Below are positions 1-64,000 of a DNA stretch of 64,000 nt, piece by piece. The stretch spans positions 1-64,000 of the forward strand of contig CAZPQW010000001.1 of assembly GCA_964588985.1 (NCBI GenBank), read 5' to 3'. The DNA comes from an uncultured Solirubrobacteraceae bacterium. Its GTDB lineage: Bacteria; Actinomycetota; Thermoleophilia; Solirubrobacterales; Solirubrobacteraceae. The translations under genes and the position numbers were made by a program. The notes beneath the pieces were generated by a model. That model was not told where the DNA came from. It did no database searches and was given only the letters and a program-made list of their open reading frames with translations. How positions within the stretch are numbered: the first letter of the stretch is position 1; the number at the start of each line of letters is the position of its first letter.

Positions 1-2511
1 GAGCCAGCGCATGATGTAGTCGGGCATCGACTTCGCGAACGGGATCTCCGGGTTGCCGGTGATCCCCTCGGGCTCGAAGCGCATGTAGCTGAACTTCTGC
101 ACGAGCGTTTCGAGCGGCACGCCGTACTGCAGCGCGATCGAGATCGCGGTCGCGAAGGAGTTCATCATCCCTCGCAGCGTCGAGCCCTCCTTGCCGATGT
201 CGGTGAGGAAGATCTCCCCGACCGAGCCGTCCTCGTACATTCCCGCGGTGATGTAGCCCTCGTGGCCCGCGATCGAGAACTTGTGCGTGATCGACTGGCG
301 CGTGCGCGGCATCCGCTTGCGCTGCGGGCCGACTTCGGCGAGCGCCTTGCTGACGGCCTTCTCGATCAGCGCGTCCACGTCGGCCGGCGCCGGCGCGTCC
401 TTCTGCGCGTCGGTGCGCAGCGCCTGCGCGGTCTTCGAGCCGTCGCGGTAGATTGCCAGCGCCTTGATGCCGAGGCGCCATGCCTGCGTGTAGGCGTCGG
501 AGATGTCCTCCACCGTGCTGTCCTGGGGCATGTTGACCGTCTTGGAGATCGCGCCCGAGATGAACGGCTGCACCGCACCCATCATCTTCAGGTGGCCCAT
601 GTGCGAGATCGCGCGCTCGCCCACCGCCACGTCGAACACCGGCAGGTGCTCCTCTGCCAGGCCGGGCGCGCCGATGATCGTGCCGTGCTCCGCGAGGTGC
701 GCCTCGATCTGCTCGATCTGCGGCTCGGAGTAGCCGAGCGTCTGCAGCGCGAGCGGCACCGTGCGGTTGACGATCGTCATCTGCCCGCCGCCGACGAGCT
801 CCTTGAACTTCACCAGCGAGAAGTCCGGCTCCACGCCCGTGGTGTCGCAGTCCATCAGGAACGAGATCGTGCCGGTCGGCGCGAGCACGGTGGCCTGCGC
901 ATTGCGGTAGCCCATCTGCTCGCCAAACTGCACCGCCTCGTCCCAGGAGCGCCGTGCCGCGGCCAGCAGCTCGCCGTCCACGCAAACGGTGTCGGGGACC
1001 GCGTAGGAGGCGTCGCGGTGCATGCGCATCACGTTGACGTGCGCGTCGCGGTTCTCCTCGTAGTGCTCGTACGGTCCGAGCACCCCCGCGACCTCCGCCG
1101 AGCGGCGGTAGGCGCGGCCGGTCATCAGCGCGGTGATAGCGGCGGCGGTGCCGCGCCCGTGGTCGGAGTCGTAGGGCATGCCGTTGCTCATCAGGTACGC
1201 GCCGAGGTTCGCGTAGCCGAGGCCGAGCTGGCGGAACGCGCGGGCGTTGACGCCGATCTCGTCGGTCGGGTAGCTCGAAGGACCGACGACGATCTCCTGC
1301 GCGAGCAGCATCACGTCGACGACGTGCTCGAAGGAGTCCACGTCGAGCGTGCCGTCCTCGCGGCGGAACTTCATCAGGTTGATCGACGCGAGGTTGCACG
1401 CGGAGTTGTCCACGTGCATGTACTCGCTGCACGGGTTCGACGCGTTGATCCGGCCGCTATTGGGCGAGGTGTGCCAGTGGTTGATCGTCGTGTCGTACTG
1501 CACGCCAGGGTCGGCGCAGCGCCATGCCGCCTCGGAGATCTCGCGCATCAGCTCGCGTGCGCGGATCGGCTCGCCGATCGGCTGGCCGGTGGAGCGGGAG
1601 GTCAGGTGCCAATCGCCGTCCTCTTCCACCGCGCGCATGAACTCGTCCGTCACGCGCACCGAGTTGTTCGCGTTCTGGTACTGGATCGACTTGAAGCCGT
1701 CGCCGTCGATCGACATGTCGAAGCCCGCATCGCGCAGCGCCGCGGCCTTGTCCTCCTCCTTGGCCTTGCACCAGATGAACTCGCGGATGTCCGGGTGGTT
1801 GACGTCGAGCACGACCATCTTCGCCGCGCGTCGGGTCTTGCCGCCGGACTTGATCGTGCCGGCCCACGAGTCGGCTCCGCGCATGAACGACACCGGGCCG
1901 GAGGCGGTGCCGCCCTTCGCGAGCGGCTCCATCGAGCCGCGGATGTTCGACAGGTTGATGCCCGAGCCGGAGCCGCCGCGGAAGATCATCCCCTCCTTGG
2001 TGTTCCAATCGAGGATCGACTCCATCGTGTCGTCCACGCTGAGGATGAAGCACGCGCTGCACTGCGGGCTCTCCTCGAAGCCGACGTTGAACCACACCGG
2101 CGAGTTGAACGCCGCCATCTGATGCAGCAGGATGTGCGTCAGCTCGTGGTTGAACGCGCGCGCGTCGTCTTCGGTCGCGAAGTAGCCACCCGCGCGACCC
2201 CAGCCGGTGATCGTGCCGGCGACGCGGCTGATCATCTGCTTCACCGAGTGCTCGCGCTCAGGTGAGCCGAGCTGCCCGCGGAAGTACTTCTGCGCGACGA
2301 TGTTCGTCGCATTTTGCGACCAAGTCTTGGGGAACGAGACGCCCTCCTGCTCGAACGCCACACGGTCGCCGTGACCGATGCGCGCGTCGCGCAGCTCCCA
2401 CTCCACCGTTTCGAACGGATGCACGCCGGGCTTGGTGAAGAACCGTCTGATGGACAGCGCCTGATCGGCTGTCGTGTCCTGGGAAATCTCGGGGTTCGTG
2501 ACTGGGTTCAT
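1..2511 (-). CDS. nrdJ: Vitamin B12-dependent (class II) ribonucleotide reductase, 3' end runs off the window
   Basis: Translated by hand (absent from ORF track): MNPVTNPE..FTKPGVHPFETVEW..WSQNATNIVAQKYFRG, NPCSEY motif, TSCPD-like KFSYMRFEPEG..FAKSMPDYIMRWL at window edge; GGAGGAAGG RBS before ATG 2511. Confidence 0.95.
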   Translation of the reverse strand, partial: MNPVTNPEISQDTTADQALSIRRFFTKPGVHPFETVEWELRDARIGHGDRVAFEQEGVSFPKTWSQNATNIVAQKYFRGQLGSPEREHSVKQMISRVAGTITGWGRAGGYFATEDDARAFNHELTHILLHQMAAFNSPVWFNVGFEESPQCSACFILSVDDTMESILDWNTKEGMIFRGGSGSGINLSNIRGSMEPLAKGGTASGPVSFMRGADSWAGTIKSGGKTRRAAKMVVLDVNHPDIREFIWCKAKEEDKAAALRDAGFDMSIDGDGFKSIQYQNANNSVRVTDEFMRAVEEDGDWHLTSRSTGQPIGEPIRARELMREISEAAWRCADPGVQYDTTINHWHTSPNSGRINASNPCSEYMHVDNSACNLASINLMKFRREDGTLDVDSFEHVVDVMLLAQEIVVGPSSYPTDEIGVNARAFRQLGLGYANLGAYLMSNGMPYDSDHGRGTAAAITALMTGRAYRRSAEVAGVLGPYEHYEENRDAHVNVMRMHRDASYAVPDTVCVDGELLAAARRSWDEAVQFGEQMGYRNAQATVLAPTGTISFLMDCDTTGVEPDFSLVKFKELVGGGQMTIVNRTVPLALQTLGYSEPQIEQIEAHLAEHGTIIGAPGLAEEHLPVFDVAVGERAISHMGHLKMMGAVQPFISGAISKTVNMPQDSTVEDISDAYTQAWRLGIKALAIYRDGSKTAQALRTDAQKDAPAPADVDALIEKAVSKALAEVGPQRKRMPRTRQSITHKFSIAGHEGYITAGMYEDGSVGEIFLTDIGKEGSTLRGMMNSFATAISIALQYGVPLETLVQKFSYMRFEPEGITGNPEIPFAKSMPDYIMRWL

Positions 2512-2664
2512 CGACCTTCCTCCTCTGCTGCGCCGGCGTGGGGACGCTCACTAGAAAGCTGTTCGTAGGGTCGACAATGCTCCCGCGCGGATCGGACGGA
2601 AGCGACGCATCCGCCAGGCTTCCCACCACCACTCATTTTAGGTGGTTCGAGGGTTGTTCCTGGC

Positions 2665-3201
2665 CTACCGACCGAGCCTCGCCCAGTCGCTGAATTCGGC
2701 CCAGGTGGCCGACACGCGGAAGCCCGCCTCGGCGAAAGTGTGACGCAGCGAGAGCGTCCAACGCGGCTCGTAAGCCTGCAGTCTCGCGATGCCCCAGATC
2801 GCGCACCCGAGGGCCAGCAGTGCGGCGAGCGCGGCGGCGACCACCGCGGGTGTTGAGAGTTCGCTGGAGCCAGCCGAAGCCTTGGGCGCGGCCTGTCGTG
2901 CGCCGGTCGCGGGAACGGAGGTGGCGGGGGCGGGCGTCGTGGCGCCGACGGTGGGCGTCGTGGTGGCTGGGATGGTGGTGCTCGTCTGCGGCACCGTGGA
3001 TTTGGACGTCGCCGACAGGGTCGCCCCCGTGGGGGCCACGACGGTCCCGCCGGTGGTCGGCTGCACCCGCGCGGAGGCGGGCACGGGGAATTTGGGCGCG
3101 GTGTAGGTCTGATTGGCTGCGAGCGCGGCGCTGGGCGCGATCAGCGAGCCGATCGTCGCGGCGGCGAGCATGCGAGCAAGGTGCTTGCGCGGGAGGAGCA
3201 T
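2665..3201 (-). CDS. Hypothetical exported/membrane-anchored protein with Thr/Pro-rich linker
   Basis: Signal-peptide-like N-terminus, T/P-rich stalk, C-terminal TM helix; start placed at ATG 3201 inside ORF 2665..3750. Confidence 0.7.
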   Translation of the reverse strand: MLLPRKHLARMLAAATIGSLIAPSAALAANQTYTAPKFPVPASARVQPTTGGTVVAPTGATLSATSKSTVPQTSTTIPATTTPTVGATTPAPATSVPATGARQAAPKASAGSSELSTPAVVAAALAALLALGCAIWGIARLQAYEPRWTLSLRHTFAEAGFRVSATWAEFSDWARLGR

Positions 3202-3244
3202 GGCCTCGTCAATGCTAATGGCCGCGCGGTGCTCCGACGGCGCT

Positions 3245-3874
3245 CTACGCGAGGTCGGCGAGCGCGTCGAGCGCGCTTTCGAGCACGCGCTCGGGCGGCT
3301 GGGTGGCGTCGATCGCGCGGATCCGCTCTGGCTCGGTGCGCACGAGCTGGTCGTACGCGGTGGCGATGGTCGCGAAGAAGGCCTCGCCCTCGCGCTCCAG
3401 GCGGTCGGGCTCCACGGCTCGGGTGTGCTGGCGCGAGCGGCCCACTGCGGGGGGGATACGCAACAGCAGCGTGCGGTCCGGCGTGAGCGGGCCGGTTGCG
3501 AAGCGGTTGATCGCGCGCACCTCGTCCACGCCAAGCGAGCGGCCCGCGCCCTGGTAGGCGAGCGAAGAGTCCACGAACCGGTCGAGTAGCACGATCGCAC
3601 CCTCGCGCAGCAGCGGCAGCAGCAGCTCCTCAACGAGCTGCGCACGCGCTGCCGCGTATAGCAGCGCCTCGGTACGTGGTGCGACCGCGAGAGCTGGGTC
3701 TTTGACGAGCGCACGGATCTGCTCCGAGACCTCCACGCCGCCGGGCTCACGCAGCAACTCCACGCGCAGGCCGCGCGCGGCGAGCGCGTCCCGTAGACCC
3801 TCCGCCAGTGTGGACTTGCCCGCGCCGTCGAGCCCCTCGATCGTGATCAGCTTGCCGCGTGCCACGGGGCGCAC
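3245..3874 (-). CDS. tmk: Thymidylate (dTMP) kinase
   Basis: ITIEGLDGAGKST P-loop, REPGG, LLDRFVDSSLAYQG. Confidence 0.95.
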   Translation of the reverse strand: MRPVARGKLITIEGLDGAGKSTLAEGLRDALAARGLRVELLREPGGVEVSEQIRALVKDPALAVAPRTEALLYAAARAQLVEELLLPLLREGAIVLLDRFVDSSLAYQGAGRSLGVDEVRAINRFATGPLTPDRTLLLRIPPAVGRSRQHTRAVEPDRLEREGEAFFATIATAYDQLVRTEPERIRAIDATQPPERVLESALDALADLA

Positions 3875-3915
3875 GGTACAGGCTGCCCTGCATCCGACGG
3901 TAGGTTCACGTCCAC

Positions 3916-4551
3916 ATGGCTACGGCAGAAGGACCTCAATCTCGCAGAGTCGGCCGCCGCTCGATCGAGTCGGATCGGCTCAACCGTGCGTCACGGCTCG
4001 TTGAGCTCGCATGGCGAGACTTGCCGCGAGCACATAGGCAACTACTTGAGAGCGTGGGTGCGGCGCAGTGGCAGGTGGTGGATCAGCCACTACGAAGGGC
4101 CGTCGAGGATCTCCTGCGATCTGCCGGATATGAGCGGCTCTCCGCCCGTCACCTCGGTAGCTTGAAGGACGCCGCTGGCGTTTGGCTCCAGGATCTTCGC
4201 ATCGTCGTGATTGACGCCGGACACGAGGCGCTACTCGACCTCGATGATTCGACGTACGAGGCGATGGTGGCGAGGATCGCTTGGCACGAGTGGGGGCACG
4301 CTCTCGGCCTCGTGCGAACGGCGCGAGAAGACATCGCCTCCGGAAGTCGTCTGCTGGACCTTGCGCCAGTAGGAATCCGTCAGCGCATCCGGCGTTCGGG
4401 GTACAGTAAAAACGAGTACACCCATGAGCTTGTGGCGGAGCTCTATGTGCTGCTTATGTCCCGGCGTCGTCGTGGCGAGAGAGGACAGCCGCATTGGCTC
4501 GCTGATGAGCTATACAGGCTCGTAAGGAGGGTAAGCGGATGGAACGACTGA
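3916..4551 (+). CDS. Hypothetical protein with HExxH zinc-metallopeptidase motif
   Basis: IAWHEWGHALG followed by a downstream Glu-bearing helix (THELVAELY); composition less GC-rich than flanks. Confidence 0.6.
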   Translation: MATAEGPQSRRVGRRSIESDRLNRASRLVELAWRDLPRAHRQLLESVGAAQWQVVDQPLRRAVEDLLRSAGYERLSARHLGSLKDAAGVWLQDLRIVVIDAGHEALLDLDDSTYEAMVARIAWHEWGHALGLVRTAREDIASGSRLLDLAPVGIRQRIRRSGYSKNEYTHELVAELYVLLMSRRRRGERGQPHWLADELYRLVRRVSGWND

Positions 4552-4703
4552 CACCCACACAGCCTAAAGGCTACGTGCTCAGCGACAAGGAGAGCGTCGC
4601 GGATATTCTCGCTGTTGAGGCTGAGCTTCTTCGTAGCGAGGGCATTGATCCAAGCTGGCCCGGCTTTCCGGAAGACGACAAGCGCGAGGGTAAGAAGGCA
4701 TAG
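4539..4703 (+). CDS. Small charged 54-aa protein (not in ORF track)
   Basis: AAGGAGG RBS at 4524-4530, ATG 4539, TAG 4701-4703; MERLTPTQPKGYVLSDKESVADILAVEAELLRSEGIDPSWPGFPEDDKREGKKA; overlaps upstream gene by 13 nt. Confidence 0.6.
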   Translation: MERLTPTQPKGYVLSDKESVADILAVEAELLRSEGIDPSWPGFPEDDKREGKKA

Positions 4704-4733
4704 TTCGATTGCTGGCTAGCCTGCGGGTCTAGG

Positions 4734-5900
4734 ATGGCCGCAGAGATGTCAGCGACGGCCCCACCGGCGCAGCCGGCAGCAGCGAGCGCGAACACGGCCC
4801 TCCCCAACATCGACGCCCACCCCCACGCGCGCGCGGTGCTTGGCCCGGTGCTCGCGGGCACCGTCGGCCCGTCCCACGCCTACCTCTTTCATGGTCCCGC
4901 TGGTACGGGCAAGCGCGCTGTAGCGCGAGCGCTCGCGGCGGCGCTGCTGGTGGAGGGGGCGCGCACGCCCGGCACGGTCGCCGAGCGGGTGGCGCGCGAC
5001 AGCCACCCCGACCTGACGTGGGTGACGCCGTCGGGCGCGGCGGAGATGCTCGTGGCGGACATCGAGGAGCCGGTCGTCGCCGCGGCGACGCGTACGCCGT
5101 TCGAGTCCGCGCGGCGCGTGTTCGTGATCGAGGCGGCCGACACGATGAACGACCAGGCCGCCAACCGCATGCTCAAGACGCTCGAGGAGCCGCCCGCGTT
5201 TGCCCACCTGCTGCTGCTCACCGACCGCCGCGAGGACGTCCTCGCGACGATCTCCTCACGTTGCCAGCTGGTGCGCTTCGACCCGCTGCCGTGGGAGCGG
5301 ATCGCGCAGGGCCTCGAGGGCGTCGAGGACGAGCGCGCGCAGGCGTGCGCGCGCCTCGCGATGGGCGACGCGGGCCGCGCGGAGCGGCTCGCGAGCGAGG
5401 AGGGCAGGGCGCTTCGCTCATGCGCTGAGGACTACGCGCGCGCGACGTTGACGGGCACGACCGGCAAGCGCCCATGGGTCGGGTTGCTCGATCTGGCCAA
5501 GGCAGCGGGCGCTGCGGCCGGCGAGCGTGCGCAGGAGCGACTCGCGGTGGAGCTCGAGATGGTCCCGAGCAAGGAACGCAAAAAATATGAAAGAGAAGGA
5601 CTCGATGCGCGCAGGCGCGGAGAGCGGCGGGCGCGCACGCGCACGCTCGACCTCGCGCTCGGGCTCGCCGAGCTGTGGCTGCGCGACGTGCTGTGCGTCA
5701 GCGAGGGCGCCACCGAGCTCGTCTACGCGGTCGACCGCCGCGCGGAGCTCGAAGAGGACGCGCGGGGACGCCTGCCGGCGCGGCTGCGCGAGGGGATGGA
5801 GCTGGTTGGCGAGACGCGGCTCAGCCTCGCGGTGAACGTCTCGGAGGAGCTCGCGCTGGAGGCGCTCGCCTACCGGCTCGAAGCGCTACTGACCGTCTGA
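4734..5900 (+). CDS. holB: DNA polymerase III subunit delta'
   Basis: HAYLFHGPAGTGK, HPD, ADTMNDQAANRMLKTLEEPP, TISSRCQ; next to tmk. Confidence 0.9.
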   Translation: MAAEMSATAPPAQPAAASANTALPNIDAHPHARAVLGPVLAGTVGPSHAYLFHGPAGTGKRAVARALAAALLVEGARTPGTVAERVARDSHPDLTWVTPSGAAEMLVADIEEPVVAAATRTPFESARRVFVIEAADTMNDQAANRMLKTLEEPPAFAHLLLLTDRREDVLATISSRCQLVRFDPLPWERIAQGLEGVEDERAQACARLAMGDAGRAERLASEEGRALRSCAEDYARATLTGTTGKRPWVGLLDLAKAAGAAAGERAQERLAVELEMVPSKERKKYEREGLDARRRGERRARTRTLDLALGLAELWLRDVLCVSEGATELVYAVDRRAELEEDARGRLPARLREGMELVGETRLSLAVNVSEELALEALAYRLEALLTV

Positions 5901-5905
5901 GTCCC

Positions 5906-7930
5906 CTACAGGACCCCGCTGATCTCGACGAGGGGTTCTTCGTTCGTGAGGCTGTCTTTTTTGATCGTGAGCGCGACCCGTTCGCCTGGTTCTTCCGCGT
6001 CGAGGCCGGCGAGCGAGGCTTCGACAAGTTCGCCCGTGGCGGTTTCGTAGAAGTCGGGGTGCTGTTGTCCGCCGCCAAGTTCGTATTTCAGGGTGTTGCC
6101 GGACAGGCGGCCGGTCGTCACGAAGGCGAGCACCGAGCCGGTGACTTCAAACGATTTGCCTCCGCAGGTGAAGGCCGCGAAAGGCCCGATTTCGCCGGCC
6201 GGGTGGAGGTCGAGAGCGACCTTTCGCTTCGCGTCGCCCCACACAAAGCCGCCGTCTAGTGTGCTGGTGACGATTTCTTCGCTGCCGGCGCCCGCCGAGG
6301 AACACGCGCTCGTGGAGTGTTTGCAGCCGGTGAAGGTGAGCACGACGCCGCTGACGTCGCTCGCTCCTTCGTAGTTGCCGGTGCTCGACTGCGCCGCGCA
6401 GGCGATGGTCTTGCCCGAACCCAGGAACGCGCTCGCGCCGCCGGCGGTTTTGAAGCCGGCTTTGACGGCGCCCGGCACCCATTCATAGCCGCTTCCCGGC
6501 TCCAGCATTGCGCAGCCCTTGGCGAACCTGCCTTTGCCTTTGGCCACTTTCACGCAGCGCCCGATCTGCGGCTCGACCCCGGGCGGAGCCCCGGCCGCGG
6601 CCGTACCGATGGCCAGGACCGCTCCCTCGGCCGGCGGTTCGCCGCTGCCGCCGCCGCCGGCGGCGAGGGCGCTGACTTCGCTCAGCCGCGCGACTTCCAC
6701 CGGCCAGGCGTTCAAGGACCCGTTCAGCCCGTCGCCGAGCTCGCCCGCACCGTTGTTGCCCCATGCCATCGCCTTTCCGCTGCGTAGCAGCGCGTAGCCG
6801 GATGCCCAGCCGGCCGCGATGGCGGTCGCTTCGTGGTTCAGATCGACGGTTTCGACCGGCACGTCGCTGTACTGGTATTTGCTGCCCATCGCCACCTTGC
6901 CGTAACCGAGCTGGCCCCCGTTGTTCGTGCCCCACGCCATCACCTTGCCGCTGCTCAGGAGCGCCAGACTGAAGTAGTCGCCGGCCGCGACACTCGTTAC
7001 CCCGCTCAAGCCGGAGACGGACACGGGCACGGCGCTTGCTGGGCCGATGGTTCCCTGGCCGAGCTCGCCGCGTTCGTCTTGGCCCCATGCGACGACCGTC
7101 CCGGCGCTCGTCACGGCGAGGTCGTGTCCCGCCGTCGTGGAGATCGCCCGCGCACCTGCCAGCTGCGGGATTTCAACAGGCGTCGTTCCGGTCGCTTCGC
7201 CCGGTCGCTCGCCGTTGCCCAGCCAGCCGCCGTCGCCCCACGCCATCACCGCGCCGTCACCGAGGATCGCGAAGGACGTCGATCCGCCGCCGCTGGAGAC
7301 CGCCCTGACGCTGGTGAGTCCGCTCACTTCCACCGGCCGCGTCGCGCACGACACTTCTTTGGGCATCACGTATACGTAGGAGCACGTTTCAGGCCCGGTC
7401 GCCGAGCCGTCGCCGAGCGCGCTGTGAGCGTTGCTCCCCCACGCCATCACCGTGCCGTCGGCCAGCAGGGCGAGCGCGCCCCCTTCGCGCACGCCGATCG
7501 CGACCACTTCGCCCAGACCTTCGACTTCCACGGGGGTGGCGCTGGAGATGTTCGTGCCGTCGCCGAGCTGGCCCACGTTGTTCGTGCCCCAGGCCATCAC
7601 TTTGCCGGTGTTGAGCAGCGCGACGCTGTAGCCGTTGCCACTGGCTATCGCGGTCACGCCGCTCAGCCCAGGGACGCTCACGGGTGTGATGCTGCAGAAG
7701 CCGCCGCCGATGCAGCGTTCCGGGCCGGTGAACGTGCCGATGCCGAGCTGCCCCTGGTCGTCCTGTCCCCACGCGGCGAGCGTTCCGGATGCCGCTCGTG
7801 CCGAGGACGCAATCGCGGCCGCGGCGAGCGCTACGACCAGCAGCACCGCTGTGGCGGCGATGATCGGGCCCGTCCACCCGCGCCGCTGCTCTGTAAGGCC
7901 CACGTTCCAACCCCCCGTTTCGCGTGGCAT
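5906..7930 (-). CDS. Secreted RCC1-repeat (beta-propeller) protein
   Basis: Signal peptide plus repeated VMAWGxNxxGQLGxG...PVxV units. Confidence 0.85.
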   Translation of the reverse strand: MPRETGGWNVGLTEQRRGWTGPIIAATAVLLVVALAAAAIASSARAASGTLAAWGQDDQGQLGIGTFTGPERCIGGGFCSITPVSVPGLSGVTAIASGNGYSVALLNTGKVMAWGTNNVGQLGDGTNISSATPVEVEGLGEVVAIGVREGGALALLADGTVMAWGSNAHSALGDGSATGPETCSYVYVMPKEVSCATRPVEVSGLTSVRAVSSGGGSTSFAILGDGAVMAWGDGGWLGNGERPGEATGTTPVEIPQLAGARAISTTAGHDLAVTSAGTVVAWGQDERGELGQGTIGPASAVPVSVSGLSGVTSVAAGDYFSLALLSSGKVMAWGTNNGGQLGYGKVAMGSKYQYSDVPVETVDLNHEATAIAAGWASGYALLRSGKAMAWGNNGAGELGDGLNGSLNAWPVEVARLSEVSALAAGGGGSGEPPAEGAVLAIGTAAAGAPPGVEPQIGRCVKVAKGKGRFAKGCAMLEPGSGYEWVPGAVKAGFKTAGGASAFLGSGKTIACAAQSSTGNYEGASDVSGVVLTFTGCKHSTSACSSAGAGSEEIVTSTLDGGFVWGDAKRKVALDLHPAGEIGPFAAFTCGGKSFEVTGSVLAFVTTGRLSGNTLKYELGGGQQHPDFYETATGELVEASLAGLDAEEPGERVALTIKKDSLTNEEPLVEISGVL

Positions 7931-7960
7931 CCCCGCGCCCTCTCCCCGCGCGGTGGAGAA

Positions 7961-7989
7961 AACGTATATCTCAGATATCTAATAGTCAA
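7961..7989 (-). promoter_or_regulatory. Sigma70-type promoter with palindromic operator for the RCC1 gene
   Basis: Minus strand reads TTGACT-N17-TACGTT; palindrome ATATCT-C-AGATAT (7966-7978) lies in the spacer. Confidence 0.6.
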
Positions 7990-8054
7990 GCCAGTGTGCT
8001 ACCGGCCGCCTGACGCTTACGAGCGGGCGGAGATCGACTGGCGAGGGTGATCGT

Positions 8055-8930
8055 CTACGCGATCGGCCCGAGGTTGGGCTCGAGCCCATACGTCTCGAAC
8101 GCCATGAACTTCGAGAACAGGCGGTTGTCCGGCCCGTGGAAGTCGGCCGAGCCGGTGCTCAGCAGGCCGAGCTCCGCGCAGCGGTTCGCGAGCAGCTCGG
8201 TCTGCGGCTGGTCGTGGGAGATGTAGAACGCCTCCACGCCGTCCATGCCGAGCGCCACGAAGCGGTCCACCGTGGAGAGCACTTCCTCGGGGGCCTCGAT
8301 GTCCCAGAAGGGGTGCGCCCAGATCGCAACGCCGCCCGCCTCGTGGATCGCCTCGACGGCCTGCGCGACCGTGGGCGTCTGGCGCAGGCGGAACGCCGGG
8401 CGGCCCTCGATCAGGTAGCCGCGGATCAGCGAGCCGATGTCGTCGATGTTCTCGTCCTTCAGCCGCGCGGCGTTCGCCGGCGCGGACAGAACCGCTTCGG
8501 CGAGATGCGGGCGGCCGATCGGTTTGCCCGCCGCGATCCGGTCATCGAGCTGCTGTTCGTCCAGGTCGAAGCCCACCTCGCGCAGACCGTCGCGCATCCG
8601 CAGCGTGCGGTGCTCGCGGTCGGCGAGGAACTCGGCGAGCTTCTGCGTGATCGCCGTCCCGGTGTGGTCGATGTCGTAGCCGAGGATGTGCAGTTCGCGA
8701 GGCACCGGCGAGTCCTCGTCGACGGCCGATATCTCCACCGCGGACACCACCCGAACGCCGTAGCGCTCGCCCGCAGCGATCGCCTCCGAGACGCCGCTCA
8801 CCGTGTCGTGGTCGGACAGCGCAAGCAGCTCCACGCCCGCGTCGGCGGCGCGCTTGACGACCTCCTCGGCGGACAGGGCGCCGTCGGAGTGCGTCGAGTG
8901 CGACTGCAGGTCGAAGCGGGGAGTTGACAT
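8055..8930 (-). CDS. PHP-domain metal-dependent phosphoesterase (TrpH/YciV-like)
   Basis: DLQSHSTHSDG, LSDHD, HILGY, GRPH, AHP, GSADFHG; start at ATG 8930. Confidence 0.9.
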   Translation of the reverse strand: MSTPRFDLQSHSTHSDGALSAEEVVKRAADAGVELLALSDHDTVSGVSEAIAAGERYGVRVVSAVEISAVDEDSPVPRELHILGYDIDHTGTAITQKLAEFLADREHRTLRMRDGLREVGFDLDEQQLDDRIAAGKPIGRPHLAEAVLSAPANAARLKDENIDDIGSLIRGYLIEGRPAFRLRQTPTVAQAVEAIHEAGGVAIWAHPFWDIEAPEEVLSTVDRFVALGMDGVEAFYISHDQPQTELLANRCAELGLLSTGSADFHGPDNRLFSKFMAFETYGLEPNLGPIA

Positions 8931-8953
8931 CCGCGGCAGCGTATGCGATCGGC

Positions 8954-9325
8954 TCAGAAGCCGGCGTGCTCGCGCTCGCCCGCGCGGGCGAGCGCGGAGA
9001 TGCGGCGCGCGATGGCGGTGCGCTGCCGACGCACGGCCGCGTGGTAGCGGTGAGCCTTCTCGTGAAGCACGCGGTCGCCGTTCGGGTTGGTCGCCTCGAG
9101 CGTCGCGTGCGCCGCGTCCGTGTCGATCGCGCGCAGCTGCGCGTCCAGCCACAGCACCTCCAGATACGCGATCGCCGCGCCGCGCTGGTCCTCAGGGAGG
9201 GCGTGGCGCTGCTCGAGCTGGCGCAGCACCGGCACCACCTCGGAGATCAACCAGCGCTGCTCGCCGTGGGCGCGCAGCAGCAGGCAGATGTCGGGCGGGT
9301 GGGAGGTGGAGGTCTGGCTGGTCAT
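8954..9325 (-). CDS. Hypothetical helical protein
   Basis: 123-aa ORF with host-like codon usage, co-oriented upstream of the PHP gene. Confidence 0.6.
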   Translation of the reverse strand: MTSQTSTSHPPDICLLLRAHGEQRWLISEVVPVLRQLEQRHALPEDQRGAAIAYLEVLWLDAQLRAIDTDAAHATLEATNPNGDRVLHEKAHRYHAAVRRQRTAIARRISALARAGEREHAGF

Positions 9326-9482
9326 CTTTCGATCTGTCTTGGGCTTCGGCGGGTGGATATGCGTGCTTTAGGAGAACGGGGGTGCACTCCACGCTTCTTC
9401 GGCATACGGATCTCTCGAACGGGGGATCGCCTCGTACACGGCTCAAGGCACCAGCGGTGCGCTACCGATGAGTTGAGTAGGA

Positions 9483-10226
9483 ATGTCCACCCAGGAAGGC
9501 GGGATGTACGTAGTCGACTCAGATCCGACGAGCCGTACGCCTGGACAGTACGCGCGCGCGGCTGTGCAGCGTCTGCGCATGCGCACGCTCGTGTGGCTCG
9601 GCGTTCTCGCGGTCGCCACGGCCGCGCTCGGCAGGGGATTTGGCCTGCACGACGCACGCTTCATCGCCGCTGAGCTCGTGCTGCTGGCGAGCATGTTCGT
9701 GATCTCGCGCTACGTCCTGCCGCTCGTCGAGCGCCGCGACCGCGGCGCGCGGGGCGAGGAGCACGTCGGCGAGCTGCTCGACGGCTTGGCGGAGGAGTCC
9801 TGGCGGGTGATCCACGACGCGAGCCTCGGGCACGGCAACGTCGACCACATCGCGATCGGCCCCGCGGGCATATTCACCGTCGAGACCAAGAGTCACCCCG
9901 GACCGGTACACGTGCGGCGCATGCACGGCGCGATCATCGCGCAGGCGCAGGCGCAGGCGAAGGCGATGGCGCGGGTGACGGGCCTTGAGGTCCAGCCGCT
10001 CGTCGTGTTCAGTCGCGCGTGGGTCGACCGGCCGATGGCGCGCAGGAAGGGAGTGCGCGTGGTGCCCGCGAGGATGCTGCTCGGCTTCCTCGCCAAGCAG
10101 CCCACGACGCTCACGCGCGGCCAGGTGGAGAGCGCGCACGAGCAGGTCGCACGGGCGCTACAGGAGCATCAGGCCAAAGAGCGCGCCGCACGCGAGCGCT
10201 GGCGTCCGCTGCGCAGCCAGCTGTAG
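9483..10226 (+). CDS. Membrane-anchored NERD (nuclease-related domain) protein
   Basis: Two N-terminal TM segments; GARGEEHV, IHD..NVDHIAIGPAGIFTVETK. Confidence 0.85.
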   Translation: MSTQEGGMYVVDSDPTSRTPGQYARAAVQRLRMRTLVWLGVLAVATAALGRGFGLHDARFIAAELVLLASMFVISRYVLPLVERRDRGARGEEHVGELLDGLAEESWRVIHDASLGHGNVDHIAIGPAGIFTVETKSHPGPVHVRRMHGAIIAQAQAQAKAMARVTGLEVQPLVVFSRAWVDRPMARRKGVRVVPARMLLGFLAKQPTTLTRGQVESAHEQVARALQEHQAKERAARERWRPLRSQL

Positions 10227-10281
10227 CTTCTCGTCACGCCGCCGCGGAGTATCGCCCGCGTCGAGGGGTAGCTTCTCTGGG

Positions 10282-12093
10282 ATGGAGATGAGCACTCTGC
10301 TGACGACGGAGACGCACGACGCGCCGATGCCCACGCCCGAGGAGCTGCTGGCGCGGTTCGGGCTGGACGCGTTCAGGCCGGGGCAGCGCGAGGCGGTGCA
10401 GGCGGCGCTCGACGGGCGTGACAGCCTCGTGGTGATGCCCACCGGCGGCGGCAAGTCGCTCTGCTACCAGCTCCCCGCTCTCGCAGACCGTGGTTTGGTC
10501 GTCGTCGTGAGCCCGCTGATCGCGCTGATGGCAGACCAGCTGCGCAGGCTCAGCGAGGCCGGCGTGCGGGCGTGCATGCTCGCGTCGGGGATGGAGGACG
10601 GCCACAACGCGCGCGCGCTGCGAGAGATCGCCGACGGCGAGACGCAGCTGGTGCTCGCCGCGCCCGAGCGGTTCGCCTCGGGGGCTTTCAGGGAGGCGCT
10701 GCGCGCACGACGGGTCGATCTGTTCGTCGTCGACGAGGCACACTGCGTGGCCGAGTGGGGGCACGACTTCAGGCCCGACTACCTGCGCCTGCACGACGCG
10801 ATCGCGTCGCTAAACGGCGGCGGTCCGGATGCGCGACCGGCGGTCATGGCGGCGACCGCCACGGCGACGCCGCGGGTGGCGGAGGAGATCGCCGCGCGAC
10901 TCGGGCTGCACGACTGGGTGTCGGTGCGCTCCGGCTTCGACCGCCCGAACCTCACGTTCGACGTCGCGAGCGTCGAGGGCAAGGGCGCGGTGGCGCGCAA
11001 GCGCGCAGCGCTCATGCACGTCCTCGGCGACGCGGATGCGCGGCCGGCGATCGTGTACTGCGGCACGCGCAAGGACACCGAGCAGGTACGGGACCTGATC
11101 GCGCAGGCGGGGATCGCGACCGTCACCTACCACGCGGGCATGACCCCCGACGCACGGCGCGATAGCCAGGCGAGGTTCATGGACGGGCGTGCGGAGGTTG
11201 TCGTCGCGACGAACGCGTTCGGCATGGGCGTCGACAAGGCGGGCGTGCGCACGGTCGCCCACTGGGCGCTGCCGACGAGCCTCGAGGCCTACTACCAGGA
11301 GGCGGGCAGGGGCGGGCGCGACGGCGAGCCAGCGCGAGCGCTGCTGCTGGCCTCGCGCATGGACCTCGGGCGGCTGATCAGGTTCATCAAAGAGCGCGAG
11401 ATGAACGTCGAGGACGTCAAGCGCTATGTCGCGTCGCTTCGCCGCGACGCACACGAAGACGAGCTCACGATCGGCCACGGCGAGCTCGGCGAGCGCGAGC
11501 GGGTGCTGCTGTCGATCGCCGAGCGCGCCGGCGCGGTGAAGCTGAGCCCCGGCGGGCACGACGGGCTGCACGTGCAGCTCACCGGCAAAGGCAGCCCGCG
11601 CGCCGCACAGGGGGCGATCCAGGGTGCGCGCAACCGCAGCTGGGACTCCTACCGCTCGATCGAGCGCTACGCGGCCGACGGGGAGCTGTGCAGGCGCAGG
11701 CAGATCCTCGACCACTTCGGCGACCCGGAGCCGGGCCGTCCGACGGGGCGCTGCTGCGACGTGTGCGACCCCGACGAGGCGCTCGCGCAGGCGATGGTGC
11801 AGGTGTCCACGAAGGCGCCGCGCGGCGGGAGTCGCGGCGGGGGCGGGGGTCGCTCGCGTCCGGTGGACGAAGGCCCGCCGGTGGACGAGCGCGAGTTCGA
11901 CCAGCTGCGCGCCTGGCGGCTCGAGCGCTCGGAGGGCAAGCCCGCGTACACGGTCGCAACTGACGCGGTGCTGCGCGAGGTGCTGCGCAAACGCCCGCGC
12001 GCGCACGGCGAGCTGATCGAGATCAAGGGGATCGGCGCGGCGTTCTGCGAGAAGCACGGCGACTCGCTGCTCGCGACGCTGGCGGAGCTGTAG
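10282..12093 (+). CDS. recQ: RecQ-family ATP-dependent DNA helicase with HRDC domain
   Basis: MPTGGGKSLCYQLP, VDEAHC..WGHDFRPDY, ATNAFGMGVDK, CRR..CCDVC Zn site, C-terminal KPAYTV..IKGIG. Confidence 0.92.
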   Translation: MEMSTLLTTETHDAPMPTPEELLARFGLDAFRPGQREAVQAALDGRDSLVVMPTGGGKSLCYQLPALADRGLVVVVSPLIALMADQLRRLSEAGVRACMLASGMEDGHNARALREIADGETQLVLAAPERFASGAFREALRARRVDLFVVDEAHCVAEWGHDFRPDYLRLHDAIASLNGGGPDARPAVMAATATATPRVAEEIAARLGLHDWVSVRSGFDRPNLTFDVASVEGKGAVARKRAALMHVLGDADARPAIVYCGTRKDTEQVRDLIAQAGIATVTYHAGMTPDARRDSQARFMDGRAEVVVATNAFGMGVDKAGVRTVAHWALPTSLEAYYQEAGRGGRDGEPARALLLASRMDLGRLIRFIKEREMNVEDVKRYVASLRRDAHEDELTIGHGELGERERVLLSIAERAGAVKLSPGGHDGLHVQLTGKGSPRAAQGAIQGARNRSWDSYRSIERYAADGELCRRRQILDHFGDPEPGRPTGRCCDVCDPDEALAQAMVQVSTKAPRGGSRGGGGGRSRPVDEGPPVDEREFDQLRAWRLERSEGKPAYTVATDAVLREVLRKRPRAHGELIEIKGIGAAFCEKHGDSLLATLAEL

Positions 12094-12118
12094 GCGCGGC
12101 GCTAGCATCCATGGCCGC

Positions 12119-12191
12119 GCCGACGTAGCTCAGCTGGTAGAGCACTTCACTCGTAATGAAGGGGTCCGGGGTTCGAGTCCCCGCGTCGGCT
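12119..12191 (+). tRNA. tRNA-Thr(CGT)
   Basis: Acceptor stem GCCGACG/CGTCGGC, D arm AGCTCAGCTGGTAGAGC, anticodon arm CTTCA-CTCGTAA-TGAAG, T loop GTTCGAG; CCA not encoded. Confidence 0.97.
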
Positions 12192-12192
12192 T
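12150..12192 (+). repeat. attL core (43 bp, 3' half of tRNA-Thr)
   Basis: CTCGTAATGAAGGGGTCCGGGGTTCGAGTCCCCGCGTCGGCTT, identical to 40544-40586. Confidence 0.95.
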
Positions 12193-12274
12193 CGAGAAAA
12201 AGTGGTCGTTTGCAGGCACGTTCTCAGTTTAGCGCTCGGGCAAGCGCGGGCAAGTCAGGGCAAAAAGTCTCGCG

Positions 12275-12298
12275 ATCTGCGGTGCGGTTGCGGTGCCG
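12275..12298 (+). repeat. Putative integrase arm-type site, left
   Basis: ATCTGCGGTGCGGTTGCGGTGCCG, 23/24 identical to 40458-40481; tandem TGCGGTGC units. Confidence 0.7.
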
Positions 12299-12457
12299 AA
12301 ACGCCGCGTCCCTTAGATCACGTCGCGCCCGGGTCCTGGCTACCCTTGAGAGATGCGGCGAAGCTCGGGCGCTGGCGGACCGCTCGCCGATATCCCTACC
12401 GGCGCTTCGACGAAGCGCTCGAGCACATCGACGGTCGAGCTTCGATTGGGCCGTCGA

Positions 12458-12925
12458 ATGGCGCTCATGATCGGTCTGGTGTGTGCATTGCCGCTCGCCG
12501 GCTGCGGCGGATCGAAACCCAGAGCAGATCCGATCCAAGAGGCGCGGGTCATCTCAGAAGCGAATGCGTTCTGCCGGCACGTCAATTCCTTGCCGCCAGT
12601 TTCCCGCCGCTCCCAGCAGCAGATCATGTCCATTCAGGCTCGCTTTGCGGCCCTTGCGAGAGAGATCAGCAAGACGGCTGCGTACCTGCCCGCGGGCAAG
12701 GATCTCAACGAGGAGCATGCCGCTCGACGAGCGCTCATGTCCGGAGCAGGCAAACGCTCACCTGCTGAGCTTGCCCTCTCGACCTCCCCAGCTTTCAACA
12801 AGCGTGTGGATCGTCTACAGCTACGGATCTATAACGACGAGCTCGCGCTCGGTCTGAAGTGCGCCGGGCGTGTTGCAGCAGAGGCCCGCGAGATGGCGCA
12901 CGTCATCGCCACATCCCCGAATTAG
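12458..12925 (+). CDS. Hypothetical lipoprotein
   Basis: Hydrophobic stretch and LAGC lipobox; start uncertain. Confidence 0.65.
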   Translation: MALMIGLVCALPLAGCGGSKPRADPIQEARVISEANAFCRHVNSLPPVSRRSQQQIMSIQARFAALAREISKTAAYLPAGKDLNEEHAARRALMSGAGKRSPAELALSTSPAFNKRVDRLQLRIYNDELALGLKCAGRVAAEAREMAHVIATSPN

Positions 12926-12978
12926 AAGCACGCGGCGGATCACAAGAGCAAGATTCACTTGACGATCACGACCCCCGA

Positions 12979-14376
12979 CTACGGTGCGGGGTTGGTCCGG
13001 TGTATCTGTACGGTGGTGGCGCCTGGTGTGAGGGTGCGTGCGTTCACGACGCTGTTGCCCGCCCTGCCTTCTTCGATCCAGACCAGATCGGCGGTGCCCT
13101 TGTCGTCGATGGTCAGAACTGGGCCGTCGCCGGAATAGATCTGAAAGGGCGGTGTGGTCGCTCGTGCTGGCTGGTGGTGTCCACGGGTGTCCCCGAGAAC
13201 GGTGGTGAGGTTACTAACGCCTGCCGTCCATCCGAGGACCGTTTGCCCATTGGCGTTGCCGGCGATCGTGATTGCGTCTGGCTTGGGGCCGCCGAGGCGA
13301 TCTCGGCGTTCGGTGCGGCCGCTCGAGGATAGGAAGATCTCTTCTATGTGAGAGTTGCGCAACGAGACGATGACCGCACGGCCAGCGCTATCCACCGTCG
13401 CCACGCCATTGGGGAGATCTAGGAAGCCGTGGGCGAACGCCTTCGGTCGGCCCAGGCGTCCGTCGGCCCTTCGATGCACCAGCATATTCGCTCCCGCGAA
13501 TTCCTGGCGTGTCCACTTACCTTCCCAAATCCAGTTCGTTGCGTAAGCGATGAAGGCGTCGCCGCGAGGCCCTACGCCGACGACTGGCACACCGAGACCC
13601 TCCGTGAACCGCCGCTCGCCCAACGACCGCCGCGAGCGCCTCGCGATGACTCGCGGGCGACCAAAGCCCCCAGAATCAGCAGCCGTGACGACCGCGATCG
13701 CTGACTCTCCTTCGGCGTCCCCCCTGCCGGGGTAGTACCCAACGATCAGGGCGCGCCCCGCTTCATCGAGTCCCATCCCCGCGACGTGGAATTCGGCGCC
13801 GAAGAAGGTGACTCTTGCGAGTCGGCCTCCCGTGGCCCAGGCCAGATATGTGCCGCGGTAGGTCTCCCACGCGACCAGCGCGACGCCGTGGCGATTTCCC
13901 GAGATCAGGACTGCTTCGGATTCACCGTGGCGTGTCGGTAGCTCGAGTGGGCCCTCGAACCCCCTGTTCGCGGGGCGAAACGAGAGCCAGGAGCCAGACG
14001 CCTCGTAGGAGGGGCCGTACTTGTCCTCGGGCGCGAGTTCGGCGTGCATTCCTACGACCCATGCATCACCGGCGTCATCGACATGGACACCGACCGGGAA
14101 CGACAGGCCTCCGCCGCTGGGAACGATCCCGAGAGGAGTAAAGCCTGTCGCCGGTGAGCCGATCGCAGCTTCCGAGACCGCGTGATTGCAGAGGCGGCCT
14201 TCAGACGGGTCTTCGGTCTGCCCCCATGCCACCAGCAGATCTCCCGCGCCATTCGAGGCCGCAGTCAGGCTCGAGGAGCCATTCCCGCAGAATTCCTGCG
14301 AGAAGCCGAGACCGCTGGCCGGGGTGGCCACGACCAGCGACATCACGACAGTGAAAACACAAGCCGCCCTGCTCAT
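12979..14376 (-). CDS. Hypothetical secreted beta-propeller-like protein
   Basis: Signal peptide; repeated NxxGxxxVAW-type blades; start uncertain. Confidence 0.7.
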   Translation of the reverse strand: MSRAACVFTVVMSLVVATPASGLGFSQEFCGNGSSSLTAASNGAGDLLVAWGQTEDPSEGRLCNHAVSEAAIGSPATGFTPLGIVPSGGGLSFPVGVHVDDAGDAWVVGMHAELAPEDKYGPSYEASGSWLSFRPANRGFEGPLELPTRHGESEAVLISGNRHGVALVAWETYRGTYLAWATGGRLARVTFFGAEFHVAGMGLDEAGRALIVGYYPGRGDAEGESAIAVVTAADSGGFGRPRVIARRSRRSLGERRFTEGLGVPVVGVGPRGDAFIAYATNWIWEGKWTRQEFAGANMLVHRRADGRLGRPKAFAHGFLDLPNGVATVDSAGRAVIVSLRNSHIEEIFLSSSGRTERRDRLGGPKPDAITIAGNANGQTVLGWTAGVSNLTTVLGDTRGHHQPARATTPPFQIYSGDGPVLTIDDKGTADLVWIEEGRAGNSVVNARTLTPGATTVQIHRTNPAP

Positions 14377-14562
14377 CGTCTTATTCAACACGCATAGTCC
14401 TAGATCGGATCGGCCGGCTGGGCAGGCGACACGGGTTATAAGCCGTCGGTCGCTGGAGAGCGCCACCGGACGAATACCGATACCGTATGTCGGACTTTGG
14501 TTGCTTGCGAGACATGCAGCAGCGCTGCGAGCGTGACCTTGTGCCGCTCGGGGCGTCTTCGG

Positions 14563-16041
14563 ATGACCGCTAGTGCCCCTCGCTGGCGCAGCACAATCGG
14601 CGTCCTGGTGCTGGGCATTCTGCTCGCCTGTCCCGCGGGGGCTACCGCTGCGCTCCTCAGTGCTGCACAGATCTACAGCGGCGGCGTGTATGACATCTCA
14701 TGTCCGTCGACGACTCAGTGCACCGTCACCGCGGGCGCCCTCGGCGAGCCAAATCCGGGGCAGGAGGTGACATTCGACCCGCTTTCTCCGGGACCTCCAT
14801 CGCCTGTGACCATTCAAGCAGGCAACGATTTGTTCAGCCTTGCATGTCCATCTGTGAGCCAGTGCACAGCCGGCGACATCGGCGGTCAGGAGCTGACTTT
14901 CGACCCCAGCAGCCCAGGTGCCCCAACGCCGGTGACGATCGAAACGGGCCTAACGTACAGCATGGCCTGTCCAGCTGAAAACCAATGCACCGCAACCGGC
15001 TATTCCGGCGTGCCAGCAACCACCTTTAGCCCAAAAGAACCGAAAGCAGCAACACACTTCACGCTGGGCACCGAAGGTGAAGCCGTGTTCACGCTTGCTT
15101 GCCCGTCAGTGTCCGAGTGCGCTGGCGTTTCGAGCAAGGGCACCGAGGTGACGTTCGACCCTCAAAGCCCCGGAGTTTCGGTGCCCACCGCAAGCCTGGC
15201 TCCTGGTGCTGAACTACACAGCATTGCCTGCCCCTCTGTTAACCAGTGCACGACTCTTGCGCATGGGGCGGCGATGACATTCGACCCAAACCCGCCCGGC
15301 ACGCCTTCAACCATCGCCGTCGGTGGCTGGGGCGAACTTCGAAGCATTGCGTGCCCTTCGTCTGAACAGTGCACGGCGGGCGCGAGCGGGGGTATGGAGG
15401 TGACGTTCAATCCGCTCGCCCCTGGCTCTCCGACCCCAATCTACATTGACGTCGGAGTCACGAACCTCGGCCAGAACATCAACCACATGGCTTGTCCGTC
15501 CACGAGCCAGTGCACCGCCGTAGATGAAGCAGGCCGCGAGCTCACGTTCAACCCAAACACTCAGTCCGCGCCACCTTCTCCGGTCACGCCCATCGCCACG
15601 CAAACGACTGTCACCGCGGCGCAAGTCTCTGCTCTCCTCGCTCGGCAGCTACGTCCTACGGGACGCAGGGCGAACATCGCTGCGCTGCTTCGAAGCGGCG
15701 GATACTCATTCGGTTTCGAGGCGCTCGAGGCCGGTACCGCATCGTTCTACTGGTACTACCTACCCCGTGGTGCGACCCTCGCCGGGCGCAGGGTACCCGA
15801 GCCTGTGATAGTGGCCAAAGCTCATCTGGCATGCCCCGGTGCTGGGACGATCGATGGGCGGATCACGCTAACCCGCGCAGGACGACGGCTCCTGCGACAC
15901 GCAAAACGACTGAAGCTGATCGCGAAGGTCATCTTCAACCCTGTGGGACAAGCCCCGATCACTGCAACCAAGGCCATCGAAGTCCGTCGTCCTGATCCTC
16001 CACGAGGCCAAGCACGTCTGCCTCGATCGTCGCACGCCTGA
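14563..16041 (+). CDS. Secreted protein with seven Cys-containing repeats and a basic C-terminal domain
   Basis: 7x (S/A)CPxxx(Q/E)C..TFxP units after a signal peptide. Confidence 0.8.
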   Translation: MTASAPRWRSTIGVLVLGILLACPAGATAALLSAAQIYSGGVYDISCPSTTQCTVTAGALGEPNPGQEVTFDPLSPGPPSPVTIQAGNDLFSLACPSVSQCTAGDIGGQELTFDPSSPGAPTPVTIETGLTYSMACPAENQCTATGYSGVPATTFSPKEPKAATHFTLGTEGEAVFTLACPSVSECAGVSSKGTEVTFDPQSPGVSVPTASLAPGAELHSIACPSVNQCTTLAHGAAMTFDPNPPGTPSTIAVGGWGELRSIACPSSEQCTAGASGGMEVTFNPLAPGSPTPIYIDVGVTNLGQNINHMACPSTSQCTAVDEAGRELTFNPNTQSAPPSPVTPIATQTTVTAAQVSALLARQLRPTGRRANIAALLRSGGYSFGFEALEAGTASFYWYYLPRGATLAGRRVPEPVIVAKAHLACPGAGTIDGRITLTRAGRRLLRHAKRLKLIAKVIFNPVGQAPITATKAIEVRRPDPPRGQARLPRSSHA

Positions 16042-16140
16042 CGGGTCCGAGCGGCCCAGATCGAGCTCGTCACCTGCAAAGCGGTCGCTAGAGGCGCGGG
16101 TAGGCACAAGAAGTCCGTCCAGGACTGCTAGTGATGCGGG

Positions 16141-17001
16141 TTATGCCGTATCTTGGCGAGGTTGCGCTGAGTGAATTCTAAGTTTCGCGCGCTGCTTGGC
16201 GGTGAGCAGGTACTCGCGCCAGTGTGGTACGACGACACGGCCGGCTCTTTGGCCGTAGCCGTCTCGTTCGATTTGGCGCAGGATCTCTCGGTAGAGGATG
16301 GCGCAGAGTTTCATGCCGCGTTGGCCGCGGGCGAGTAGTGAGGTGGCGTTGGCTGCTTGTTCGTAGAGGTGATCGGCGCGGGCTATTTGCTCGCGGATGA
16401 GCTCAGCGCGTGCGCCTGGTGTTGGGGGTCCGAATCTCTCGATCGTGGTGCGGGCGATGTAGATTCGGCCGTGGGCGAGGTCGTCGTCGATGTCGCGGAT
16501 GATGTTGGTGCGCTGTACGGCTCGGCCTAGCGTGGCCATCTGTGTCGCTGCGTCGGGTCGAGTTGTTCCTAGGATGTGCGCGAGCATGATTCCTACGGTC
16601 CCGCCGGCTTGCTGACAGTAGAGTTCGAGGTCATCTTCTGTGTAGATGACCGCGCGTTCGATGTCGTGCCTCATGCCCTGACAGAAGTCGAGGAATGCCT
16701 GCGCGGGAAGCGGGTAGCGCTTTGAGAGATCAGTCAGCGTGTGGCTCTCGGGTGTGTCGGCGTGCTCGTTGCGCGCCCAGCACTCGACGGCGTGTACTCG
16801 CTGCTCTGCGTCGGGTTGATCCTCGTCTACGAGGTCATCAAGGGTACGCAGCACGTGATACAGGCGGTAGATGTCTGACCTGACATCCTCGGGTAGTAGT
16901 CGCAAGCCTGGCGCTAGCGTGCTCGCGTCCGGCGCGGAGGAGCCGCGGCTTCCGCCGAGTCCTGTGGGTAGGGGCGCACTGGATGCGCTTTGCTCGCGCA
17001 C
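16141..17001 (-). CDS. Squalene/phytoene synthase family protein
   Basis: RTLDDLVDED, GMRHD, LELYC..AGGTVG, TNIIRDIDDDLAHGRIYI. Confidence 0.9.
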   Translation of the reverse strand: MREQSASSAPLPTGLGGSRGSSAPDASTLAPGLRLLPEDVRSDIYRLYHVLRTLDDLVDEDQPDAEQRVHAVECWARNEHADTPESHTLTDLSKRYPLPAQAFLDFCQGMRHDIERAVIYTEDDLELYCQQAGGTVGIMLAHILGTTRPDAATQMATLGRAVQRTNIIRDIDDDLAHGRIYIARTTIERFGPPTPGARAELIREQIARADHLYEQAANATSLLARGQRGMKLCAILYREILRQIERDGYGQRAGRVVVPHWREYLLTAKQRAKLRIHSAQPRQDTA

Positions 17002-17028
17002 GAAAACTCGTGCGCGAGAATAACCGCT

Positions 17029-19572
17029 TTACTCTGTAGAGAAGGCCGACTTCGGCTGAACTCCGACAGTGCGCAGAACAGCGATTGTTGCCGTCGCGGC
17101 GGAGATAGCGGCCGCGAGAGCGATCACGCGTATCCCGAGTTGCCACGCTGCGGCGAACTGGATGGGGGAGCCGGTGCTGCGTTGTAGCCAGCTGTCGACG
17201 AGGTATTGGCCCAGGATGCCGCTGGCCATGCCGATCAGGCATCCGCCGAGCAGTACGCATCCGCTCTCGTAGAACATGAGCCGTGCCAGCTGGCTGGTGT
17301 TCATCCCGATCGACATCAGTGCGTCCAGTCGTCCTCGTCGTTGCCATACGGCGGAGATCATCATCGCGATGACGGTCGCGATTGCCGCGATCAATACGGC
17401 GGCCGATGTCTCTGATAGGCGGGATAGTGTGCTGCCCAGTACGGCGCTGACCTGTGCTCGTCGTTCTTCGTCGGTTTGTACCGTCAGCGCGGAGCCTCTA
17501 GGTAGCGCCTGCTGCACAGCAAGTTTGCCCTGGGCGAGCGAGACCCCAGGCTTGAGTGTCACGGCTAGCTGCGTCGCGCTGCTGGTGTTCCACAGCGTGC
17601 CGTACTCGTTGGCGTTGATGATCACGGTGCCGGGTAGCCAGCCGTAGTTTGAGATCGTCGCGGCCAGCTTGAAGCTTGCCGAGCCAGACGGGGTTGGCAG
17701 GTCGAAGCGCTCGCCGAGATGCAGGTGATGTTCGCGTGCGATTGTCTGGCTGATGACGGCCCAGCCCCCTTCTCGAAGACGCTGTGCTGCTGTAGCCGTA
17801 GGGCCTTCAGTGATCTGGCTGGTGGCGATCGGGTTCGGTGTTTGCGGCGGGACGCCGATGACCCACACCCGGCGGTTGGGCAGATCCAAGAACGACTGCC
17901 GGTAGGCGAGCACGGACCCCACGACGCTGAGCCGTTGCAGTTGACGCTGAGTGTCGGCGGACGCGAAGGGCTGAGTGTCGTACACGTTGGAGGCGCCTCC
18001 TGTCCTGACCCAGAGGTCGCCGCTGGCGAGGGTGTCTGCCGCTCCGGCGCTGACCGCGCGTTTGACGTCAGCGACCGAGCCGCTGATCGTCACCATCAGG
18101 AACACCGCGATAGTGCCGGTGGCGACCAGCGCGACGGAACGGGATGGAGAGCTCCGAAGCTCAGCGGTCGATAGCCGTGCCGCGGGGTCGCTCGAGTGTC
18201 GAGATGCGGCGCGTGCGACGCGCAGGATGTAGCGCACGGCCAGGGGGATGCACAACACCAGTCCACCCACGAGCGCAACGAGTGCGAGTGCGCTGAGACG
18301 CGGACTCAACAACGCCAAGCACAGCGCAGCGAGAACGAGCATGCCCCCGGCGAGGAACCCCGCCACGTCTGCCCACCGCAGCTTGGCGGCAAGTGAGAGC
18401 CAGCGTCGTTCGCTGCCCGCGTCTGTTGCGCTGCTGCGCAGCACCCCGATGGCCGGCAGTGCCGCAGCGGCGAACGCCGCGAGCATCCCCGCGCCTAGCG
18501 CAATGAGAACGGTCTCGATGCCAACCACGCGCTGGTTGCCGATTGCAAACGCTGCCGCTAGATACCCTGGGACCGCGCGATAGGCGTAGAGCGAGATCAC
18601 GTCGCCAAGCAGCAGCCCCACGGCGCAGCCCGCGAGCCCCAGGATGAAGGCGTCAAACAGGAGCGATGCGACGATCGCCGCATCTGTGGTGCCTAGCTGT
18701 ATCAGGTAGCCAATGAACGCTCGTCTCTCTCCGCTTGCGAGCAGCAGAGCGTTATAGGCAAGGATCATCCCGACCAGCAGAGCGATCACGCTGAACAGCG
18801 CCGTCAGCTGCCCCTCCGGTCGCGCCGCATCCGACAGCAGCCTTCCTTCTGTGTCGACCGGACGAACGTTCAGCGAGCCACCGAAGCGCTGAGTAAGCGC
18901 CGCCCTGGCTTGCGCTTCTCCTCCGGGTTGAGGCACGACCAGGATTCGCGTGATCCGTCCGGGCATCTTCGAGATGATCTGGACCACCGGCAGCGGAGCC
19001 GCCGCGATAGGGCTTTCGGCCAGCGAGCCGATCTCCTCGCTCGGGATCGCCCCCGCGAGCGGGAGCCGCTCGGTGCGTCCGCCGATCTGAACCGACACCA
19101 CGCTGCCCGCGTGGGCGCCGATCGCGTCGGCTGTCGGTTCCGTGACGACTAGGAGCCCCCGTCGCGAAGCCGCGGCAAAGCTCGCGAAGCGCGAGATCAG
19201 CTTGCTGCCCAGGGCAACCAGTCGGTCATCCGCACCGACCAGTGTGAGCGCCCGCCGGCCCGTACGGCCGACCACGACAACCCGCTGCTCCAACATCGGG
19301 GCAGCCGACTGGACGCCAGCCGTCTGCGCGACCTGGCGAAAGATGCTCTCATTGACACCGTCAGGCCCCCGCGCGGCCACTTCGAGCGTTGCGCGGCCAG
19401 CGACACCGCGAACGATCTCTTCAAAGGAGCCCGTGACGCTGTGGTTAGCGATTTGGACGGTGAACAGAAGGGCTACGCCCGCGGCCACGCCCATTACTGC
19501 CATCAGCTCGCGCAGTGGCTGCACGCGCAAATGGCGCATGTAGAAGAGAAGCAGAGTTCTCGGCCTGATCAT
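17029..19572 (-). CDS. FtsX/MacB-like ABC transporter permease (duplicated architecture)
   Basis: 847 aa with two extracellular domains each followed by a TM bundle; ATGA overlap with upstream ATPase. Confidence 0.88.
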   Translation of the reverse strand: MIRPRTLLLFYMRHLRVQPLRELMAVMGVAAGVALLFTVQIANHSVTGSFEEIVRGVAGRATLEVAARGPDGVNESIFRQVAQTAGVQSAAPMLEQRVVVVGRTGRRALTLVGADDRLVALGSKLISRFASFAAASRRGLLVVTEPTADAIGAHAGSVVSVQIGGRTERLPLAGAIPSEEIGSLAESPIAAAPLPVVQIISKMPGRITRILVVPQPGGEAQARAALTQRFGGSLNVRPVDTEGRLLSDAARPEGQLTALFSVIALLVGMILAYNALLLASGERRAFIGYLIQLGTTDAAIVASLLFDAFILGLAGCAVGLLLGDVISLYAYRAVPGYLAAAFAIGNQRVVGIETVLIALGAGMLAAFAAAALPAIGVLRSSATDAGSERRWLSLAAKLRWADVAGFLAGGMLVLAALCLALLSPRLSALALVALVGGLVLCIPLAVRYILRVARAASRHSSDPAARLSTAELRSSPSRSVALVATGTIAVFLMVTISGSVADVKRAVSAGAADTLASGDLWVRTGGASNVYDTQPFASADTQRQLQRLSVVGSVLAYRQSFLDLPNRRVWVIGVPPQTPNPIATSQITEGPTATAAQRLREGGWAVISQTIAREHHLHLGERFDLPTPSGSASFKLAATISNYGWLPGTVIINANEYGTLWNTSSATQLAVTLKPGVSLAQGKLAVQQALPRGSALTVQTDEERRAQVSAVLGSTLSRLSETSAAVLIAAIATVIAMMISAVWQRRGRLDALMSIGMNTSQLARLMFYESGCVLLGGCLIGMASGILGQYLVDSWLQRSTGSPIQFAAAWQLGIRVIALAAAISAATATIAVLRTVGVQPKSAFSTE

Positions 19573-20279
19573 CGACCAGCCCTCGTGATCGCCTGTGGGT
19601 CGACATCGGCGAGTTTGCCATCGCGCATGGCGAGCACCCGATCGGCGTAGCCGGCCACCCGAGCATCGTGGGTGACGAGGATCACGCCGACCCCGCGCTC
19701 GCGTGCCAGATCGCTCAACTGACCAAGCACCGCATCGCCGGTCTCGGTATCTAGGTTGCCGGTCGGCTCGTCCGCGAGGATAAGGCTCGGCTCGCCGACC
19801 AGCGCCCGCGCGATCGAGGCTCGCTGCTGCTCACCGCCAGAGAGCTGCGCGGGGGGATGCCGCGCTCGCCGCAACAAGCCAACGTCATCCAACGTGGCCA
19901 GCGCACGCTTCAACGCCGCGCTGTGATGAACGCCCCGCAGGAGCAGAGGCAGCGCAACGTTCTCTTCCGCGCTTAGACCAGGCACCAGATTGAAGTTCTG
20001 AAAGACGATGCCGAGCTTCGTGCGGCGAAACTCGAGCAACTCGCGCTTCGAGAGCCCGCCGAGATCTCGTCCGTCAAAACGTACGCTCCCCGAGTCGCAG
20101 CGCAGCAGTCCGCCAGCTAGCAGCAGTAGCGTGGTCTTTCCCGAGCCGCTCGGCCCATAGAGCGCCACGAGTTCCGCGGCACCAACGGCAAGGCTCACCC
20201 CATCAACGGCTCGGATGTCGCTGCCGGCCTCGGCTCCCGGAGTGCGGTAGTGCTTGTGAGCTTCATCGAACTCAATCAT
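19569..20279 (-). CDS. ABC transporter ATP-binding protein (LolD/MacB-like)
   Basis: [32 protein letters not shown] all canonical. Confidence 0.92.
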
Positions 20280-21015
20280 CGGCTGCGGAGCGAGACGACA
20301 CCGCCGTGGGTAGCCGGTAGAGCTTGCCAGCCTTGCTCGCGGGACCACCGTTGATGAGTTTTCCGTCGCGCATGTAGATCATCGGGCTCGCTCGCAGCAT
20401 CGAACTCGCGTCCAGGCTTGTCACGATGACCGCGAGCTTCGCGTCTATCGCGAGTGAGCCAAGCAGCGACATGATTCTCTCCCGCTCGATAATCGATAGG
20501 TTCGCCATCAACGCATCCACAAGCAGCAGCCGCGGCTCGATCACGAGCGCTTGCGCGATCCTCACACGCTGGCGCTCGCCATCAGAGAGCTCCTCAAGTT
20601 CGGCCTCGGCGCACTGGTCAACCTCACAGGCGATCAGCCAGTTTCGCGCGAGACGATGAGCCACACGGTGCTCGCCACCGTCGATCAGCAAAGGCAGCGC
20701 AACGTGTTCCAACACGCTGAGCCCCGACGTACTCGGCTGCCCGGCCCATATAAAGCCCACCTCTTGCCGGCGATAACGCGTTCGCTGCGCCCGCGACATC
20801 TGATCGATGCGTTCGCCCTTGTAGCTGACCGTGCCACTATCAGCTACCTCCAACCCGGCGATCACCCGCAACAGCGTCGTCTTGCCCGACCCACTCGGGC
20901 CGAAGATCCCCATGATCTGGCCACGGCGCAGCTCAAGCGATACATCATCGAGTGCAACAGCATGCCCGTCACGTCTCGGGTAGCGCATGCTTACCTGATC
21001 AAGCTGGAGAATCAT
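20272..21015 (-). CDS. ABC ATP-binding protein with degenerate catalytic motifs
   Basis: Walker [10 protein letters not shown] intact; signature LSDGE, Walker B LLVDALMANL, H-loop VTSLD. Confidence 0.85.
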   Translation of the reverse strand: MILQLDQVSMRYPRRDGHAVALDDVSLELRRGQIMGIFGPSGSGKTTLLRVIAGLEVADSGTVSYKGERIDQMSRAQRTRYRRQEVGFIWAGQPSTSGLSVLEHVALPLLIDGGEHRVAHRLARNWLIACEVDQCAEAELEELSDGERQRVRIAQALVIEPRLLLVDALMANLSIIERERIMSLLGSLAIDAKLAVIVTSLDASSMLRASPMIYMRDGKLINGGPASKAGKLYRLPTAVSSRSAADD

Positions 21016-21016
21016 C

Positions 21017-21715
21017 TCAGCGCCCGCCACCGACTACCCTGGGCTTCTGCTCGCTCGCCGCTTCCTCATTGGAGTCTGCCATCTTCGCAAACAGCTCCCG
21101 CCGGACTCCGCGTGCGTTGTGCGTCTCATCCGACGCATCTGGGCGCTCCCGAACAGAGGGCCAGACCACACGATGCTCCAAGAGCCAAGAGAGCATCTCA
21201 CGCGCCTGCTTGGCCCACTCCAGCTCCCCTTCCAGCTGGATGATGTCAGCGCTGAGATTCAGGCGAAGCAGCACGTGATCGGCGCGCACCAGCGGCTCGT
21301 CGACGCTGATCGCCTCATGCGTACGAGAGAGATCCTCCAAATGCGCCGCGCGAGCGGCCTCGTAGGCGTCGATCTGCTGCAGGGCGCCTTCGAGGCGCTC
21401 CGCGCCCGCGAAAGTGATCTTGACCAGCAGCGGGCGACGAGGCAGCCGCACGCTCCCAACGTCCTCATCGAACCAGCGCTCGAACTCCGCCACACCATCG
21501 TCGGTGATCGCGAACACGTGCCGGTCGGTCCGACAGCCCACGGGCTCAGCACGCTCGATCAGCCCGGCCTCCTCGAGCTTCGCGATGATCTGCGACAGCT
21601 GCCCAGAGTTGACCGCCCACGCTGGGCCCAAACGCCGCTCCAGGCGATCTGCAAGCTCATACGGATATGCCGGACGGTGGAGCAGCATTCCCAGCACCGC
21701 ATGCTTCGCCGCCAT
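21017..21715 (-). CDS. PadR-family transcriptional regulator
   Basis: KHAVLGML..YPYEL..WAVNSGQL..LEEAGLI..FAITDDG..F.RW; AGAGGAGG RBS. Confidence 0.88.
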   Translation of the reverse strand: MAAKHAVLGMLLHRPAYPYELADRLERRLGPAWAVNSGQLSQIIAKLEEAGLIERAEPVGCRTDRHVFAITDDGVAEFERWFDEDVGSVRLPRRPLLVKITFAGAERLEGALQQIDAYEAARAAHLEDLSRTHEAISVDEPLVRADHVLLRLNLSADIIQLEGELEWAKQAREMLSWLLEHRVVWPSVRERPDASDETHNARGVRRELFAKMADSNEEAASEQKPRVVGGGR

Positions 21716-22200
21716 GCAACCTCCTCTCGACACGCCTCGCCTGGAACCCCCATCTCCGTGGATGGAGCCGTACGAACCTTCCGCATCGTGGAGCCTACAT
21801 GCTGAGCCCAGGCCGCTCGTTCCATCTAGCCGACGAATACCTACATTAAAGGTCGGGCGACTGGCGCAGGCCGATCCGCGCGGCCGTCTCTCTCAAAGTC
21901 AAGCAGTCAGACCCAGCGCGATTCCGCGCTGCGCCTCACGAACGGTCGCACCATCACGACGAGATCACGACAGCTCACCAGGCACCTTGCCTCACCTACA
22001 ACCGGAGTTCTTCGATCGAGGCGAACACAAACGCCTCACTTAAAGGTATTGACCTGGGGCGTGATGGCACGCATCCTGTCGCGCCGTGCAGCAGACATCC
22101 ATGACGCAAGGCAGACGGCGACGGCGACGATGCCAGCTTCGACAGCCCTCTACGAGCGCCTCGATGACGTCAGACCCAACCGGGACGCCGGAGTGTTGCG

Positions 22201-22728
22201 ATGGCTGGTAGTGGAGAAACGCGTGACGATGCGCAGGCCATAGGTTCGCGGCTTCTGGGGCGTGAGATGCCGGAAGTGCGTCTTGGTGGTGGTCAGCGGT
22301 CTCCGGTGAGGCTGGCGGAGTACGCAAGCAGCCATCCGCTTGTCATGTATTTCTATCCGGGCGCCGCGTCTCCGGGTGATCGGGCGGATGCCCCTGATGC
22401 GGCTCAGCACCGCGCGTTCCGTGACCGTCAGTCTGAGCTGGAAGCTCGCGGCTATCGGGTGGTGGGGATCAGTAGCCAGTTCGAGGGTGCGCAGCGTGAG
22501 AGCACTGGCCTGGATCGTCTCACGCATCAGCTTTTATCGGACCCGGCGCTGTGGGTCGCGCACGCGCTTGAGCTGCCGACGTTTGACCTGGATGGCAGGC
22601 GCTGTTATCAGCGCTTGATGCTCGTGACAGGCGCCAGGGGGCAGATCGAGAAGGCGTTCTACCCGGTCCCGAGCCCGGAGCGCAGTGCCGCGCAGGTCAT
22701 CGCGTGGATGCAGGTCCAAGGGATCTAG
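22201..22728 (+). CDS. Peroxiredoxin (BCP/AhpC-TSA)-fold protein lacking the peroxidatic Cys
   Basis: VMYFYPG..DAAQHRAFRD..VVGISSQ..LLSDP..LELPTF..FYPV; DAAQH sits where CTxxxC is expected. Confidence 0.8.
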   Translation: MAGSGETRDDAQAIGSRLLGREMPEVRLGGGQRSPVRLAEYASSHPLVMYFYPGAASPGDRADAPDAAQHRAFRDRQSELEARGYRVVGISSQFEGAQRESTGLDRLTHQLLSDPALWVAHALELPTFDLDGRRCYQRLMLVTGARGQIEKAFYPVPSPERSAAQVIAWMQVQGI

Positions 22729-22730
22729 CC

Positions 22731-23264
22731 ATGCGCCAAGAACCGATCACCCCGAAGCGCGGTGCGCGCCAGTCACGAGAGATTGCACGGTCTCGTAGGG
22801 AGGTGCGGCTGGTCGGGCTCGGCCCCGATAAAGAGAAAACCGATAGCACGCTGCGCATGTTCGGCACGCGCCTGAAAACGCTCCGCGTCGCAGCTGGACT
22901 CTCACAACGTGACGTGGCACAGCGTTGCTTCATGGCCACTGATAGGGATGTCTCAAGGCTCGAGCGCGGCATCAACGTGCCGAGCCTTCTAGTCCTGGGG
23001 GTCCTCGCCCGCGCTCTCGGGATATCGGTCGCGGACCTCACAGACGGTTTAGCGCCAACGGTCCGCCATGCGAGTTCAACGGCAATCCTCGACTTGGCTG
23101 CTCGCGAGCCCCGGCCTGACACGCGGGCACTCGTGGAGTCCCTCGGTCTACCCGCCTCCTATGTGCGCGAGACCCTCGACCACCTGCATGCCTTCGACAC
23201 GATCACCGCTGGAAAAGACGGATGGGAACCAGCCACACAGCACGAGAAGACCACGCAGCGATGA
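22731..23264 (+). CDS. XRE-family HTH regulator
   Basis: FGTRLKTLRVAAGLSQRDVA..VSRLERGINVPSL..LARALG. Confidence 0.85.
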   Translation: MRQEPITPKRGARQSREIARSRREVRLVGLGPDKEKTDSTLRMFGTRLKTLRVAAGLSQRDVAQRCFMATDRDVSRLERGINVPSLLVLGVLARALGISVADLTDGLAPTVRHASSTAILDLAAREPRPDTRALVESLGLPASYVRETLDHLHAFDTITAGKDGWEPATQHEKTTQR

Positions 23265-23659
23265 GCATCACAAGCCCAACGGCGCTTCTCGTTCCTGCCG
23301 AGGTAGCCATCGAGCTCCACGAAGCCCTCCTCAGGGGTCGACGGTCCCGGCTGGAAGTCCTCCTCGAGCGCATCCCGCTAACGGTTCTCATGTTCCTCAA
23401 CCGTGACATCGTCGGGCGCATCGCTCGCGTAACGGCCCGCCGAAAGCTACTGAGGACGATCGAGAGGCAGGGCCAAGCAGCGGGAGAGTTCACGATCGCC
23501 GACGCAGCGTGCCGGCTGCTCGCGATACGCTTCGCGACCGAATATCGCGACACCAGTACCCGCCGCGTCGCAAACTCTGGAGCCCTCCCGCTCGAGCGAT
23601 GGGAAGCGAGCAAAAGAGCGCAGTTGCTTAGCGACTGGCTACGAGATCCGAGCCAGTGA
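23261..23659 (+). CDS. Hypothetical protein
   Basis: ATGA overlap with upstream gene and GTGA overlap with downstream gene. Confidence 0.65.
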   Translation: MSITSPTALLVPAEVAIELHEALLRGRRSRLEVLLERIPLTVLMFLNRDIVGRIARVTARRKLLRTIERQGQAAGEFTIADAACRLLAIRFATEYRDTSTRRVANSGALPLERWEASKRAQLLSDWLRDPSQ

Positions 23660-24291
23660 GGAACCCTAGCCGGGATGACATCGGCTCTCACCCCGGCCCT
23701 TCAGTCGTTGTCGGCCGGTTTGAGCCGCTACAGGATCACGGGCTGGTCTGTGCGCTGCAGGATCACGGGGTGGAGGTCCTGGAGTCGGGCCTCGAGGGCG
23801 CGGCCCTCGAGCGCGTTGTTGCGCGATGCCGGCCACGGTTGGCGATCCTCGCCGACACCGTCGAGCCGGAGTTGCTGTCGCGTCTCGTGTCGGGCGAGGA
23901 CGGGGTCAAGGTTCTGATCCTCACTTCCGCCCCCAGGCCGCTATATGACGAGCTGCTTTGTGCGACTGGTGCGACGAGCGTCGCGGTCAGTGCTCCGCTG
24001 GCCGACATCGTTGCTGCGGTTCACCTCGGAGCTGGGGGCCACCCGGAGTTGCGTGACCGGCTCAGCCGGCACAACCCTCGCGAGGTAGGTCTGACTCGAA
24101 AACAGCGTGAATTGTTTGAACTCTTTCGTGTCGGATATGGGTATGCGCAAGCATGCAGAGAGTTAGGAATCGAGGAATCGACTGCGCGCACTCACGCCCG
24201 CAGGATCTTCGCCAAGCTCGGAGTGGCGAGCAAGGCCGAGCTGCTCGGCATGACGCTGCCGCGAGAACGGGCTGCTGCCGGGCTCAAGTAG
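23656..24291 (+). CDS. LuxR/NarL-type regulator with degenerate receiver domain
   Basis: C-terminal LTRKQRELF..GYGYAQ..LGIEESTARTHARRIFAKLGV; N-terminal VVVGRFEPL lacks the acidic DD pair. Confidence 0.8.
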   Translation: MRNPSRDDIGSHPGPSVVVGRFEPLQDHGLVCALQDHGVEVLESGLEGAALERVVARCRPRLAILADTVEPELLSRLVSGEDGVKVLILTSAPRPLYDELLCATGATSVAVSAPLADIVAAVHLGAGGHPELRDRLSRHNPREVGLTRKQRELFELFRVGYGYAQACRELGIEESTARTHARRIFAKLGVASKAELLGMTLPRERAAAGLK

Positions 24292-24737
24292 CGACTCTGG
24301 TCACTATTCAACGGGCCATCTGCTCGCAACGTGCGGACGCCTAGCCAAAGACCGCGCGGAAAACCTGAGTAAGCGCCTTGAGTGGCAGCGCATTGCTTGA
24401 CTACACGTCACATCCCCCCATCGACGGACCGTATCGTCGTCATTGCCAAGCCACCGCGTTGCTTTCCAACGGTGCGTCGCCGAGCGCCTTCGTTTAGCAG
24501 TAGAAGCTAGGCGGGAGCTCGGGTTCTGGTCTTCGGGCCGCACAGGACGCAAACGCGCGTTGGGGCGCGTCCAGCGCCCCGGGAGCGATATCAAACACAC
24601 TCGCCGTATCTTTTGTCCTCCCCCAAAGTCACCGGTTATCGACGATTTTCAGGAATGTCCATCTCGGCTAGCGTCTGAATCGCTTGATTACGGGCTCGGC
24701 CTGGCGGGGTGCGAGCGAATGCTGATCGGGGGAACCG

Positions 24738-27700
24738 ATGAACCTTCTTCTGCTGCTGCTCCGGCGTCGAACTGTCTGGCTGCCTTGTGCCATCCTTTGC
24801 TGTTTGATTGCTGGCCCGGTTGGTCTGGCAACGGCCGGTGTGCCGTTGCTGGGAGGATCAGTCCAAGCGCCTTCACTACCATCGCTCGAGCACGGCGCTC
24901 CTACCCTCGCCTTGACTAAGCCGTCGGAAACGGCTGTCGCACTCACCGCCGAGATTCGCTCGCGCACGCTGTACGAGCACTTGGATCCGACTCGCGCCCG
25001 AAGCGTGGCGCGACAAGCCTTTCCGGCCCTCGTCACAGATCCTGTTGAAGTCATTCCGCCGTCCACTGAGCCGCAAGTCGTCGGGTATCCGTCGGACCAT
25101 GCTGCACGACTTCTACTTCCAGGCCAGAAGCATGCTGTTATCGATTCACAAGAGCCTGTCGCAGTCACCCTCCCGAACGGAGCGAGACGAGCGCTAGACC
25201 TAGGACTCGCCGCCGCGCCGGGCGGCGACTTTCGAGCACGCACGCCCGCCGTCGCCGTCCGCATCCCGCAACACCTTCGCGACGGAGTCAACCTCGCCGA
25301 CCAAGGAATCAGGCTGACGCCCATCAACGCTCGCGGCGTGCCGCTGGTAGGTGCCACCGGCAGTCTCGACGGAGCAAGCGTGCTCTTCGCGGACACGGGC
25401 GTTGACTCTGACACCCTCGTCAAGCTCGTGCCTGCGGGCGTTGAGACCGACACGATCCTCCGCTCCGCACGCAGTGCGCACACGCTCTACTTCCGGATCA
25501 CAGCCGCTGGGCGAGTACGCCTCCAGCATGCTGACGATGCTGCCGAGAGGATTCTCGTCAACGGAAGATCCGCCGCCATTGTCCCGGCACCCGTCGCACA
25601 CGATGCCACCGGAAGTGCGGTCCCGGTTTCAATGACCACATCCGGTAGGACACTGCGCCTCGCCGTCACGCCCTCGCCCACCACGACCTATCCGATCGTC
25701 GTCGACCCCACGGTAGAAGACACAAAAGTCCTTCTCAACGGCAACTGGATCTTCGAAACTAATAACGCCACAGCCTTCAACGTGAAAAGCTTGCCGTTTG
25801 AAGAACTCGAAATGTCGGACCCAGGGCTCGGTAGCGCTGCAAGCGGCCAGTTCGCTGACCTGAACTATCTGACACAAAAATGGTCCCACATCTACAAGTT
25901 CCACTTGTGGTATGACAACACCGAAACGGCGGGGAACGGTGCGCTGCAGGATCAGATGGCGCTCCGTAACTCGAAAGAACTAGAATGGGTGCAGGGACTT
26001 TCCATAAACACCGGAGAAAAACCCGCCGAAATTTGCGAGATACCGCCAGCGTACGCCTGCTCATCCCCGGCGATCGACGGCGAAAACAAAAACAACCGCG
26101 CTTTGTACGAACAACAAGTCGTCAAAACACCTGCCGGCGGCTCGACAGGTACCGCGCGCCTAGAACTCGCAGACGTCTACATTTCCCAGGAACTCTACCC
26201 GACGAGCTCACTCGACAAAACGGACCCAACACTCTCGGGCAAACCAAATGCAGGATACCCAGGCACTTGGATCAACACAGGCGCCGGGTCTGGCACGCAT
26301 GGAGTGTTTGGATTGAACGCGTACGACCCGGGCATCGGCATTTATCATCAGGCCTTCCGGCTCATCGAAAAGCCCGGGTGGGAAGAATTCAAATGGAGCA
26401 CCTCAGAAGCCATCAACGGCTGCAAGGGCGTTCAATGTAACGAGTGCTACGAATTCGAATGCCCTTCGACAAAAGTCAAAAGCGCACCGCTCAGCATCGA
26501 AGGTGCCAGCCTGCCGGAAGGTGAATGGCCTCTGGAAACACGGGTCGAAGACTACGCCGGCCTAGGAAACGACTCGACCGAGATCGTCAAAATCGACAAC
26601 GCTTCGCCCACGGGCCTCGCGATCGTAGGACTCCCACCAGGGGGGCAAATCAATGAAGGCGCTCGTCAGGTCACCGTCCGGGCGACCGACGGAACGGGTA
26701 CCACGCCGAGTTCGGGAGTAGCGTCACTCGTCCTCTACGCCAATGGCCTGGAAGTCGGCAAAGTGCTCCCATGCGCCCCCGGCCCTTGTGCTGCCGCGGG
26801 CGAACTTACGCTCCAGCACCTTCCGGTGGGCAAGAGCACCCTCACACTCGTGGCAACGGATCGCGCCGGCAATGTCGCGTCGACCGAACAGACTGTCTAC
26901 GTACGCCACGCGACCCCGACTGCCGTGGGTCCGGTTACGGTCAATCCCATCAACGGGGCGGCGACCATCACGTCGAGCGATGTCAACGTGCCCCTTGCCA
27001 ACGGCGGCGCGCTGACTCTAACCCGGACCTACAACTCTCGCCAGCTCACAGCAGGAAGCGAAGGCTCTGTGGGTCCTCAATGGACGCTTGGACTCAGCGG
27101 ATCGGAGCAGCTGAATGTCACGGCAAGCGGAGCGACACTTGTCGGGGCCGCTGGTGGTGCCACGCGCTTCACGAAAACCGGCAGCAGTTGGGAAGCTCCA
27201 AAGGGAGATCAGAATCTGAGCCTGTCCGAAGTGAAAGAAGGAGCCACTGTCAGGGAATATCTCCTCAAAAACGCGACTGGCACCTCTACGATCCATTTCA
27301 AGCAACCGACGGGCTCTGAATCTACTGCCCCTTGGATGCCTACCATCTCTGAAGGCCGGACGGCGACTAGCACCTACACCTACACCTACACCACCGAAAC
27401 GGTCGAAGGCAAACCGGTCATCAAGCCTCTCGAGGAGCTTGCGCCTGTGCCGAGCGGCGTATCGTGCGTGACGCTAGAAAAAGGGTGCCGAGCGTTGAAA
27501 TTCGTGTATGGCACCTCGACAAAAGCGACCGGGGAAAACGAAAGCGAATGGAACGAATACACCGGGCGGCTCAGCGAAGTGACCTATGTGGCATACAATC
27601 CGACGACAAAAGGAATGGCCACGGTAGGCATCGCCAAGTATCTTTACGATGCCCACGGGAGGCTGCGAGCGGAGTGGAATCCCGAAATATCACCTGCGTT

Positions 27701-30700
27701 GAAGACGAAGTTTGGATACGACAGCGAAGGCCACCTGACCGCCATTACACCACCCGGACAGGAGCCGTGGCTAATTCACTACGGAACCACCGCCGCCGAC
27801 TCAACCGCCGGACGCGTCCTATCAGTCGCTAGGCCTGAGGCGAGTATCGCGTTTGGCAGCGGGAAAGGCTCCGTCAACGAAGCAGCTCCGACCCTCTCGA
27901 CGACGACACCTGTCGTCGGCACGACCATGAGTGTCGCAACGAACGGGACGTGGAGCAACAGCCCGCTGAACTACACCTACCAATGGGACGACTGCAATGC
28001 CGAAGGCAAAGCGTGCGCTGCTATCCCCGGAGCAGTCAACCAGAGCTACACACCTCACGCGAGCGACGCAGGCTACAAGCTCGTAGCTGTCGTCACGGCC
28101 GAAAACGCGGTAGGAGCCGTAACGGCGCCGACGGGGGCGACAAGTGCACTTGCGATGACAGCCCCCACCTACTCACTGCAGTTCGGCAAAGAAGGCGAAG
28201 GGGAAAACCATTTCAAAGGTGTCGGCGGAACGGCGATCGACGCGTCCGGAAACGTATGGAGTACCGATCCAGGCAACTTTCGCGTCGAGGAGTTCAAATC
28301 GGGAGGGGCATACGTCGGCAGCTACGGGGTCAAAGGCGAAGGCGAAGGAACAGTCCAGTTCCGCGAACCAACGGCCATCGCGATCAACCAAACGACCGAA
28401 GACGTGTACGTCGTCGACCGCGTCAACGACCGGATCGAGGAGCTCGGCCCGAAAGGCGAATACCTCCGCGTCTTTGGAAAAAAAGGAAACGGGCCAGGCC
28501 AACTCGAATCACCCGCCGGAATCACGATCGACTCGGGTGGCGACGAGTGGATCACTGACGCCGGCAACAGCCGTATCGAGGAGTTCACTCCCGAAGGAGC
28601 ATTCATCACCGCAGTGGGCGTCAAAGGCTCGGGCGAAGTCCAGTTCACCGAACCTAAGGGCATCGTCTTCAATGGCGGGCGACTGTATGTCGTCGACAGC
28701 GGCAACAATCGGATCGAGGTCCTGTCCACTTCCGGCGGGTTCCTGTCTCAGTTCGGACACGCGGGAAGCGGTAACGGCGAATTCAAAGAAGCAAACGGGA
28801 TCGCGGTCGATCCCATCAGCGGAGCCATCGTTGTCGTGGACAGCGGCAACAGCCGCGTCGAGCTCTTCAACAAGGAAGGCACATACTTGACCAAGGCCGG
28901 CACGAAAGGCACCGGCAACGGCAGTTTCAACTCACCCACCGGCGCCTCCGTAAACTCCGCCGGAACAATCTATGTGGCAGACAGCGGCAACAGCCGAGTC
29001 GAGGCTCTCGCTGCGACCTACTCAATCGCCAACCCGCCTCCGACGCCGCCGGCGAAAGAACCGAACGCGATCAGCACAATTGAGTACGGGGTGCCGGTTT
29101 CAGGAGGTGACGCCCCGTACCCTCTCGGCGCGTCCGAAACTGCAAAATGGGGTCAGACAGATAACCCCACGGAAGGCGCCGCGGTCTTTCCGCCCGACGA
29201 GCCAATGGGCTGGCCAGCGAAAGACTATCGCCGCGCGACGATCAGCTACCTCGACGGTAACGGACGCGTCGTAAACACGGCGCTCCCGAGTGGGGGAATC
29301 GCGACCACCGAATACAACGAACTGAACGACGTGGTCCGCACGCTGTCGGCAGACAATCGTGCGACCGCTATCGCTGCAGGTACGAAATCTGCCGAAGTTG
29401 CCGCGAGTCTCGAATCAAAAAGCACCTACAACACGACTGGCACCCCGGGTACCCAGCTGGAAACCACAATTGGGCCTGAACATAAAGTGAAGCTCTCAAG
29501 CGGCTCCGAAGTACTCGCCCGCGCAGAGACGAAATACGCCTACAACGAAGGTGCGCCAAAAGAAGGCGGCCCCTACAACGAGCCGACCAAAACCGAAAGC
29601 TTTGCTTCTTACAGTGGCAAAACCGCCGACACGCGTGAATCCACCACCACGTACGGTAAAGAAGCCGCGTCGTGGCGCCTCGGAAAGCCTCAGACCATCA
29701 CGAGTGAGCCGAAAACTCAGCATGTCGCGCACGAAGCCTTCTACAACTCGTCCGGGGGGGTGACCGAAAGTAGGACACCAGCCGCCGCCAACGGCAAGTT
29801 CAAGTTTGAAGGTAGCTTTGGTGCCACCGGCACCGGGCACGGTGACTTCACAAAAGGCAAGGCGATCAGCTTCGATGCCGCGCACGGCACGATCTTGCTG
29901 GCCGACAGCGGCAACAACCGCATAGACGAATTCAACGCCGTTACGGGCGCCTACGTCAGTGAATGGGGCACCAGTGCCGAAGGCAAACTGAGTAAACCTT
30001 TTGCAGTGGCGCCATTGAACACCTACAACCGGTTCGTCGCAGATGAAGCACTGCCGACCTACCGCATTGCGGACTTTTTGAGCGCATCACCGTTCGAATA
30101 CAGTGGTCAGTGGCAAGTGGGTGCGGCGTCGAAACCGCTTGCGATGGCTGTAGGCGTGAACTCCAGCAAATACCAGACCTACGTGGCCTTGACCAACGAC
30201 GAAATCAAGCACTACGAAACGTCAGGTGGCGAATTCTTCGAAGAACCCACTGAAGCCGCATCGTTTGGCAAAAAAGGCACTGGAAACGGAGAATTCAACA
30301 AGCCGGCAGCACTTGCCTTCAACACGAAAACTGGTTTCGTCTACGTTGCCGATACGACAAACAGCCGCGTCGAGTACTTCAGTCGGACCGGGAAATACGA
30401 AGGGCAGTTCGGGTCAGCCGGCTCCACCGAAGGAAAGTTCAACAAGCCTGAAGGCATAGCCGTGGCCCCGAGCGGCAACGTGTTCGTGGCAGACACCGAA
30501 AACAATCGGATTGAGGAGTTCACGAGCACAGGGACGTTCATCCAGAGCTTTGGAGGCGCTGGTCCGGAAAAACTCGTCCTTCCGATCGGTGTGACAGTAG
30601 GGGAAGTGGAAACACCTCGCGGCAAAGAAGAACGGATCTATGCGCTCAACGAGTTCGGCGCGACGATCTCGATGTGGGGTCTGGCGTCGCCGGACGATGC

Positions 30701-33002
30701 ACAAACGATCTACTACCAGAGCGGCACGTTTACGAAGCATCCGACATGTGGTGGACATCCGGAGTGGGCAGGACTGGTTTGCCAAGCCCAGCCGGCGATG
30801 CAACCGCTACCCCACGTGTCCGGCATGCCCGAACTCCCGGTCAAGACATATTCGTACAACCTGTACGGTGGCGTGGAATCGATTGTGGAAACGTTCGGGG
30901 CCACCACCCGCACGACGAAACATACGTTTGACGCGGCAGGCCGCGTCGTCACGAGCGAAATCGTCAGTAGTACCGGTACTGCGCTTCCAACTGTCACCAA
31001 TACGTACAACACCACGACGGGTTCTGTAGAAGTGCAGACAGCGACAAAAACCGGCAGCCCCACGGAGACCGTCACAACGGTCGAAGACGCCCTGGGCCGG
31101 CTTGTCAGCTACACCGATGCCGACAAAAACGTGACGACGTATAAATACGACATCGGCGGACGCGTCACGGAAGTCAACGACGGTAAAGCGGACGGAAAAG
31201 GCATTGAGACGTTCGTGTATAGCGAAACCAGTGGGCTTCCCACGGAACTAACCACCACAGCATGCAGCGGGTGCAACTTCACTGCTACCTACGATGCGGA
31301 AGGCCATCAGATTACCGAAGGGCTTCCGAATGGCATGACCGCAACCTACATCTACAACGCGGCCGGGACCGCCACCAGCGTTGTCTACAAAAAGACCACG
31401 CACTGCACGGAAGAACACGAAAAATGCGTTTGGTTCAAAGACGTGCTTGTGCCATCGATTCACGGCCAGTGGCTTACGCAAGAAAGTACTTTCTCGAAGC
31501 AGCAGTATGCGTACGACGAACTGGGCCGACTCACGCAGGTGCAGTCAACGCCGACCGGCAAAGGTTGCACGACACGGGCATATGGCTACGACGAAGAAGG
31601 CAACCGTCTTAGCCTGACAAGTTACCCGCCCAACGCTAAAGCCGAATGCAGCACAGAAGGTGGCGTTGCCGAAACGCACACCTACGACTCTGCTAACCGC
31701 CTCACCGATACTGGAGTGACCTACGACGGAATGGGCGACACGACCGCCCTGCCTGCCGCCGACGCAGAAAAAGTCGAAATGACAAATACGTACTACGCGG
31801 ACGGTCAGCTAGCCACCGCGACGCAGAGCACCGAGGCTCTCGGCTACAGTCTCGATCCAGATCTACGCGTCCGCGAGGTCGTCGCCTCGGGACCGCACTC
31901 GTCTGAAGTCACGTCGCACTACGGCGGCAACGGCACGACAGTGGCGTGGACGAGCAATGCCGCCGGTGAACAATCACAGAACATTATCGGCCTTAACGGG
32001 CGCCTCGTGGCGATCCAAAACAATGGAGCGGCGCCAGAACTCCAGATAGTCAATCTTCACGGCGACATTGTGGCTACGGCGTATCTCTCTGAAACAGCGG
32101 AAGCGCTGGCGACAAGCGCAGACACGACGGAGTACGGAGTACCGACTACAGCTGGTCCCGCGAAATACTCGTGGCTCGGCGCCATATCGCTCCCCACGGC
32201 GGAACTGCCATCGTCGCCGATCCAGATGGGCGTGCGGACGTACATTCCGCAACTTGGGCGCTTCTTGCAGCCCGACGCCGTGGCGGGCGGATCAGCGAAC
32301 GCCTACAGCTACACGTTCGACGACCCTGTCAATAGCTCTGACCCGAGCGGCCAATACGCGATTACAGAACATCAGGAAGCCTGGGTGAGCGAACAAATTG
32401 GAGGCGAAGCTCAGAGTAAAGCGGCGGAAATCGTGCGCGAGGAAGAAGAAGCAGCAGCACGCGCCGAAGCGGAACGCCTAGCTCAGGAAGCGGCGATGCA
32501 AGCCTCGGCGGCTGGCCCGCAGTGGGAAAGCGAATGGGAAGAATGGGAAGAATGGTGGGAAGAAGAAGGATGGGAATTCGAATACGTCTCTAACCAGCAC
32601 GGAGCGCAGTCGGGCGCCGAACCGTTTAGCACCCAGTCCGCTGCCCTTCTCGGTGAATCGAGCACCGAAGGCGGCGAAGGCCAGCTTGCGTTTGGCGCTA
32701 TACCGCTATGCACCGGGACGGCTGTTGGCCCTTGCGCCGAGCTCGAGCACTTCCTGTCCGGCTACCACGGGCGAGGATTGCGCAGCGCATGCGCGGTTGC
32801 GCTGAGCTGGGCGGCCATTCAGGGCGGCTGTGGAGATGACCTTATCCAGCGTGTGCGCGAGGACACTCAGGAGACCCAAACGGAGTATGTCAGTCGGCCG
32901 AGACCGTACGAGGAGGACAAATGGTGCGCTTGCGGCGGTCGGTCCGGAGGAGGACGGTTTGGATGGGAGGAGGAGCCGGCCGAGTTCGAGGGCGACGTGT
33001 AG
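24738..33002 (+). CDS. Secreted RHS/YD-repeat protein with NHL propellers (polymorphic-toxin / teneurin-like architecture)
   Basis: Signal peptide, Ig-like segments, YD repeats, NHL repeats (F..P.GIAV..G..YVADxGNxR), core MGVRTYIPQLGRFLQPD..DPVNSSDPSG (DPSG at 32340-32351) then 216-aa C-terminal domain. Confidence 0.92.
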   Translation: MNLLLLLLRRRTVWLPCAILCCLIAGPVGLATAGVPLLGGSVQAPSLPSLEHGAPTLALTKPSETAVALTAEIRSRTLYEHLDPTRARSVARQAFPALVTDPVEVIPPSTEPQVVGYPSDHAARLLLPGQKHAVIDSQEPVAVTLPNGARRALDLGLAAAPGGDFRARTPAVAVRIPQHLRDGVNLADQGIRLTPINARGVPLVGATGSLDGASVLFADTGVDSDTLVKLVPAGVETDTILRSARSAHTLYFRITAAGRVRLQHADDAAERILVNGRSAAIVPAPVAHDATGSAVPVSMTTSGRTLRLAVTPSPTTTYPIVVDPTVEDTKVLLNGNWIFETNNATAFNVKSLPFEELEMSDPGLGSAASGQFADLNYLTQKWSHIYKFHLWYDNTETAGNGALQDQMALRNSKELEWVQGLSINTGEKPAEICEIPPAYACSSPAIDGENKNNRALYEQQVVKTPAGGSTGTARLELADVYISQELYPTSSLDKTDPTLSGKPNAGYPGTWINTGAGSGTHGVFGLNAYDPGIGIYHQAFRLIEKPGWEEFKWSTSEAINGCKGVQCNECYEFECPSTKVKSAPLSIEGASLPEGEWPLETRVEDYAGLGNDSTEIVKIDNASPTGLAIVGLPPGGQINEGARQVTVRATDGTGTTPSSGVASLVLYANGLEVGKVLPCAPGPCAAAGELTLQHLPVGKSTLTLVATDRAGNVASTEQTVYVRHATPTAVGPVTVNPINGAATITSSDVNVPLANGGALTLTRTYNSRQLTAGSEGSVGPQWTLGLSGSEQLNVTASGATLVGAAGGATRFTKTGSSWEAPKGDQNLSLSEVKEGATVREYLLKNATGTSTIHFKQPTGSESTAPWMPTISEGRTATSTYTYTYTTETVEGKPVIKPLEELAPVPSGVSCVTLEKGCRALKFVYGTSTKATGENESEWNEYTGRLSEVTYVAYNPTTKGMATVGIAKYLYDAHGRLRAEWNPEISPALKTKFGYDSEGHLTAITPPGQEPWLIHYGTTAADSTAGRVLSVARPEASIAFGSGKGSVNEAAPTLSTTTPVVGTTMSVATNGTWSNSPLNYTYQWDDCNAEGKACAAIPGAVNQSYTPHASDAGYKLVAVVTAENAVGAVTAPTGATSALAMTAPTYSLQFGKEGEGENHFKGVGGTAIDASGNVWSTDPGNFRVEEFKSGGAYVGSYGVKGEGEGTVQFREPTAIAINQTTEDVYVVDRVNDRIEELGPKGEYLRVFGKKGNGPGQLESPAGITIDSGGDEWITDAGNSRIEEFTPEGAFITAVGVKGSGEVQFTEPKGIVFNGGRLYVVDSGNNRIEVLSTSGGFLSQFGHAGSGNGEFKEANGIAVDPISGAIVVVDSGNSRVELFNKEGTYLTKAGTKGTGNGSFNSPTGASVNSAGTIYVADSGNSRVEALAATYSIANPPPTPPAKEPNAISTIEYGVPVSGGDAPYPLGASETAKWGQTDNPTEGAAVFPPDEPMGWPAKDYRRATISYLDGNGRVVNTALPSGGIATTEYNELNDVVRTLSADNRATAIAAGTKSAEVAASLESKSTYNTTGTPGTQLETTIGPEHKVKLSSGSEVLARAETKYAYNEGAPKEGGPYNEPTKTESFASYSGKTADTRESTTTYGKEAASWRLGKPQTITSEPKTQHVAHEAFYNSSGGVTESRTPAAANGKFKFEGSFGATGTGHGDFTKGKAISFDAAHGTILLADSGNNRIDEFNAVTGAYVSEWGTSAEGKLSKPFAVAPLNTYNRFVADEALPTYRIADFLSASPFEYSGQWQVGAASKPLAMAVGVNSSKYQTYVALTNDEIKHYETSGGEFFEEPTEAASFGKKGTGNGEFNKPAALAFNTKTGFVYVADTTNSRVEYFSRTGKYEGQFGSAGSTEGKFNKPEGIAVAPSGNVFVADTENNRIEEFTSTGTFIQSFGGAGPEKLVLPIGVTVGEVETPRGKEERIYALNEFGATISMWGLASPDDAQTIYYQSGTFTKHPTCGGHPEWAGLVCQAQPAMQPLPHVSGMPELPVKTYSYNLYGGVESIVETFGATTRTTKHTFDAAGRVVTSEIVSSTGTALPTVTNTYNTTTGSVEVQTATKTGSPTETVTTVEDALGRLVSYTDADKNVTTYKYDIGGRVTEVNDGKADGKGIETFVYSETSGLPTELTTTACSGCNFTATYDAEGHQITEGLPNGMTATYIYNAAGTATSVVYKKTTHCTEEHEKCVWFKDVLVPSIHGQWLTQESTFSKQQYAYDELGRLTQVQSTPTGKGCTTRAYGYDEEGNRLSLTSYPPNAKAECSTEGGVAETHTYDSANRLTDTGVTYDGMGDTTALPAADAEKVEMTNTYYADGQLATATQSTEALGYSLDPDLRVREVVASGPHSSEVTSHYGGNGTTVAWTSNAAGEQSQNIIGLNGRLVAIQNNGAAPELQIVNLHGDIVATAYLSETAEALATSADTTEYGVPTTAGPAKYSWLGAISLPTAELPSSPIQMGVRTYIPQLGRFLQPDAVAGGSANAYSYTFDDPVNSSDPSGQYAITEHQEAWVSEQIGGEAQSKAAEIVREEEEAAARAEAERLAQEAAMQASAAGPQWESEWEEWEEWWEEEGWEFEYVSNQHGAQSGAEPFSTQSAALLGESSTEGGEGQLAFGAIPLCTGTAVGPCAELEHFLSGYHGRGLRSACAVALSWAAIQGGCGDDLIQRVREDTQETQTEYVSRPRPYEEDKWCACGGRSGGGRFGWEEEPAEFEGDV

Positions 33003-33120
33003 CGGTGATCGGCGTCGCCAGACTTATGCTGGGCTACCGCACGTGGGCTGGCAGGATAGCGTTCGATGACGGACTACAATGTCGCTCGCCTGGGCGATGG
33101 ATGCGGCTTGGAGGTAGGAG

Positions 33121-35076
33121 TTGACGATCGACAACACTCTACGCGCGCGCTGCGCGCACGGAGATGCCGTGGCGCCCCTGCGCGAGGTCGAGCTGCTCTT
33201 GGACCAGGAGCGATTCGCGGACGCCGTCTCGCTAGTCGATGAATTACTCGAAGGGTGCGAGCCCCATCCGTCTGCAGCCGGCATGCACGCCGCTCTCGTT
33301 CTCAAGGGTGTGGCGCTAGTACACCTGGACCGGTACAGCGAGGCGAACAAAGTGTTTTCTGACGTGCGGAGCCGAGCATCGTGTGCTCCAGCGGGCGAGA
33401 TGGACGTCGTCAGCATCGAGAACCGGATTGCCGAAGCATTCTTTGCGCGTGGTCACGAGTTGGCGGGCGATGGCCGCCACGCTCAGGCCCTGACGGCCGC
33501 CTTGGCGGTGCTTACACAGTTCGGGGCCGACGGGCCTCCAATCCGGCCGGACATAATTCCGTATGCGCTTCGCCTCAAGGCGACGGCGCAGGCTGGCGCC
33601 GGCGACTCGCGTGGCGCCTTGGCGACGTTGACCGGTCTCGCTCGCGGTTGGCAGCAGTTCGACGATCCCCGCGTGCGACTGGCGGTCCTTGGCGGCCAAC
33701 TGCGGCGTGCGGACCTGCTTGCGACCGCCGGCAAGCGCAAGGACGCGTTGCTGCTACTTGACGACGTGATTGCGGAGTATGGGGCTGCGTCTGAGCCCGA
33801 CATCCGCGCGGGTGTAGAGCACGCGCTGCGTAGCAAGCTCGCGATCCTTCAGGAAATGCGCCGCACTGACGACTTGCTTGCGGCGCATGACGAGCTGATT
33901 CGGTGCTTTCGCGAGCGCCCGCCAGAGAACTCCCCGTATACCGCTGTGGATGCGCTTGCCAGCAAGGCGTCGATTCTCAGCCAGCTTGGACGGCTTTCTG
34001 AGGCGATCGCGGCGAGCGACGAACTCGTCGCCGTGTACGGTGAGGACTCCGATCCGTACGTCCGCCTGAAAGTGGCGGGCGCGTTGGGCGCCATGATCGA
34101 CGTGTTGGCGCGTCAGAAGCGCGAGAGTGAGATCGTCTCCACGGCGACTCGACTCGTCGACTTATTCGGCGAAGCCGACGACGCAGAGCTACGCCTTGAG
34201 GTTGCCCGCGCTCTGAATAACAAGGCAGTCGCGCTGGGGAGTCTCGACCGGTATAACGAGGGCGTTGCCGCTGCTGACAAACTGATCGCGTGGGCCGCGG
34301 ATGACACACGGCCCGAGATCGGTGAACAAGTGGCCCGGATCATGGTTCGCAAGGCGGTGTTCCTGCGCAAGCTGGATCGTCTCGATGAGGCGATCGACAC
34401 TTTCCGTGCGGTTGTCGAACGCTTCGGCGGTGACGATCCCGCGCCCGCCGTTCAGGAGTTGGTGGCTCGAGCATTCGAGGAGCGCATCAGCCTCCTTCAG
34501 CTGACCGGCCGCGACGCTGAGGCGATCGTACTGAGCGACTCGCTCATCCAGCGCGTCTCTGGCGATCCCACGCAGCTTCCGCGTGAGTTGGATGCACTCA
34601 ACGCGAAGGCTGCGGGTCTACTCGGAGAGGGACGATTTGGCGACGCGCTGGTGGTCCTCGCTGAGGTCGGTGAACGATTTGAGGACGACCCGCAAGCGAC
34701 ATGTCGCGGTCCGGCGGCGGTCGCCCTCAACAACAAGGTCAGCGCCCTCACTGAGCTGGGACGGGCAGATGACGCGCAAAGCGCTTTCCAAGAGCTTGTA
34801 GAGACGTTCCCGGAAGAGGCGCTGGAGATTTTCCGCGCGACCGCAAAGCGCGTCACGGCCAGTCCGGCCGTACAGGATCGCGAGCTGTGCGCCTCAGCCC
34901 TCCAAACGCAAGCGCAGATACTCCACAGCCTCGGACGCGACGACGAAGCGCTCGTCGCGTTGGCAGCAGTAATCAGTCGTTTCGAGAACGACGAGGATGA
35001 TCGCGTTCGACGGATTGTGGCTGCCGCTAGAAGCGAGCGCACGGTGATCGTTGAGGCTTGTGCAGAGGAAACCTAA
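33121..35076 (+). CDS. Tetratricopeptide-repeat protein
   Basis: Repeats like VARALNNKAVALGSLDRYNEG..; GGAGG RBS before TTG start. Confidence 0.8.
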   Translation: MTIDNTLRARCAHGDAVAPLREVELLLDQERFADAVSLVDELLEGCEPHPSAAGMHAALVLKGVALVHLDRYSEANKVFSDVRSRASCAPAGEMDVVSIENRIAEAFFARGHELAGDGRHAQALTAALAVLTQFGADGPPIRPDIIPYALRLKATAQAGAGDSRGALATLTGLARGWQQFDDPRVRLAVLGGQLRRADLLATAGKRKDALLLLDDVIAEYGAASEPDIRAGVEHALRSKLAILQEMRRTDDLLAAHDELIRCFRERPPENSPYTAVDALASKASILSQLGRLSEAIAASDELVAVYGEDSDPYVRLKVAGALGAMIDVLARQKRESEIVSTATRLVDLFGEADDAELRLEVARALNNKAVALGSLDRYNEGVAAADKLIAWAADDTRPEIGEQVARIMVRKAVFLRKLDRLDEAIDTFRAVVERFGGDDPAPAVQELVARAFEERISLLQLTGRDAEAIVLSDSLIQRVSGDPTQLPRELDALNAKAAGLLGEGRFGDALVVLAEVGERFEDDPQATCRGPAAVALNNKVSALTELGRADDAQSAFQELVETFPEEALEIFRATAKRVTASPAVQDRELCASALQTQAQILHSLGRDDEALVALAAVISRFENDEDDRVRRIVAAARSERTVIVEACAEET

Positions 35077-35152
35077 GACTGACCTGCTTGAGTCCAACGA
35101 TGTCTAACCCGTCGGCGTTGCTTTCTCGGCCGCAGGGCCGTCAGGGCTGCAC

Positions 35153-36259
35153 GTGAACGCCGTCCGTGGAGCAGCCACGCTTGGAACGCTTGCGATGCTC
35201 TCGACGGCAGGTCTCGCCGCGTGCGGTCATACCAGCGTGCCCGCTGACGCGGTGGCAATCGTGAATGGCGCACCGATCACGCGATCCGAGTTCAACGAGG
35301 AGCTTGCGATCGCCAGCGCGAGCCAGCAACAGAGAGCTCGTCCGTCGTCAAGGAACGTACAGGCTCCACCAACGCCGCCGCAGTTCCGTTCGTGCATATC
35401 GCAGGCACGCTCGGGCGAACGAGGTGGGCCGCATCACTCACTGCTGTCCGAATCATCACTGCGCTCCCGGTGTAAGGATATCTACGACCACCTGCGCTCC
35501 GCCGCGATGAACTTCATCGTTCGTGGCGCGTGGATTGTGGAGGAAGCAAAAAGTCTTGGAATCCGCGCTGGCACCGCTGCGGTCGACGCCCGATACTCGC
35601 AGGTGAAGGCGCGTCAGTTCCCCCAGCCGGCCGCCTTCGCTGCGTTCCTCAAAGCTTCCGGAGAGACCGTTTCTGAGCTTCACTACCGGGTGATGCTCGA
35701 GTTGCTGCGCGAAAAGGTTGAAGCGAGGGTCCAAGCCGAGGCGCCAAAGCCAACCGCAGCTGCAGTCGTCAGGTACTTCAACACGAGCGGCAATCGCTTT
35801 GCGACGGCTCCGCAGCGTGGAGTGCGCCTGATCTATACGGCTACGCGAGTGGGGGCGCTCATGGCAAAGGCTCTGCTCACAAGCGGCGAGGCCTTCGCTG
35901 TCGTCGCAGAGCGATACTCGACAGGCGCGGCGCCAGTCAATGGCGGCGGGCTTATCAAGATCAAGCGGGAAACCCAATCGCCCGCCCTTGACGCAGCGGT
36001 CTTCGGTGCTCCGACTGGACGGGTGGGGGGTCCAATCAAGACCCCGTTGGGCTATGCACTCTTCGAAGTCGCCAAAATCTATCCGCAACAGCGTCAGTCG
36101 CTGTCCGAAGCCACGCCTGCAATCCGCGAGGTTCTCACCTCGGCGAACCAGGAGCGCCAGCTCGCGGCCTTTGATGCCCGCTTCGCGTCCCACTGGCGCT
36201 CGCGGACGGTCTGCGACGCAGCGTTCTTCGAAGCTGAGCTCTGCGGATCTAGCTCGTGA
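35153..36259 (+). CDS. PrsA/SurA-like peptidyl-prolyl isomerase lipoprotein (foldase)
   Basis: LAAC lipobox, VAIVNGAPIT, FAVVAERYS..NGG, GPIKTPLGY. Confidence 0.82.
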   Translation: MNAVRGAATLGTLAMLSTAGLAACGHTSVPADAVAIVNGAPITRSEFNEELAIASASQQQRARPSSRNVQAPPTPPQFRSCISQARSGERGGPHHSLLSESSLRSRCKDIYDHLRSAAMNFIVRGAWIVEEAKSLGIRAGTAAVDARYSQVKARQFPQPAAFAAFLKASGETVSELHYRVMLELLREKVEARVQAEAPKPTAAAVVRYFNTSGNRFATAPQRGVRLIYTATRVGALMAKALLTSGEAFAVVAERYSTGAAPVNGGGLIKIKRETQSPALDAAVFGAPTGRVGGPIKTPLGYALFEVAKIYPQQRQSLSEATPAIREVLTSANQERQLAAFDARFASHWRSRTVCDAAFFEAELCGSSS

Positions 36260-36509
36260 GGCTCAGCGGTTTGAGTCTCGGGCAACTTGGGGCTGGCGCG
36301 AGAACTTGACGAGTAATCGCCGCTGCGTATCTGAACAATGTCCTGTGCCGTCCGGGGCTGAGGCGGACGAGCGCTCCGGTCCATGTGGGCGTGCCGCTTC
36401 GTTGGATACCACCTGCTCGCGGTGCAAGAATCCGGGCATATGAGGTGCGTGCTTCTTGCTTGTCGCGAGGCTGAGCGCAGAGCTACCGACTGGGTTGGAT
36501 CGACCGGGC

Positions 36510-36710
36510 TTTTGGCCGCCGCGAATACCGTTTTGACCGCCGCGAATCGATTTTGTTAGCGGCTGGTTCTTGGCTTTGTGACGCGGTTTGGGTGATTCGC
36601 GGCGGAGTTTTGAGCAGGCCGGTGATAATCCGCCGCGAATACACCCGCCAATGGACCTGTTCGCGCAGAAACTTGGCTTACTGATGCGGGTTTTGCGTAT
36701 TAGCGGCGGA
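36510..36710. repeat. Cluster of CCGCCGC(G/T)AAT direct and inverted repeats
   Basis: Direct copies 36516-36526, 36537-36547, 36630-36640; inverted 36595-36605; one-mismatch inverted copy 36699-36709. Confidence 0.8.
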
Positions 36711-36862
36711 CTTTGACGACGGTGACTAGATATATGGGCATAGCTCTTGGTAGAGCTTCCTTCTCTGGTTGATGCTCGTGCTCGTGTCCGTGTGATTGGC
36801 CATGACTCCTCGCCTGTTGAGCGTCGTGTCCCTGCTGCCTGGCTCGTGCGCGTCGTTCCCTG

Positions 36863-37609
36863 ATGACCCCCGCGCGAGCGACCTACCTCCACCGGTTCGT
36901 GATCCTGCGGACCTTCATGCAGTGGGTCAGCCGCCAGCACGGCACACCCGACCCGTTCCTCACGCTCAAGCCACCACGCCAGCAGACAGCACGCAACTGG
37001 CTCACCCGAGACGAGTTCCTCCAGATACTCAAGGCGGCTGAGCACCCGCCGCGAAAGCTGGCGGGCCTCGTCGAGCGCGACCGGCTCGTGCTGCTCGCGA
37101 TCGTCATGGCTGGCCTGGGTCGCTACGAGTTGATGGCCGCACGCTGGGCAAACATCGATCTCGACACGCGCCCCGCGACCCTCGAAATCCACGCCGGCCT
37201 CGGCCGAACGCCCCGAACCCAGCCACTACCCGTCCAGCTATGCGCAGAGCTCCAACGCTGGCGCGAGCTACGCCAGCCCAGCAGCGTTGGGCACGTGTTC
37301 TGCGGGCTGAAGGGCGGCCGGCTGCAGACCTACACGCTCGAGCAGATCATCACACGCGCCACCAGCCGCGCCGGCCTCGAGAAAAACGTGTCCGCGGGGA
37401 TGCTGCGCCAGACAGGCGCGACCTGGCTACGACAAGGCGGAGCCGCCACATGGCTCACCGCCGAGTACCTCGGGCACACAGACTCACCCACCACCCGCTA
37501 CGGCCACAAGCCCGAGGACCTGCGCGCCGCACTACAAAAGATCGCCGACTACATCACCAACAACCAACCAATCACCGTCCACCGCAAACGCCTCACAACG
37601 TACGACTGA
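36863..37609 (+). CDS. XerC/D-like tyrosine recombinase, N-terminally short and catalytically degenerate
   Basis: RDRLVL..AGLGRYEL (GLR->GLG), AGLG for GKG, SAGMLRQT for HxLRH, but LGH and RY retained. Confidence 0.75.
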   Translation: MTPARATYLHRFVILRTFMQWVSRQHGTPDPFLTLKPPRQQTARNWLTRDEFLQILKAAEHPPRKLAGLVERDRLVLLAIVMAGLGRYELMAARWANIDLDTRPATLEIHAGLGRTPRTQPLPVQLCAELQRWRELRQPSSVGHVFCGLKGGRLQTYTLEQIITRATSRAGLEKNVSAGMLRQTGATWLRQGGAATWLTAEYLGHTDSPTTRYGHKPEDLRAALQKIADYITNNQPITVHRKRLTTYD

Positions 37610-37698
37610 TACACCTACTACACCACCACTGCGTGACCGCGCTCAGACCACGATTCCCGGCCATCCCCCCGCCGCTGAGACGATCAGGGAGGGCGTCG

Positions 37699-38451
37699 CT
37701 ACGCCTGCGGTCTCGGTGAGGAGAGGTAGATTGCTCGTCCTGCTGCGCCCATGCCACACGGCTTCGGCGCGAACTCGGCTCTCAGACCATCTGGTACGCC
37801 ACGGATCTCGCCTCGGTTGTCAACGTCGAAGTTTTGTTGAAGACATCGAGTGAGCTGGGACAGGTAGGTGTCATATGCAAGCTGAGCAACTCTGTCGAGA
37901 TCATCGGGAACGAAACCAAGGCTCGCGCGGGGTGGAGGCACGGCGCCCGGTGGTCCGATCGTAACGCTTTCACTTGAATCCTCATCCATATCGACCGCAA
38001 TGAGCAGTGCGTGGGTATGAAGCTGGGGTGGTGGCTGATCAGCCTGCGGCAGGCGCGCAAATGAGTGAATAAATTGGGCCGCAATTGGAACGGCACCGAT
38101 CGCCACGCCGAGGTGAGCAAGTGCCATATCGACCGCCATCTGGTGCGCTTCGTCGATCGAGCTTTCGGACTCGGGATGGAGCACCCGTATGCTAGAGACG
38201 CTTACTGGTGCTGTGAATTGCAGCTCGACTACGGGGCCTAGCATCTCATTGGCTGCAACCAGATCGCCGATCCCGATCGGGCCATTGATCTTGAGTCCCA
38301 GCTCTGATGCGGCGGCCTGAGTCCCGAACCATCTCGATGGCGGCTCGATCGCGTGTTCATCTATCTCCACGAGTTCAAAGAGATACGAAGAGTCGACCGC
38401 GCTCGCTGCGCGCTGGCTGGATTTGCGGAAAGGGTTGAGCCTCAAGGCCAC
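37699..38451 (-). CDS. Stand-alone TrwC/MobF-like relaxase domain (possibly degenerate)
   Basis: EPPSRWFG..ELGL, ELQFTAPVSVS, AHQMAVDMALAHL, FIHSFAR..PQLHTH, EIRGVP..EF; GTG start 38451 inside ORF 37699..39117. Confidence 0.7.
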   Translation of the reverse strand: MALRLNPFRKSSQRAASAVDSSYLFELVEIDEHAIEPPSRWFGTQAAASELGLKINGPIGIGDLVAANEMLGPVVELQFTAPVSVSSIRVLHPESESSIDEAHQMAVDMALAHLGVAIGAVPIAAQFIHSFARLPQADQPPPQLHTHALLIAVDMDEDSSESVTIGPPGAVPPPRASLGFVPDDLDRVAQLAYDTYLSQLTRCLQQNFDVDNRGEIRGVPDGLRAEFAPKPCGMGAAGRAIYLSSPRPQA

Positions 38452-38494
38452 AACATCATAATGAGAGCTCGGTTGAGCGAGGGTGGTGCCGACG

Positions 38495-39934
38495 TCAGGC
38501 AACGACGCGCAGGTGTGAGCGCTTTGCCTTGTTGCCTTGCCGTTCCGCTCGTGCCGAGCGCCACTCGATATCGACCGGTCGCGGTCCGAAGCGCCGGAGA
38601 TCGTCGATTGCGAATGCGTAGTGCGCGTCGAGCATCTGCAGGCTCGTCCCGCACTCCTTCGCCACCGTCTGTGCGTCCTCTGCTCGAAGCCTGACGGAGA
38701 TGCCGCCGCGTCGCAGCGCGTAGGGGGTCGCGCCGAGGGTGTCGCGGAACTCAGGCTGCTCGGCGACCTTCGTGACGGCTGGGTTGAAGTAGTTCGGCCC
38801 CCACTTCTTCGCCTGGTTGCCGCTGAAGTGGCATGCGCCCGTGCGGGCGTCCTGGACGCCGTAATCAGCGCCGCCGAGATCGCCGGGGAAGATGAAGTCC
38901 ACATCGCGGGCTGGATGTCCCCAGCTGCGAAGCGCGTTGCGCCACTCCTCGAGATCTTCCACCGCGATGCTTGGGACGGCGGTTCGACGTTCGGTGCTGT
39001 GTTCGGTCTTGCCCCATTCGTCGAGCGCGCCCCAGGAGACGACCTCGACCACCTCCGCGTAGGACGCGTGGAGGGACATCCAGCGCATGCCCCAAACCTC
39101 CTGGTTGCGCGCGCCAAGCCCGTACTGCAGGCTCACGACCGCCGCGTCGCGCTGGGCAAAGATGGGGTCTCTGTCCTTGGATCGCAGGAGCATCTGTGCA
39201 CGGATCGCCTCGACCGCCCGCGGGGAGAGCGCCCAGCTCGGTATCTGCGATCCACGTCGGCGGCCCGCTGCTGCCGCGCCGGTGCCGCCTCGCCGGGAGG
39301 AGCGGCGTCTGCTGATAGTTCGCTCGTTGGCAAGGATGCACCCGTTGGTCTGGATCTCGGGCACGACGTGCGAGCCGGCGGCCCAGCTCAGAGCCGAGGA
39401 CAGCACGCTCCACGCCTGCTGACGCCTCGGCTGGGGCAGGTTCGCCTGAATCATCTGTTCGCGCCACGTCCGCGGCGCCTGCGGCTCGTTGAACATGGCG
39501 GCCGGCTGCGAGGCCAGCGCCACGGCGTATCGAGCCGGCGGGAGAGGCTCGCCCTTCGCGTTGTGCAGAGGCTTGCCGAGGATGTGGCAGTTAGCGGCCG
39601 ACGAGTACGCGGCGAACGTCGACGGCGCAAGACCCGCCTGGAGGCTCGGGTCGGCGTCCAACGCGAAGTAGAGCTCGACCACCTCTCCGATCGTGCGGGC
39701 GCTCGTCTCGTTGGCCTCCTTCGCGTCGAGATCCAGCAGGAACCTCCGCAGGCTGTCTACGCCCCGCCGCTCCGCCGTTATGTAGTCGTCCATCCAGACG
39801 CGGGCCTGTCGTGCCGAGGGGAAGTGCCGAGTCCGCTCCACCCGGTCGTGGTCGTAGAAGCCGACCGCGTAGGACTTGGCGCCGCGCTTGCCGACTCGCG
39901 GCCACGCCGAGGACTTCTTCCAAGGTCTACTCAT
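38495..39934 (-). CDS. int: Tyrosine integrase of the island
   Basis: N-terminal arm-binding-like region; GARNQEV, GKT, PYALRRG, CGTS..HY; adjacent to xis and attR. Confidence 0.85.
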   Translation of the reverse strand: MSRPWKKSSAWPRVGKRGAKSYAVGFYDHDRVERTRHFPSARQARVWMDDYITAERRGVDSLRRFLLDLDAKEANETSARTIGEVVELYFALDADPSLQAGLAPSTFAAYSSAANCHILGKPLHNAKGEPLPPARYAVALASQPAAMFNEPQAPRTWREQMIQANLPQPRRQQAWSVLSSALSWAAGSHVVPEIQTNGCILANERTISRRRSSRRGGTGAAAAGRRRGSQIPSWALSPRAVEAIRAQMLLRSKDRDPIFAQRDAAVVSLQYGLGARNQEVWGMRWMSLHASYAEVVEVVSWGALDEWGKTEHSTERRTAVPSIAVEDLEEWRNALRSWGHPARDVDFIFPGDLGGADYGVQDARTGACHFSGNQAKKWGPNYFNPAVTKVAEQPEFRDTLGATPYALRRGGISVRLRAEDAQTVAKECGTSLQMLDAHYAFAIDDLRRFGPRPVDIEWRSARAERQGNKAKRSHLRVVA

Positions 39935-40340
39935 CCGCTGCTCCCTCGATTGGTGTGGCGATCGCGGGAGGCGAGCCCGACGTGCGGTATTGAGCGCGCA
40001 GCTCCTCCAGACGCTCCGGCGAGAGGTCGTAGGCGACCGCCTCGCGCTTCAACGGAGGGCGACGGGCCTGTCCAGCGCGCCGCGTGCGTGGCGCTGGGTG
40101 TGCCCCGAGAGCCGTTCGGCGACGGTCGAGACCGGCGGTGTCGTTCTCGACCCAGAACTCGTCGATCGCCTCCAGCGGTATGCGGTAGTGCCCTCCTGGC
40201 AGGCGCCGATACCGGAGCCTGCCGATGGCGATGTAGCGACGCAGCGTGCGCTCGTGGACGCCGAGGGCGGCCGCCGCCTCGCCGGTGCTCAACACGCGAC
40301 GCGTGCCAGCACGTGCGCCGGAGTTGGAGGGTTTGCCCAT
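39927..40340 (-). CDS. xis: Excisionase-like HTH protein
   Basis: LSTGEAAAALGVHERTLRRYI..GRL..RLPGGHYRIP; overlaps integrase start by 8 nt. Confidence 0.82.
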   Translation of the reverse strand: MGKPSNSGARAGTRRVLSTGEAAAALGVHERTLRRYIAIGRLRYRRLPGGHYRIPLEAIDEFWVENDTAGLDRRRTALGAHPAPRTRRAGQARRPPLKREAVAYDLSPERLEELRAQYRTSGSPPAIATPIEGAADE

Positions 40341-40457
40341 GCCCCATCCGTCTCGATGGCGGGCCCTTCTCCCCCAGACGAATGTTCTGGATGCGTGCTC
40401 GGCCGTGGGCCTCAGAGCCCGCGTTCTCGGGGCCTGACGCTTCTCAAAACAGCGCGA

Positions 40458-40481
40458 ATCTGCGGTGCCGTTGCGGTGCCG
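40458..40481 (+). repeat. Putative integrase arm-type site, right
   Basis: ATCTGCGGTGCCGTTGCGGTGCCG, matches 12275-12298. Confidence 0.7.
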
Positions 40482-40543
40482 TTCGCGATCCCCATGAGCA
40501 GAAATGCTTATTTGCAGGCAGAAAGCCCCCAAATGCCCCGTGT

Positions 40544-40586
40544 CTCGTAATGAAGGGGTCCGGGGTTCGAGTCCCCGCGTCGGCTT
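40544..40586 (+). repeat. attR core (duplicated 3' half of tRNA-Thr)
   Basis: Exact 43-bp copy of 12150-12192; the 5' half of the tRNA is absent. Confidence 0.95.
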
Positions 40587-40648
40587 GCCTCGGTCTTCGG
40601 ACGGCGCCGCTTCACGGGGCTCGTGTGTGACCTCTACGATATTGGGAC

Positions 40649-42031
40649 TTACGCCGCCGCCGTGTAGGGCGGCGGAGGATCTGTTCCAGGCTTGGTGTTC
40701 GCCACTGCGGTGAGCTGATTGGGTGCGCGGAGATCGAGAGCGACTACCGAGTACTCGTTGCCGCCGTGGAGTAGGCGCAGGATGTCGGCCACGGCCACGG
40801 TGCTGGCGATCACGCCGACGAACGCCGCACCGACCGTGACGTCCGCGAACTCGAGCAGCCCGCAGCGCGCCGCGGACTCCTCCATACCACCCTCGATCTG
40901 GCGGGTTATCTCACTCTCATAGGCAGGCGCGAGGGCGGGGCGAGCCTGCGGGGTCTCCTTGAAGGCGGTCGCGGGGGATTCGACCGACGGGAAGGTATGC
41001 ACGAGCATGTCCAGGTACTCGTGCGGCCCGGCACCGAGGCCGGCGTCTACGACGCGATCGAAGCCCGCGCCCTCGAGCTGGCGACGTGGGGTGACGTCGT
41101 CGAACCCGGCCAGTGCGTTGCGCGGTTCGTTGCGCGTGGGTACTGCATGGGCCTGCGGGTGGAAGCTCTCATCAAAGGCTCGCTCAACGATCCTGGTCCC
41201 CAACCCGACCTGTTCGAGCGCGGCCGCGACGACGCGTGTCTTGCGCGAGCCTATGTCGCCGAGTCCTACGAGCAGCTGGGTGGCGATGTTGCCTTTGATG
41301 ACGGTGTCGAAGTCCAGCAGGCCGAGTTCGACCTCGCTGGGGTTGGCGTACGGCAGCATCCCGAGTGTCCACGCGTTGGCCTGCCCGAGGTGGCCGAGAC
41401 CCAGCAGCCATAGAGCCGCCGGAAGGTATTCGAGCGTAGGGCCGGGCGGTGCGGATCGCCAATCGTGATCGGTGCGCCAGAGCGAGATGCCAACCTCTCG
41501 CCGGCCGGGCACCGGGTTACCCAGCGACTGCTGGAAGATCTCCGAGACCCCGAGAGCGCCGGCCAAGATGCCGGCCGGGACGATCGCGGGGCCGCTCAGC
41601 CGGCGGTCCGGTGACTCTACGACCCCGCCGGTCCAGCCACCCCACGTGCAGTACAGGAGGGGCTGACCGACGGGGTCGCGCGGGTTGCCGATCACCATCG
41701 TCGGGAGGTCTGACTGGAGCTGGTCGACGACGGTGCCGCCGTAGCGGTTCACGACAGCCGTCGCCGCGAGCCCATCGGTCCAGCCGGTCTGAAGGGAGGG
41801 GTCGGTGTCGAGGAGGACGCGCACGCCGCCGTGGAACGCGCGTCGCCCGACGTTCACGACGGTGGCAAGAGCGGCCTGAGCGGCGCGATCGTGCTCGAGG
41901 TCCGGACCGACGGCGATCTGCAGGACGAGTTGGCTGAGAAACCGTCCAGCCTCGGCCGGGTCTTTGGCTTTGCCCGCGTCGATCAGGAGCTTGCCGGTGC
42001 GATGGAGGTCGTCGGCAGAGCCCCAGCTCAT
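40649..42031 (-). CDS. bilD: E1-like (ThiF-fold) ubiquitin-activating enzyme, BilD-like
   Basis: N-terminal inactive-adenylation-like half; GLGHLG, DFD, RKTR, VVDAGLG, AARCGLL..VGAAFVG Cys; ATGA overlap with JAB gene. Confidence 0.85.
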   Translation of the reverse strand: MSWGSADDLHRTGKLLIDAGKAKDPAEAGRFLSQLVLQIAVGPDLEHDRAAQAALATVVNVGRRAFHGGVRVLLDTDPSLQTGWTDGLAATAVVNRYGGTVVDQLQSDLPTMVIGNPRDPVGQPLLYCTWGGWTGGVVESPDRRLSGPAIVPAGILAGALGVSEIFQQSLGNPVPGRREVGISLWRTDHDWRSAPPGPTLEYLPAALWLLGLGHLGQANAWTLGMLPYANPSEVELGLLDFDTVIKGNIATQLLVGLGDIGSRKTRVVAAALEQVGLGTRIVERAFDESFHPQAHAVPTRNEPRNALAGFDDVTPRRQLEGAGFDRVVDAGLGAGPHEYLDMLVHTFPSVESPATAFKETPQARPALAPAYESEITRQIEGGMEESAARCGLLEFADVTVGAAFVGVIASTVAVADILRLLHGGNEYSVVALDLRAPNQLTAVANTKPGTDPPPPYTAAA

Positions 42032-42528
42032 GCCCTTCTCCCTATCAAGAGGTGTCGCTCGGCCTGCCTGCCAGTCCACGTTTCCCAGCCCTCGCCGTCG
42101 TAGCGGTGGACCCCTACGGTCCGCGGCTTGGTGGCTCGCATGGCGAGGTGGGGCACGATGAGGGCGACGTGCCCGGCTTGGGCGAGCATCGGGTTGGCGG
42201 CGTCGATCGGGCTCTGGCGGACGCCGCCGCCCGGATGGGTATGGACGTCCCCGATCACGCGGCGGTGCTCGGCGTCGCAGATGTCCCACAGTTTGCTGTA
42301 GGCAAGGCCGTCGAAGCTGATGCCGCCGGTCAGGCAGTTGGGGTCGAGGTCGTCGAGGTAGACGACCCGCGTCACGGTGGTCGGATCGCCGTGGCGGTCG
42401 GCGAGCAGGAAGGCGCCAGACTCACGTCGTCCCTGTCCGCGGCGCCCAAGCTCGGCGATCATCGCGTCCCACGCACTGCGGCGCATGCGCAGGAGCGCGT
42501 CGCGACGCCTATATGCCCAGATAGTCAT
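42028..42528 (-). CDS. bilC: JAB/JAMM metallopeptidase (deubiquitinase-like), BilC-like
   Basis: RESGAFLL..DVHTHPG..QSPID (E..HxH..S..D). Confidence 0.88.
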   Translation of the reverse strand: MTIWAYRRRDALLRMRRSAWDAMIAELGRRGQGRRESGAFLLADRHGDPTTVTRVVYLDDLDPNCLTGGISFDGLAYSKLWDICDAEHRRVIGDVHTHPGGGVRQSPIDAANPMLAQAGHVALIVPHLAMRATKPRTVGVHRYDGEGWETWTGRQAERHLLIGRRA

Positions 42529-42970
42529 CGGCGTTCAGGATGTTGTGGACGTTGCTGAGCACGAAGCTGATGTCGCGCGTGGGGTTCCACGCATCGTGGG
42601 GGTGCTTCTGAGCCCAGTCGGCGTGCGAGCCCAGGGCGATGCGGTCCCACGGGGCGTACATTGCAACGCCGTCGCCCCAGTCGGTACGGAACACGTGAGC
42701 GGCGCGATCGCCCTTGGGCCGATACGCCGGCGCGAGCGAGCAGCCCGCATCGTTATCCCAGAGGCTGCCGGTCGGCGCCGAGTGGGGGTAGCCGGCAACG
42801 TCGAGTCGCAACACGAACCCCTCGGGGCTCTTCGAGCGCGGCGCGGCCGAGATCACGAACGTGGCGTGAGGCCAAGTGAGCTCAATCAGTCGCCAGCGCC
42901 CGGCCTGTACTCCGGCCTGGAAGCGCGCCCCCTCGAGGTGGGTTCGCAGTGTGCGCTCGTCCGGCGTCAT
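42509..42970 (-). CDS. bilB: Prokaryotic E2/UBC-like protein, BilB-like
   Basis: GRW..WP, LRLDVAGYPHSAPTGSLWD, VFRTDW, YAPWDR..H.DW, VHNILN; sits between Ubl and JAB. Confidence 0.78.
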   Translation of the reverse strand: MTPDERTLRTHLEGARFQAGVQAGRWRLIELTWPHATFVISAAPRSKSPEGFVLRLDVAGYPHSAPTGSLWDNDAGCSLAPAYRPKGDRAAHVFRTDWGDGVAMYAPWDRIALGSHADWAQKHPHDAWNPTRDISFVLSNVHNILNADDYLGI

Positions 42971-43435
42971 TCAACCCTCGAAACGCGAGCGCGGCAGCAG
43001 GTCCAGCGTGACCGAGCACTCCCCTGGCTTAGTCAGCGCCCCGACGTGGACGCCGGGATCCAGGAAATGGTCGGCACCAGGAACGGCGAGGACATGCTTG
43101 GCGGCCTGCTCTTTGGAGAAATTCGCGACCTCGGGGCCAAAGGCCCATTTCTCGACCGTCTTGATCGTGCGCGACGGCCCGAAGCTGCGCTCGTGGGTGC
43201 CGTTCCAGCGGACGATGACCTCGACGTGGCGACAACGGCCGCGATGGACGTGGTGGCGGTGGTGGATCCCGGCGACGTCAAGCGTGAGATCGAGATCGAT
43301 CTCCTCGTCGACCTCCTCGATCCAGATCCCGCCGTCAGGGTCGTTCTCGACGAGGAGCGTGCGGACCGAGGCGGTCTCCTCGACCTCGATTATCTCTGGG
43401 TCCTCGGCCTCAGTTGTGTGCAGAAAAAGCTCCAT
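42971..43435 (-). CDS. bilA: Two-domain (ISG15-like) ubiquitin-like protein, BilA-like
   Basis: 154 aa; VHRGRCRHVEVIVRWNG..FGPS.TI..V.KWA..HVL..HVGAL..DLLP; ends in a free Gly (RFEG-stop). Confidence 0.82.
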   Translation of the reverse strand: MELFLHTTEAEDPEIIEVEETASVRTLLVENDPDGGIWIEEVDEEIDLDLTLDVAGIHHRHHVHRGRCRHVEVIVRWNGTHERSFGPSRTIKTVEKWAFGPEVANFSKEQAAKHVLAVPGADHFLDPGVHVGALTKPGECSVTLDLLPRSRFEG

Positions 43436-43494
43436 GGGACTCCTTGGCTAGAGCCGACGCCGAGGCGACGGCTACGATGAAGGGGAAACAAAAC

Positions 43495-43539
43495 CTTTAC
43501 CCGGCGAGTGTATCAAAAGATCTTTACCCACGAGGTAAA
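43495..43539. promoter_or_regulatory. Putative operator in the AT-rich divergent promoter region
   Basis: CTTTACCC at 43495 and 43522; palindrome TTTACC-N5-GGTAAA at 43523-43539. Confidence 0.55.
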
Positions 43540-43559
43540 TGAAAAAGCATGGCACGAGT

Positions 43560-43874
43560 ATGGACTTGGGCTTCGACAGCGATGGCTTGGCGGCGTTGTG
43601 CAACGCTGAACGACTGATGGTCGAACGCTGGGGTCCAGAGATGGGGAGGACCATCGAGAAGCGGCTCCTCGACCTGGCGGCTGCCACAGCGGCGACGATC
43701 GAGCGCATCCCCACGGCCAGCACGACCCGCGGCCGGGACGGCCAGATGACGATCACGTTCAACGGAGCGATCGTGATCAGCGGTCAGCTCATGGCGTGCG
43801 CTGACGGGGCTCGCAAGGACACCGATCAGTTCGTGATCGCGACCGTGATCGTCGACGAGAATAGGCGCCCATGA
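43560..43874 (+). CDS. HigB/RelE-like protein, apparently degenerate
   Basis: MDLGF..L..LCN..WG....I.KRL.DL.AA resembles the HigB N-terminus; C-terminal DYH absent (VDENRRP); ATGA overlap with HigA-like gene. Confidence 0.6.
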   Translation: MDLGFDSDGLAALCNAERLMVERWGPEMGRTIEKRLLDLAAATAATIERIPTASTTRGRDGQMTITFNGAIVISGQLMACADGARKDTDQFVIATVIVDENRRP

Positions 43875-44947
43875 AGGATTCGAGTACACCAATCGCGTTC
43901 CGCCCGGACTACGCCATAGCGCCCGGGGAGACCCTGCGCGACGCGTTGGCAGAGCAGAGCCTCTCCCAAGCCGATCTCGCGGCACGTGCCAGCCTCTCCG
44001 CCAAGCACATCAACCAGATCCTGCAGGGCATCGCGCCGATCACTCTGGAGACCTCAATCGTGCTCGAGCGGGTCACCGGGATACCGGCGAGCTTCTGGAA
44101 CAGGCGTGAGGCCGACTACCGCGAGACGCTGCTACGCCAGAAACAGCGAACGCTCTCGGACGACGACAAGGAGTGGCTCAGTTCCCTTCCGATCAAGGAG
44201 CTGCAGAGCCGGGAGAAGATTCCCCGGGAGAAGGATCGAGGTCGGCTGTTTGAGGCTGTGCTGTCGTTCTTCGGCGTCGCTGATCGTCAGGCGTGGGAAC
44301 GCATCTGGCATGGACCGGTCGCGTCGTTCCGGCGTTCGCACGCATTTACCAGCCATCCGGGCGCGATCGCCTCGTGGCTGCGCATCGCACAGCTCGATGC
44401 CCAAAACGCAAAGGCCGAACCGTTCAACGCAAGCGCATTTCGAAGAGTCCTTCGAGAAATCCGCGCGCTTACCGCCGACGGTGATCCGAACCTGATCGTG
44501 GAGATGTGCGCGACCGTCGGCGTGGTGGTGGTCTTCGTACCCGAGGTCAAAGGTTGCCGTATCAGCGGAGCGGCCTGGTGGGCAACTCCAGCCCGCGCTG
44601 TGATCGCATTGAGCGACCGATACAAGAAGGACGACTTCTTCTGGTTCACCTTCTTTCATGAGGCCGCACACCTGCAGCTGCATTCCAAGAAGGAGACTTT
44701 CGTTGATGACGGCAAGGACAGCGACGTCACCGAGGATGAGGCAAACGGCTGGGCCCAGGACTTCCTGATCCCGCCAGAGCGAGCTCTAAAGCTGCGTACG
44801 CTGCGTACTGACGCGCACGTCGCGGCGTTCGCGCGCGAGATCGGTATCGCCCCCGGGATCGTCGTCGGGCGAATGCAGCACGACAAAATCTGGGACTACC
44901 GCCAAGGCCACCACCTCAAGCGCTCAATGTGCATCGTCGAGACCTAG
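43871..44947 (+). CDS. HigA-type HTH fused to an ImmA/IrrE-family Zn metallopeptidase
   Basis: PDYAIAPGETL..SQADLA..KHINQI..G..PIT..FW; SDRYK.DD.FWFTFFHEAAH, EDEAN.WA..FLIP. Confidence 0.9.
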   Translation: MKDSSTPIAFRPDYAIAPGETLRDALAEQSLSQADLAARASLSAKHINQILQGIAPITLETSIVLERVTGIPASFWNRREADYRETLLRQKQRTLSDDDKEWLSSLPIKELQSREKIPREKDRGRLFEAVLSFFGVADRQAWERIWHGPVASFRRSHAFTSHPGAIASWLRIAQLDAQNAKAEPFNASAFRRVLREIRALTADGDPNLIVEMCATVGVVVVFVPEVKGCRISGAAWWATPARAVIALSDRYKKDDFFWFTFFHEAAHLQLHSKKETFVDDGKDSDVTEDEANGWAQDFLIPPERALKLRTLRTDAHVAAFAREIGIAPGIVVGRMQHDKIWDYRQGHHLKRSMCIVET

Positions 44948-45104
44948 CACGCCTGCTCGTCGCACCGGATCAGCAACGCGGACCTAAGTCCCGTTGATTC
45001 TTGGCTATGGCGTCGCGGCTACGTCACCGCCAACACGCTACCTCCTGTCCCCATTTGGCCGCGCCGAGCGTGCTGAACTATGCGGTCGTTTGAGTAGCAC
45101 TCGT

Positions 45105-46376
45105 ATGGTGTCGGCAATGGCAGGCGCAAACGCCGCGTTCAGGACCGTCTTCGGCGAGGGTTTGACGCCGGACGCGATCGGCGCAGCGCTCGCGGACCCA
45201 GTTAGTGCTACTGAGCGCCTGATCGCCGCATGGCACCGCGAACGAGTGATGCCAAGCGCTCTTCCACCGCTCGCCGTCGGCGAGCTCCGGCCACTGCTCG
45301 GCCATGGCTTCAGCCCAAACTGGCGCTACGGGCTCAGCTGGGCGGAGTCCGAGCTCGACCGCTTGACGATCACGCTGACGTACGCACACCGCGCCGTGCT
45401 CATTGACCCGTTCAGCTACCTCGAGGACATCCTTCGGAGCGATGCGATGACCGCCAGTGTGCTGGCCGGCATCCTGCACATCGTGGCATTCGTCGAGCCG
45501 TTGACCGAAGCCTCGACCGTATTGATGGTCACTGAGCCTGAGCAGGTGACCCGGCTTGGCCGGACTGGGCCTTGGCCAGCTATGAGGCCCTCTGGCCTCG
45601 TGACCGACGTCCGGGCCAAGATCGTGCGTCGGATCGAGGATGCCTTGGGGGTGTTTGACAACCAGCCCAACGAAGCGAGGTGGTCGCGCGGCATTGAGGA
45701 CAACGCGGTCGGTCGCGACGCCACGATCCACCTCATAAGACAGACCAACGCGATGGCCGGCCGGGCGCACCTTCTGTTCGAGGAGACCCACGACTGGGAT
45801 TTTGGCTACGGCCAGAGCAGGACCTTCGAGCGCATGATGATGTACGCGCAGCTACGTGCGTTGGCGCGTGCTGCCGTTCGCCATCGCGGGGAGGTCGGCA
45901 AGGTCCTACTCCTGCTACGACGCCCCATCCCCGACATGGCTACGGTGACGCCCACCGATCTTCTCGCGCTCCGGAGCAGCGACGGGTTCGGGCAGGTCCG
46001 TCACCAGGTTGGAGATGCACTGGAGCGGTATGAGATCGGAGTACGGGCCGGTCGCGCGGATGTTGGCGACGGCCTCGCGGACGAGCTGCGCGCCAGCGCC
46101 GAGGCGCTCGACGCCGAAATCGCCGCCTCAAGCGCGTTGACCGCGATGCGGCGCGGTGTTGCTGCGCTGAGCATGACGGCCGCGGCGCAAGTCGCACTGG
46201 CTCTGACGGGCATTGGCGCCGCCACCCCCGTAGAGCTCGCCACCCCCGCCGCCGTCGGTGCTCTTGAGTATGTCCGCGCGCTTGTAGCGGCCAGTTATGA
46301 ACGCGACCGGAACCGGTCGCTCGAGGCGCACGCGACGACTGTGCGCGCGGTCGCCGAACGTATGGCGCTCCTCTGA
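45105..46376 (+). CDS. Hypothetical protein with C-terminal hydrophobic helices
   Basis: Long ORF (423 aa from ATG 45105) with no recognised catalytic motif. Confidence 0.7.
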   Translation: MVSAMAGANAAFRTVFGEGLTPDAIGAALADPVSATERLIAAWHRERVMPSALPPLAVGELRPLLGHGFSPNWRYGLSWAESELDRLTITLTYAHRAVLIDPFSYLEDILRSDAMTASVLAGILHIVAFVEPLTEASTVLMVTEPEQVTRLGRTGPWPAMRPSGLVTDVRAKIVRRIEDALGVFDNQPNEARWSRGIEDNAVGRDATIHLIRQTNAMAGRAHLLFEETHDWDFGYGQSRTFERMMMYAQLRALARAAVRHRGEVGKVLLLLRRPIPDMATVTPTDLLALRSSDGFGQVRHQVGDALERYEIGVRAGRADVGDGLADELRASAEALDAEIAASSALTAMRRGVAALSMTAAAQVALALTGIGAATPVELATPAAVGALEYVRALVAASYERDRNRSLEAHATTVRAVAERMALL

Positions 46377-46599
46377 TCCGCGAGCCCCGACGCGGGTGTG
46401 GCCGAGCCCGCCCATTCGGCGGTCCGGCTGACGCTCAAGCAACGGCGAGGTGAAACGTGCCGTGAGCGCAGGGGAACTTCGTGACGAGCCGTCGCCGAGA
46501 GAGGTACGCTCGCCGTCTAAGTGTGCGCTTGGATCCTGCTCTCTCAGGGGCCTCTGGCGGGCGCGCGACGGCACCGCGCTGTCACCGCAAACGCGGGCC

Positions 46600-46692
46600 A
46601 TCGCGGTGATCGCCACGAACACCGATGCGATTCCGTTCTATGAGCGGCGGGGCGCGGTGCCGTTCGTGACGCAGTTCGTCAAACGCGTCTGA
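46600..46692 (+). pseudogene. C-terminal fragment of a GNAT acetyltransferase
   Basis: IAVIATNTDAIPFYERRG matches GNAT motif B (NxxAxxFYxxxG); upstream in-frame sequence is not GNAT-like. Confidence 0.6.
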
Positions 46693-46712
46693 GTCGACGC
46701 GCACAGTGGGCT

Positions 46713-47951
46713 CTAGCCCGGATGCCGCACCTCCGGCTTCCCAAAGACGATGCCCGTCGTCTTCATCAGAGTGCAGGTGCCGTGTGCCGGCGCGCAGTCC
46801 GCGGCGTTGCTGAACGCGCCATCGAAGCACGCGACGTAGCCCGGACGGCACTTGTTCTGTTCTTCCAACGGTGGCCCCGCTTTGGGTGCATCGGATATCC
46901 AGTAAGTGGTGGAGTGGTCCTCGGCGATCGCCGCGACGATCCCCGGGCCGCCGGTGGCGGCACGCCACCTGTGAGTCGTGGTCGAGTAGGACTCGAAGCT
47001 CGAGCGGATCTCCTCGGGGCCGCTCCCCATCGGGCCGCAGTCGCCTTCGATCGCCGTGTAGAGGACGTTTGCGTTGGCCACGCTCGGGGAGATGCCTTCG
47101 TAATAGCCGCACGTCCCGCTCACGAAGCGCTCCGCGATGATCTGGCTGGGCGCCGACTGCCGGGCGCCTCTCAGAGGATCCGCGCGGAGTTCTGGAAACG
47201 GCGATTCTCCGAACGTGGCGGTGCTGGTCGACCATTCGTAGCTCAGGACGCTCGCGTCGAGCGACATACCGTCGACCCACGCGGACGGTGGTTCGCCGTT
47301 GCGCCTTTCGCACCGCGACGTGCTCGACGGGCACGGGCCGCTGCCTCCCCCGACGCGGACCAGGCGATGACGGGCGCGCTGCCAGACGTAGATCCTTGCC
47401 ACGTGCGAGTGAGCAGCCATCCGCGCGAAGGCGATCTCCCCCTTCCAGATCGCCGGCGTCGAGTCCGACGCGCCACTCGCGCGAATGCCCCGCACGAGCC
47501 GAGGCGACCCGCCCGGTATCGCCAGTTCGTAGATCCGGCAGCCGCGCGCTCTCGCCCAATCTGGCTCTCGCAGGTACTCGCTGCCCGCCAGTTCCGACGA
47601 AGAGCTCGGAGGGTCTTGCGTGCACCGTGAGTAGACGACAGTCGGCCTGCCGCTCGGGCCAGGGCCCGCAGCGGCGTCGAACGGCATGCTCCGCGCGGGG
47701 ACGTTCAGGGGTGTGATCGTGCCTGCGTGCCAGACCATGAGACGCCAGCTGCTCGTGCTCGGTTCGTCTTGGCTGAACACCACGTAGCCGTCGTAGGCCG
47801 TGAGCCGTTGTGCGACGTTCGCGAGCGGTGCCAAAGCCAGAGAGCCGGCTCTGGCTGGGCTCGGGGTGGCGTTGGCGGCGCAGAGAGATGCGGCCAGCGC
47901 AGCCACCGCGATCAGCATGCCCTGTCGACGTGTTCTCGATATCCGGTCCAT
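46713..47951 (-). CDS. Hypothetical secreted protein
   Basis: Signal peptide (MLIAVAALAASLCAA..ARA), beta-rich body with paired Cys. Confidence 0.72.
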   Translation of the reverse strand: MDRISRTRRQGMLIAVAALAASLCAANATPSPARAGSLALAPLANVAQRLTAYDGYVVFSQDEPSTSSWRLMVWHAGTITPLNVPARSMPFDAAAGPGPSGRPTVVYSRCTQDPPSSSSELAGSEYLREPDWARARGCRIYELAIPGGSPRLVRGIRASGASDSTPAIWKGEIAFARMAAHSHVARIYVWQRARHRLVRVGGGSGPCPSSTSRCERRNGEPPSAWVDGMSLDASVLSYEWSTSTATFGESPFPELRADPLRGARQSAPSQIIAERFVSGTCGYYEGISPSVANANVLYTAIEGDCGPMGSGPEEIRSSFESYSTTTHRWRAATGGPGIVAAIAEDHSTTYWISDAPKAGPPLEEQNKCRPGYVACFDGAFSNAADCAPAHGTCTLMKTTGIVFGKPEVRHPG

Positions 47952-48222
47952 GTGGCCCCCCGATTCCATTTGTCGGTCTACTCGACCTTTCAACCCATCA
48001 TGACCCAGTTCGGCGCGGTCGAGTCCGGTCGCTCGCATTCGGGCAGGGTCCGAGACATTGCGCCGCCGCGTCATCGCTGTCCCACGCGGTCGAGATCAAG
48101 CACCATCTTCGAGCTATTGACTGTCTACGCGTAGTCGGCGTATGGTTGCCTGCGAGGGACTGCTTGGTGACGTCCGTTCAGGCGTGTCCGGCAGGAGAGG
48201 GATAACTAACTAAGGGGAATAA

Positions 48223-49185
48223 ATGTTGAAGGTCAGAGCGACGTTGGTCGTTGCGGTGGTCACTGCCGCGATGGCGAGTTTGGCGCCGGCAACGGCGAGC
48301 GCGAGCTACTCGGTGCCCTACGGCGGTACCGCGTTGGGGGATGCGATCTGGAACGAGGCGTGGGCGCCGGAATCGGTGACTGGCGCGAACAACAACTGCA
48401 AACCGACATCCGCGCACCCCTACCCGGTGGTGCTCGTTCACGCGACGCTCGCCGACGAGGGCTCGAACTGGGTGACGCTCGCGCCGCTGCTCGCGAACGA
48501 AGGCTACTGCGTGTACGCGTTCAACTACGGCGAAACCATAGCGTCGTTCCCGATCATCCCGTTCATCACGCCCGGTCGGGTCGACGGTCTCGACCACATC
48601 GAAAGGTCGGCCGAACAGCTCTCGTCGTTCGTCAACAAAGTGCTCTCCAAAACGGGCGCCTCGAAGGTCGACCTGGTGGGTCATTCCCAGGGTGGGATGA
48701 TGCCCAACTACTACATCAAGTTCCTCGGAGGCGCGGCCAAGGTGAACGTGCTGATCGGGCTCGCGCCGAGCAACCACGGTACGACTCTCAGCGGCGTGAC
48801 GAAGCTGCTCGAAGTGTTCCCGTTCGCGAGCGAATTCGCGACCGGTCTGCTCGAACTGCTCGGCGCGCCGTCGCTTCCGGAGCAGGAGGAAACCTCGGCT
48901 TTCATCAAAAAGCTGTTCGGCCCCGGTGACCCGGTAGTTGCGGGCGTGCGCTACACGGTGATCGAGACCACGCACGACGAGGTCGTCACCCCGTACGCCC
49001 ACGCGTTCCTCAGCGGGTCGAACGTGACCAACATCACCGTCCAGACCCAGTGCCCGAGCGATCCGGTGGCGCACGTCGGCATGTTCGACGACTCGCCGTC
49101 GCTGCAGAACGTTCTCAACCAGCTCAGCCAGAGCCCCAACCCGTCGTTCAAAGCGACGTGTAGCAACTACGGCCAGGGCATCTAG
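48223..49185 (+). CDS. Secreted lipase/esterase (alpha/beta hydrolase, lipase class 2-like)
   Basis: HPYPVVLVH, VDLVGHSQGG, DEVVTP, VAH. Confidence 0.92.
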   Translation: MLKVRATLVVAVVTAAMASLAPATASASYSVPYGGTALGDAIWNEAWAPESVTGANNNCKPTSAHPYPVVLVHATLADEGSNWVTLAPLLANEGYCVYAFNYGETIASFPIIPFITPGRVDGLDHIERSAEQLSSFVNKVLSKTGASKVDLVGHSQGGMMPNYYIKFLGGAAKVNVLIGLAPSNHGTTLSGVTKLLEVFPFASEFATGLLELLGAPSLPEQEETSAFIKKLFGPGDPVVAGVRYTVIETTHDEVVTPYAHAFLSGSNVTNITVQTQCPSDPVAHVGMFDDSPSLQNVLNQLSQSPNPSFKATCSNYGQGI

Positions 49186-49214
49186 CCAGCGGCCGTTCAA
49201 AGGAGCAGGCACGA

Positions 49215-49245
49215 GGCCCCGGCCCGCATCGAGCGGGTCGGGGCC
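49215..49245. terminator. GC-rich hairpin between convergent genes
   Basis: GGCCCCGGCCCGC-ATCGA-GCGGGTCGGGGCC, 13-bp stem with one G-U pair. Confidence 0.6.
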
Positions 49246-49266
49246 GCACGTGCGTGTGCAGTCCGA

Positions 49267-50694
49267 TCAGGCCTGCGCGCCGTCGGTCGCGACGCTCGCC
49301 ATCCTCGCCCCGGCCCCGAGCTGCCTCGGCACGAGCGAGCCCGCCAGCAGGCACACCAGCAGGAATCCCGTAGCCATCAGGAACGTCTCGGTGAAGCCGG
49401 TCACGGTCGGTTTGCCGTGCGCCATGTGAGCCGCGATGAACGTGGCCGATAGCTGCCCGCCCAGCGCGCCGCCGAGCGTGCGCATGACCGTGTTCATGCC
49501 GCTCGCCACGCCCGTCTGGTGGCTCGGCACGGCCTGCACGATCAGGTTGCCGAGCGCCGCGAACGCGAGGCCGATCCCCACTCCCAGGAGCCCAGCCGCG
49601 ATCAGCAGGTCGTAGGGGTGTCCGTGTTCAGCCGTCAGCAGCGCGAAGGACAACGTCGTGAAAGCGGTCCCCGCCAGCAGCGCGGAGCGCGAGCCGAAAC
49701 GCGCGGAGATGCGTCCCGCGTAGATGCCCAAGATCGTCATCCCGGCGGTCGACGGCAGCAGGTACAGCCCGGAGACGACGACCGACGCGCCGAACCCAAA
49801 CCCCGTGCTCCTCGGCAGCTGAGCGAACTGCGGGAACACGATGAACGACGCGTACATGCCCGCGCCCAGCAGGAACGCGGCCGTGTTCGTCGTCCACACG
49901 CCCCGCACTCGCATCATCGTCATATCGATCAGCGGGTCGTCGCTGCGCGTCTCCACCGCGATCCACGCGAGCGTGAACACGATGCCGAACGCCAGCAGGC
50001 CGAGCGTCCTGCTCGACCCCCAGCCCCACGCGGTGGTCTCGCTGATCGCCAGCAGCACACCCGAGAGGCCGATCGTCATCAGCGCCGCCGCGAGCCAGTT
50101 GATGCGCCCCGGCACCCGCACCGGCGACTCCGGCACGTAGCGCCACGTCGCCACCGCCGCGATCACGATCGCGATCAGCGGAAACCAGAAGATCCAGTGG
50201 TAGTTGAGGTCTTTGATGATCACCCCCGAGAGGACGATCCCCACGCCGGCGCCCACTCCCAGGATCGCCGACAGCAGCCCGATGCTGCCCGCGACCTTCT
50301 CGTGCGGGAACTCGTCGCGCACGATCCCGAACGCGAGCGGGAAGATCCCGCCCGCCGCGCCCTGGATGAAGCGCCCCACGATCATCGGCACGAGCGAGCT
50401 CGACACAGCCGCCAGGAGCGTGCCGAACGCGAGGATCACCAGCGTCCACAGCAGCAGGCGCTCCTTGCCGTACATGTCGCCCAGCCGGCCGAGGATCGAC
50501 GTGCCCACCGAGGCCGCGAGCAGGTAGCCCGTCAGCAGCCACGTGATCCCCGTCTCGTTCGTGTGCAGATCGTGCTGCATCGTCGGGAGCGCCGGCACGA
50601 CCGCGGAGCTGAGCACCGCATAGGCCACCGCGCCGAGGCCCAGCACGGCCAGCGTGACATTCGGATGGGAACGGTCCGTGCTCGTTGTCGTCAA
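49267..50694 (-). CDS. MFS transporter (DHA2-like)
   Basis: GRLGDMYGKE motif A, GRFIQG, ~14 hydrophobic segments. Confidence 0.92.
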   Translation of the reverse strand: MTTTSTDRSHPNVTLAVLGLGAVAYAVLSSAVVPALPTMQHDLHTNETGITWLLTGYLLAASVGTSILGRLGDMYGKERLLLWTLVILAFGTLLAAVSSSLVPMIVGRFIQGAAGGIFPLAFGIVRDEFPHEKVAGSIGLLSAILGVGAGVGIVLSGVIIKDLNYHWIFWFPLIAIVIAAVATWRYVPESPVRVPGRINWLAAALMTIGLSGVLLAISETTAWGWGSSRTLGLLAFGIVFTLAWIAVETRSDDPLIDMTMMRVRGVWTTNTAAFLLGAGMYASFIVFPQFAQLPRSTGFGFGASVVVSGLYLLPSTAGMTILGIYAGRISARFGSRSALLAGTAFTTLSFALLTAEHGHPYDLLIAAGLLGVGIGLAFAALGNLIVQAVPSHQTGVASGMNTVMRTLGGALGGQLSATFIAAHMAHGKPTVTGFTETFLMATGFLLVCLLAGSLVPRQLGAGARMASVATDGAQA

Positions 50695-50766
50695 GGCGAC
50701 TCAGGTTAGCCACCCGACGCGTGTCCGCCGGTGCATTCGAATGGCTGCGCCGATGCGATTGCAAGG

Positions 50767-51816
50767 ATGCGAGCCATGTCCGGGCTCGACCGCATCCTGC
50801 ACCGCGCGCCCGATCGGTCCGGCAGGGCCTCGCACCTGCAGTTGACGATCTTCACCAAGCGGATCCTGGTGCTCGCGCTGGTAGCGGTCGTGCTGCTTCT
50901 GCTCGGCGCCATCGGTCTGGAGCTCAGCGAAGGTGTCAGCCTCTGGTACGGGTTTCGCTGGGCGCTCGACACGGCGGCCACCGTGGGCGGCTTCCCTCAG
51001 CCGCACACAACGACGGGTCAGATCGTCCAGGTCGCGGTCACCGTCCTCGGCGTGGGTACCCTCTTCTACGCGCTCGCGACCGTCACCGAGTTCTTCGTAG
51101 CGGGGCACCTCGGTGACCTGCTGGGGGTGCGGCGCATGGAGAGGATGATCGACTCGCTCAGCGACCACCACATCATCTGCGGCTTCGGTCGCGTCGGGCG
51201 CCAGGTCGCGCGCGACCTGCACGCCGCTCGGGTCGAGCTCGTCGTGGTGGACGCCAACGAGCGCAACCGCCACCTCGCCGAGGGGCTGGGCATGGCCTTC
51301 ATCGCCGGCGACGCCTCCGACGACACCGTGCTGGTCGAGGCCGGCATCGAGCGCGCCCGCTCGCTGATCGCGTGCGCGGACTCCGACGCGAACAACGTGT
51401 TCATCACCCTCACCGCGCGCGAGCTGCGAGCCGACATCCCGATCGTCGCGAGGGCCGCGATCGAGGACACCGAGAAGAAGCTCAAGCGCGCCGGCGCCGA
51501 CCGCGTGATCTCCCCCTACAAGGCGAGCGGAACGGAGATGGCACGTCTCGCGCTGCACCCGCAGCTGAGCGGTGTGGTGGACGTCGACGACGCCTACCGC
51601 CTCGAGGAGATCCTCGTCGCGGGGCGCGCCGCCGATGCGGCCCAGACCGTCGGCGACATCAGCGGCGGGCTGATGATCGTCGGGCTGCGCCGCGGAGCAG
51701 ACTTCCAGCCACAGCCCCCCGCCGAGACCGCGCTCCGGGACGGCGACGTGGTCATCGCGATGGGCACGCCCACCGCGCTCGAGCGCCTCGAGGGGTCGCT
51801 CGGCGCGCGAAGCTGA
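50767..51816 (+). CDS. Two-TM potassium-channel-family protein with RCK (TrkA-N/TrkA-C) domains
   Basis: TM-pore-TM (TAATVGG), HHIICGFGRVG, GDASDD..AGIERA, ALRDGDVVIAMG. Confidence 0.88.
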   Translation: MRAMSGLDRILHRAPDRSGRASHLQLTIFTKRILVLALVAVVLLLLGAIGLELSEGVSLWYGFRWALDTAATVGGFPQPHTTTGQIVQVAVTVLGVGTLFYALATVTEFFVAGHLGDLLGVRRMERMIDSLSDHHIICGFGRVGRQVARDLHAARVELVVVDANERNRHLAEGLGMAFIAGDASDDTVLVEAGIERARSLIACADSDANNVFITLTARELRADIPIVARAAIEDTEKKLKRAGADRVISPYKASGTEMARLALHPQLSGVVDVDDAYRLEEILVAGRAADAAQTVGDISGGLMIVGLRRGADFQPQPPAETALRDGDVVIAMGTPTALERLEGSLGARS

Positions 51817-51828
51817 CACGCTGTAGCG

Positions 51829-52260
51829 ATGCGCGCCCACCACATCCACGTAGAGCATCGCTTTGCCAAGCCGCCCGCCGCGATCTTCGCCCACCTAGCC
51901 GAGCACGAGAACCTCTCCGAGGTGTTCGGCGCGAAAGTCACCCGCCTGCGCGACGGCGAGAACGGCGAGCGCAACGGCGTCGGCTCGGTTCGCAAGCTGC
52001 GGATCGCACCGGGGATGCCGCCGTTCGAGGAGACCGTTACCGAGTTCGTCCCCGGCGAGCGGATCGTCTACCGCATCACCAAGGGCAGCCCGCTGCGCGG
52101 CCACGTCGGCACGATGACCTTCGCACCCGCCGGCGAGGGCACGGACTTCGTCTATGACATCCGCATCGCCTCGCCCATCCCCGGCCTCGCGCCGCTCGTC
52201 ACCGCCGTGCTCACGCGCTCGATCGTCAAGTCGCTGCCCAAAGTCGAGCGCGACGCCTGA
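51829..52260 (+). CDS. SRPBCC/START-family protein
   Basis: GVGSVR..EETVTEFVPGERIVYRI. Confidence 0.85.
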   Translation: MRAHHIHVEHRFAKPPAAIFAHLAEHENLSEVFGAKVTRLRDGENGERNGVGSVRKLRIAPGMPPFEETVTEFVPGERIVYRITKGSPLRGHVGTMTFAPAGEGTDFVYDIRIASPIPGLAPLVTAVLTRSIVKSLPKVERDA

Positions 52261-52275
52261 GCGCCGCACGAGCGC

Positions 52276-53295
52276 TCACGCGCCCGTGACGATCACCACC
52301 CGGAAGCGAGCCTCGCCGCTCAACATCCGCTCGTAGGCCTCCGTCGCCCGCTCCAGCGGGAAGGTCTCCACCATCGGGCGAACCCCCGACAGCGCGCTGA
52401 AGTCGAGCGTGTCCTCGGAGTCTCCCGAGTGCCCCGACGCGTGTCCCGCGATCGCTTTGCTGCCGCCGATCAGCATTGCCGGCGGGATCTGCATCGGCTC
52501 CATCGACGCGCCCACGATCACCAGCTTGCCGCGCACGCCGAGACCGCCGAGCACCGCCGTCACCGCCGGTGCGTTCGTGATCGTCGACAGGATCACCTTC
52601 GCGCCGCCGAGCTTGCGCAGCTCATCCGCCGGGTCCTTGGCGGTGCTGTCGATGTAGCGGCGCGCGCCGAGCTCCAGCGCAAGGTCGCGCTTGCTCGTAC
52701 CGCGCGCGATCGCGACCGTGTCGAAGCCGAGCTTCGACGCGAACTGCACGCCCAGGTGCCCTAGCCCGCCCACGCCGAGGACCGCCACCAGGTCGCCCGC
52801 GTGCGCGCCGCTGTGGCGCAGCGCGTTGTACGTGGTGATGCCCGCGCACAACAGCGGCGCCGCCTCCTCCGCGGCCAGCTCGTCCGGGATCGAGGCCATC
52901 GCGCTGGCCTTCACCAGCACGTAGTCGGCGTAGCCGCCGTCGATCGTGATGCCGGGGATGTCCATGTTGGCGCAGTTGATCAGGTCGCCGCGGCGGCACT
53001 GGCGGCAGTGGCCGCAGTTACCGCCGAACCAGCCCACGCCCACGCGCTGGCTGACCTCCCAGCCCCTGACGTCCTCGCCCAGCGCGGCCACCTCGCCGGC
53101 GATCTCGTGCCCCGGCACGTGCGGCCAGGAGATCCCGGGGAAGCCGCCCTCTTTGCCGAACATGTCGCTGTGGCAGATCCCGCACGCGTGCACGCGCACC
53201 AGCGCCTCGCCACGCCCCGGCTGCGGCACGTCGCGCTCGACCAGCTCGAACGGGCCGCCCTGCTCTTTGACCTGAACCACACGCATGCTCGCCAT
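52276..53295 (-). CDS. Zinc-dependent alcohol dehydrogenase
   Basis: CGICHSD, GHE, CGHCRQCRRG..C, GVGGLG. Confidence 0.95.
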   Translation of the reverse strand: MASMRVVQVKEQGGPFELVERDVPQPGRGEALVRVHACGICHSDMFGKEGGFPGISWPHVPGHEIAGEVAALGEDVRGWEVSQRVGVGWFGGNCGHCRQCRRGDLINCANMDIPGITIDGGYADYVLVKASAMASIPDELAAEEAAPLLCAGITTYNALRHSGAHAGDLVAVLGVGGLGHLGVQFASKLGFDTVAIARGTSKRDLALELGARRYIDSTAKDPADELRKLGGAKVILSTITNAPAVTAVLGGLGVRGKLVIVGASMEPMQIPPAMLIGGSKAIAGHASGHSGDSEDTLDFSALSGVRPMVETFPLERATEAYERMLSGEARFRVVIVTGA

Positions 53296-53394
53296 CGTCT
53301 CGCTCCTCGAAGTTGGTGCTCTCTCGACTCACGGCTCACCCTAGCCACGCCAGGTCTCACCTCCGGCCCAAGCCCATCCCCGAAGGGGCCTATC

Positions 53395-56163
53395 GTGCTT
53401 GTTCTCGTGACCCCGCCACCCTTCTCCGCCGAGCTCGCCCGCGACGAGGCCGTGCTGCGCTTCCCGTACGACGACGGTCTGCGCATGCTGCTGCGCGCGA
53501 TCCCCGGCCGTCGCTGGGACCCCGTCGACCGCGCGTGGTGCCTGCCGCTCGAGCCCGACCAGGCGCAGGCGCTCGCGCTGCTGCTCGACGGCCTGCCGGA
53601 CGAGCCCGACGTGAGCGCGGAGCTGGAGCGCGCGATCGCGCGCCGCCGCGCCAAGCGCGACCGCCGCGAGTTCCTGCTCGACGTGACCCGCCCCGACAGC
53701 GACTGGTGGCTGAGCTTCGCCACCGACGCCGCGCCCGAACCCGTCACCGCGCTGCTCGAGCACTCCGAAGCGCGCGAGGTGCCGGAGATCGGCCGCGCGC
53801 TCGTGCCGATCGACGACGAAGCGGCGGAGCTGCTCGAGGGCCTGCGCGCGCGCGGCGTGGACGTGCGCCTCAGCGACCTCGCCCGCCGCGCGCTGCTCAC
53901 CCACGCGGAGCAGACACGGCAGGGGCCCGCCGGCGCCGCCGGCGAGCCCGCCGACAACGGCGCCTACAGCCGCCACGACATCGAGTTCCGCCGCGACCGT
54001 CGCGGCGAGCACTGGATCCTCGTCGCCGGACGGCACGCCGCAACCGCGCGCGTCCTTGCCGCGGGCGCCGGGTTGCGCACAGCGGAGGGGCCCGCCGGAT
54101 CGGTGGGGCTGGCCGCGGCGGAGGACGACGCCGAGCAGCTGCGTGAGCTGCTCGACCACCTCGAGGATGCGGATGTCGATCCCCGTGTGACCGCGTGGCT
54201 GAGGCGCGCGAGCACCTGGCGCGGGAACATCGAGGTGCAGGGCCCGGGCGAGGAGCCGGTGTTCGTGCTGCTCGGCGACTTCAGGCGCCTGCCGCGCCCG
54301 CTTCGCGAGCGTGCCGCCACCGCGCCCGGGGGCGCGACCGTGCCGCTCACGCTCGAGTCGTGGCGGATGATCGACGGGCAGCTCGACGGCTGGATGAGCC
54401 GCGCCGCCAAACGGTGCGTCGACGCGCTGCTCGCGGGCCGCCCCGCGCCGCCCGCGGTGCTCGAGCGCTCGAGCGTCCACGACGAGCCCACGTTCGTGCT
54501 CGCGCCCGGCCACGACGAGACGCGCACGCACGCCTTTGCCGCGCTGCGCGGTGTGCTCCCGCCGCAGCGCCGTCGCCACTCAGAGCACGAGCACTCACAG
54601 CTCACCGCCATCCGCGCCGACCCGTTCTGCGTGCCCGCGCTCGATGAGTTCCTCGCCGACGGCGCCGTCTGGATCGAGCCCGACGCCCTGGAGCTGCTGC
54701 AGGAGATCCGCGAGCAGCACGCACGCTCCGCAGGTCTCGTAGCGCTCTCCAGCGCCGCCGACGCCGAGCTGCACGTCCCCGGCCTCGGCGGCGAGCTCAA
54801 GCCGTTCCAGCGCGCCGGCGTCAGCTACCTGCTCTCCCAGCGGCGCGCGTTCCTCGCCGACGAGCAGGGGCTCGGCAAGACGATCGAGGCGCTCGCCACG
54901 CTCGAGGCCGCCGCGGCGTATCCCGCGGTGATCGTGTGCCCAGCGAGCCTCAAGCTCAACTGGCTGCGCGAGCTGCGCCACTGGCTGCCCGAGCGCACCG
55001 TCCAGGCGCTCGCCGGCAACGGCGCGGGCGACGCAGGCGGCGAGCCGGAGCCAGCCGCGGACATCACGCTCGTCAACTACGACATCCTCGCCGCGCGCCT
55101 CGATCAGCTGCGCGCGCTGCAACCGAAGGCGCTCGTGCTCGACGAGTCCCACTACTGCAAGAACGCCGCCGCCAAGCGCACCCAGGCGGTCCAGCGACTC
55201 GCCGCCGAGGTGCCCCGCGACGGCTTCGTGCTCGCGCTCACCGGCACCCCCGTCATCAACCGCCCCGCCGAGCTGATCTCCCAGCTGCGCATCCTCGGAC
55301 GCCTCGAGGACTTCGGCTCGGGCGTCAAGTTCGGCGAGCGCTTCCGCGGTCCCGACGCCCACCTGCGCCTGCACTGGCACCTGCGCGCGCGCTGCTTCGT
55401 GCGCCGCCTGAAGGAGGACGTGCTCCAGCAGTTGCCCGCGAAGACGCGCGCGGTGGTGCCCGTGGAGCTCGACAACGAGTCCGAGTACCGCCTCGCCGAG
55501 CGCGACCTCGTCGCGTGGCTCAGGAGCCAGCCGATCGACCTGCGCGAGCTCGACGCGAAGGTCGCCGCGGCCCTGCGCGCCGAACGCCTCGTGCGCCTCA
55601 ACGCGCTCAAGCTCCTCGCCGCGCGCGGCAAGCTCCACGCCGCGCTGCGCTGGATCCACGACTTCTGCTCATCCGGCGAGCGGCTCGTCGTGTTCGCCCA
55701 CCACCGCGAGATCCAACGCGCGCTGCTCGACCACTTCCCCCACGCGCTGCACATCCTCGGCAAGGACAGCCACGCCTCACGGGATCAGGCGCTGCAGCGG
55801 TTCCAGGCGCCCGACGACGGCGCCCAGAACCAGCTCATCGTCTGCTCCATCGAGGTCGCCGGTCAAGGACTCACGCTAACCCGCTCATCGAATGTCGTCT
55901 TCCTGGAGCTCGACTGGACTCCCGCCAAGCACGACCAGGCCGAGGACCGCTGTCACAGGATCGGCCAGCAGGACGCCGTGAACGCCTACTACCTGCTCGC
56001 CGCCGAGACCGTCGACGAGACGATCTCGACCCTGCTCGAGCGCAAGCGCGCGGTGATCGGCGCGGTCACCGACGGGCGCGAGGAGGACGAGGAGGGGCTC
56101 GTGGACGCGCTCGTGCGCGAGCTGCGCGGCGCCCCCTACAAGCACCTGCGCGCGGTCGCCTGA
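53395..56163 (+). CDS. SNF2-family helicase with N-terminal HARP-like domain
   Basis: FPYD..RAIPGRRWDP..RAW; ADEQGLGKT, DESH, LTGTP, QAEDRCHRIGQ; start approximate. Confidence 0.88.
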   Translation: MLVLVTPPPFSAELARDEAVLRFPYDDGLRMLLRAIPGRRWDPVDRAWCLPLEPDQAQALALLLDGLPDEPDVSAELERAIARRRAKRDRREFLLDVTRPDSDWWLSFATDAAPEPVTALLEHSEAREVPEIGRALVPIDDEAAELLEGLRARGVDVRLSDLARRALLTHAEQTRQGPAGAAGEPADNGAYSRHDIEFRRDRRGEHWILVAGRHAATARVLAAGAGLRTAEGPAGSVGLAAAEDDAEQLRELLDHLEDADVDPRVTAWLRRASTWRGNIEVQGPGEEPVFVLLGDFRRLPRPLRERAATAPGGATVPLTLESWRMIDGQLDGWMSRAAKRCVDALLAGRPAPPAVLERSSVHDEPTFVLAPGHDETRTHAFAALRGVLPPQRRRHSEHEHSQLTAIRADPFCVPALDEFLADGAVWIEPDALELLQEIREQHARSAGLVALSSAADAELHVPGLGGELKPFQRAGVSYLLSQRRAFLADEQGLGKTIEALATLEAAAAYPAVIVCPASLKLNWLRELRHWLPERTVQALAGNGAGDAGGEPEPAADITLVNYDILAARLDQLRALQPKALVLDESHYCKNAAAKRTQAVQRLAAEVPRDGFVLALTGTPVINRPAELISQLRILGRLEDFGSGVKFGERFRGPDAHLRLHWHLRARCFVRRLKEDVLQQLPAKTRAVVPVELDNESEYRLAERDLVAWLRSQPIDLRELDAKVAAALRAERLVRLNALKLLAARGKLHAALRWIHDFCSSGERLVVFAHHREIQRALLDHFPHALHILGKDSHASRDQALQRFQAPDDGAQNQLIVCSIEVAGQGLTLTRSSNVVFLELDWTPAKHDQAEDRCHRIGQQDAVNAYYLLAAETVDETISTLLERKRAVIGAVTDGREEDEEGLVDALVRELRGAPYKHLRAVA

Positions 56164-56167
56164 GCGA

Positions 56168-56854
56168 TCAGGGCTGCAGCACCATCGCGTCCATGATCGC
56201 GCCCCACGATTCGACTTCGCGCGCTTCGAAGTCCTCCCACTTTTCTTCCAGGCGGACCGTCTGGCGCACCAGCGAGCGGTCGCTCGCGGGCTCGTAGGGC
56301 TTCAGCGAGTCGGGCAGTTCCCCCGCGCCGACCCACGCCGGCACGAACCGCTTGTCGAACGCCACCGTGCTCGCCGGCAGCGTCTTGAACCCGCTCGCCG
56401 CCCACGCCTTCACGTCCGCGCACAGGTGCGGTTCGGCGAGCGTCGTCAGCACCTTCACCTTCGCCGCGTAGGTGTGGATCGTGCGATTCAGCCCGCGGTT
56501 GCTCCAGTGCAGCGGCGCCACCGACCGCACGAAGCTACGGGCCTCGCCCAGGCCCGCTTTGACGACGCTCGTCACGATCGCCCCGATCACCTCGTTGCTG
56601 AGCTGTTCGGAGTCGGTGTCCTGAGGCGATTCGGCCGCGGCCTTCGGGCATTCGCCGCGAACCTGATGCACGACTCGCGCAATCGCGGCTCCGCCTTGCG
56701 GAATGTGTGAATCGGCGTACTGCATCAGCCTGTAGTTCGCCTCGAGGTAGGCATGGGCGTTGGCCGTGTCGGACGAGCTCGCCAGCGCGCACGACGGTCC
56801 CGCAGCGAGCGCTGCGAGCGCCAGAGGAACAGTCAGACAAGTTCGGATTGTCAT
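56168..56854 (-). CDS. Hypothetical secreted helical protein
   Basis: Signal peptide ending ALA; start at ATG 56854. Confidence 0.7.
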   Translation of the reverse strand: MTIRTCLTVPLALAALAAGPSCALASSSDTANAHAYLEANYRLMQYADSHIPQGGAAIARVVHQVRGECPKAAAESPQDTDSEQLSNEVIGAIVTSVVKAGLGEARSFVRSVAPLHWSNRGLNRTIHTYAAKVKVLTTLAEPHLCADVKAWAASGFKTLPASTVAFDKRFVPAWVGAGELPDSLKPYEPASDRSLVRQTVRLEEKWEDFEAREVESWGAIMDAMVLQP

Positions 56855-56922
56855 CAAATGACAGCCTAAGGGATCGAAGCCCGTACTTCGCCGGGCAACG
56901 AGAACTTGGTAAGGATGCACTC

Positions 56923-58809
56923 ATGAGATGGAAGGGATACGGCGTCATCGCGGCCGTGGTTGTCGCGTGGGGCGTCGCCGCGATCGCGCTTCGCTCTCCC
57001 AGCCTCGGTGTGTTCGACTCGAGCGCAACCTCCACCGCGAGCGCGACCTCGCCCGCGTGCCTGCCCGCGACGCTCGAACACAGCGCGCGCCTGCCCGGCA
57101 GCCAGGTCGACGTCTCGCCCGCGCCGGACACCGGCACCGCCAACCCCCACACGCAGATCAGCTTCCTCGGCACGAGCGCCGCGAGCCTCCGCGACATCTC
57201 GGTCATCGGCTCGAAGTCCGGCGCTCACAACGGTCGCCTACGCCGGTACTTCCAGGGAGATGGCGCGAGCTTCATACCCACCGAGCCCTTCGACCCCGGC
57301 GAGCGGGTGCTCGTGCACGCCACGATCGGCTCGGGCAACGGCGGCAAGGCGGTCGCGTTCGGCTTCCGCGTCGACACGCCGTATTCGACCGCGCGCACAC
57401 CGACGTTCTCCAACCCTCGCGCCGCGCCCGCCGACTACCAGAGCTTCTACACCCTTCCCGGCGTCCAGGCTCCCGTCCTGACCGTCACCGTGCCGGACCG
57501 CGACCCCGCGGCCGGCGACATCCTCACCACCAACGGGCCCGGTCCGGGTCAGTACGGGCCGCTGATCTACACGCCGCAGGGGAGGCTCGTGTGGTTCGAC
57601 AGGCTCACGGACGGCGAGACGGCGGAGAACCTCTCCGAGCAGACATACGAAGGACAGCCGGTCCTCACGTGGTGGAAGGGGCGCGTGCTCGACCTCGGCT
57701 TCGGCCAGGGCGAAGACATCGTCATGAATGCCCGCTACCGGACCGTCGCGAGGATCGCGGGCGGCAACGGCCTGAAGGCGGACCTGCACGACTTCCAGAT
57801 CGCCCCCCACGACATCGCCTACATCACCGCGTTCAACCCGATCCGCTGCGACCTCAAGACGGTCGAGGGCATAGCGGGCGGGTCGATCGTCGACACCGCC
57901 ATCCAGCAGATCGACATGAGGACGGGCCTCGTGCGCTGGGAATGGCACAGCCTCGACCACGTCGGCGCCGCGGAGTCCGAAGTCGAGACGCCCATGGACA
58001 CGCTGCCCTGGGATTACTTCCACCTCAACTCGATCGACCTCGAGCCGAGCGGCGACATCCTCATCTCGGCGCGCAGCACCTGGGCCGGCTACCAGCTCGA
58101 AGGCGGCACCGGCAGGGTCCTGTGGCGCCTTGGAGGCAACAGGAGCTCCTTCAAGATGGGACCCGGCACGACCATGGCGTGGCAGCACGACGGCCGCGTC
58201 CTGCCGGACGGCGAGCTGACGTTCTTCGACGACGGCTCCAACCCGCCGATCCACAGCCAGTCGCGCGCGCTGCGGATCAAGCTCGACCTGAAGACCCACC
58301 AGGCGCGCCTCGCGTCCGTCTACACGCACGCCGGCGCGCCACTGCTCGCGGCAAGCCAGGGGAACATGCAGACGCTCGCCGGCGGGAACACGCTCGTCGG
58401 CTACGGCGGGGTGCCCGCGATCAGCGAGTACTCCAAGGGCGGCTCGCTGCTCCTCGACGCCCACCAGCCGCTCGACATGTCCTTCTACCGCGCCTTCCGC
58501 TTCCCCTGGGGCGGGCGCCCGTCGAGCCCTCCCGCGATCCTCGCCAGCCTGAACAACACAGGCGAAGAGACGATCGTGCACGCGAGCTGGAACGGCGCCA
58601 CCGACGTGTTCGCGTGGCGAGTGCTCGCTGGCGAGCGCTCGGGATCGCTGACGGCGCAGGCCACGGTCCCGTCCGTGGACTTCGAGAGCTCGACGACGCT
58701 GCCCAAGACGTATTCCTACGTGGCGGTGCAGGCGCTCGACTCGGCCGGCCTCGTGCTCGGCGTCTCGCCGACGGTCAAGCCGATCGGCTACGCGGCCTCG
58801 CTGCGGTGA
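56923..58809 (+). CDS. Arylsulfotransferase (ASST)-family exported protein
   Basis: ADLHDF, WDYFHLNS, ISARS, WQHD; C-terminal SWNGAT domain. Confidence 0.85.
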   Translation: MRWKGYGVIAAVVVAWGVAAIALRSPSLGVFDSSATSTASATSPACLPATLEHSARLPGSQVDVSPAPDTGTANPHTQISFLGTSAASLRDISVIGSKSGAHNGRLRRYFQGDGASFIPTEPFDPGERVLVHATIGSGNGGKAVAFGFRVDTPYSTARTPTFSNPRAAPADYQSFYTLPGVQAPVLTVTVPDRDPAAGDILTTNGPGPGQYGPLIYTPQGRLVWFDRLTDGETAENLSEQTYEGQPVLTWWKGRVLDLGFGQGEDIVMNARYRTVARIAGGNGLKADLHDFQIAPHDIAYITAFNPIRCDLKTVEGIAGGSIVDTAIQQIDMRTGLVRWEWHSLDHVGAAESEVETPMDTLPWDYFHLNSIDLEPSGDILISARSTWAGYQLEGGTGRVLWRLGGNRSSFKMGPGTTMAWQHDGRVLPDGELTFFDDGSNPPIHSQSRALRIKLDLKTHQARLASVYTHAGAPLLAASQGNMQTLAGGNTLVGYGGVPAISEYSKGGSLLLDAHQPLDMSFYRAFRFPWGGRPSSPPAILASLNNTGEETIVHASWNGATDVFAWRVLAGERSGSLTAQATVPSVDFESSTTLPKTYSYVAVQALDSAGLVLGVSPTVKPIGYAASLR

Positions 58810-58818
58810 GCGAGCGGC

Positions 58819-59007
58819 TCAGTAGGCCGGTTTGGACTTGTGCTTGTGGGTCGTCGTGGTGGTCGTCGGCGTTGTCGTCACGGGGGCGGCGCTCGTCGTC
58901 GCCGTGGAGGGGGAGCTCCCCGAATTGCCGCCGCACCCGGTCGCCGCGAGGGTGCTCGCCAGGACGACCGCGAGCGTTAGGATGGCGGTCTGTGGCGTTC
59001 TTCTCAT
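58819..59007 (-). CDS. Small Thr-rich lipoprotein (62 aa)
   Basis: MRRTPQTAILTLAVVLASTLAATGC lipobox, S/T tract, basic tail; fits exactly in the intergenic gap. Confidence 0.6.
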   Translation of the reverse strand: MRRTPQTAILTLAVVLASTLAATGCGGNSGSSPSTATTSAAPVTTTPTTTTTTHKHKSKPAY

Positions 59008-59091
59008 GGCCGGGTTCCAATCGTCGCTTGTGGGCTCGGAATCCCACCCTACCAATCGCCCACGCCGGCTTTCGCGGTTGAATAGAGGGTC

Positions 59092-62061
59092 ATGAGCGTC
59101 GAGACGCCAGCCAGCGCTGGGGCGGTGGAGGCCCCCGCGCCCGCGAGCGGCGAGAGCCTGCCGTCTAGGTGGCTGCTGGTCGTCTGCTGCGTGGCGCAGT
59201 TCATGGTCATCCTCGACCTGAGCATCGTCAACGTCGCGCTGCCGGACATCCAATCGAGCCTCGGCTTCTCCTCGCCGGACCTGCAGTGGGTCGTCGATGC
59301 GTACGCGATCACGTTCGCCGGCTTCCTGATGCTCGGCGGTCGCGCCGCCGATCACTTCGGCCAGCGCCGTACGCTTGTCGTCGCGCTCGTGCTGTTCGGG
59401 CTCGCATCCCTCGCCGGGGGTGCCGCGCCGAACCAGGAAATGCTGATCGCCGGCCGTGCGGTGCAGGGACTCGCGGGCGCCCTGATGGCCGCGACCTCGC
59501 TCGCGATCATCACGGCGTCGTTCCCGCCCGGCCCCAAGCTCCACCGCGCGATCGCCACGTGGGCCGCCATGAACGGGCTCGGCGGCGCGGCCGGGGTGCT
59601 GTTCGGGGGGATCATCACCGAGGCGCTCAACTGGCGCTGGGTACTGCTGATCAACCCTCCGATCGCGCTCGCCACCGCGCTCGTCGCCTGGGCGGTCGTG
59701 AGCGAGCGCCGCAGAGCTCGTGAGGGCTTCGACCTCGCCGGCGCGCTGACGCTCACGATCGGGCAGATGGTGCTCGTGTACGGGGTCGTGGAAGCGGGGC
59801 TCAAGGGCTGGGACACGTTCGCCGCGCTCGGCCCGATCGCGCTCGGCGCGATCCTCCTCGCGATGTTCGGCGTGATCGAGACGCGCGTCGCGTCCGCGCC
59901 GCTGATCCCGTTCAAGGAGCTCACCAAGCCGCTGCGGGCGGCCAACACGGTCGTGCTCCTGTTCAGCGCGGCGCTGTTCCCGATGTGGTTCGTCAGCTCC
60001 CTCTACATGCAGCAGGTGCTGGGGCTCTCGCCGCTGCACGCGGGGCTCACGTTCCTGCCGATGTCGTTGACGATCCTGCTCGTCGCCTCGCGCGCGGGCA
60101 AGCTCGTGAGTCGCTTCGGCGTGCGCCCGGTGCTCGGCGGCGGGCTGATCATGCTGAGCGGCGGCCTGCTGCTGTTCACCCGGATCGGCTCGAGCGGTAG
60201 CGCGATCGTGTACGTGATGATCCCCGGGATCCTCACCGCGGCGGGGATCGCGATGTCGATCGTGCCCTCCACCATCGCCGCCACCCAGGGCGCCAAGGAG
60301 GGGCAGGCCGGTCTCGCGTCGGGTCTCGTCAACACCTCGCGTCAGATCGGCGGGGGCCTCGGGCTCGCGCTCCTGATCACGCTCGCCACGCAGCGCACCA
60401 CGCACCTGATCGGCTCGGGCCAGCAGGTGGCGCAGGCGCTGACCGCGGGCTTTCGGCTCGCCTACCTGATCTGCGGGGTCCTCGCCGCGGCCGCGGCGGT
60501 GATGATGTTCGTCTCGCTCCCCAGGACCGACGCCGCGCGGGCGGGAGCGGCTCGGCGCTTCGCGCTCGTGGTCGGGGCGGTGCTCGCGTGCTTCGTCGGT
60601 CTCACCGCCGCATTCGCCGGCTCCCACGCCCCACCGATCGGCGATTACACCACGAGCGGCGCATACAGCTACGCAAGCGCCCCCTCGCTTCATCCGCCGA
60701 TCGTCCGCAGCCTGCAGCGAGCGCCCGCCGGACAGCTCGCGCCAGGCTACATCTTCACGACCAACTTCTTCGACCTCAACGAACCGCCGATCATCGGCCA
60801 GAGCGGACCGATGATCCTCGACCGCGGCCTGCAGCCCGTCTGGTTCCAGCCGGTGTCAAAGCGCGTCGCCGCCGCGAACCTGAGCTTGCAGACCTACCAG
60901 GGCAAGCCGGCGTTGGCGTGGTGGCAGGGCAAGGTCACGAACACCGGCGCGACCGAAAGCGGCGAATACGTCGTCGCTGACCAGCACTACCGGACGGTCG
61001 CGAAGCTCAAAGCGACGGGCGGCTGGGTACTCACCGTCCACGAGTTCGCGATCGACGGGGAAAACGCGTGGGTCACCGCGAACAAGAACATCCCGCTGGA
61101 CCTCTCCAAGTACGGCGGCGCCTACAACGGCGCGCTGATCGACTCGGCCGTGCAGGAGTACAACCTCAAGACCGGCAAGCTCGTGCGCAACTGGGACGCG
61201 CTCCAGCACATCCCGTTGAGCGAGGTCCAGTCCTCGCTGCCCACCAACGGGTTCCCGTGGGACGCCTACCACGTCAACTCGATCGAGCTGACCGGCAATG
61301 GCAAGTTCCTCGTCTCGATGCGCGACACGTGGGCCGCCTACCTCGTCGACATCGGCACGGGCAGGATCGAATGGACTGTGGGCGGCAACAAATCGAGCTT
61401 CAAGCTCGGTCCCGGCGCGAGCTTCCAGTGGCAGCACGACGCGCGGCTCACGAACGGCTCGACGCTCACCGTGTTCGACGACCACTGCTGCCAGCTGAAG
61501 GGCGGAGGCACGTCCGTCCGGGCCACGGGGCCATCCCGCGGACTCGTGCTCGAGCTCGACCAGAGCGCGCACACCGCGACGCTCGCGGCCCAGTACGTCG
61601 GCGACGGCAAATTCAAGTCCGAATACATGGGCGACACGCAGACCCTCGCGAACGGCGACGTGTTCGTCGGCTGGGGCTCGGAACCGTACTTCTCCGAGTA
61701 CAGCCGCTCGGGCAAGCTGCTGTTCGAAGGTGAACTCCCGGGCCCCAACCTCACCTACCGCGCGACGATCGAGCAGTGGGTCGGACTGCCGCTCACGCCG
61801 CCTGCCGCCGTCGCCCTCCAGGCGGGCACGCAGACGAAGGTGTACGCGAGCTGGAACGGGGCCACCCGGGTCGCCTCCTGGAAGGTCCTCGCCGGAGCCG
61901 ACGCGAGCCGGCTGACCGCCGTGGCGAGCGCCACGAAGGCCGGTTTCGAGACAGCGATCCCGGTGCCGCGGAGCTACGGCAGCTACGAGGTCGAGGCGCT
62001 CGACGCCAAGGGCCGCACGATCGGTACCTCCCAGCCGTTCTCCGGGACATCGGCGCAATGA
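59092..62061 (+). CDS. DHA2-type MFS transporter fused to an arylsulfotransferase domain
   Basis: QFMVILDLSIVNVALP..GGRAADHFG MFS, an extra TM, then VHEF, DAYHVNS, SMRD, WQHD in one continuous frame. Confidence 0.88.
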   Translation: MSVETPASAGAVEAPAPASGESLPSRWLLVVCCVAQFMVILDLSIVNVALPDIQSSLGFSSPDLQWVVDAYAITFAGFLMLGGRAADHFGQRRTLVVALVLFGLASLAGGAAPNQEMLIAGRAVQGLAGALMAATSLAIITASFPPGPKLHRAIATWAAMNGLGGAAGVLFGGIITEALNWRWVLLINPPIALATALVAWAVVSERRRAREGFDLAGALTLTIGQMVLVYGVVEAGLKGWDTFAALGPIALGAILLAMFGVIETRVASAPLIPFKELTKPLRAANTVVLLFSAALFPMWFVSSLYMQQVLGLSPLHAGLTFLPMSLTILLVASRAGKLVSRFGVRPVLGGGLIMLSGGLLLFTRIGSSGSAIVYVMIPGILTAAGIAMSIVPSTIAATQGAKEGQAGLASGLVNTSRQIGGGLGLALLITLATQRTTHLIGSGQQVAQALTAGFRLAYLICGVLAAAAAVMMFVSLPRTDAARAGAARRFALVVGAVLACFVGLTAAFAGSHAPPIGDYTTSGAYSYASAPSLHPPIVRSLQRAPAGQLAPGYIFTTNFFDLNEPPIIGQSGPMILDRGLQPVWFQPVSKRVAAANLSLQTYQGKPALAWWQGKVTNTGATESGEYVVADQHYRTVAKLKATGGWVLTVHEFAIDGENAWVTANKNIPLDLSKYGGAYNGALIDSAVQEYNLKTGKLVRNWDALQHIPLSEVQSSLPTNGFPWDAYHVNSIELTGNGKFLVSMRDTWAAYLVDIGTGRIEWTVGGNKSSFKLGPGASFQWQHDARLTNGSTLTVFDDHCCQLKGGGTSVRATGPSRGLVLELDQSAHTATLAAQYVGDGKFKSEYMGDTQTLANGDVFVGWGSEPYFSEYSRSGKLLFEGELPGPNLTYRATIEQWVGLPLTPPAAVALQAGTQTKVYASWNGATRVASWKVLAGADASRLTAVASATKAGFETAIPVPRSYGSYEVEALDAKGRTIGTSQPFSGTSAQ

Positions 62062-62104
62062 CGCTCGACCGCGGGCGCAACCAACCCCGACCGCCGGTGT
62101 TGTA

Positions 62105-63934
62105 GTGCGCGTGCGGACGAGCAAGGTATTCGTGGGCGCATCCTGCCTGGCCTGTTTGGCGGGAGCGTTCTCGCTGGGCGCATGCGGCGACGGGGCCTCG
62201 GTCAGCTCGGCGCTGATCGCACCCGACGCGTCGGTCAGGGCGGCGGCGGCCAACCCGGTGGCGGTCTCGCCCGCCCCCGGAACACCGGACGCGTCCGCGA
62301 GCACCCAGATCAGCTTCCTCGGCGAAGCCGGCACCACCGTGTCGAGCGTGCACGTCGTCGGCTCCCACACCGGCGCACACTCGGGTGTGCTGCGCGCGTA
62401 CTCCACCGGAACGGGCGAGAGCTTCCTTCCGAGCCACCCGTTCGCGGCCGGTGAGCGCGTGACGGTCACCGCGCAGGTGAGCACCGGAGGCTCCACCGGC
62501 ACGGCGCGCACGAGCTTCACGATCGCCCACCAGTACACGCCGTCCTCGAAGCAGTTCCCCAACAACCCGGGAGACGCGCACGCGATCCAGCACTACGTCT
62601 CCGCGCCCACGCTCACGCCGTCCACGGTGCGGATCACCACGCCCGCGAAGCCCGGCGCGGCCGCGGGTGACCTGTTCCTCGCCCCCTACCAGGGCAAGGG
62701 CACGTCGGGGCCGATGATCGTCGACCAGGCGGGCAACCTGATCTGGTTCAAACCGCTGCCCGCCGGCAAGACCGCCACCAACTTCGAGGTCCAGCAGCTG
62801 TTCGGCAAGCCGGTGCTCACGTGGTGGCAGGGCCGGGTCCTCGAGGTGGGCTTCGGCCAGGGCGAAGATGTGATCTACGACACCTCCTACAAACAGGTGG
62901 GCGTCGTGCGCGCGGGCAACGGCTTCCACGCCGACCTGCACGAGATCCGCCTCACGCCCCAGGGCACAGCGTGGATCGACGCGTTCGACCCGATCCGCAT
63001 GAACCTGTCCGCGGAGCACGGGCTGTCGAACGGCGCCATCAACGACTCGATCGTGCAGGAGATCGACGTCAAGACGGGCCTCGTGATGTGGGAGTGGCAT
63101 GCGCTCGGGCACGTGCCGCTCTCCGAATCGAAAAGCCCGGCGCCCAAATTCAACTGGCCATGGGACTACGTGCACGTCAACTCGGTCGATCCGGGCAGTT
63201 CCGGGGATGTGCTGCTCTCGGCGCGCAGCACGTGGACGATCTACGACATCGACATGCACAGCGGCGGCATCCGCTGGCGCCTGGGCGGCGCGCACAGCAG
63301 CTTCAAGATGGGCGCCGGCACCCGCTTCTACTGGCAGCACGACGCCGAGCTCCAGCCCGGGGGCCTGATCTCGGTGTTCGACAACGGCTCGGACCCGCCG
63401 AAGGAGAAGCAGTCCCGCGGCCTGCTGATCGAAGCGAACACCTCCACCCACACGGCGACGCTCGCGAAGCAGTTCACCAACCCCGCCAAGACGCTGCTCG
63501 CGACCAGCCAGGGCAACACCCTGAGCCTGCCCGGCGGCGACTGGCTGATGGGCTACGGCGGCCTACCGAACTTCACCGAGTACGACTCCTCCGGCCACGT
63601 GCTGCTCGACGGGACGCTCGGCAAGAACGTGCAGAGCTTCAGGACGTACCTCTCGCCGTGGAGCGCACAGGCGCCGGGCACGCCGTCGGCGGTCGCCCAG
63701 GCCGGCGTGGCGGGCACGCTGTCGGTGTCGGTGAGCTGGAACGGCGCCACCGAGGTCGCCACGTGGCAGGTGCTCGCGGGTGCGACTCCGAGCGCGCTCA
63801 GCGCCGTGGCGAGCGCCCCGAAGACGGGCTTCCAGACGACGATCGCCGCGCCCACCGTGGGGCCGTACGTGCAGGTCCAGGCACTCGACGGTTCCGGTGC
63901 CGTGATCGGCACCTCGGCCGTGGTCAAAGGTTGA
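62105..63934 (+). CDS. Arylsulfotransferase (ASST)-family lipoprotein
   Basis: LGAC lipobox; ADLHEI, WDYVHVNS, LSARS, WQHD. Confidence 0.85.
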   Translation: MRVRTSKVFVGASCLACLAGAFSLGACGDGASVSSALIAPDASVRAAAANPVAVSPAPGTPDASASTQISFLGEAGTTVSSVHVVGSHTGAHSGVLRAYSTGTGESFLPSHPFAAGERVTVTAQVSTGGSTGTARTSFTIAHQYTPSSKQFPNNPGDAHAIQHYVSAPTLTPSTVRITTPAKPGAAAGDLFLAPYQGKGTSGPMIVDQAGNLIWFKPLPAGKTATNFEVQQLFGKPVLTWWQGRVLEVGFGQGEDVIYDTSYKQVGVVRAGNGFHADLHEIRLTPQGTAWIDAFDPIRMNLSAEHGLSNGAINDSIVQEIDVKTGLVMWEWHALGHVPLSESKSPAPKFNWPWDYVHVNSVDPGSSGDVLLSARSTWTIYDIDMHSGGIRWRLGGAHSSFKMGAGTRFYWQHDAELQPGGLISVFDNGSDPPKEKQSRGLLIEANTSTHTATLAKQFTNPAKTLLATSQGNTLSLPGGDWLMGYGGLPNFTEYDSSGHVLLDGTLGKNVQSFRTYLSPWSAQAPGTPSAVAQAGVAGTLSVSVSWNGATEVATWQVLAGATPSALSAVASAPKTGFQTTIAAPTVGPYVQVQALDGSGAVIGTSAVVKG

Positions 63935-64000
63935 GCGCCCGCCGCCTCACCACTCGGGCCGTGTCCGGGGCGCTTGTCGCGGTTGCGCTCGCGCTCGTAG

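Follow-up and report, generated by a model that had tools for sequence, protein, structure and literature searches.

A BilABCD-type operon from a Solirubrobacteraceae bacterium and its branch of cysteine-less E2-like proteins

A four-gene Bil operon in an actinobacterial genome

We analyzed a window of 64,000 nucleotides (positions 1 to 64,000 of contig CAZPQW010000001.1, assembly GCA_964588985.1) from an uncultured Solirubrobacteraceae bacterium. In this high-GC, soil-type actinobacterium, an operon of four abutting or overlapping genes occupies positions 40649-43435 of the minus strand and encodes a ubiquitin-like protein (BilA), an E2-like protein (BilB), a JAMM/JAB metallopeptidase (BilC) and an E1-like enzyme (BilD) (Table 1). 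Read from the sequence, the bilB ATG directly follows the bilA stop codon TGA, bilB shares 20 nt with bilC, bilC shares an ATGA with bilD, and AAGGAG stands 4 nt upstream of the bilA ATG. A longer bilD reading frame of 546 aa, starting at GTG 42289 and overlapping bilC, was rejected because homologues are ~460 aa long and the PADLOC alignment begins at residue 1.

All four proteins match the PADLOC Bil models over nearly their full length (BilA 1.6e-38, BilB 5.3e-56, BilC 1.3e-58, BilD 2.4e-142), with BilA residues 1-154 aligned to positions 4-162 of the 162-position model. This four-gene match is far above chance. Among the best 80 of 463 related loci, tblastn detected BilA in 70/80, BilB in 74/80, BilC in 79/80 and BilD in 80/80, and most of these loci retain the Ubl-E2-JAB-E1 (bilA-B-C-D) order. 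An earlier note on this DNA had described four abutting or overlapping genes forming a BilABCD-type operon in an actinobacterium. The minus-strand reading frames, which lie exactly within the operon limits, the model matches and the gene order bear this description out, and so does the host assignment: among the 120 holB relatives listed, all six with an organism name are Solirubrobacterales or Solirubrobacteraceae. The novelty that the earlier note drew from the actinobacterial host is weak, as dozens of Actinomycetota records already have close relatives.

Table 1. Features of the Bil locus and of the associated tRNA-Thr repeat
Feature	Position	Strand	Remarks
tRNA-Thr(CGT)	12119-12191		
tRNA-Thr 3'-end copy, exact, 43 nt	40544-40586	+	other copy 12150-12192, 100% identity, repeat family D4
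bilD	40649-42031	-	460 aa from ATG of 'MSWGS'; E1-like adenylating enzyme
bilC	42028-42528	-	166 aa; JAMM/JAB metallopeptidase, deubiquitinase-like
bilB	42509-42970	-	153 aa; predicted E2-fold protein, Pfam DUF7665
bilA	42971-43435	-	154 aa, C-terminus ...RFEG; ubiquitin-like protein, two modelled tandem beta-grasp domains
Shared divergent control region	43436-43559	.	between bilA and HigB-like gene
GGTAAAG half-site, additional	43495-43501		read from sequence
TACACT hexamer, -10-like	43507-43512	bil strand	read from sequence
Palindrome TTTACC-N5-GGTAAA	43523-43539		candidate operator, read from sequence
HigB/RelE-like small gene	43539-43874	+	111 aa from ATG 43539; 104 aa from ATG 43560 more likely
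Xre-HTH + M78 (ImmA/IrrE-type) metallopeptidase fusion	43871-44947	+	358 aa

BilA, BilC and BilD retain their characteristic motifs

The AlphaFold model of BilA (pLDDT 95.3) has a tandem di-ubiquitin/ISG15-like fold with two beta-grasp repeats, and Foldseek aligns about 160 columns of it with linear di-ubiquitin, ISG15 and FAT10. The C-terminal residue is a free glycine, Gly154 (codon 42974-42976), and 62/64 relatives share the terminal Gly. BilC carries the JAMM motif E36...H96-x-H98-x7-S106-x2-D109. Across 61 sequences, H96, H98 and D109 never vary, and conservation is 90% or higher for E36 and S106; the match of BilC to Pfam Prok-JAB (2.9e-4) lies under the Pfam cut-off.

BilD contains the nucleotide loop G211-x-G213-x-x-G216 ('GLGHLG') together with D240, K264 and D311, and a predicted catalytic Cys390 within 'RCG' (codon 40862-40864). 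These seven residues are invariant in a set of 36 sequences; in a set of 76, C390, G211, G213, G216, K264 and D311 are present in 76/76 and D240 in 75/76. Searched against the PDB, the BilD family profile has 8tyz_A, E1(BilD), as its best match (8e-08), followed by ThiF, MoeB and Uba1. The free Gly of the Ubl, the intact JAMM motif, and the GxGxxG and RCG Cys of the E1 were all correctly read in the earlier note. Its expectation of Ubl, E2 and E1 folds likewise agrees with the structural models of BilA and BilB and with the PDB profile match of BilD.

BilB has an E2-like fold and lacks the catalytic cysteine

BilB matches Pfam DUF7665 (7.4e-44). The predicted model (pLDDT 96.8) has as its top PDB structure match the Ensifer aridi E2(BilB) 8tz0_C (Z 12.3, rmsd 3.3, 132 aligned residues), followed by eukaryotic E2s with Z about 10, and on this modelling we are confident that BilB adopts an E2 (UBC) fold. 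No match was obtained when the BilB profile was searched against PDB sequences.

What the window protein lacks is the Cys of the canonical 'PCDR' motif. Trp108 (codon 42647-42649) occupies this column, Ala103 stands at the second Cys column ('CLY') of canonical members, and position 84, a Trp in Cys-type members, is Arg here; Asp109, Arg110 and His116 are retained. The sole Cys of the protein, C77, is not conserved (Cys at that column in 3/55 aligned sequences). The earlier claim of a complete ubiquitination operon is therefore not borne out at BilB. The PCDR Cys of a Caulobacter homologue 161 aa long is numbered 113, as is Collimonas C113, and the Hor 2023 preprint reports that C113A in Collimonas BilB abolished defence. 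We equate Trp108 with C113 on the basis of the motif, the numbering of the Caulobacter homologue and the emptiness of both candidate Cys columns; as the fold matches are aligned ranges rather than residue pairs, this correspondence is a prediction from sequence alignment.

With Trp108 in place of Cys, the canonical E1-to-E2 thioester relay cannot run, and in this branch the tag is thus probably attached by a shortened route. A search of the window's own genome (96% complete) returned no UQ_con, Prok-E2_A or Prok-E2_B match and only one DUF7665 protein, and no Cys gain was found in BilA, BilC or BilD of the Cys-less group.

Cysteine-less BilB proteins form a large branch

The missing Cys is a property of many relatives. 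In the 70 BilB proteins compared from the best 80 of 463 related loci, the Trp108 column holds W in 29, C in 27, F in 9, Y in 3, M in 1 and S in 1. Cys is thus absent from the column in 43/70, and 22 of these 43 have no Cys anywhere. Residue 84 (W to R) is the only column that separates Cys-less from Cys-type BilB at a level of at least 80%, and the residue pairs at positions 84/108 (R/W 28, W/C 25, R/F 8, R/Y 3, R/C 2) suggest that the site was remodelled stepwise. The W, F and Y codons each lie one nucleotide from a Cys codon, while a W-to-F exchange takes two changes, a pattern that fits several independent losses of the Cys.

One way to retain a canonical Bil system would be for BilB to carry the tag on another residue, for example as a Ser/Thr oxyester as in Bub, or on some other nucleophile. 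According to the Ye et al. 2024 preprint, Bub operons use oxyester rather than thioester intermediates, so bacteria do have E2 chemistry that needs no Cys. BilB conserves Thr67 and His116, and one member (locus L063) has Ser at the Cys column. However, Ser accounts for only 1 of the 43 non-Cys proteins, and the W (29), F (9), Y (3) and M (1) of the others make such intermediates impossible at this position. Thr67 and His116 are conserved to the same degree in Cys-type members and are thus not replacement nucleophiles; because residue 84 is the only separating column, the Cys-less proteins have gained no Ser, Thr or Lys at such columns. We regard an alternative nucleophile as distinctly improbable.

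In a BilD tree from a rapid search, supported by SH-aLRT values alone and containing some long branches, a split with support of 97 divides a 28-row clade (25 Cys) from a 48-row clade (38 non-Cys, 2 Cys). The window operon falls within a 31-row clade (support 99) with 26 non-Cys members, 5 without a scored BilB and no Cys-type member. The Cys-less BilB proteins thus occupy one well-supported branch of the BilD tree, mostly actinobacterial and Chloroflexota, in which BilD identity falls as low as about 40%. By these measures the clade is both large and old.

The dN/dS of bilB (0.13-0.32) resembles that of its operon neighbours (0.11-0.34), and BilB D109, R110 and H116 are still conserved. This purifying selection and conservation suggest that bilB is not decaying.

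These results bear on whether the branch has simply lost conjugation, leaving BilB as a pseudo-enzyme and the operon either as a decaying remnant or in some new use; it might, for example, serve as a sensor or decoy, or BilA might work without covalent attachment or solely as an E1-bound species. The E2 Cys is essential in Collimonas, the one Type I system tested (C113A; Hor 2023 preprint), and absent here, and a Cys-less BilB could therefore mean that the system no longer conjugates. Erosion is hinted at in some members by related locus L054, which has BilC and BilD and no detected BilA or BilB. Sampling 400 genomes of the phylum gave just one further BilB match, and it contains an in-frame TAG. 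Against such a loss, all four genes of the window operon are intact, tightly coupled and under purifying selection, and the clade has persisted to the low BilD identities given above. Moreover, sites that matter only for activation, conjugation and deconjugation persist across the Cys-less clade: Cys390 and the adenylation loop of the E1, the JAMM site, and the terminal Gly of BilA. We therefore consider a loss of conjugation improbable; the Cys-less variant probably continues to conjugate and to defend, with BilB in the putative role of a non-catalytic adaptor.

A proposed mechanism with BilB as an adaptor

We propose that BilD would adenylate Gly154 of BilA and load BilA onto its own Cys390 as a thioester. 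BilB, with its predicted E2 fold, its retained Asp109-Arg110...His116 site and Trp108 where the Cys would be, could not accept the tag. It may instead be a UEV-like or E3-like non-catalytic adaptor that docks on E1~BilA and presents a target lysine, which would allow direct transfer from E1 to target. Type I Bil is described as protecting against phages by attaching BilA to a phage tail protein; if the Collimonas system is a guide, a phage structural protein may be the target here too, although the earlier note expected targets in a monoderm host to differ. BilC would trim off-target conjugates.

Considered as a whole, this picture of a mobile anti-phage cassette of Type I Bil lineage, belonging to a branch with a nucleophile-less E2-like component and working in the proposed manner, seems to us about evenly balanced between right and wrong. 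Its extension to the entire branch, in which Ubl conjugation would proceed without an E2 thioester, from E1~Ubl onto target lysines with an obligate adaptor, and in which W, F and Y would have replaced the Cys independently after Arg84 arose, is more tentative, and we lean slightly against it. In the literature cited here we found no demonstrated precedent for direct E1-to-lysine transfer with an E2-fold adaptor. If correct, the proposal would amount to a naturally occurring 'E1 plus pseudo-E2' cascade, with most of its carriers among Actinomycetota and Chloroflexota.

A divergent HigB-like and Xre-M78 gene pair

Upstream of bilA and on the opposite strand lie a small HigB/RelE-like gene and a gene for an Xre-HTH and M78 metallopeptidase fusion, which overlap in an ATGA. 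The small protein has no match in Pfam, NCBIfam, PADLOC or PHROGs, and its ESM Atlas leads are HigB-like/RelE-ParE clusters (feature score 0.90, structure TM 0.66-0.71); homologues are 99-117 aa long. The fusion protein matches Pfam HTH_3 (2.3e-7) and Peptidase_M78 (7.6e-9) and contains HEAAH at residues 263-267 (44657-44671), the HExxH motif being present in 15/15 homologues. In PADLOC it matches PD-Lambda-2_B at 3.3e-36 over nearly its full length, with weak matches to capP (2.8e-5) and capH (0.033).

In the best 80 of 463 related loci, the Xre-M78 gene stands head to head with bilA in 20/80 and the HigB-like gene adjoins bilA in 19/80. The pair keeps the same position and orientation in all 20 loci that have it, at BilD identities of 41-91%, and in many cases the Xre-M78 protein shows higher conservation than BilD, as in related locus L010 (75% versus 60%). 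Many Cys-less loci do not have the pair. The next gene (44994-46376) is common to only 1/80 of these loci and has no family match in Pfam, NCBIfam, PADLOC or PHROGs.

The control region between bilA and the HigB-like gene contains a TTTACC-N5-GGTAAA palindrome that may serve as an operator. Motifs of the TTTACC...GGTAAA type also occur in the spacer upstream of bilA in 14 related loci. A scan of the region for consensus sigma-70-type promoters found nothing. We infer a regulatory role in which the pair would act as a CapH-CapP-fusion-like switch, repressing the shared promoter through the palindrome, with repression relieved by self- or partner-directed proteolysis upon infection or DNA damage.

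The pair resembles the toxin-antitoxin-like A/B pair of PD-lambda-2 and could act on its own: it may be an independent module for abortive infection, of toxin-antitoxin type or PD-lambda-2-like, that lies on the same island without regulating bil. The near full-length PD-Lambda-2_B match and the HigB-like leads for the neighbouring small protein fit this reading, as does the account in Vassallo et al. 2022 (PMC9519451) of a toxic B component neutralized by a HigB-like A. However, the third gene required for PD-lambda-2 defence was not found beside the pair. Its fixed head-to-head position with bilA across such divergent BilD proteins, the conserved palindrome in the intervening spacer, and the agreement of this layout with the CapH/CapP layout of Type II Bil (Chambers 2023 preprint) also count against it. 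An independent module thus seems rather unlikely to us, and the two roles are not mutually exclusive.

The cassette adjoins an integration hotspot

The Bil cassette adjoins a tRNA-Thr integration hotspot. An exact 43-nt copy of the tRNA-Thr 3' end lies 62 nt from the bilD stop codon and marks the right-hand boundary of an integrated element of 28.4 kb; the repeat has two matches versus 0 expected. The 5.8-kb cassette shares 95% DNA identity with a Solirubrobacterales metagenome-assembled genome (MAG), in which the flanks are unmatched. The Bil family is rare in the phylum, with matches in 2/401 sampled genomes, the window's own included.

Conceivably, the operon does not serve defence in this host and modifies proteins on behalf of a mobile element or of host physiology. 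The main text of the Georjon preprint on actinobacterial defence arsenals makes no mention of ISG15, ubiquitin or Bil. We give this reading little credence in view of the homology to systems that protect E. coli against phages, the patchy, cassette-like spread just described and the retention of defence-type regulators and neighbours, including a TIR + ThsA_Macro gene that adjoins the cassette in related locus L005. An anti-phage function is thus preferred here.

Comparison with known systems

Type I BilABCD of Collimonas sp. OK412 (Millman 2022 and Hor 2023 preprints) has the same four genes in the same order, and the two ubiquitin-like domains and terminal Gly of the window BilA are further Type I traits. 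The residues mutated in Collimonas (G217/G219/G222, C385 and D115) lie at positions close to window G211/G213/G216, C390 and D109. The systems differ in their E2: the essential C113 of Collimonas corresponds to Trp108, the 'CLY' Cys to Ala103 and the Trp84 found in Cys-type members to Arg84. They also differ upstream, where the window operon has a fused Xre-M78 regulator-like gene and a HigB-like partner, unlike Collimonas Type I. As the earlier note had stated, the characterized examples are proteobacterial: the tested systems named in the Millman preprint are from Alpha- and Betaproteobacteria, whereas the present host is a monoderm actinobacterium. From its sequence, the window operon appears to be a variant of Type I (bacterial ISG15-like) Bil, the new part being a branch with a nucleophile-less E2-like component.

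Type II BilABCD (CEHH/6C operons; Ensifer aridi TW10; Chambers 2023 preprint) has the same gene order and provides the closest solved structures, PDB 8tyz for BilD (8e-08) and 8tz0 for BilB (Z 12.3; Foldseek ranks 1-3). In phmmer comparisons, similarity between the window proteins and Type II was too low for a match. Many Type II BilA proteins, including that of E. aridi, contain just one beta-grasp domain (others have as many as three) and often need C-terminal trimming, whereas the window BilA has two domains and a free Gly. The Type II E2 keeps Cys138 and His151; window BilB keeps only the His equivalent, H116. According to the preprint, a divergent HTH and M78 pair (CapH/CapP) shares the promoter region in 25/162 Type II operons.

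Bub (Ye et al. 2024 preprint) is a precedent for a bacterial E1/E2/Ubl cascade without thioester chemistry, with oxyester-forming residues in place of Cys and an E1 without a catalytic Cys, whereas the E1 Cys of the window family is invariant. The fit to the Bil models and the published description of Bub set the window operon apart. In the Cys-less branch, moreover, a W, F or Y at the E2 position would be unable to carry the tag.

Eukaryotic UEV proteins (Mms2, Uev1) have an E2 fold without the catalytic Cys and work as adaptors with an active E2 partner. Mms2 and UEV-1 chains are among the structural matches of BilB (Z 9.5-9.6), no closer than active E2s (about 10). UEVs pair with an active E2, whereas neither the window operon nor its genome (96% complete) yielded a further E2.

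The divergent pair has likenesses to both PD-lambda-2 and CapH/CapP: an Xre HTH joined to an M78 domain whose HExxH is intact, encoded upstream of, and on the strand opposite to, a defence operon. With the HigB-like gene first and the Xre-peptidase fusion second, the layout is that of PD-lambda-2 A/B (Vassallo 2022, PMC9519451). Of the three genes of that system, only a B-like match, A-like Atlas leads and no C component are found here. The Lau 2022 preprint describes CapH-CapP fusions in 15 CBASS systems, and one in a DISARM locus of Nocardia that also has a small toxin-like gene. The window protein would be a fused form of CapH/CapP, with an Xre HTH and an HExxH-containing M78 domain encoded upstream and divergently, and by analogy it may share the putative role of ssDNA response, cleavage and repression.

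Gene layout and family assignment

The window encodes a true relative of the Type I Bil systems. Reading ORF positions and junctions from the sequence gave four abutting or overlapping minus-strand genes within 40649-43435, and the earlier note's coordinates and its description of a Ubl-E2-JAB-E1 operon are therefore correct. An AAGGAG lies 4 nt upstream of the bilA ATG, the bilB ATG directly follows the bilA TGA, and bilB shares 20 nt with bilC, which in turn overlaps bilD in an ATGA; the arrangement shows that the four genes are tightly coupled. A 546-aa reading of bilD from a GTG at 42289 was rejected, as it overlaps bilC, homologues are approximately 460 aa, and the PADLOC profile alignment begins at residue 1.

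Features of the Bil locus and of the neighbouring element in the window
Feature	Position	Strand	Description
bilA	42971-43435	-	154-aa ORF
bilB	42509-42970	-	153-aa ORF
bilC	42028-42528	-	166-aa ORF
bilD	40649-42031	-	460-aa ORF from the ATG of 'MSWGS'
small gene	43539 or 43560 to 43874		head to head with bilA; ATGA overlap with the Xre-M78 gene
460-aa gene	44994-46376	+	no family match
tRNA-Thr(CGT)	12119-12191		tRNA gene
tRNA-Thr 3' copy	40544-40586		exact copy of the 3' 43 nt
2754-aa ORF	24738-33002	+	NHL and RHS repeats
second Phage_integrase gene	36863-37609		right end of the 28.4-kb element
TrwC-relaxase-like fragment	within 37699-39117		right end of the 28.4-kb element
integrase	38495-39934		PHROG integrase (2.2e-8); near the right-hand repeat
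excisionase-like HTH gene	39927-40532		near the right-hand repeat

All four proteins match PADLOC profiles over nearly their full length (BilA 1.6e-38, BilB 5.3e-56, BilC 1.3e-58, BilD 2.4e-142). Pfam assigns BilB to DUF7665 (7.4e-44) and gives sub-threshold matches to Prok-JAB for BilC and ThiF for BilD; none of the four scores close to the curated cut-off of any NCBIfam model. A 36-sequence BilD profile searched against the PDB placed Ensifer aridi E1(BilD) first (8tyz_A, 8e-08), followed by ThiF, MoeB and Uba1. Single-sequence PDB searches with BilD and BilB, and a BilB profile, returned nothing meaningful. BilD relatives form 594 clusters at E <=1e-5 among the scored candidates, and a 50%-identity library holds 1065 representatives at E <=0.001, 370 of which reach 1e-30.

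The motifs of BilA, BilC and BilD are conserved. BilD residues G211, G213, G216, D240, K264, D311 and C390 are invariant across 36 sequences, with C390 and the three glycines present in 76/76. BilC carries the JAMM motif E36...H96-x-H98-x7-S106-x2-D109, in which H96, H98 and D109 are invariant among 61 sequences. BilA is modeled as two beta-grasp repeats (pLDDT 95.3) that match linear di-ubiquitin, ISG15 and FAT10 over ~160 columns, and its terminal residue is glycine, a feature shared by 62 of 64 relatives (the other two end in ...ESSR and ...EGAY). Each ubiquitin-like domain of BilA also contains one cysteine, C68 (43232-43234; conserved in 61/62) and C140 (43016-43018; 54/62), both near-invariant across the two branches of the family.

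BilB has an E2 fold without the cysteine

The BilB model (pLDDT 96.8) most closely resembles E. aridi E2(BilB) chains, which occupy Foldseek ranks 1-3 (VIA Z 12.3, rmsd 3.3 A, 132 aligned residues); many eukaryotic E2s come next at Z ~10. A 55-sequence BilB alignment contains no conserved cysteine column, and C77, the sole cysteine of the window protein, is matched by cysteine in 3/55 sequences. Distant BilB proteins, among them those of Sphingomonas, Novosphingobium, Planctomycetota and some Chloroflexota, read 'LY[LI]PCDR...GH', whereas the window BilB and its nearer relatives read 'YAPWDR...SH'. Across 70 BilB proteins (the window and 69 loci), the Trp108 column holds W in 29, C in 27, F in 9, Y in 3, M in 1 and S in 1. 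His116 is present in 69 of the 70, and 22 of the 43 non-Cys proteins have no cysteine at all.

According to the Hor et al. preprint, mutation of the predicted E2 active site of the Collimonas system (C113A) abrogates defence, as do E1 C385A, DUB D115A and Ubl G163L, and a Ubl~E2 thioester was not detectable. Canonical BilB proteins have a second cysteine ('GxCLY'), at a position occupied by Ala103 in the window; ten canonical proteins all keep both cysteines along with the D, R and H. Residue 113 is the PCDR cysteine in P0353, a Caulobacter sp. protein of 161 aa. Neither a protein search with a Betaproteobacterial BilB nor a genome scan with the canonical alignment recovered the Collimonas BilB, returning Caulobacter, Bradyrhizobium, Agrobacterium and others instead; the putative equivalence of Trp108 to Collimonas C113 therefore rests on motif and residue numbering. 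Whichever cysteine corresponds to C113, the window BilB has neither candidate.

Within the non-Cys group, BilA, BilC and BilD have gained no cysteine. In the window's genome, which spans 3.41 Mb in 48 contigs at 96% completeness, DUF7665 is represented by a single gene, and searches with UQ_con, Prok-E2_A and Prok-E2_B returned no match; these last three are weak evidence, as they gave nothing in the control genomes either.

Non-Cys BilB proteins define a lineage

With one genome per species, a motif scan of GTDB recovered 463 BilD relatives, the best 80 of which we examined. The double-Cys motif GxCLY[LA]PCDR occurs in 179 relatives, a strict, indel-free DNA pattern for the W-type occurs in 13 stretches (a lower bound, contributing little more than the 80 loci do), and BilB was found in 2/401 genomes sampled from the window's phylum, namely the window's own and one with an in-frame TAG. 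Cys-less members thus make up the smaller part of a family that is itself rare.

We built a BilD tree of 76 rows (quick IQ-TREE, SH-aLRT support), nine of which lack a scored BilB. A split with support 97 separates a 28-row clade (25 Cys-type, 2 non-Cys) from a 48-row clade (38 non-Cys, 2 Cys-type, the latter being loci L062 and L048). The window belongs to a clade of 31 rows (support 99) whose scored BilB proteins are all non-Cys (26/26). The tree requires at least four state changes, a value matched by 0/500 label shuffles, though relatedness by itself also clusters labels. The non-Cys clade consists chiefly of Actinomycetota (Solirubrobacterales, Acidimicrobiia, Actinomycetes, a Mycobacterium sp. 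MAG and Lentzea albidocapillata), and an F-type sub-clade includes Chloroflexota, one Gemmatimonadota MAG and two Alphaproteobacteria MAGs.

One further BilB column divides the groups: residue 84 is Trp in Cys-type and Arg in non-Cys proteins. The residue pairs at 84/108 are R/W (28), W/C (25), R/F (8), R/Y (3) and R/C (2), and the R/C pair of proteins resembles an intermediate state. Cysteine codons (TGY) are one substitution from those for W (TGG), F (TTY) and Y (TAY), and W-to-F takes two; these distances fit a history in which the cysteine may have been lost several times independently. Estimates of dN/dS against six relatives are 0.13-0.32 for bilB and 0.11-0.34 for bilA, bilC and bilD. 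The absence of the cysteine is a trait of the lineage and not an accident.

Loci L060 and L061 have near-identical BilD proteins (end branches 0.0045 and 0.014) and are labelled Isosphaera (Planctomycetota) and Alcaligenaceae (Pseudomonadota), and the record that holds a W-type Bil operon, L041, bears the label Candidatus Micrarchaeaceae archaeon; the explanation is either a very recent transfer or faulty binning. In a Solirubrobacteraceae MAG (L054, ~3120-6365), tblastn found BilC, BilD and the regulator pair described below, which is directly upstream of bilC, but neither BilA nor BilB. This locus may be an eroded or rearranged Bil variant.

A divergent gene pair adjoins bilA

Two genes diverge from bilA. 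The product of the larger, 358 aa long, combines an Xre HTH with a Peptidase_M78 domain (Pfam) and has an intact HEAAH (HExxH is present in 15/15 homologues) and PADLOC matches to PD-Lambda-2_B at 3.3e-36 and to capP at just 2.8e-5. The small protein has no match in Pfam, NCBIfam, PADLOC or PHROGs; ESM Atlas leads are HigB-like/RelE-ParE. In the same place and orientation, the Xre-M78 gene occurs in 20/80 loci and the small gene in 19/80. BilB is Cys-less in all 17 pair-bearing loci with a scored BilB, and many Cys-less loci lack the pair.

The shared spacer contains a palindrome (TTTACC-N5-GGTAAA, 43523-43539) that recurs in related spacers. A GC-rich hairpin (43436-43490, minus strand) separates the palindrome region from the ribosome-binding site of bilA, and most loci have one, with differing sequences. 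We do not retain it as a conserved structure: it beats shuffles in the window only (z -3.0; others -1.1 to +0.7), and RNAalifold found no structure on a poor MAFFT alignment of the region. A promoter and terminator scan, not built for actinobacterial promoters, returned 0 sites.

Several known systems resemble this pair. Divergent CapH/CapP genes accompany 25/162 Type II Bil operons (Chambers 2023 preprint). CapH-CapP fusions are known, one of which adjoins a small vapC-like gene at a Nocardia DISARM locus (Lau 2022 preprint). PD-lambda-2 combines a HigB-like A with an Xre-peptidase B, toxic alone, and C, required for defence (PMC9519451). We infer that the divergent pair switches bil in the manner of a fused CapH/CapP; alternatively, it could be a stand-alone toxin-antitoxin-like module.

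The cassette lies at a tRNA-Thr insertion hotspot

Among the 120 matches listed for holB (4734-5900), the six organism-named relatives are all Solirubrobacteraceae/Solirubrobacterales MAGs (74-89% identity); Solirubrobacterales are placed in Thermoleophilia, Actinomycetota. Two Solirubrobacterales MAGs share the Bil region at the DNA level, L004 over window 40645-46440 (95.2% identity) and L005 over 40650-44947 (86.3%). The longer stretch contains bilDCBA, the two divergent genes and the 460-aa gene, and the rest of both loci has no match to the window except a tRNA-Thr. In L004 a tRNA-Thr lies 1.4 kb past bilD. An intervening 410-aa ORF was considered as an integrase and rejected, having no Pfam or PHROGs match and no similarity to the window's integrase.

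In the window, 43-nt exact direct repeats of the tRNA-Thr 3' end flank a 28.4-kb lower-GC element (12150-40586). The right-hand repeat ends the element 62 nt from the bilD stop, and the Bil cassette is therefore just outside it, at a tRNA-Thr insertion hotspot.

The element also carries a squalene/phytoene synthase, an FtsX/ABC transporter set, and PadR and LuxR-type regulators. Its 2754-aa ORF contains many NHL repeats (1.6e-43), whose units are the DNA repeats D1/D2, together with RHS repeats (5e-19), and could encode a polymorphic-toxin-like or surface protein. On the other side of the cassette, the 460-aa gene accompanies bil in the closest relative only (98% in L006; 1/80 loci), and its product has no match in Pfam, NCBIfam, PADLOC or PHROGs. 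In L005, from a Solirubrobacteraceae MAG, a protein with TIR (CAP12/Pycsar-type) and ThsA_Macro domains (1141-2469, minus strand) adjoins the cassette, a neighbourhood of the defence-island type.

A cysteine-less variant of Type I Bil

The E2 cysteine, one defining feature of Type I Bil, is missing in the window and in its whole branch; we therefore class the operon as a variant and not as a plain member. It probably works as a phage-defence conjugation system. Most likely, E1~BilA would be discharged straight onto targets, with BilB serving as a non-catalytic adaptor. Less likely, BilB carries the tag on another nucleophile, or conjugation has been lost in this branch; should the branch prove inactive, it would be no more than a catalogued variant. 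The branch is large, conserved and under selection, and it keeps the E1 cysteine, the Ubl glycine and the deubiquitinase.

In a limited literature search, no cysteine-less Bil E2 came up, although supplementary tables of Bil papers may list such members. ISG15 and Bil are absent from the main text of the Georjon preprint on actinobacterial defence, and the papers examined contain no tests of Bil systems in monoderm, high-GC hosts. The operon offers a concrete Bil candidate for such hosts, with a linked candidate sensor/regulator.

Among bacterial systems, Bil is the clearest equivalent of eukaryotic ubiquitin/ISG15 conjugation, and in the textbook scheme for Bil the tag is relayed from an E1 cysteine to an E2 cysteine to lysine. 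The Cys-less branch retains the E2 fold without its nucleophile, and so provides a natural experiment on the roles of this fold beyond tag carrying, such as positioning, target choice and activation of the E1 thioester. The branch is further relevant to the origin of UEV-like pseudo-E2s.

What the first reader, a model, noticed from the sequence alone, without database searches (positions are those of the whole stretch)
42509..42970. The E2 appears to have Trp at the catalytic Cys position: a possible new Ubl-transfer mechanism
Seen: the motif reads MYAPWDR (W108) and the only Cys is C77 in a non-motif segment, while E1, JAB and Ubl look intact. From my recollection (needs alignment), BilB proteins carry the catalytic Cys in a YxPCDR-type motif. 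Known: the CBASS Cap2 E2 domain acts without a canonical catalytic Cys. Inference: a Bil subtype in which E1 transfers Ubl directly and E2 is only an adaptor, or which uses an alternative nucleophile (C77 or Ser/Thr).
Basis: partly seen in the sequence, partly recalled or inferred. Interest (0 to 1): 0.8.

Follow-up and report, generated by a model that had tools for sequence, protein, structure and literature searches.

The report
Bil defence E2 lacking its cysteine
This bacterial anti-phage "ubiquitin-like" operon has an E2-type enzyme with tryptophan where the reactive cysteine should be, and many related, otherwise intact operons also lack that cysteine, so they probably attach their tag without the usual E2 step.

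Summary
Window 40649-43435 (minus strand) is a complete type I BilABCD operon. BilB (42509-42970) reads Y105-A-P-W108-D-R and has one Cys, C77.

W108 fills the slot where Cys-type type I BilBs carry Y-x-P-C-D-R. C77 is not a substitute. Of 103 close homologues, 103 have W108, 11 have Cys at 77 and 47 have no Cys.

The substitution is not private:
- Of 100 full-length cluster representatives, 25 have Cys there; the rest have Y21, W18, F13 or other residues. Y105, R110 and H116 are invariant.
- Of 18 plasmid records, 7 are non-Cys.
- Both the representatives and the genome loci were ranked by likeness to a W-type query, so they overstate the non-Cys share.

Partners look intact: the E1 Cys (C390) is invariant, BilA ends in Gly, the JAB motif is present, and dN/dS is 0.11-0.51.

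The AlphaFold model (pLDDT 98) best matches Ensifer aridi BilB.

Best reading, which is inferred: BilB is a Cys-less E2 variant that helps the E1~Ubl thioester react directly with the target. Five literature searches found no description.

The parts
42971..43435 (-). bilA: ubiquitin-like protein, 154 aa, last residues ...R-F-E-G with Gly as the terminal residue. Its stop codon abuts the bilB ATG (TGAATG).
   Evidence: ORF. PADLOC BilA 1.6e-38. Junction read. A C-terminal Gly is found in 25 of 29 W-type loci.
42509..42970 (-). bilB: E2-like (UBC-fold) protein, 153 aa, without a catalytic Cys.
   Evidence: PADLOC BilB 5.3e-56. Pfam PF24702 7.4e-44. AF2 pLDDT 98.2. Best structural match is 8tz0_C at Z 12.3.
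42641..42658 (-). Codons for Y105-A-P-W108-D-R, the active-site motif. The W108 codon TGG lies at 42647-42649.
   Evidence: Sequence. Y105 and R110 are invariant in 101 sequences. The slot varies between C, Y, W, F and others.
42623..42625 (-). Codon of H116, the invariant His that follows the slot. It is the proposed equivalent of E. aridi BilB His151.
   Evidence: Invariant in A3. The role of His151 comes from passages read. The equivalence is inferred from spacing and was not tested residue by residue.
42740..42742 (-). Codon of C77 (TGC), the only Cys in BilB. The position is not conserved.
   Evidence: Cys in 11 of 103 homologues at this column. P0001, at 95% identity, has Tyr there.
42028..42528 (-). 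bilC: JAB/MPN peptidase, 166 aa, with motif HTHPGGGVRQSPID. It overlaps bilB by 20 nt and bilD by 4 nt (ATGA).
   Evidence: PADLOC BilC 1.3e-58. Pfam Prok-JAB 2.9e-4, below the curated cut-off. Motif. Junctions.
40649..42031 (-). bilD: E1, 460 aa, counted from the ATG that overlaps the bilC stop. C390-G391 (C390 codon at 40862-40864) is the only invariant Cys.
   Evidence: PADLOC BilD 4.3e-142, matching from residue 87 of the longer 546-aa ORF. C390 and G391 are invariant in 5 of 5 and 28 of 28 BilDs.
43871..44947 (+). Divergently transcribed regulator, a fusion of an HTH_3 domain and a Peptidase_M78 (ImmA/IrrE) domain, 358 aa. CapH/CapP-like.
   Evidence: Pfam HTH_3 2.3e-7 and Peptidase_M78 7.6e-9. 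The same family lies upstream of 15 W-type and 1 F-type loci, and a second HTH-M78 family upstream of 9 more W-type loci.

Best explanation
The window carries a complete, regulated type I BilABCD anti-phage operon. Its E2-like BilB belongs to a large lineage, kept under purifying selection, that has lost the E2 catalytic cysteine.

The active-site framework is kept: Y105, P107, D109, R110, H116 and W119. The nucleophile slot holds Trp here, and Tyr, Phe or aliphatic residues in sister lineages.

Proposed mechanism:
1. BilD adenylates the C-terminal Gly of BilA.
2. BilD takes BilA onto its conserved Cys390 as a thioester. This follows from homology to the Collimonas system.
3. BilB cannot accept BilA as a thioester. 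It would instead act as a non-covalent E2 variant (UEV-like). It would dock on BilD, recognise the target (a phage protein), and position or activate the target lysine so that it attacks the BilD~BilA thioester directly. This step is inferred.
4. BilC trims or recycles conjugates.

My confidence that the Cys slot is filled by Trp across a functional lineage is about 0.9. My confidence in the E1-direct, adaptor mechanism is about 0.45. The figure below combines the two.
For: System identity: all four PADLOC Bil models match, with gene order Ubl-E2-JAB-E1 and overlapping genes.

Slot identity:
- Cys-type type I BilBs align without gaps as Y-x-P-C-D-R...H...W against Y-A-P-W-D-R...H...W.
- Column 108 is the only column that is Cys in all 25 Cys-type representatives.
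- In 5 Cys-type representatives of 158-161 aa, the motif Cys is residue 113. That is the number of the Collimonas residue whose C113A change abolished defence (passage read).
- In the model, W108 directly precedes helix 110-115, after a long loop that follows strand 4.
- The best structural match is E. aridi BilB, 8tz0_C, at Z 12.3, rmsd 3.3 and 132 aligned residues.

No substitute Cys:
- 47 of 103 close homologues and 18 of 75 non-Cys representatives have no Cys at all.
- The best alternative column holds Cys in 16 of 75.

Not decay:
- Y105, R110 and H116 are invariant in 101 sequences and equally conserved in the Cys, aromatic and other classes.
- dN/dS is 0.11-0.51 in 13 W-type pairs.
- BilA ends in Gly in 25 of 29 W-type loci, and the BilC motif is present in 25 of 29.
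- The E1 Cys-Gly is present in every intact BilD: 27 of 29 W-type loci (the other two BilD genes are truncated), and all F, Y, M and S types. It is invariant in 28 of 28.

Recurrence:
- The BilD tree needs at least 10 changes of state and 6 between Cys and non-Cys. W appears in 3 separate places.
- All 27 W codons examined are TGG. TGG, TAY and TTY are each one base from the Cys codons TGY.

Structural role of the side chain: position 106 covaries with 108. Cys pairs with Leu or Ile in 17 of 25; Trp pairs with Ala in 11 and Arg in 7 of 19.

The Hör preprint reports that no Ubl~E2 thioester could be detected even in the Cys-type Collimonas system (passage read).
Against: No biochemistry exists for any non-Cys BilB, so the direct E1-to-target step is pure inference.

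In the Cys-type Collimonas system C113A abolished defence. In type II E. aridi, C138A abolished conjugates. The relay through E2 is therefore real at least in type II.

I could not make a residue-level superposition of W108 on E. aridi C138. The tools give ranges only, and no type II sequence could be brought into an alignment.

The invariant Tyr105 and His116 leave room for a non-thiol covalent intermediate.

The share of non-Cys members is inflated, because both lists hold the hits most similar to a W-type query: 150 of 415 and 80 of 471. The less biased plasmid sample gives 7 of 18.
Confidence: 0.5

Rival explanations
1. BilB still carries the Ubl covalently, but on a non-thiol nucleophile in the conserved framework. 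The candidates are an oxyester on the invariant Tyr105 or an acyl-imidazole on the invariant His116. The precedent is the Bub pathway, which uses Tyr and Ser oxyesters.
For: Y105 and H116 are invariant in 101 sequences, and D109 and R110 are nearly so. Bub E1 uses a Tyr oxyester and Bub E2 a Ser oxyester, with accompanying His and Asp (passages read). [quoted passage not shown] A Tyr at the slot itself occurs in 21 of 100 representatives.
Against: Y105 and H116 are just as invariant in Cys-type members. They are therefore part of the general site, not a replacement that arose when Cys was lost. Trp, Phe, Leu, Val, Ile and Met at the slot cannot be nucleophiles, so no single chemistry at position 108 fits the family. 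Ser, the Bub solution, was seen at the slot once in 76 loci with a readable slot.
Confidence: 0.2
2. Non-Cys Bil operons no longer conjugate through BilB at all. BilB would be repurposed, for example as a phage-protein sensor, a regulator or inhibitor of BilD, or a non-covalent Ubl binder. The system would then act differently from the Collimonas paradigm, or only after complementation by another E2.
For: Cys-less E2 folds such as Mms2, UEV1 and TSG101 are non-catalytic. Mms2 and UEV-1 match the model at Z 9.6. W-type operons differ in context from the main Cys clade. They have a divergent HTH-M78 regulator, whereas 24 of 34 Cys-type loci have an upstream UvrD-like helicase-nuclease.
Against: The whole conjugation kit is retained under selection with the non-Cys BilB: the E1 Cys, the terminal Gly of BilA, and the JAB peptidase. 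The genome holds only one BilB-family gene, and I saw no second E2 in the locus.
Confidence: 0.15
3. The slot at 108 is not the catalytic position in type I BilB. The alignment to the E2 active site would be off, and the true catalytic residue would lie elsewhere, for example C77 in this protein.
For: Sequence profiles do not reach any solved E2.
Against: Position 108 is the only column that is Cys in all 25 Cys-type representatives. C77 is Cys in 11 of 103 homologues, and 47 of 103 have no Cys. The slot lies just before the short helix, as in UBC folds. The Collimonas residue number 113 agrees with the motif Cys index in 5 representatives.
Confidence: 0.05

Closest known systems
Type I BilABCD of Collimonas sp. 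OK412 (Millman 2022, recalled; Hör et al. preprint 10.1101/2023.09.04.556158, passages read)
   Same: Four genes in the order Ubl-E2-JAB-E1, with all four PADLOC models matching. BilA ends in Gly. The E1 has a conserved Cys (Collimonas C385; C390 here). The BilB framework Y-x-P-X-D-R...H...W is shared with Cys-type members.
   Different: Collimonas BilB has Cys113, reported as essential (C113A). The window's BilB has Trp at the corresponding slot and no conserved Cys. I did not have the Collimonas sequence itself, so the correspondence rests on motif, residue number and Cys-type relatives.
Type II BilB (CEHH protein) of Ensifer aridi TW10, PDB 8TYZ/8TZ0 (Chambers et al. preprint 10.1101/2023.09.26.559546, passages read)
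   Same: Best structural match of the model: Foldseek E 8.3e-5 and VIA Z 12.3 over 132 residues. Both have a UBC fold with a long loop before the active site, and a His a few residues after the slot.
   Different: Type II has Cys138, which forms a disulfide with the E1 Cys417 in the crystal and is needed for conjugates. There is no detectable sequence similarity. The paper calls the Cys 'highly conserved' across types I and II, which my samples of type I do not bear out.
Eukaryotic E2 variants (UEV: Mms2, UEV1A)
   Same: A UBC fold without the catalytic Cys that acts non-covalently to orient an acceptor lysine toward a thioester held by a partner enzyme (established knowledge, recalled). Structural matches are 1j74 at Z 9.6 and 2a4d at Z 9.6.
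   Different: The UEV partner is an active E2 (Ubc13). Here the only thioester carrier would be the E1. No closer kinship to UEVs than to active E2s is seen, since active E2s score Z 9.3-11.0.
Bub pathway E2 (BubB) (Chambers et al. preprint 10.1101/2024.11.21.623953, passages read)
   Same: A bacterial E2-like protein lacking the catalytic Cys inside a bona fide conjugation operon.
   Different: BubB has an invariant Ser at the slot and forms an oxyester, and its E1 also lacks Cys and uses Tyr. Here the slot holds residues that are not nucleophiles, and the E1 keeps its Cys.
E1-only Ubl conjugation in archaea and Thermus (SAMP/UbaA, TtuB/TtuC). Recalled; no paper read here.
   Same: Ubl conjugation to lysines without a thioester-forming E2.
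   Different: Those systems have no E2-fold protein at all.

Membership tests
Type I BilABCD defence system | Four-gene operon in the order Ubl (BilA), E2 (BilB), JAB (BilC), E1 (BilD) | tested here: met
   ORFs at 43435-42971, 42970-42509, 42528-42028 and 42031-40649 on the minus strand, abutting or overlapping.
Type I BilABCD defence system | Each protein matches the family model | tested here: met
   PADLOC BilA 1.6e-38, BilB 5.3e-56, BilC 1.3e-58, BilD 4.3e-142, all near full length.
Type I BilABCD defence system | BilA ends in the conjugating Gly | tested here: met
   The protein ends ...RFEG directly before the stop codon.
Type I BilABCD defence system | BilA has two beta-grasp domains | not tested
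   154 aa is long enough, but no fold was predicted for BilA.
Type I BilABCD defence system | E1 catalytic Cys (Collimonas C385) | tested here: met
   C390-G391 is the only invariant Cys in 28 BilDs. The equivalence to C385 is by position and conservation.
Type I BilABCD defence system | JAB metalloprotease motif in BilC | tested here: met
   HTHPGGGVRQSPID. The Pfam Prok-JAB hit of 21.1 bits is below the 25-bit cut-off.
Type I BilABCD defence system | E2 catalytic Cys (Collimonas C113; E. aridi C138) | tested here: not met
   W108 fills the Y-x-P-C-D-R slot. There is no conserved Cys elsewhere.
Type I BilABCD defence system | Protects against phage by conjugating Ubl to a phage protein | not testable with these tools
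   Needs infection and conjugation assays.
Canonical E2 (UBC) enzymes | UBC fold | tested here: met
   AF2 pLDDT 98.2. Of 999 chains aligned, 392 score Z >= 8. The listed rows are almost all E2s at Z 9.3-12.3.
Canonical E2 (UBC) enzymes | Active-site Cys that accepts the Ubl thioester | tested here: not met
   Trp at the slot, and the single Cys77 is not conserved.
Canonical E2 (UBC) enzymes | HPN motif upstream of the Cys | tested here: inconclusive
   No H-P-N string is present in the sequence. The loop is much longer than in canonical E2s and could not be aligned residue by residue.
UEV (E2 variant) proteins | UBC fold lacking the catalytic Cys | tested here: met
UEV (E2 variant) proteins | Specific kinship to Mms2/UEV1/TSG101 | tested here: inconclusive
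   Mms2 and UEV-1 match at Z 9.6, no better than active E2s. There is no sequence match.
Bub-type oxyester E2 (BubB) | Invariant Ser at the catalytic slot with accompanying His and Asp or Lys | tested here: not met
   The slot is W here. Ser occurs in 1 of 76 loci with a readable slot and in 0 of 100 representatives.

The most novel reading that the evidence does not exclude
In type I Bil systems the UBC-fold protein would not be a thioester carrier at all. It would be a non-covalent catalyst and substrate receptor that makes the E1~Ubl thioester react directly with a target lysine.

On this reading the Cys at the slot is dispensable chemistry that has been lost repeatedly, to W, Y, F and aliphatic residues. 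The C113A phenotype in Collimonas would then reflect loss of a bulky packing residue rather than loss of a nucleophile.

This would be a two-enzyme ubiquitination cascade in which an E2 fold works like an E3. It could be a living intermediate between E1-only Ubl conjugation and the E1-E2 relay.
Probability: 0.3. Interest if true: 0.85.

Novelty: new variant of a known kind. Interest (0 to 1): 0.72.

Why it matters
Bil systems are presented as the bacterial counterpart of the eukaryotic E1-E2 thioester relay, and the E2 cysteine is described as highly conserved.

A substantial part of type I BilB proteins lack that cysteine: 7 of 18 plasmid-borne systems, and whole clades in Actinomycetota, Chloroflexota and Alphaproteobacteria. 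They nevertheless keep every other part under selection.

If that holds, either an E2 fold can promote Ubl transfer without a covalent intermediate, or a new intermediate chemistry exists. Either result bears on how the E1-E2 cascade evolved and on what the UBC fold minimally contributes to catalysis.

The question can be tested directly in cultured strains that carry non-Cys systems. It can also be tested by point mutants in the established Collimonas system.

Tried and rejected
Sequence route to solved E2s. phmmer with BilB and hmmsearch with the 101-sequence profile A3 found 0 PDB chains at E <= 10. The link to E2 structures is therefore by fold only.

Residue-level equivalence of W108 with E. 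aridi Cys138. The fold tools return ranges only, and no model coordinates reach the script box. I then tried to bring type II Bil sequences into an alignment:
- PF14459, the N-terminal domain of type II BilD, found nothing in G001.
- It found nothing over the curated cut-off in 201 genomes of G001's family.
- Profile A5 found only 5 type I loci in 301 genomes.
- The weaker BilD hits on plasmids gave L086 (Burkholderia cepacia), which has no BilB-model hit, and L087, a fragment.
This test remains open.

Collimonas BilB itself. The match of C113 to the slot rests on the motif, on the residue index and on Cys-type relatives.

Complex prediction with BilD (A5) and BilB (A3) gave no verdict: score 0.26 against a mark of 0.32, with controls not run. 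It says nothing either way.

I used the BilD alignment A4 instead. This also avoids choosing loci by the BilB motif.

C77 as catalytic residue is rejected. A private or erroneous W codon is rejected, since 27 loci carry TGG. Cap2 as a Cys-less precedent is rejected.

Literature. Five searches and passages of six papers gave no mention of Cys-less type I BilB. Subscription-only papers are not in the library.
Full report
WHAT IS THERE

On the minus strand of the window lie four tightly packed genes:
- bilA, 43435-42971, 154 aa, ending ...RFEG.
- bilB, 42970-42509, 153 aa.
- bilC, 42528-42028, 166 aa.
- bilD, 42031-40649, 460 aa counted from the ATG that overlaps the bilC stop.

The junctions were read. 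All four match the PADLOC Bil models nearly end to end: BilA 1.6e-38, BilB 5.3e-56, BilC 1.3e-58, BilD 4.3e-142. Pfam places BilB in PF24702 (DUF7665) at 7.4e-44.

A fused HTH_3 and Peptidase_M78 regulator is transcribed divergently at 43871-44947. The genome holds one BilB-family gene. This is a type I BilABCD operon.

THE OBSERVATION

BilB reads M-Y105-A-P-W108-D-R, and its single Cys is C77. The codons are TGG at 42647-42649 and TGC at 42740-42742.

WHICH RESIDUE IS THE E2 ACTIVE SITE

- Cys-type type I BilBs align to the window's protein without gaps through the motif. The Xanthomonas plasmid reads LYVPCDR...GH..W against MYAPWDR...SH..W.
- Among the 150 listed cluster representatives, 36 carry Y/F-x-[PAST]-C-D-R at this column.
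- It is the only column that is Cys in all 25 full-length Cys-type representatives.
- In five of them, 158-161 aa long, the motif Cys is residue 113.
- The Hör et al. preprint states that C113A in Collimonas BilB abolishes defence. It also states that no Ubl~E2 thioester could be detected (passages read).
- The Chambers et al. preprint states that E. aridi BilB Cys138 and the nearby His151 are the two CEHH residues shared with type I (passages read). In type I the only invariant His is H116, eight residues after the slot.

An AlphaFold2 model built on a 101-sequence alignment is very confident: pLDDT 98.2, pTM 0.92. It puts W108 immediately before helix 110-115, after a long loop that follows strand 4.

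Foldseek's three matches with E <= 0.001 are all E. aridi BilB chains, the best being 8tyz_C at 8.3e-5. VIA-align gives 8tz0_C Z 12.3, rmsd 3.3 and 132 aligned residues. Eukaryotic E2s follow at Z 9.3-11.0, and the Cys-less variants Mms2 and UEV-1 at Z 9.6.

I could not obtain a residue-by-residue superposition. The equivalence of W108 with Cys138 is therefore strongly indicated but not formally shown.

C77 IS NOT A SUBSTITUTE

Among all 103 homologues found at 43-95% identity:
- W108 and Y105 are present in 103 of 103.
- Cys occupies column 77 in 11 of 103.
- 47 of 103 have no Cys at all.

The closest relative, P0001 at 95% identity, has Tyr at 77.

HOW WIDE THE SUBSTITUTION IS

An index-free HMMER search of 1.84 billion cluster representatives found 415 relatives at E <= 0.001. 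The best 150 are listed.

Aligned, the slot in those 150 holds C 36, Y 26, W 25, F 20, L 9, V 8, I 6, M 5, T 3, one each of H, G, P and R, and 8 gaps.

I then restricted the set to 100 full-length proteins with the framework intact. The filter was length 140-185 with Y105, D/E109, R110 and H116. In that set the slot holds C 25, Y 21, W 18, F 13, V 6, L 5, I 4, M 4, T 2, H 1, G 1. Eighteen of the 75 non-Cys members have no Cys, and no other column holds Cys in more than 16 of 75.

In the 101-sequence alignment P85, Y105, R110 and H116 are invariant. The framework is equally conserved in the Cys, aromatic and other classes.

To sample genomes without choosing by the BilB motif, I searched with BilD. 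There were 471 relatives in the species-representative genomes, and the best 80 were fetched. With the four plasmid loci and the window, the slot reads C 34, W 29, F 8, Y 3, S 1, M 1. Three broken genes were unreadable.

Both samples rank hits by likeness to a W-type query, so they overstate the non-Cys share. A less biased look at 18 of the 30 plasmid records with a BilB hit gives C 11, W 3, Y 2, L 1, A 1. The other 12 come from the same species as fetched records and matched with the same identity and E-value.

ARE THE NON-CYS SYSTEMS ALIVE

- The BilD Cys-Gly (C390-G391 here) is present in every intact BilD whatever the BilB slot. That is 27 of 29 W-type loci, the other two having truncated BilD. 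It is the only invariant Cys in 28 BilDs.
- BilA ends in Gly in 25 of 29 W-type and 28 of 34 Cys-type loci. Most of the rest lie at contig edges or are wrongly picked ORFs.
- The JAB motif is found in 25 of 29 W-type and 33 of 34 Cys-type loci.
- Pairwise dN/dS of bilB between the window and 13 W-type loci is 0.11-0.51.

HOW OFTEN THE SLOT CHANGED

A BilD tree of 72 operons was built with the quick method, and the long-branch warnings apply to the plasmid rows.
- It needs at least 10 changes of slot state and 6 between Cys and non-Cys. Shuffled labels give a mean of 31.6 changes, and none of 200 shuffles was as low.
- It shows a 31-row clade of 30 C and 1 S.
- It shows a 37-row clade of W 23, F 8, C 3, Y 2 and M 1.
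- W occurs in three separate places.
- The window sits in a 12-row all-W clade (SH-aLRT 100), inside a 21-row clade of 20 W and 1 F.

All 27 W codons examined are TGG. W (TGG), Y (TAY) and F (TTY) are each one base from the Cys codons TGY. That fits repeated loss of an ancestral Cys, but the tree is unrooted.

Residue 106 covaries with the slot. Cys pairs with Leu or Ile in 17 of 25; Trp pairs with Ala in 11 and Arg in 7 of 19. This suggests the slot side chain has a packing role.

MECHANISM

Shown: the E2-fold protein of this operon has no conserved thiol, while the E1 keeps its own.

Inferred: BilD~BilA thioester formation, by homology to Collimonas, where C385A abolishes the Ubl~E1 adduct. 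From there I see three options.
1. Direct aminolysis of the E1 thioester. BilB would be a non-covalent E2 variant that brings and orients the target, like Mms2 with Ubc13 but with the E1 as the donor. I put about 0.45 on this.
2. A non-thiol intermediate on invariant Tyr105 or His116, by analogy with the Tyr and Ser oxyesters of the Bub pathway. I put about 0.2 on this.
3. A repurposed, non-conjugating BilB. I put about 0.15 on this.

The complex prediction gave no verdict and counts for nothing.

COMPARISON WITH WHAT IS KNOWN

The system is a type I Bil operon by every feature except the E2 Cys. That Cys is treated in print as conserved and catalytic.

Cap2 has an E2 Cys, C109, that is required for conjugation. 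True precedents for Cys-less E2 folds are the UEVs and the Bub E2. Neither is a close relative.

Five literature searches found no description of Cys-less type I BilB. The supplementary operon lists and logos could not be read.

VERDICT

I rate it a new variant of a known kind, with a mechanism that is still open but directly testable. Interest 0.72.

Noticed in passing
window 43871-44947 (+); L006:1086-2159 (-); L021:1183-2385 (-): W-type Bil operons are usually preceded by a divergent fused HTH_3 and Peptidase_M78 (CapH/CapP-like) regulator. One family occurs in 15 W and 1 F loci, and a second in 9 W and 1 C loci.
   Followed up: partly
L059:7-2328 (+), L065:49-2361 (+) and 22 further Cys-type loci, plus L004: In 24 of 34 Cys-type loci, and in 1 W-type plasmid locus, a large gene lies directly upstream of bilA in the same orientation. 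It combines a UvrD-like helicase with a PD-(D/E)XK nuclease and is cut by the locus edge. This suggests a five-gene subtype.
   Followed up: partly
BilA C-termini in L006-L085: The BilA tail differs by clade. It is ...R-F-[E/A]-G in the mixed W/F/Y/M clade, including its Cys member L048, and ...R-[V/I]-E-G in the main Cys clade. The BilC motif spacing differs in parallel.
   Followed up: no
P0115, P0154, P0161, P0179, P0196, P0222, P0246, P0252 (BilB part at the C-terminus of 314-355 aa proteins); P0178, P0202 (BilB part at the N-terminus of 285-312 aa proteins): Fused forms of BilB exist, possibly Ubl-E2 and E2-JAB fusions. The partner domains were not identified.
   Followed up: no
L056 (Longilinea MAG) versus L058 and L061: L056 is a single Ser variant at the slot (YLPSDR, codon AGC). 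In the BilD tree it sits at zero branch length beside two Cys-type loci. It is either a very recent change or a sequencing error.
   Followed up: no
window 39927-40532 (-) and 38495-39934 (-): Next to bilD lie an HTH_17/MerR-type (excisionase-like) ORF and a 479-aa ORF with no Pfam match. The operon may sit on an integrated element. No tRNA or repeat search was done.
   Followed up: no
L086 (Burkholderia cepacia ATCC 25416 plasmid) 1449-6031: A BilD-like E1 at 29% identity is preceded by 201-aa and 347-aa genes with no BilB-model hit, and followed by a patatin-like phospholipase gene. This may be a different E1-centred system.
   Followed up: partly
window 38000-48000, both strands: Many long antisense ORFs overlap the real genes, as expected in G+C-rich DNA. 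Two such shadow families recur across loci. They are not genes.
   Followed up: no
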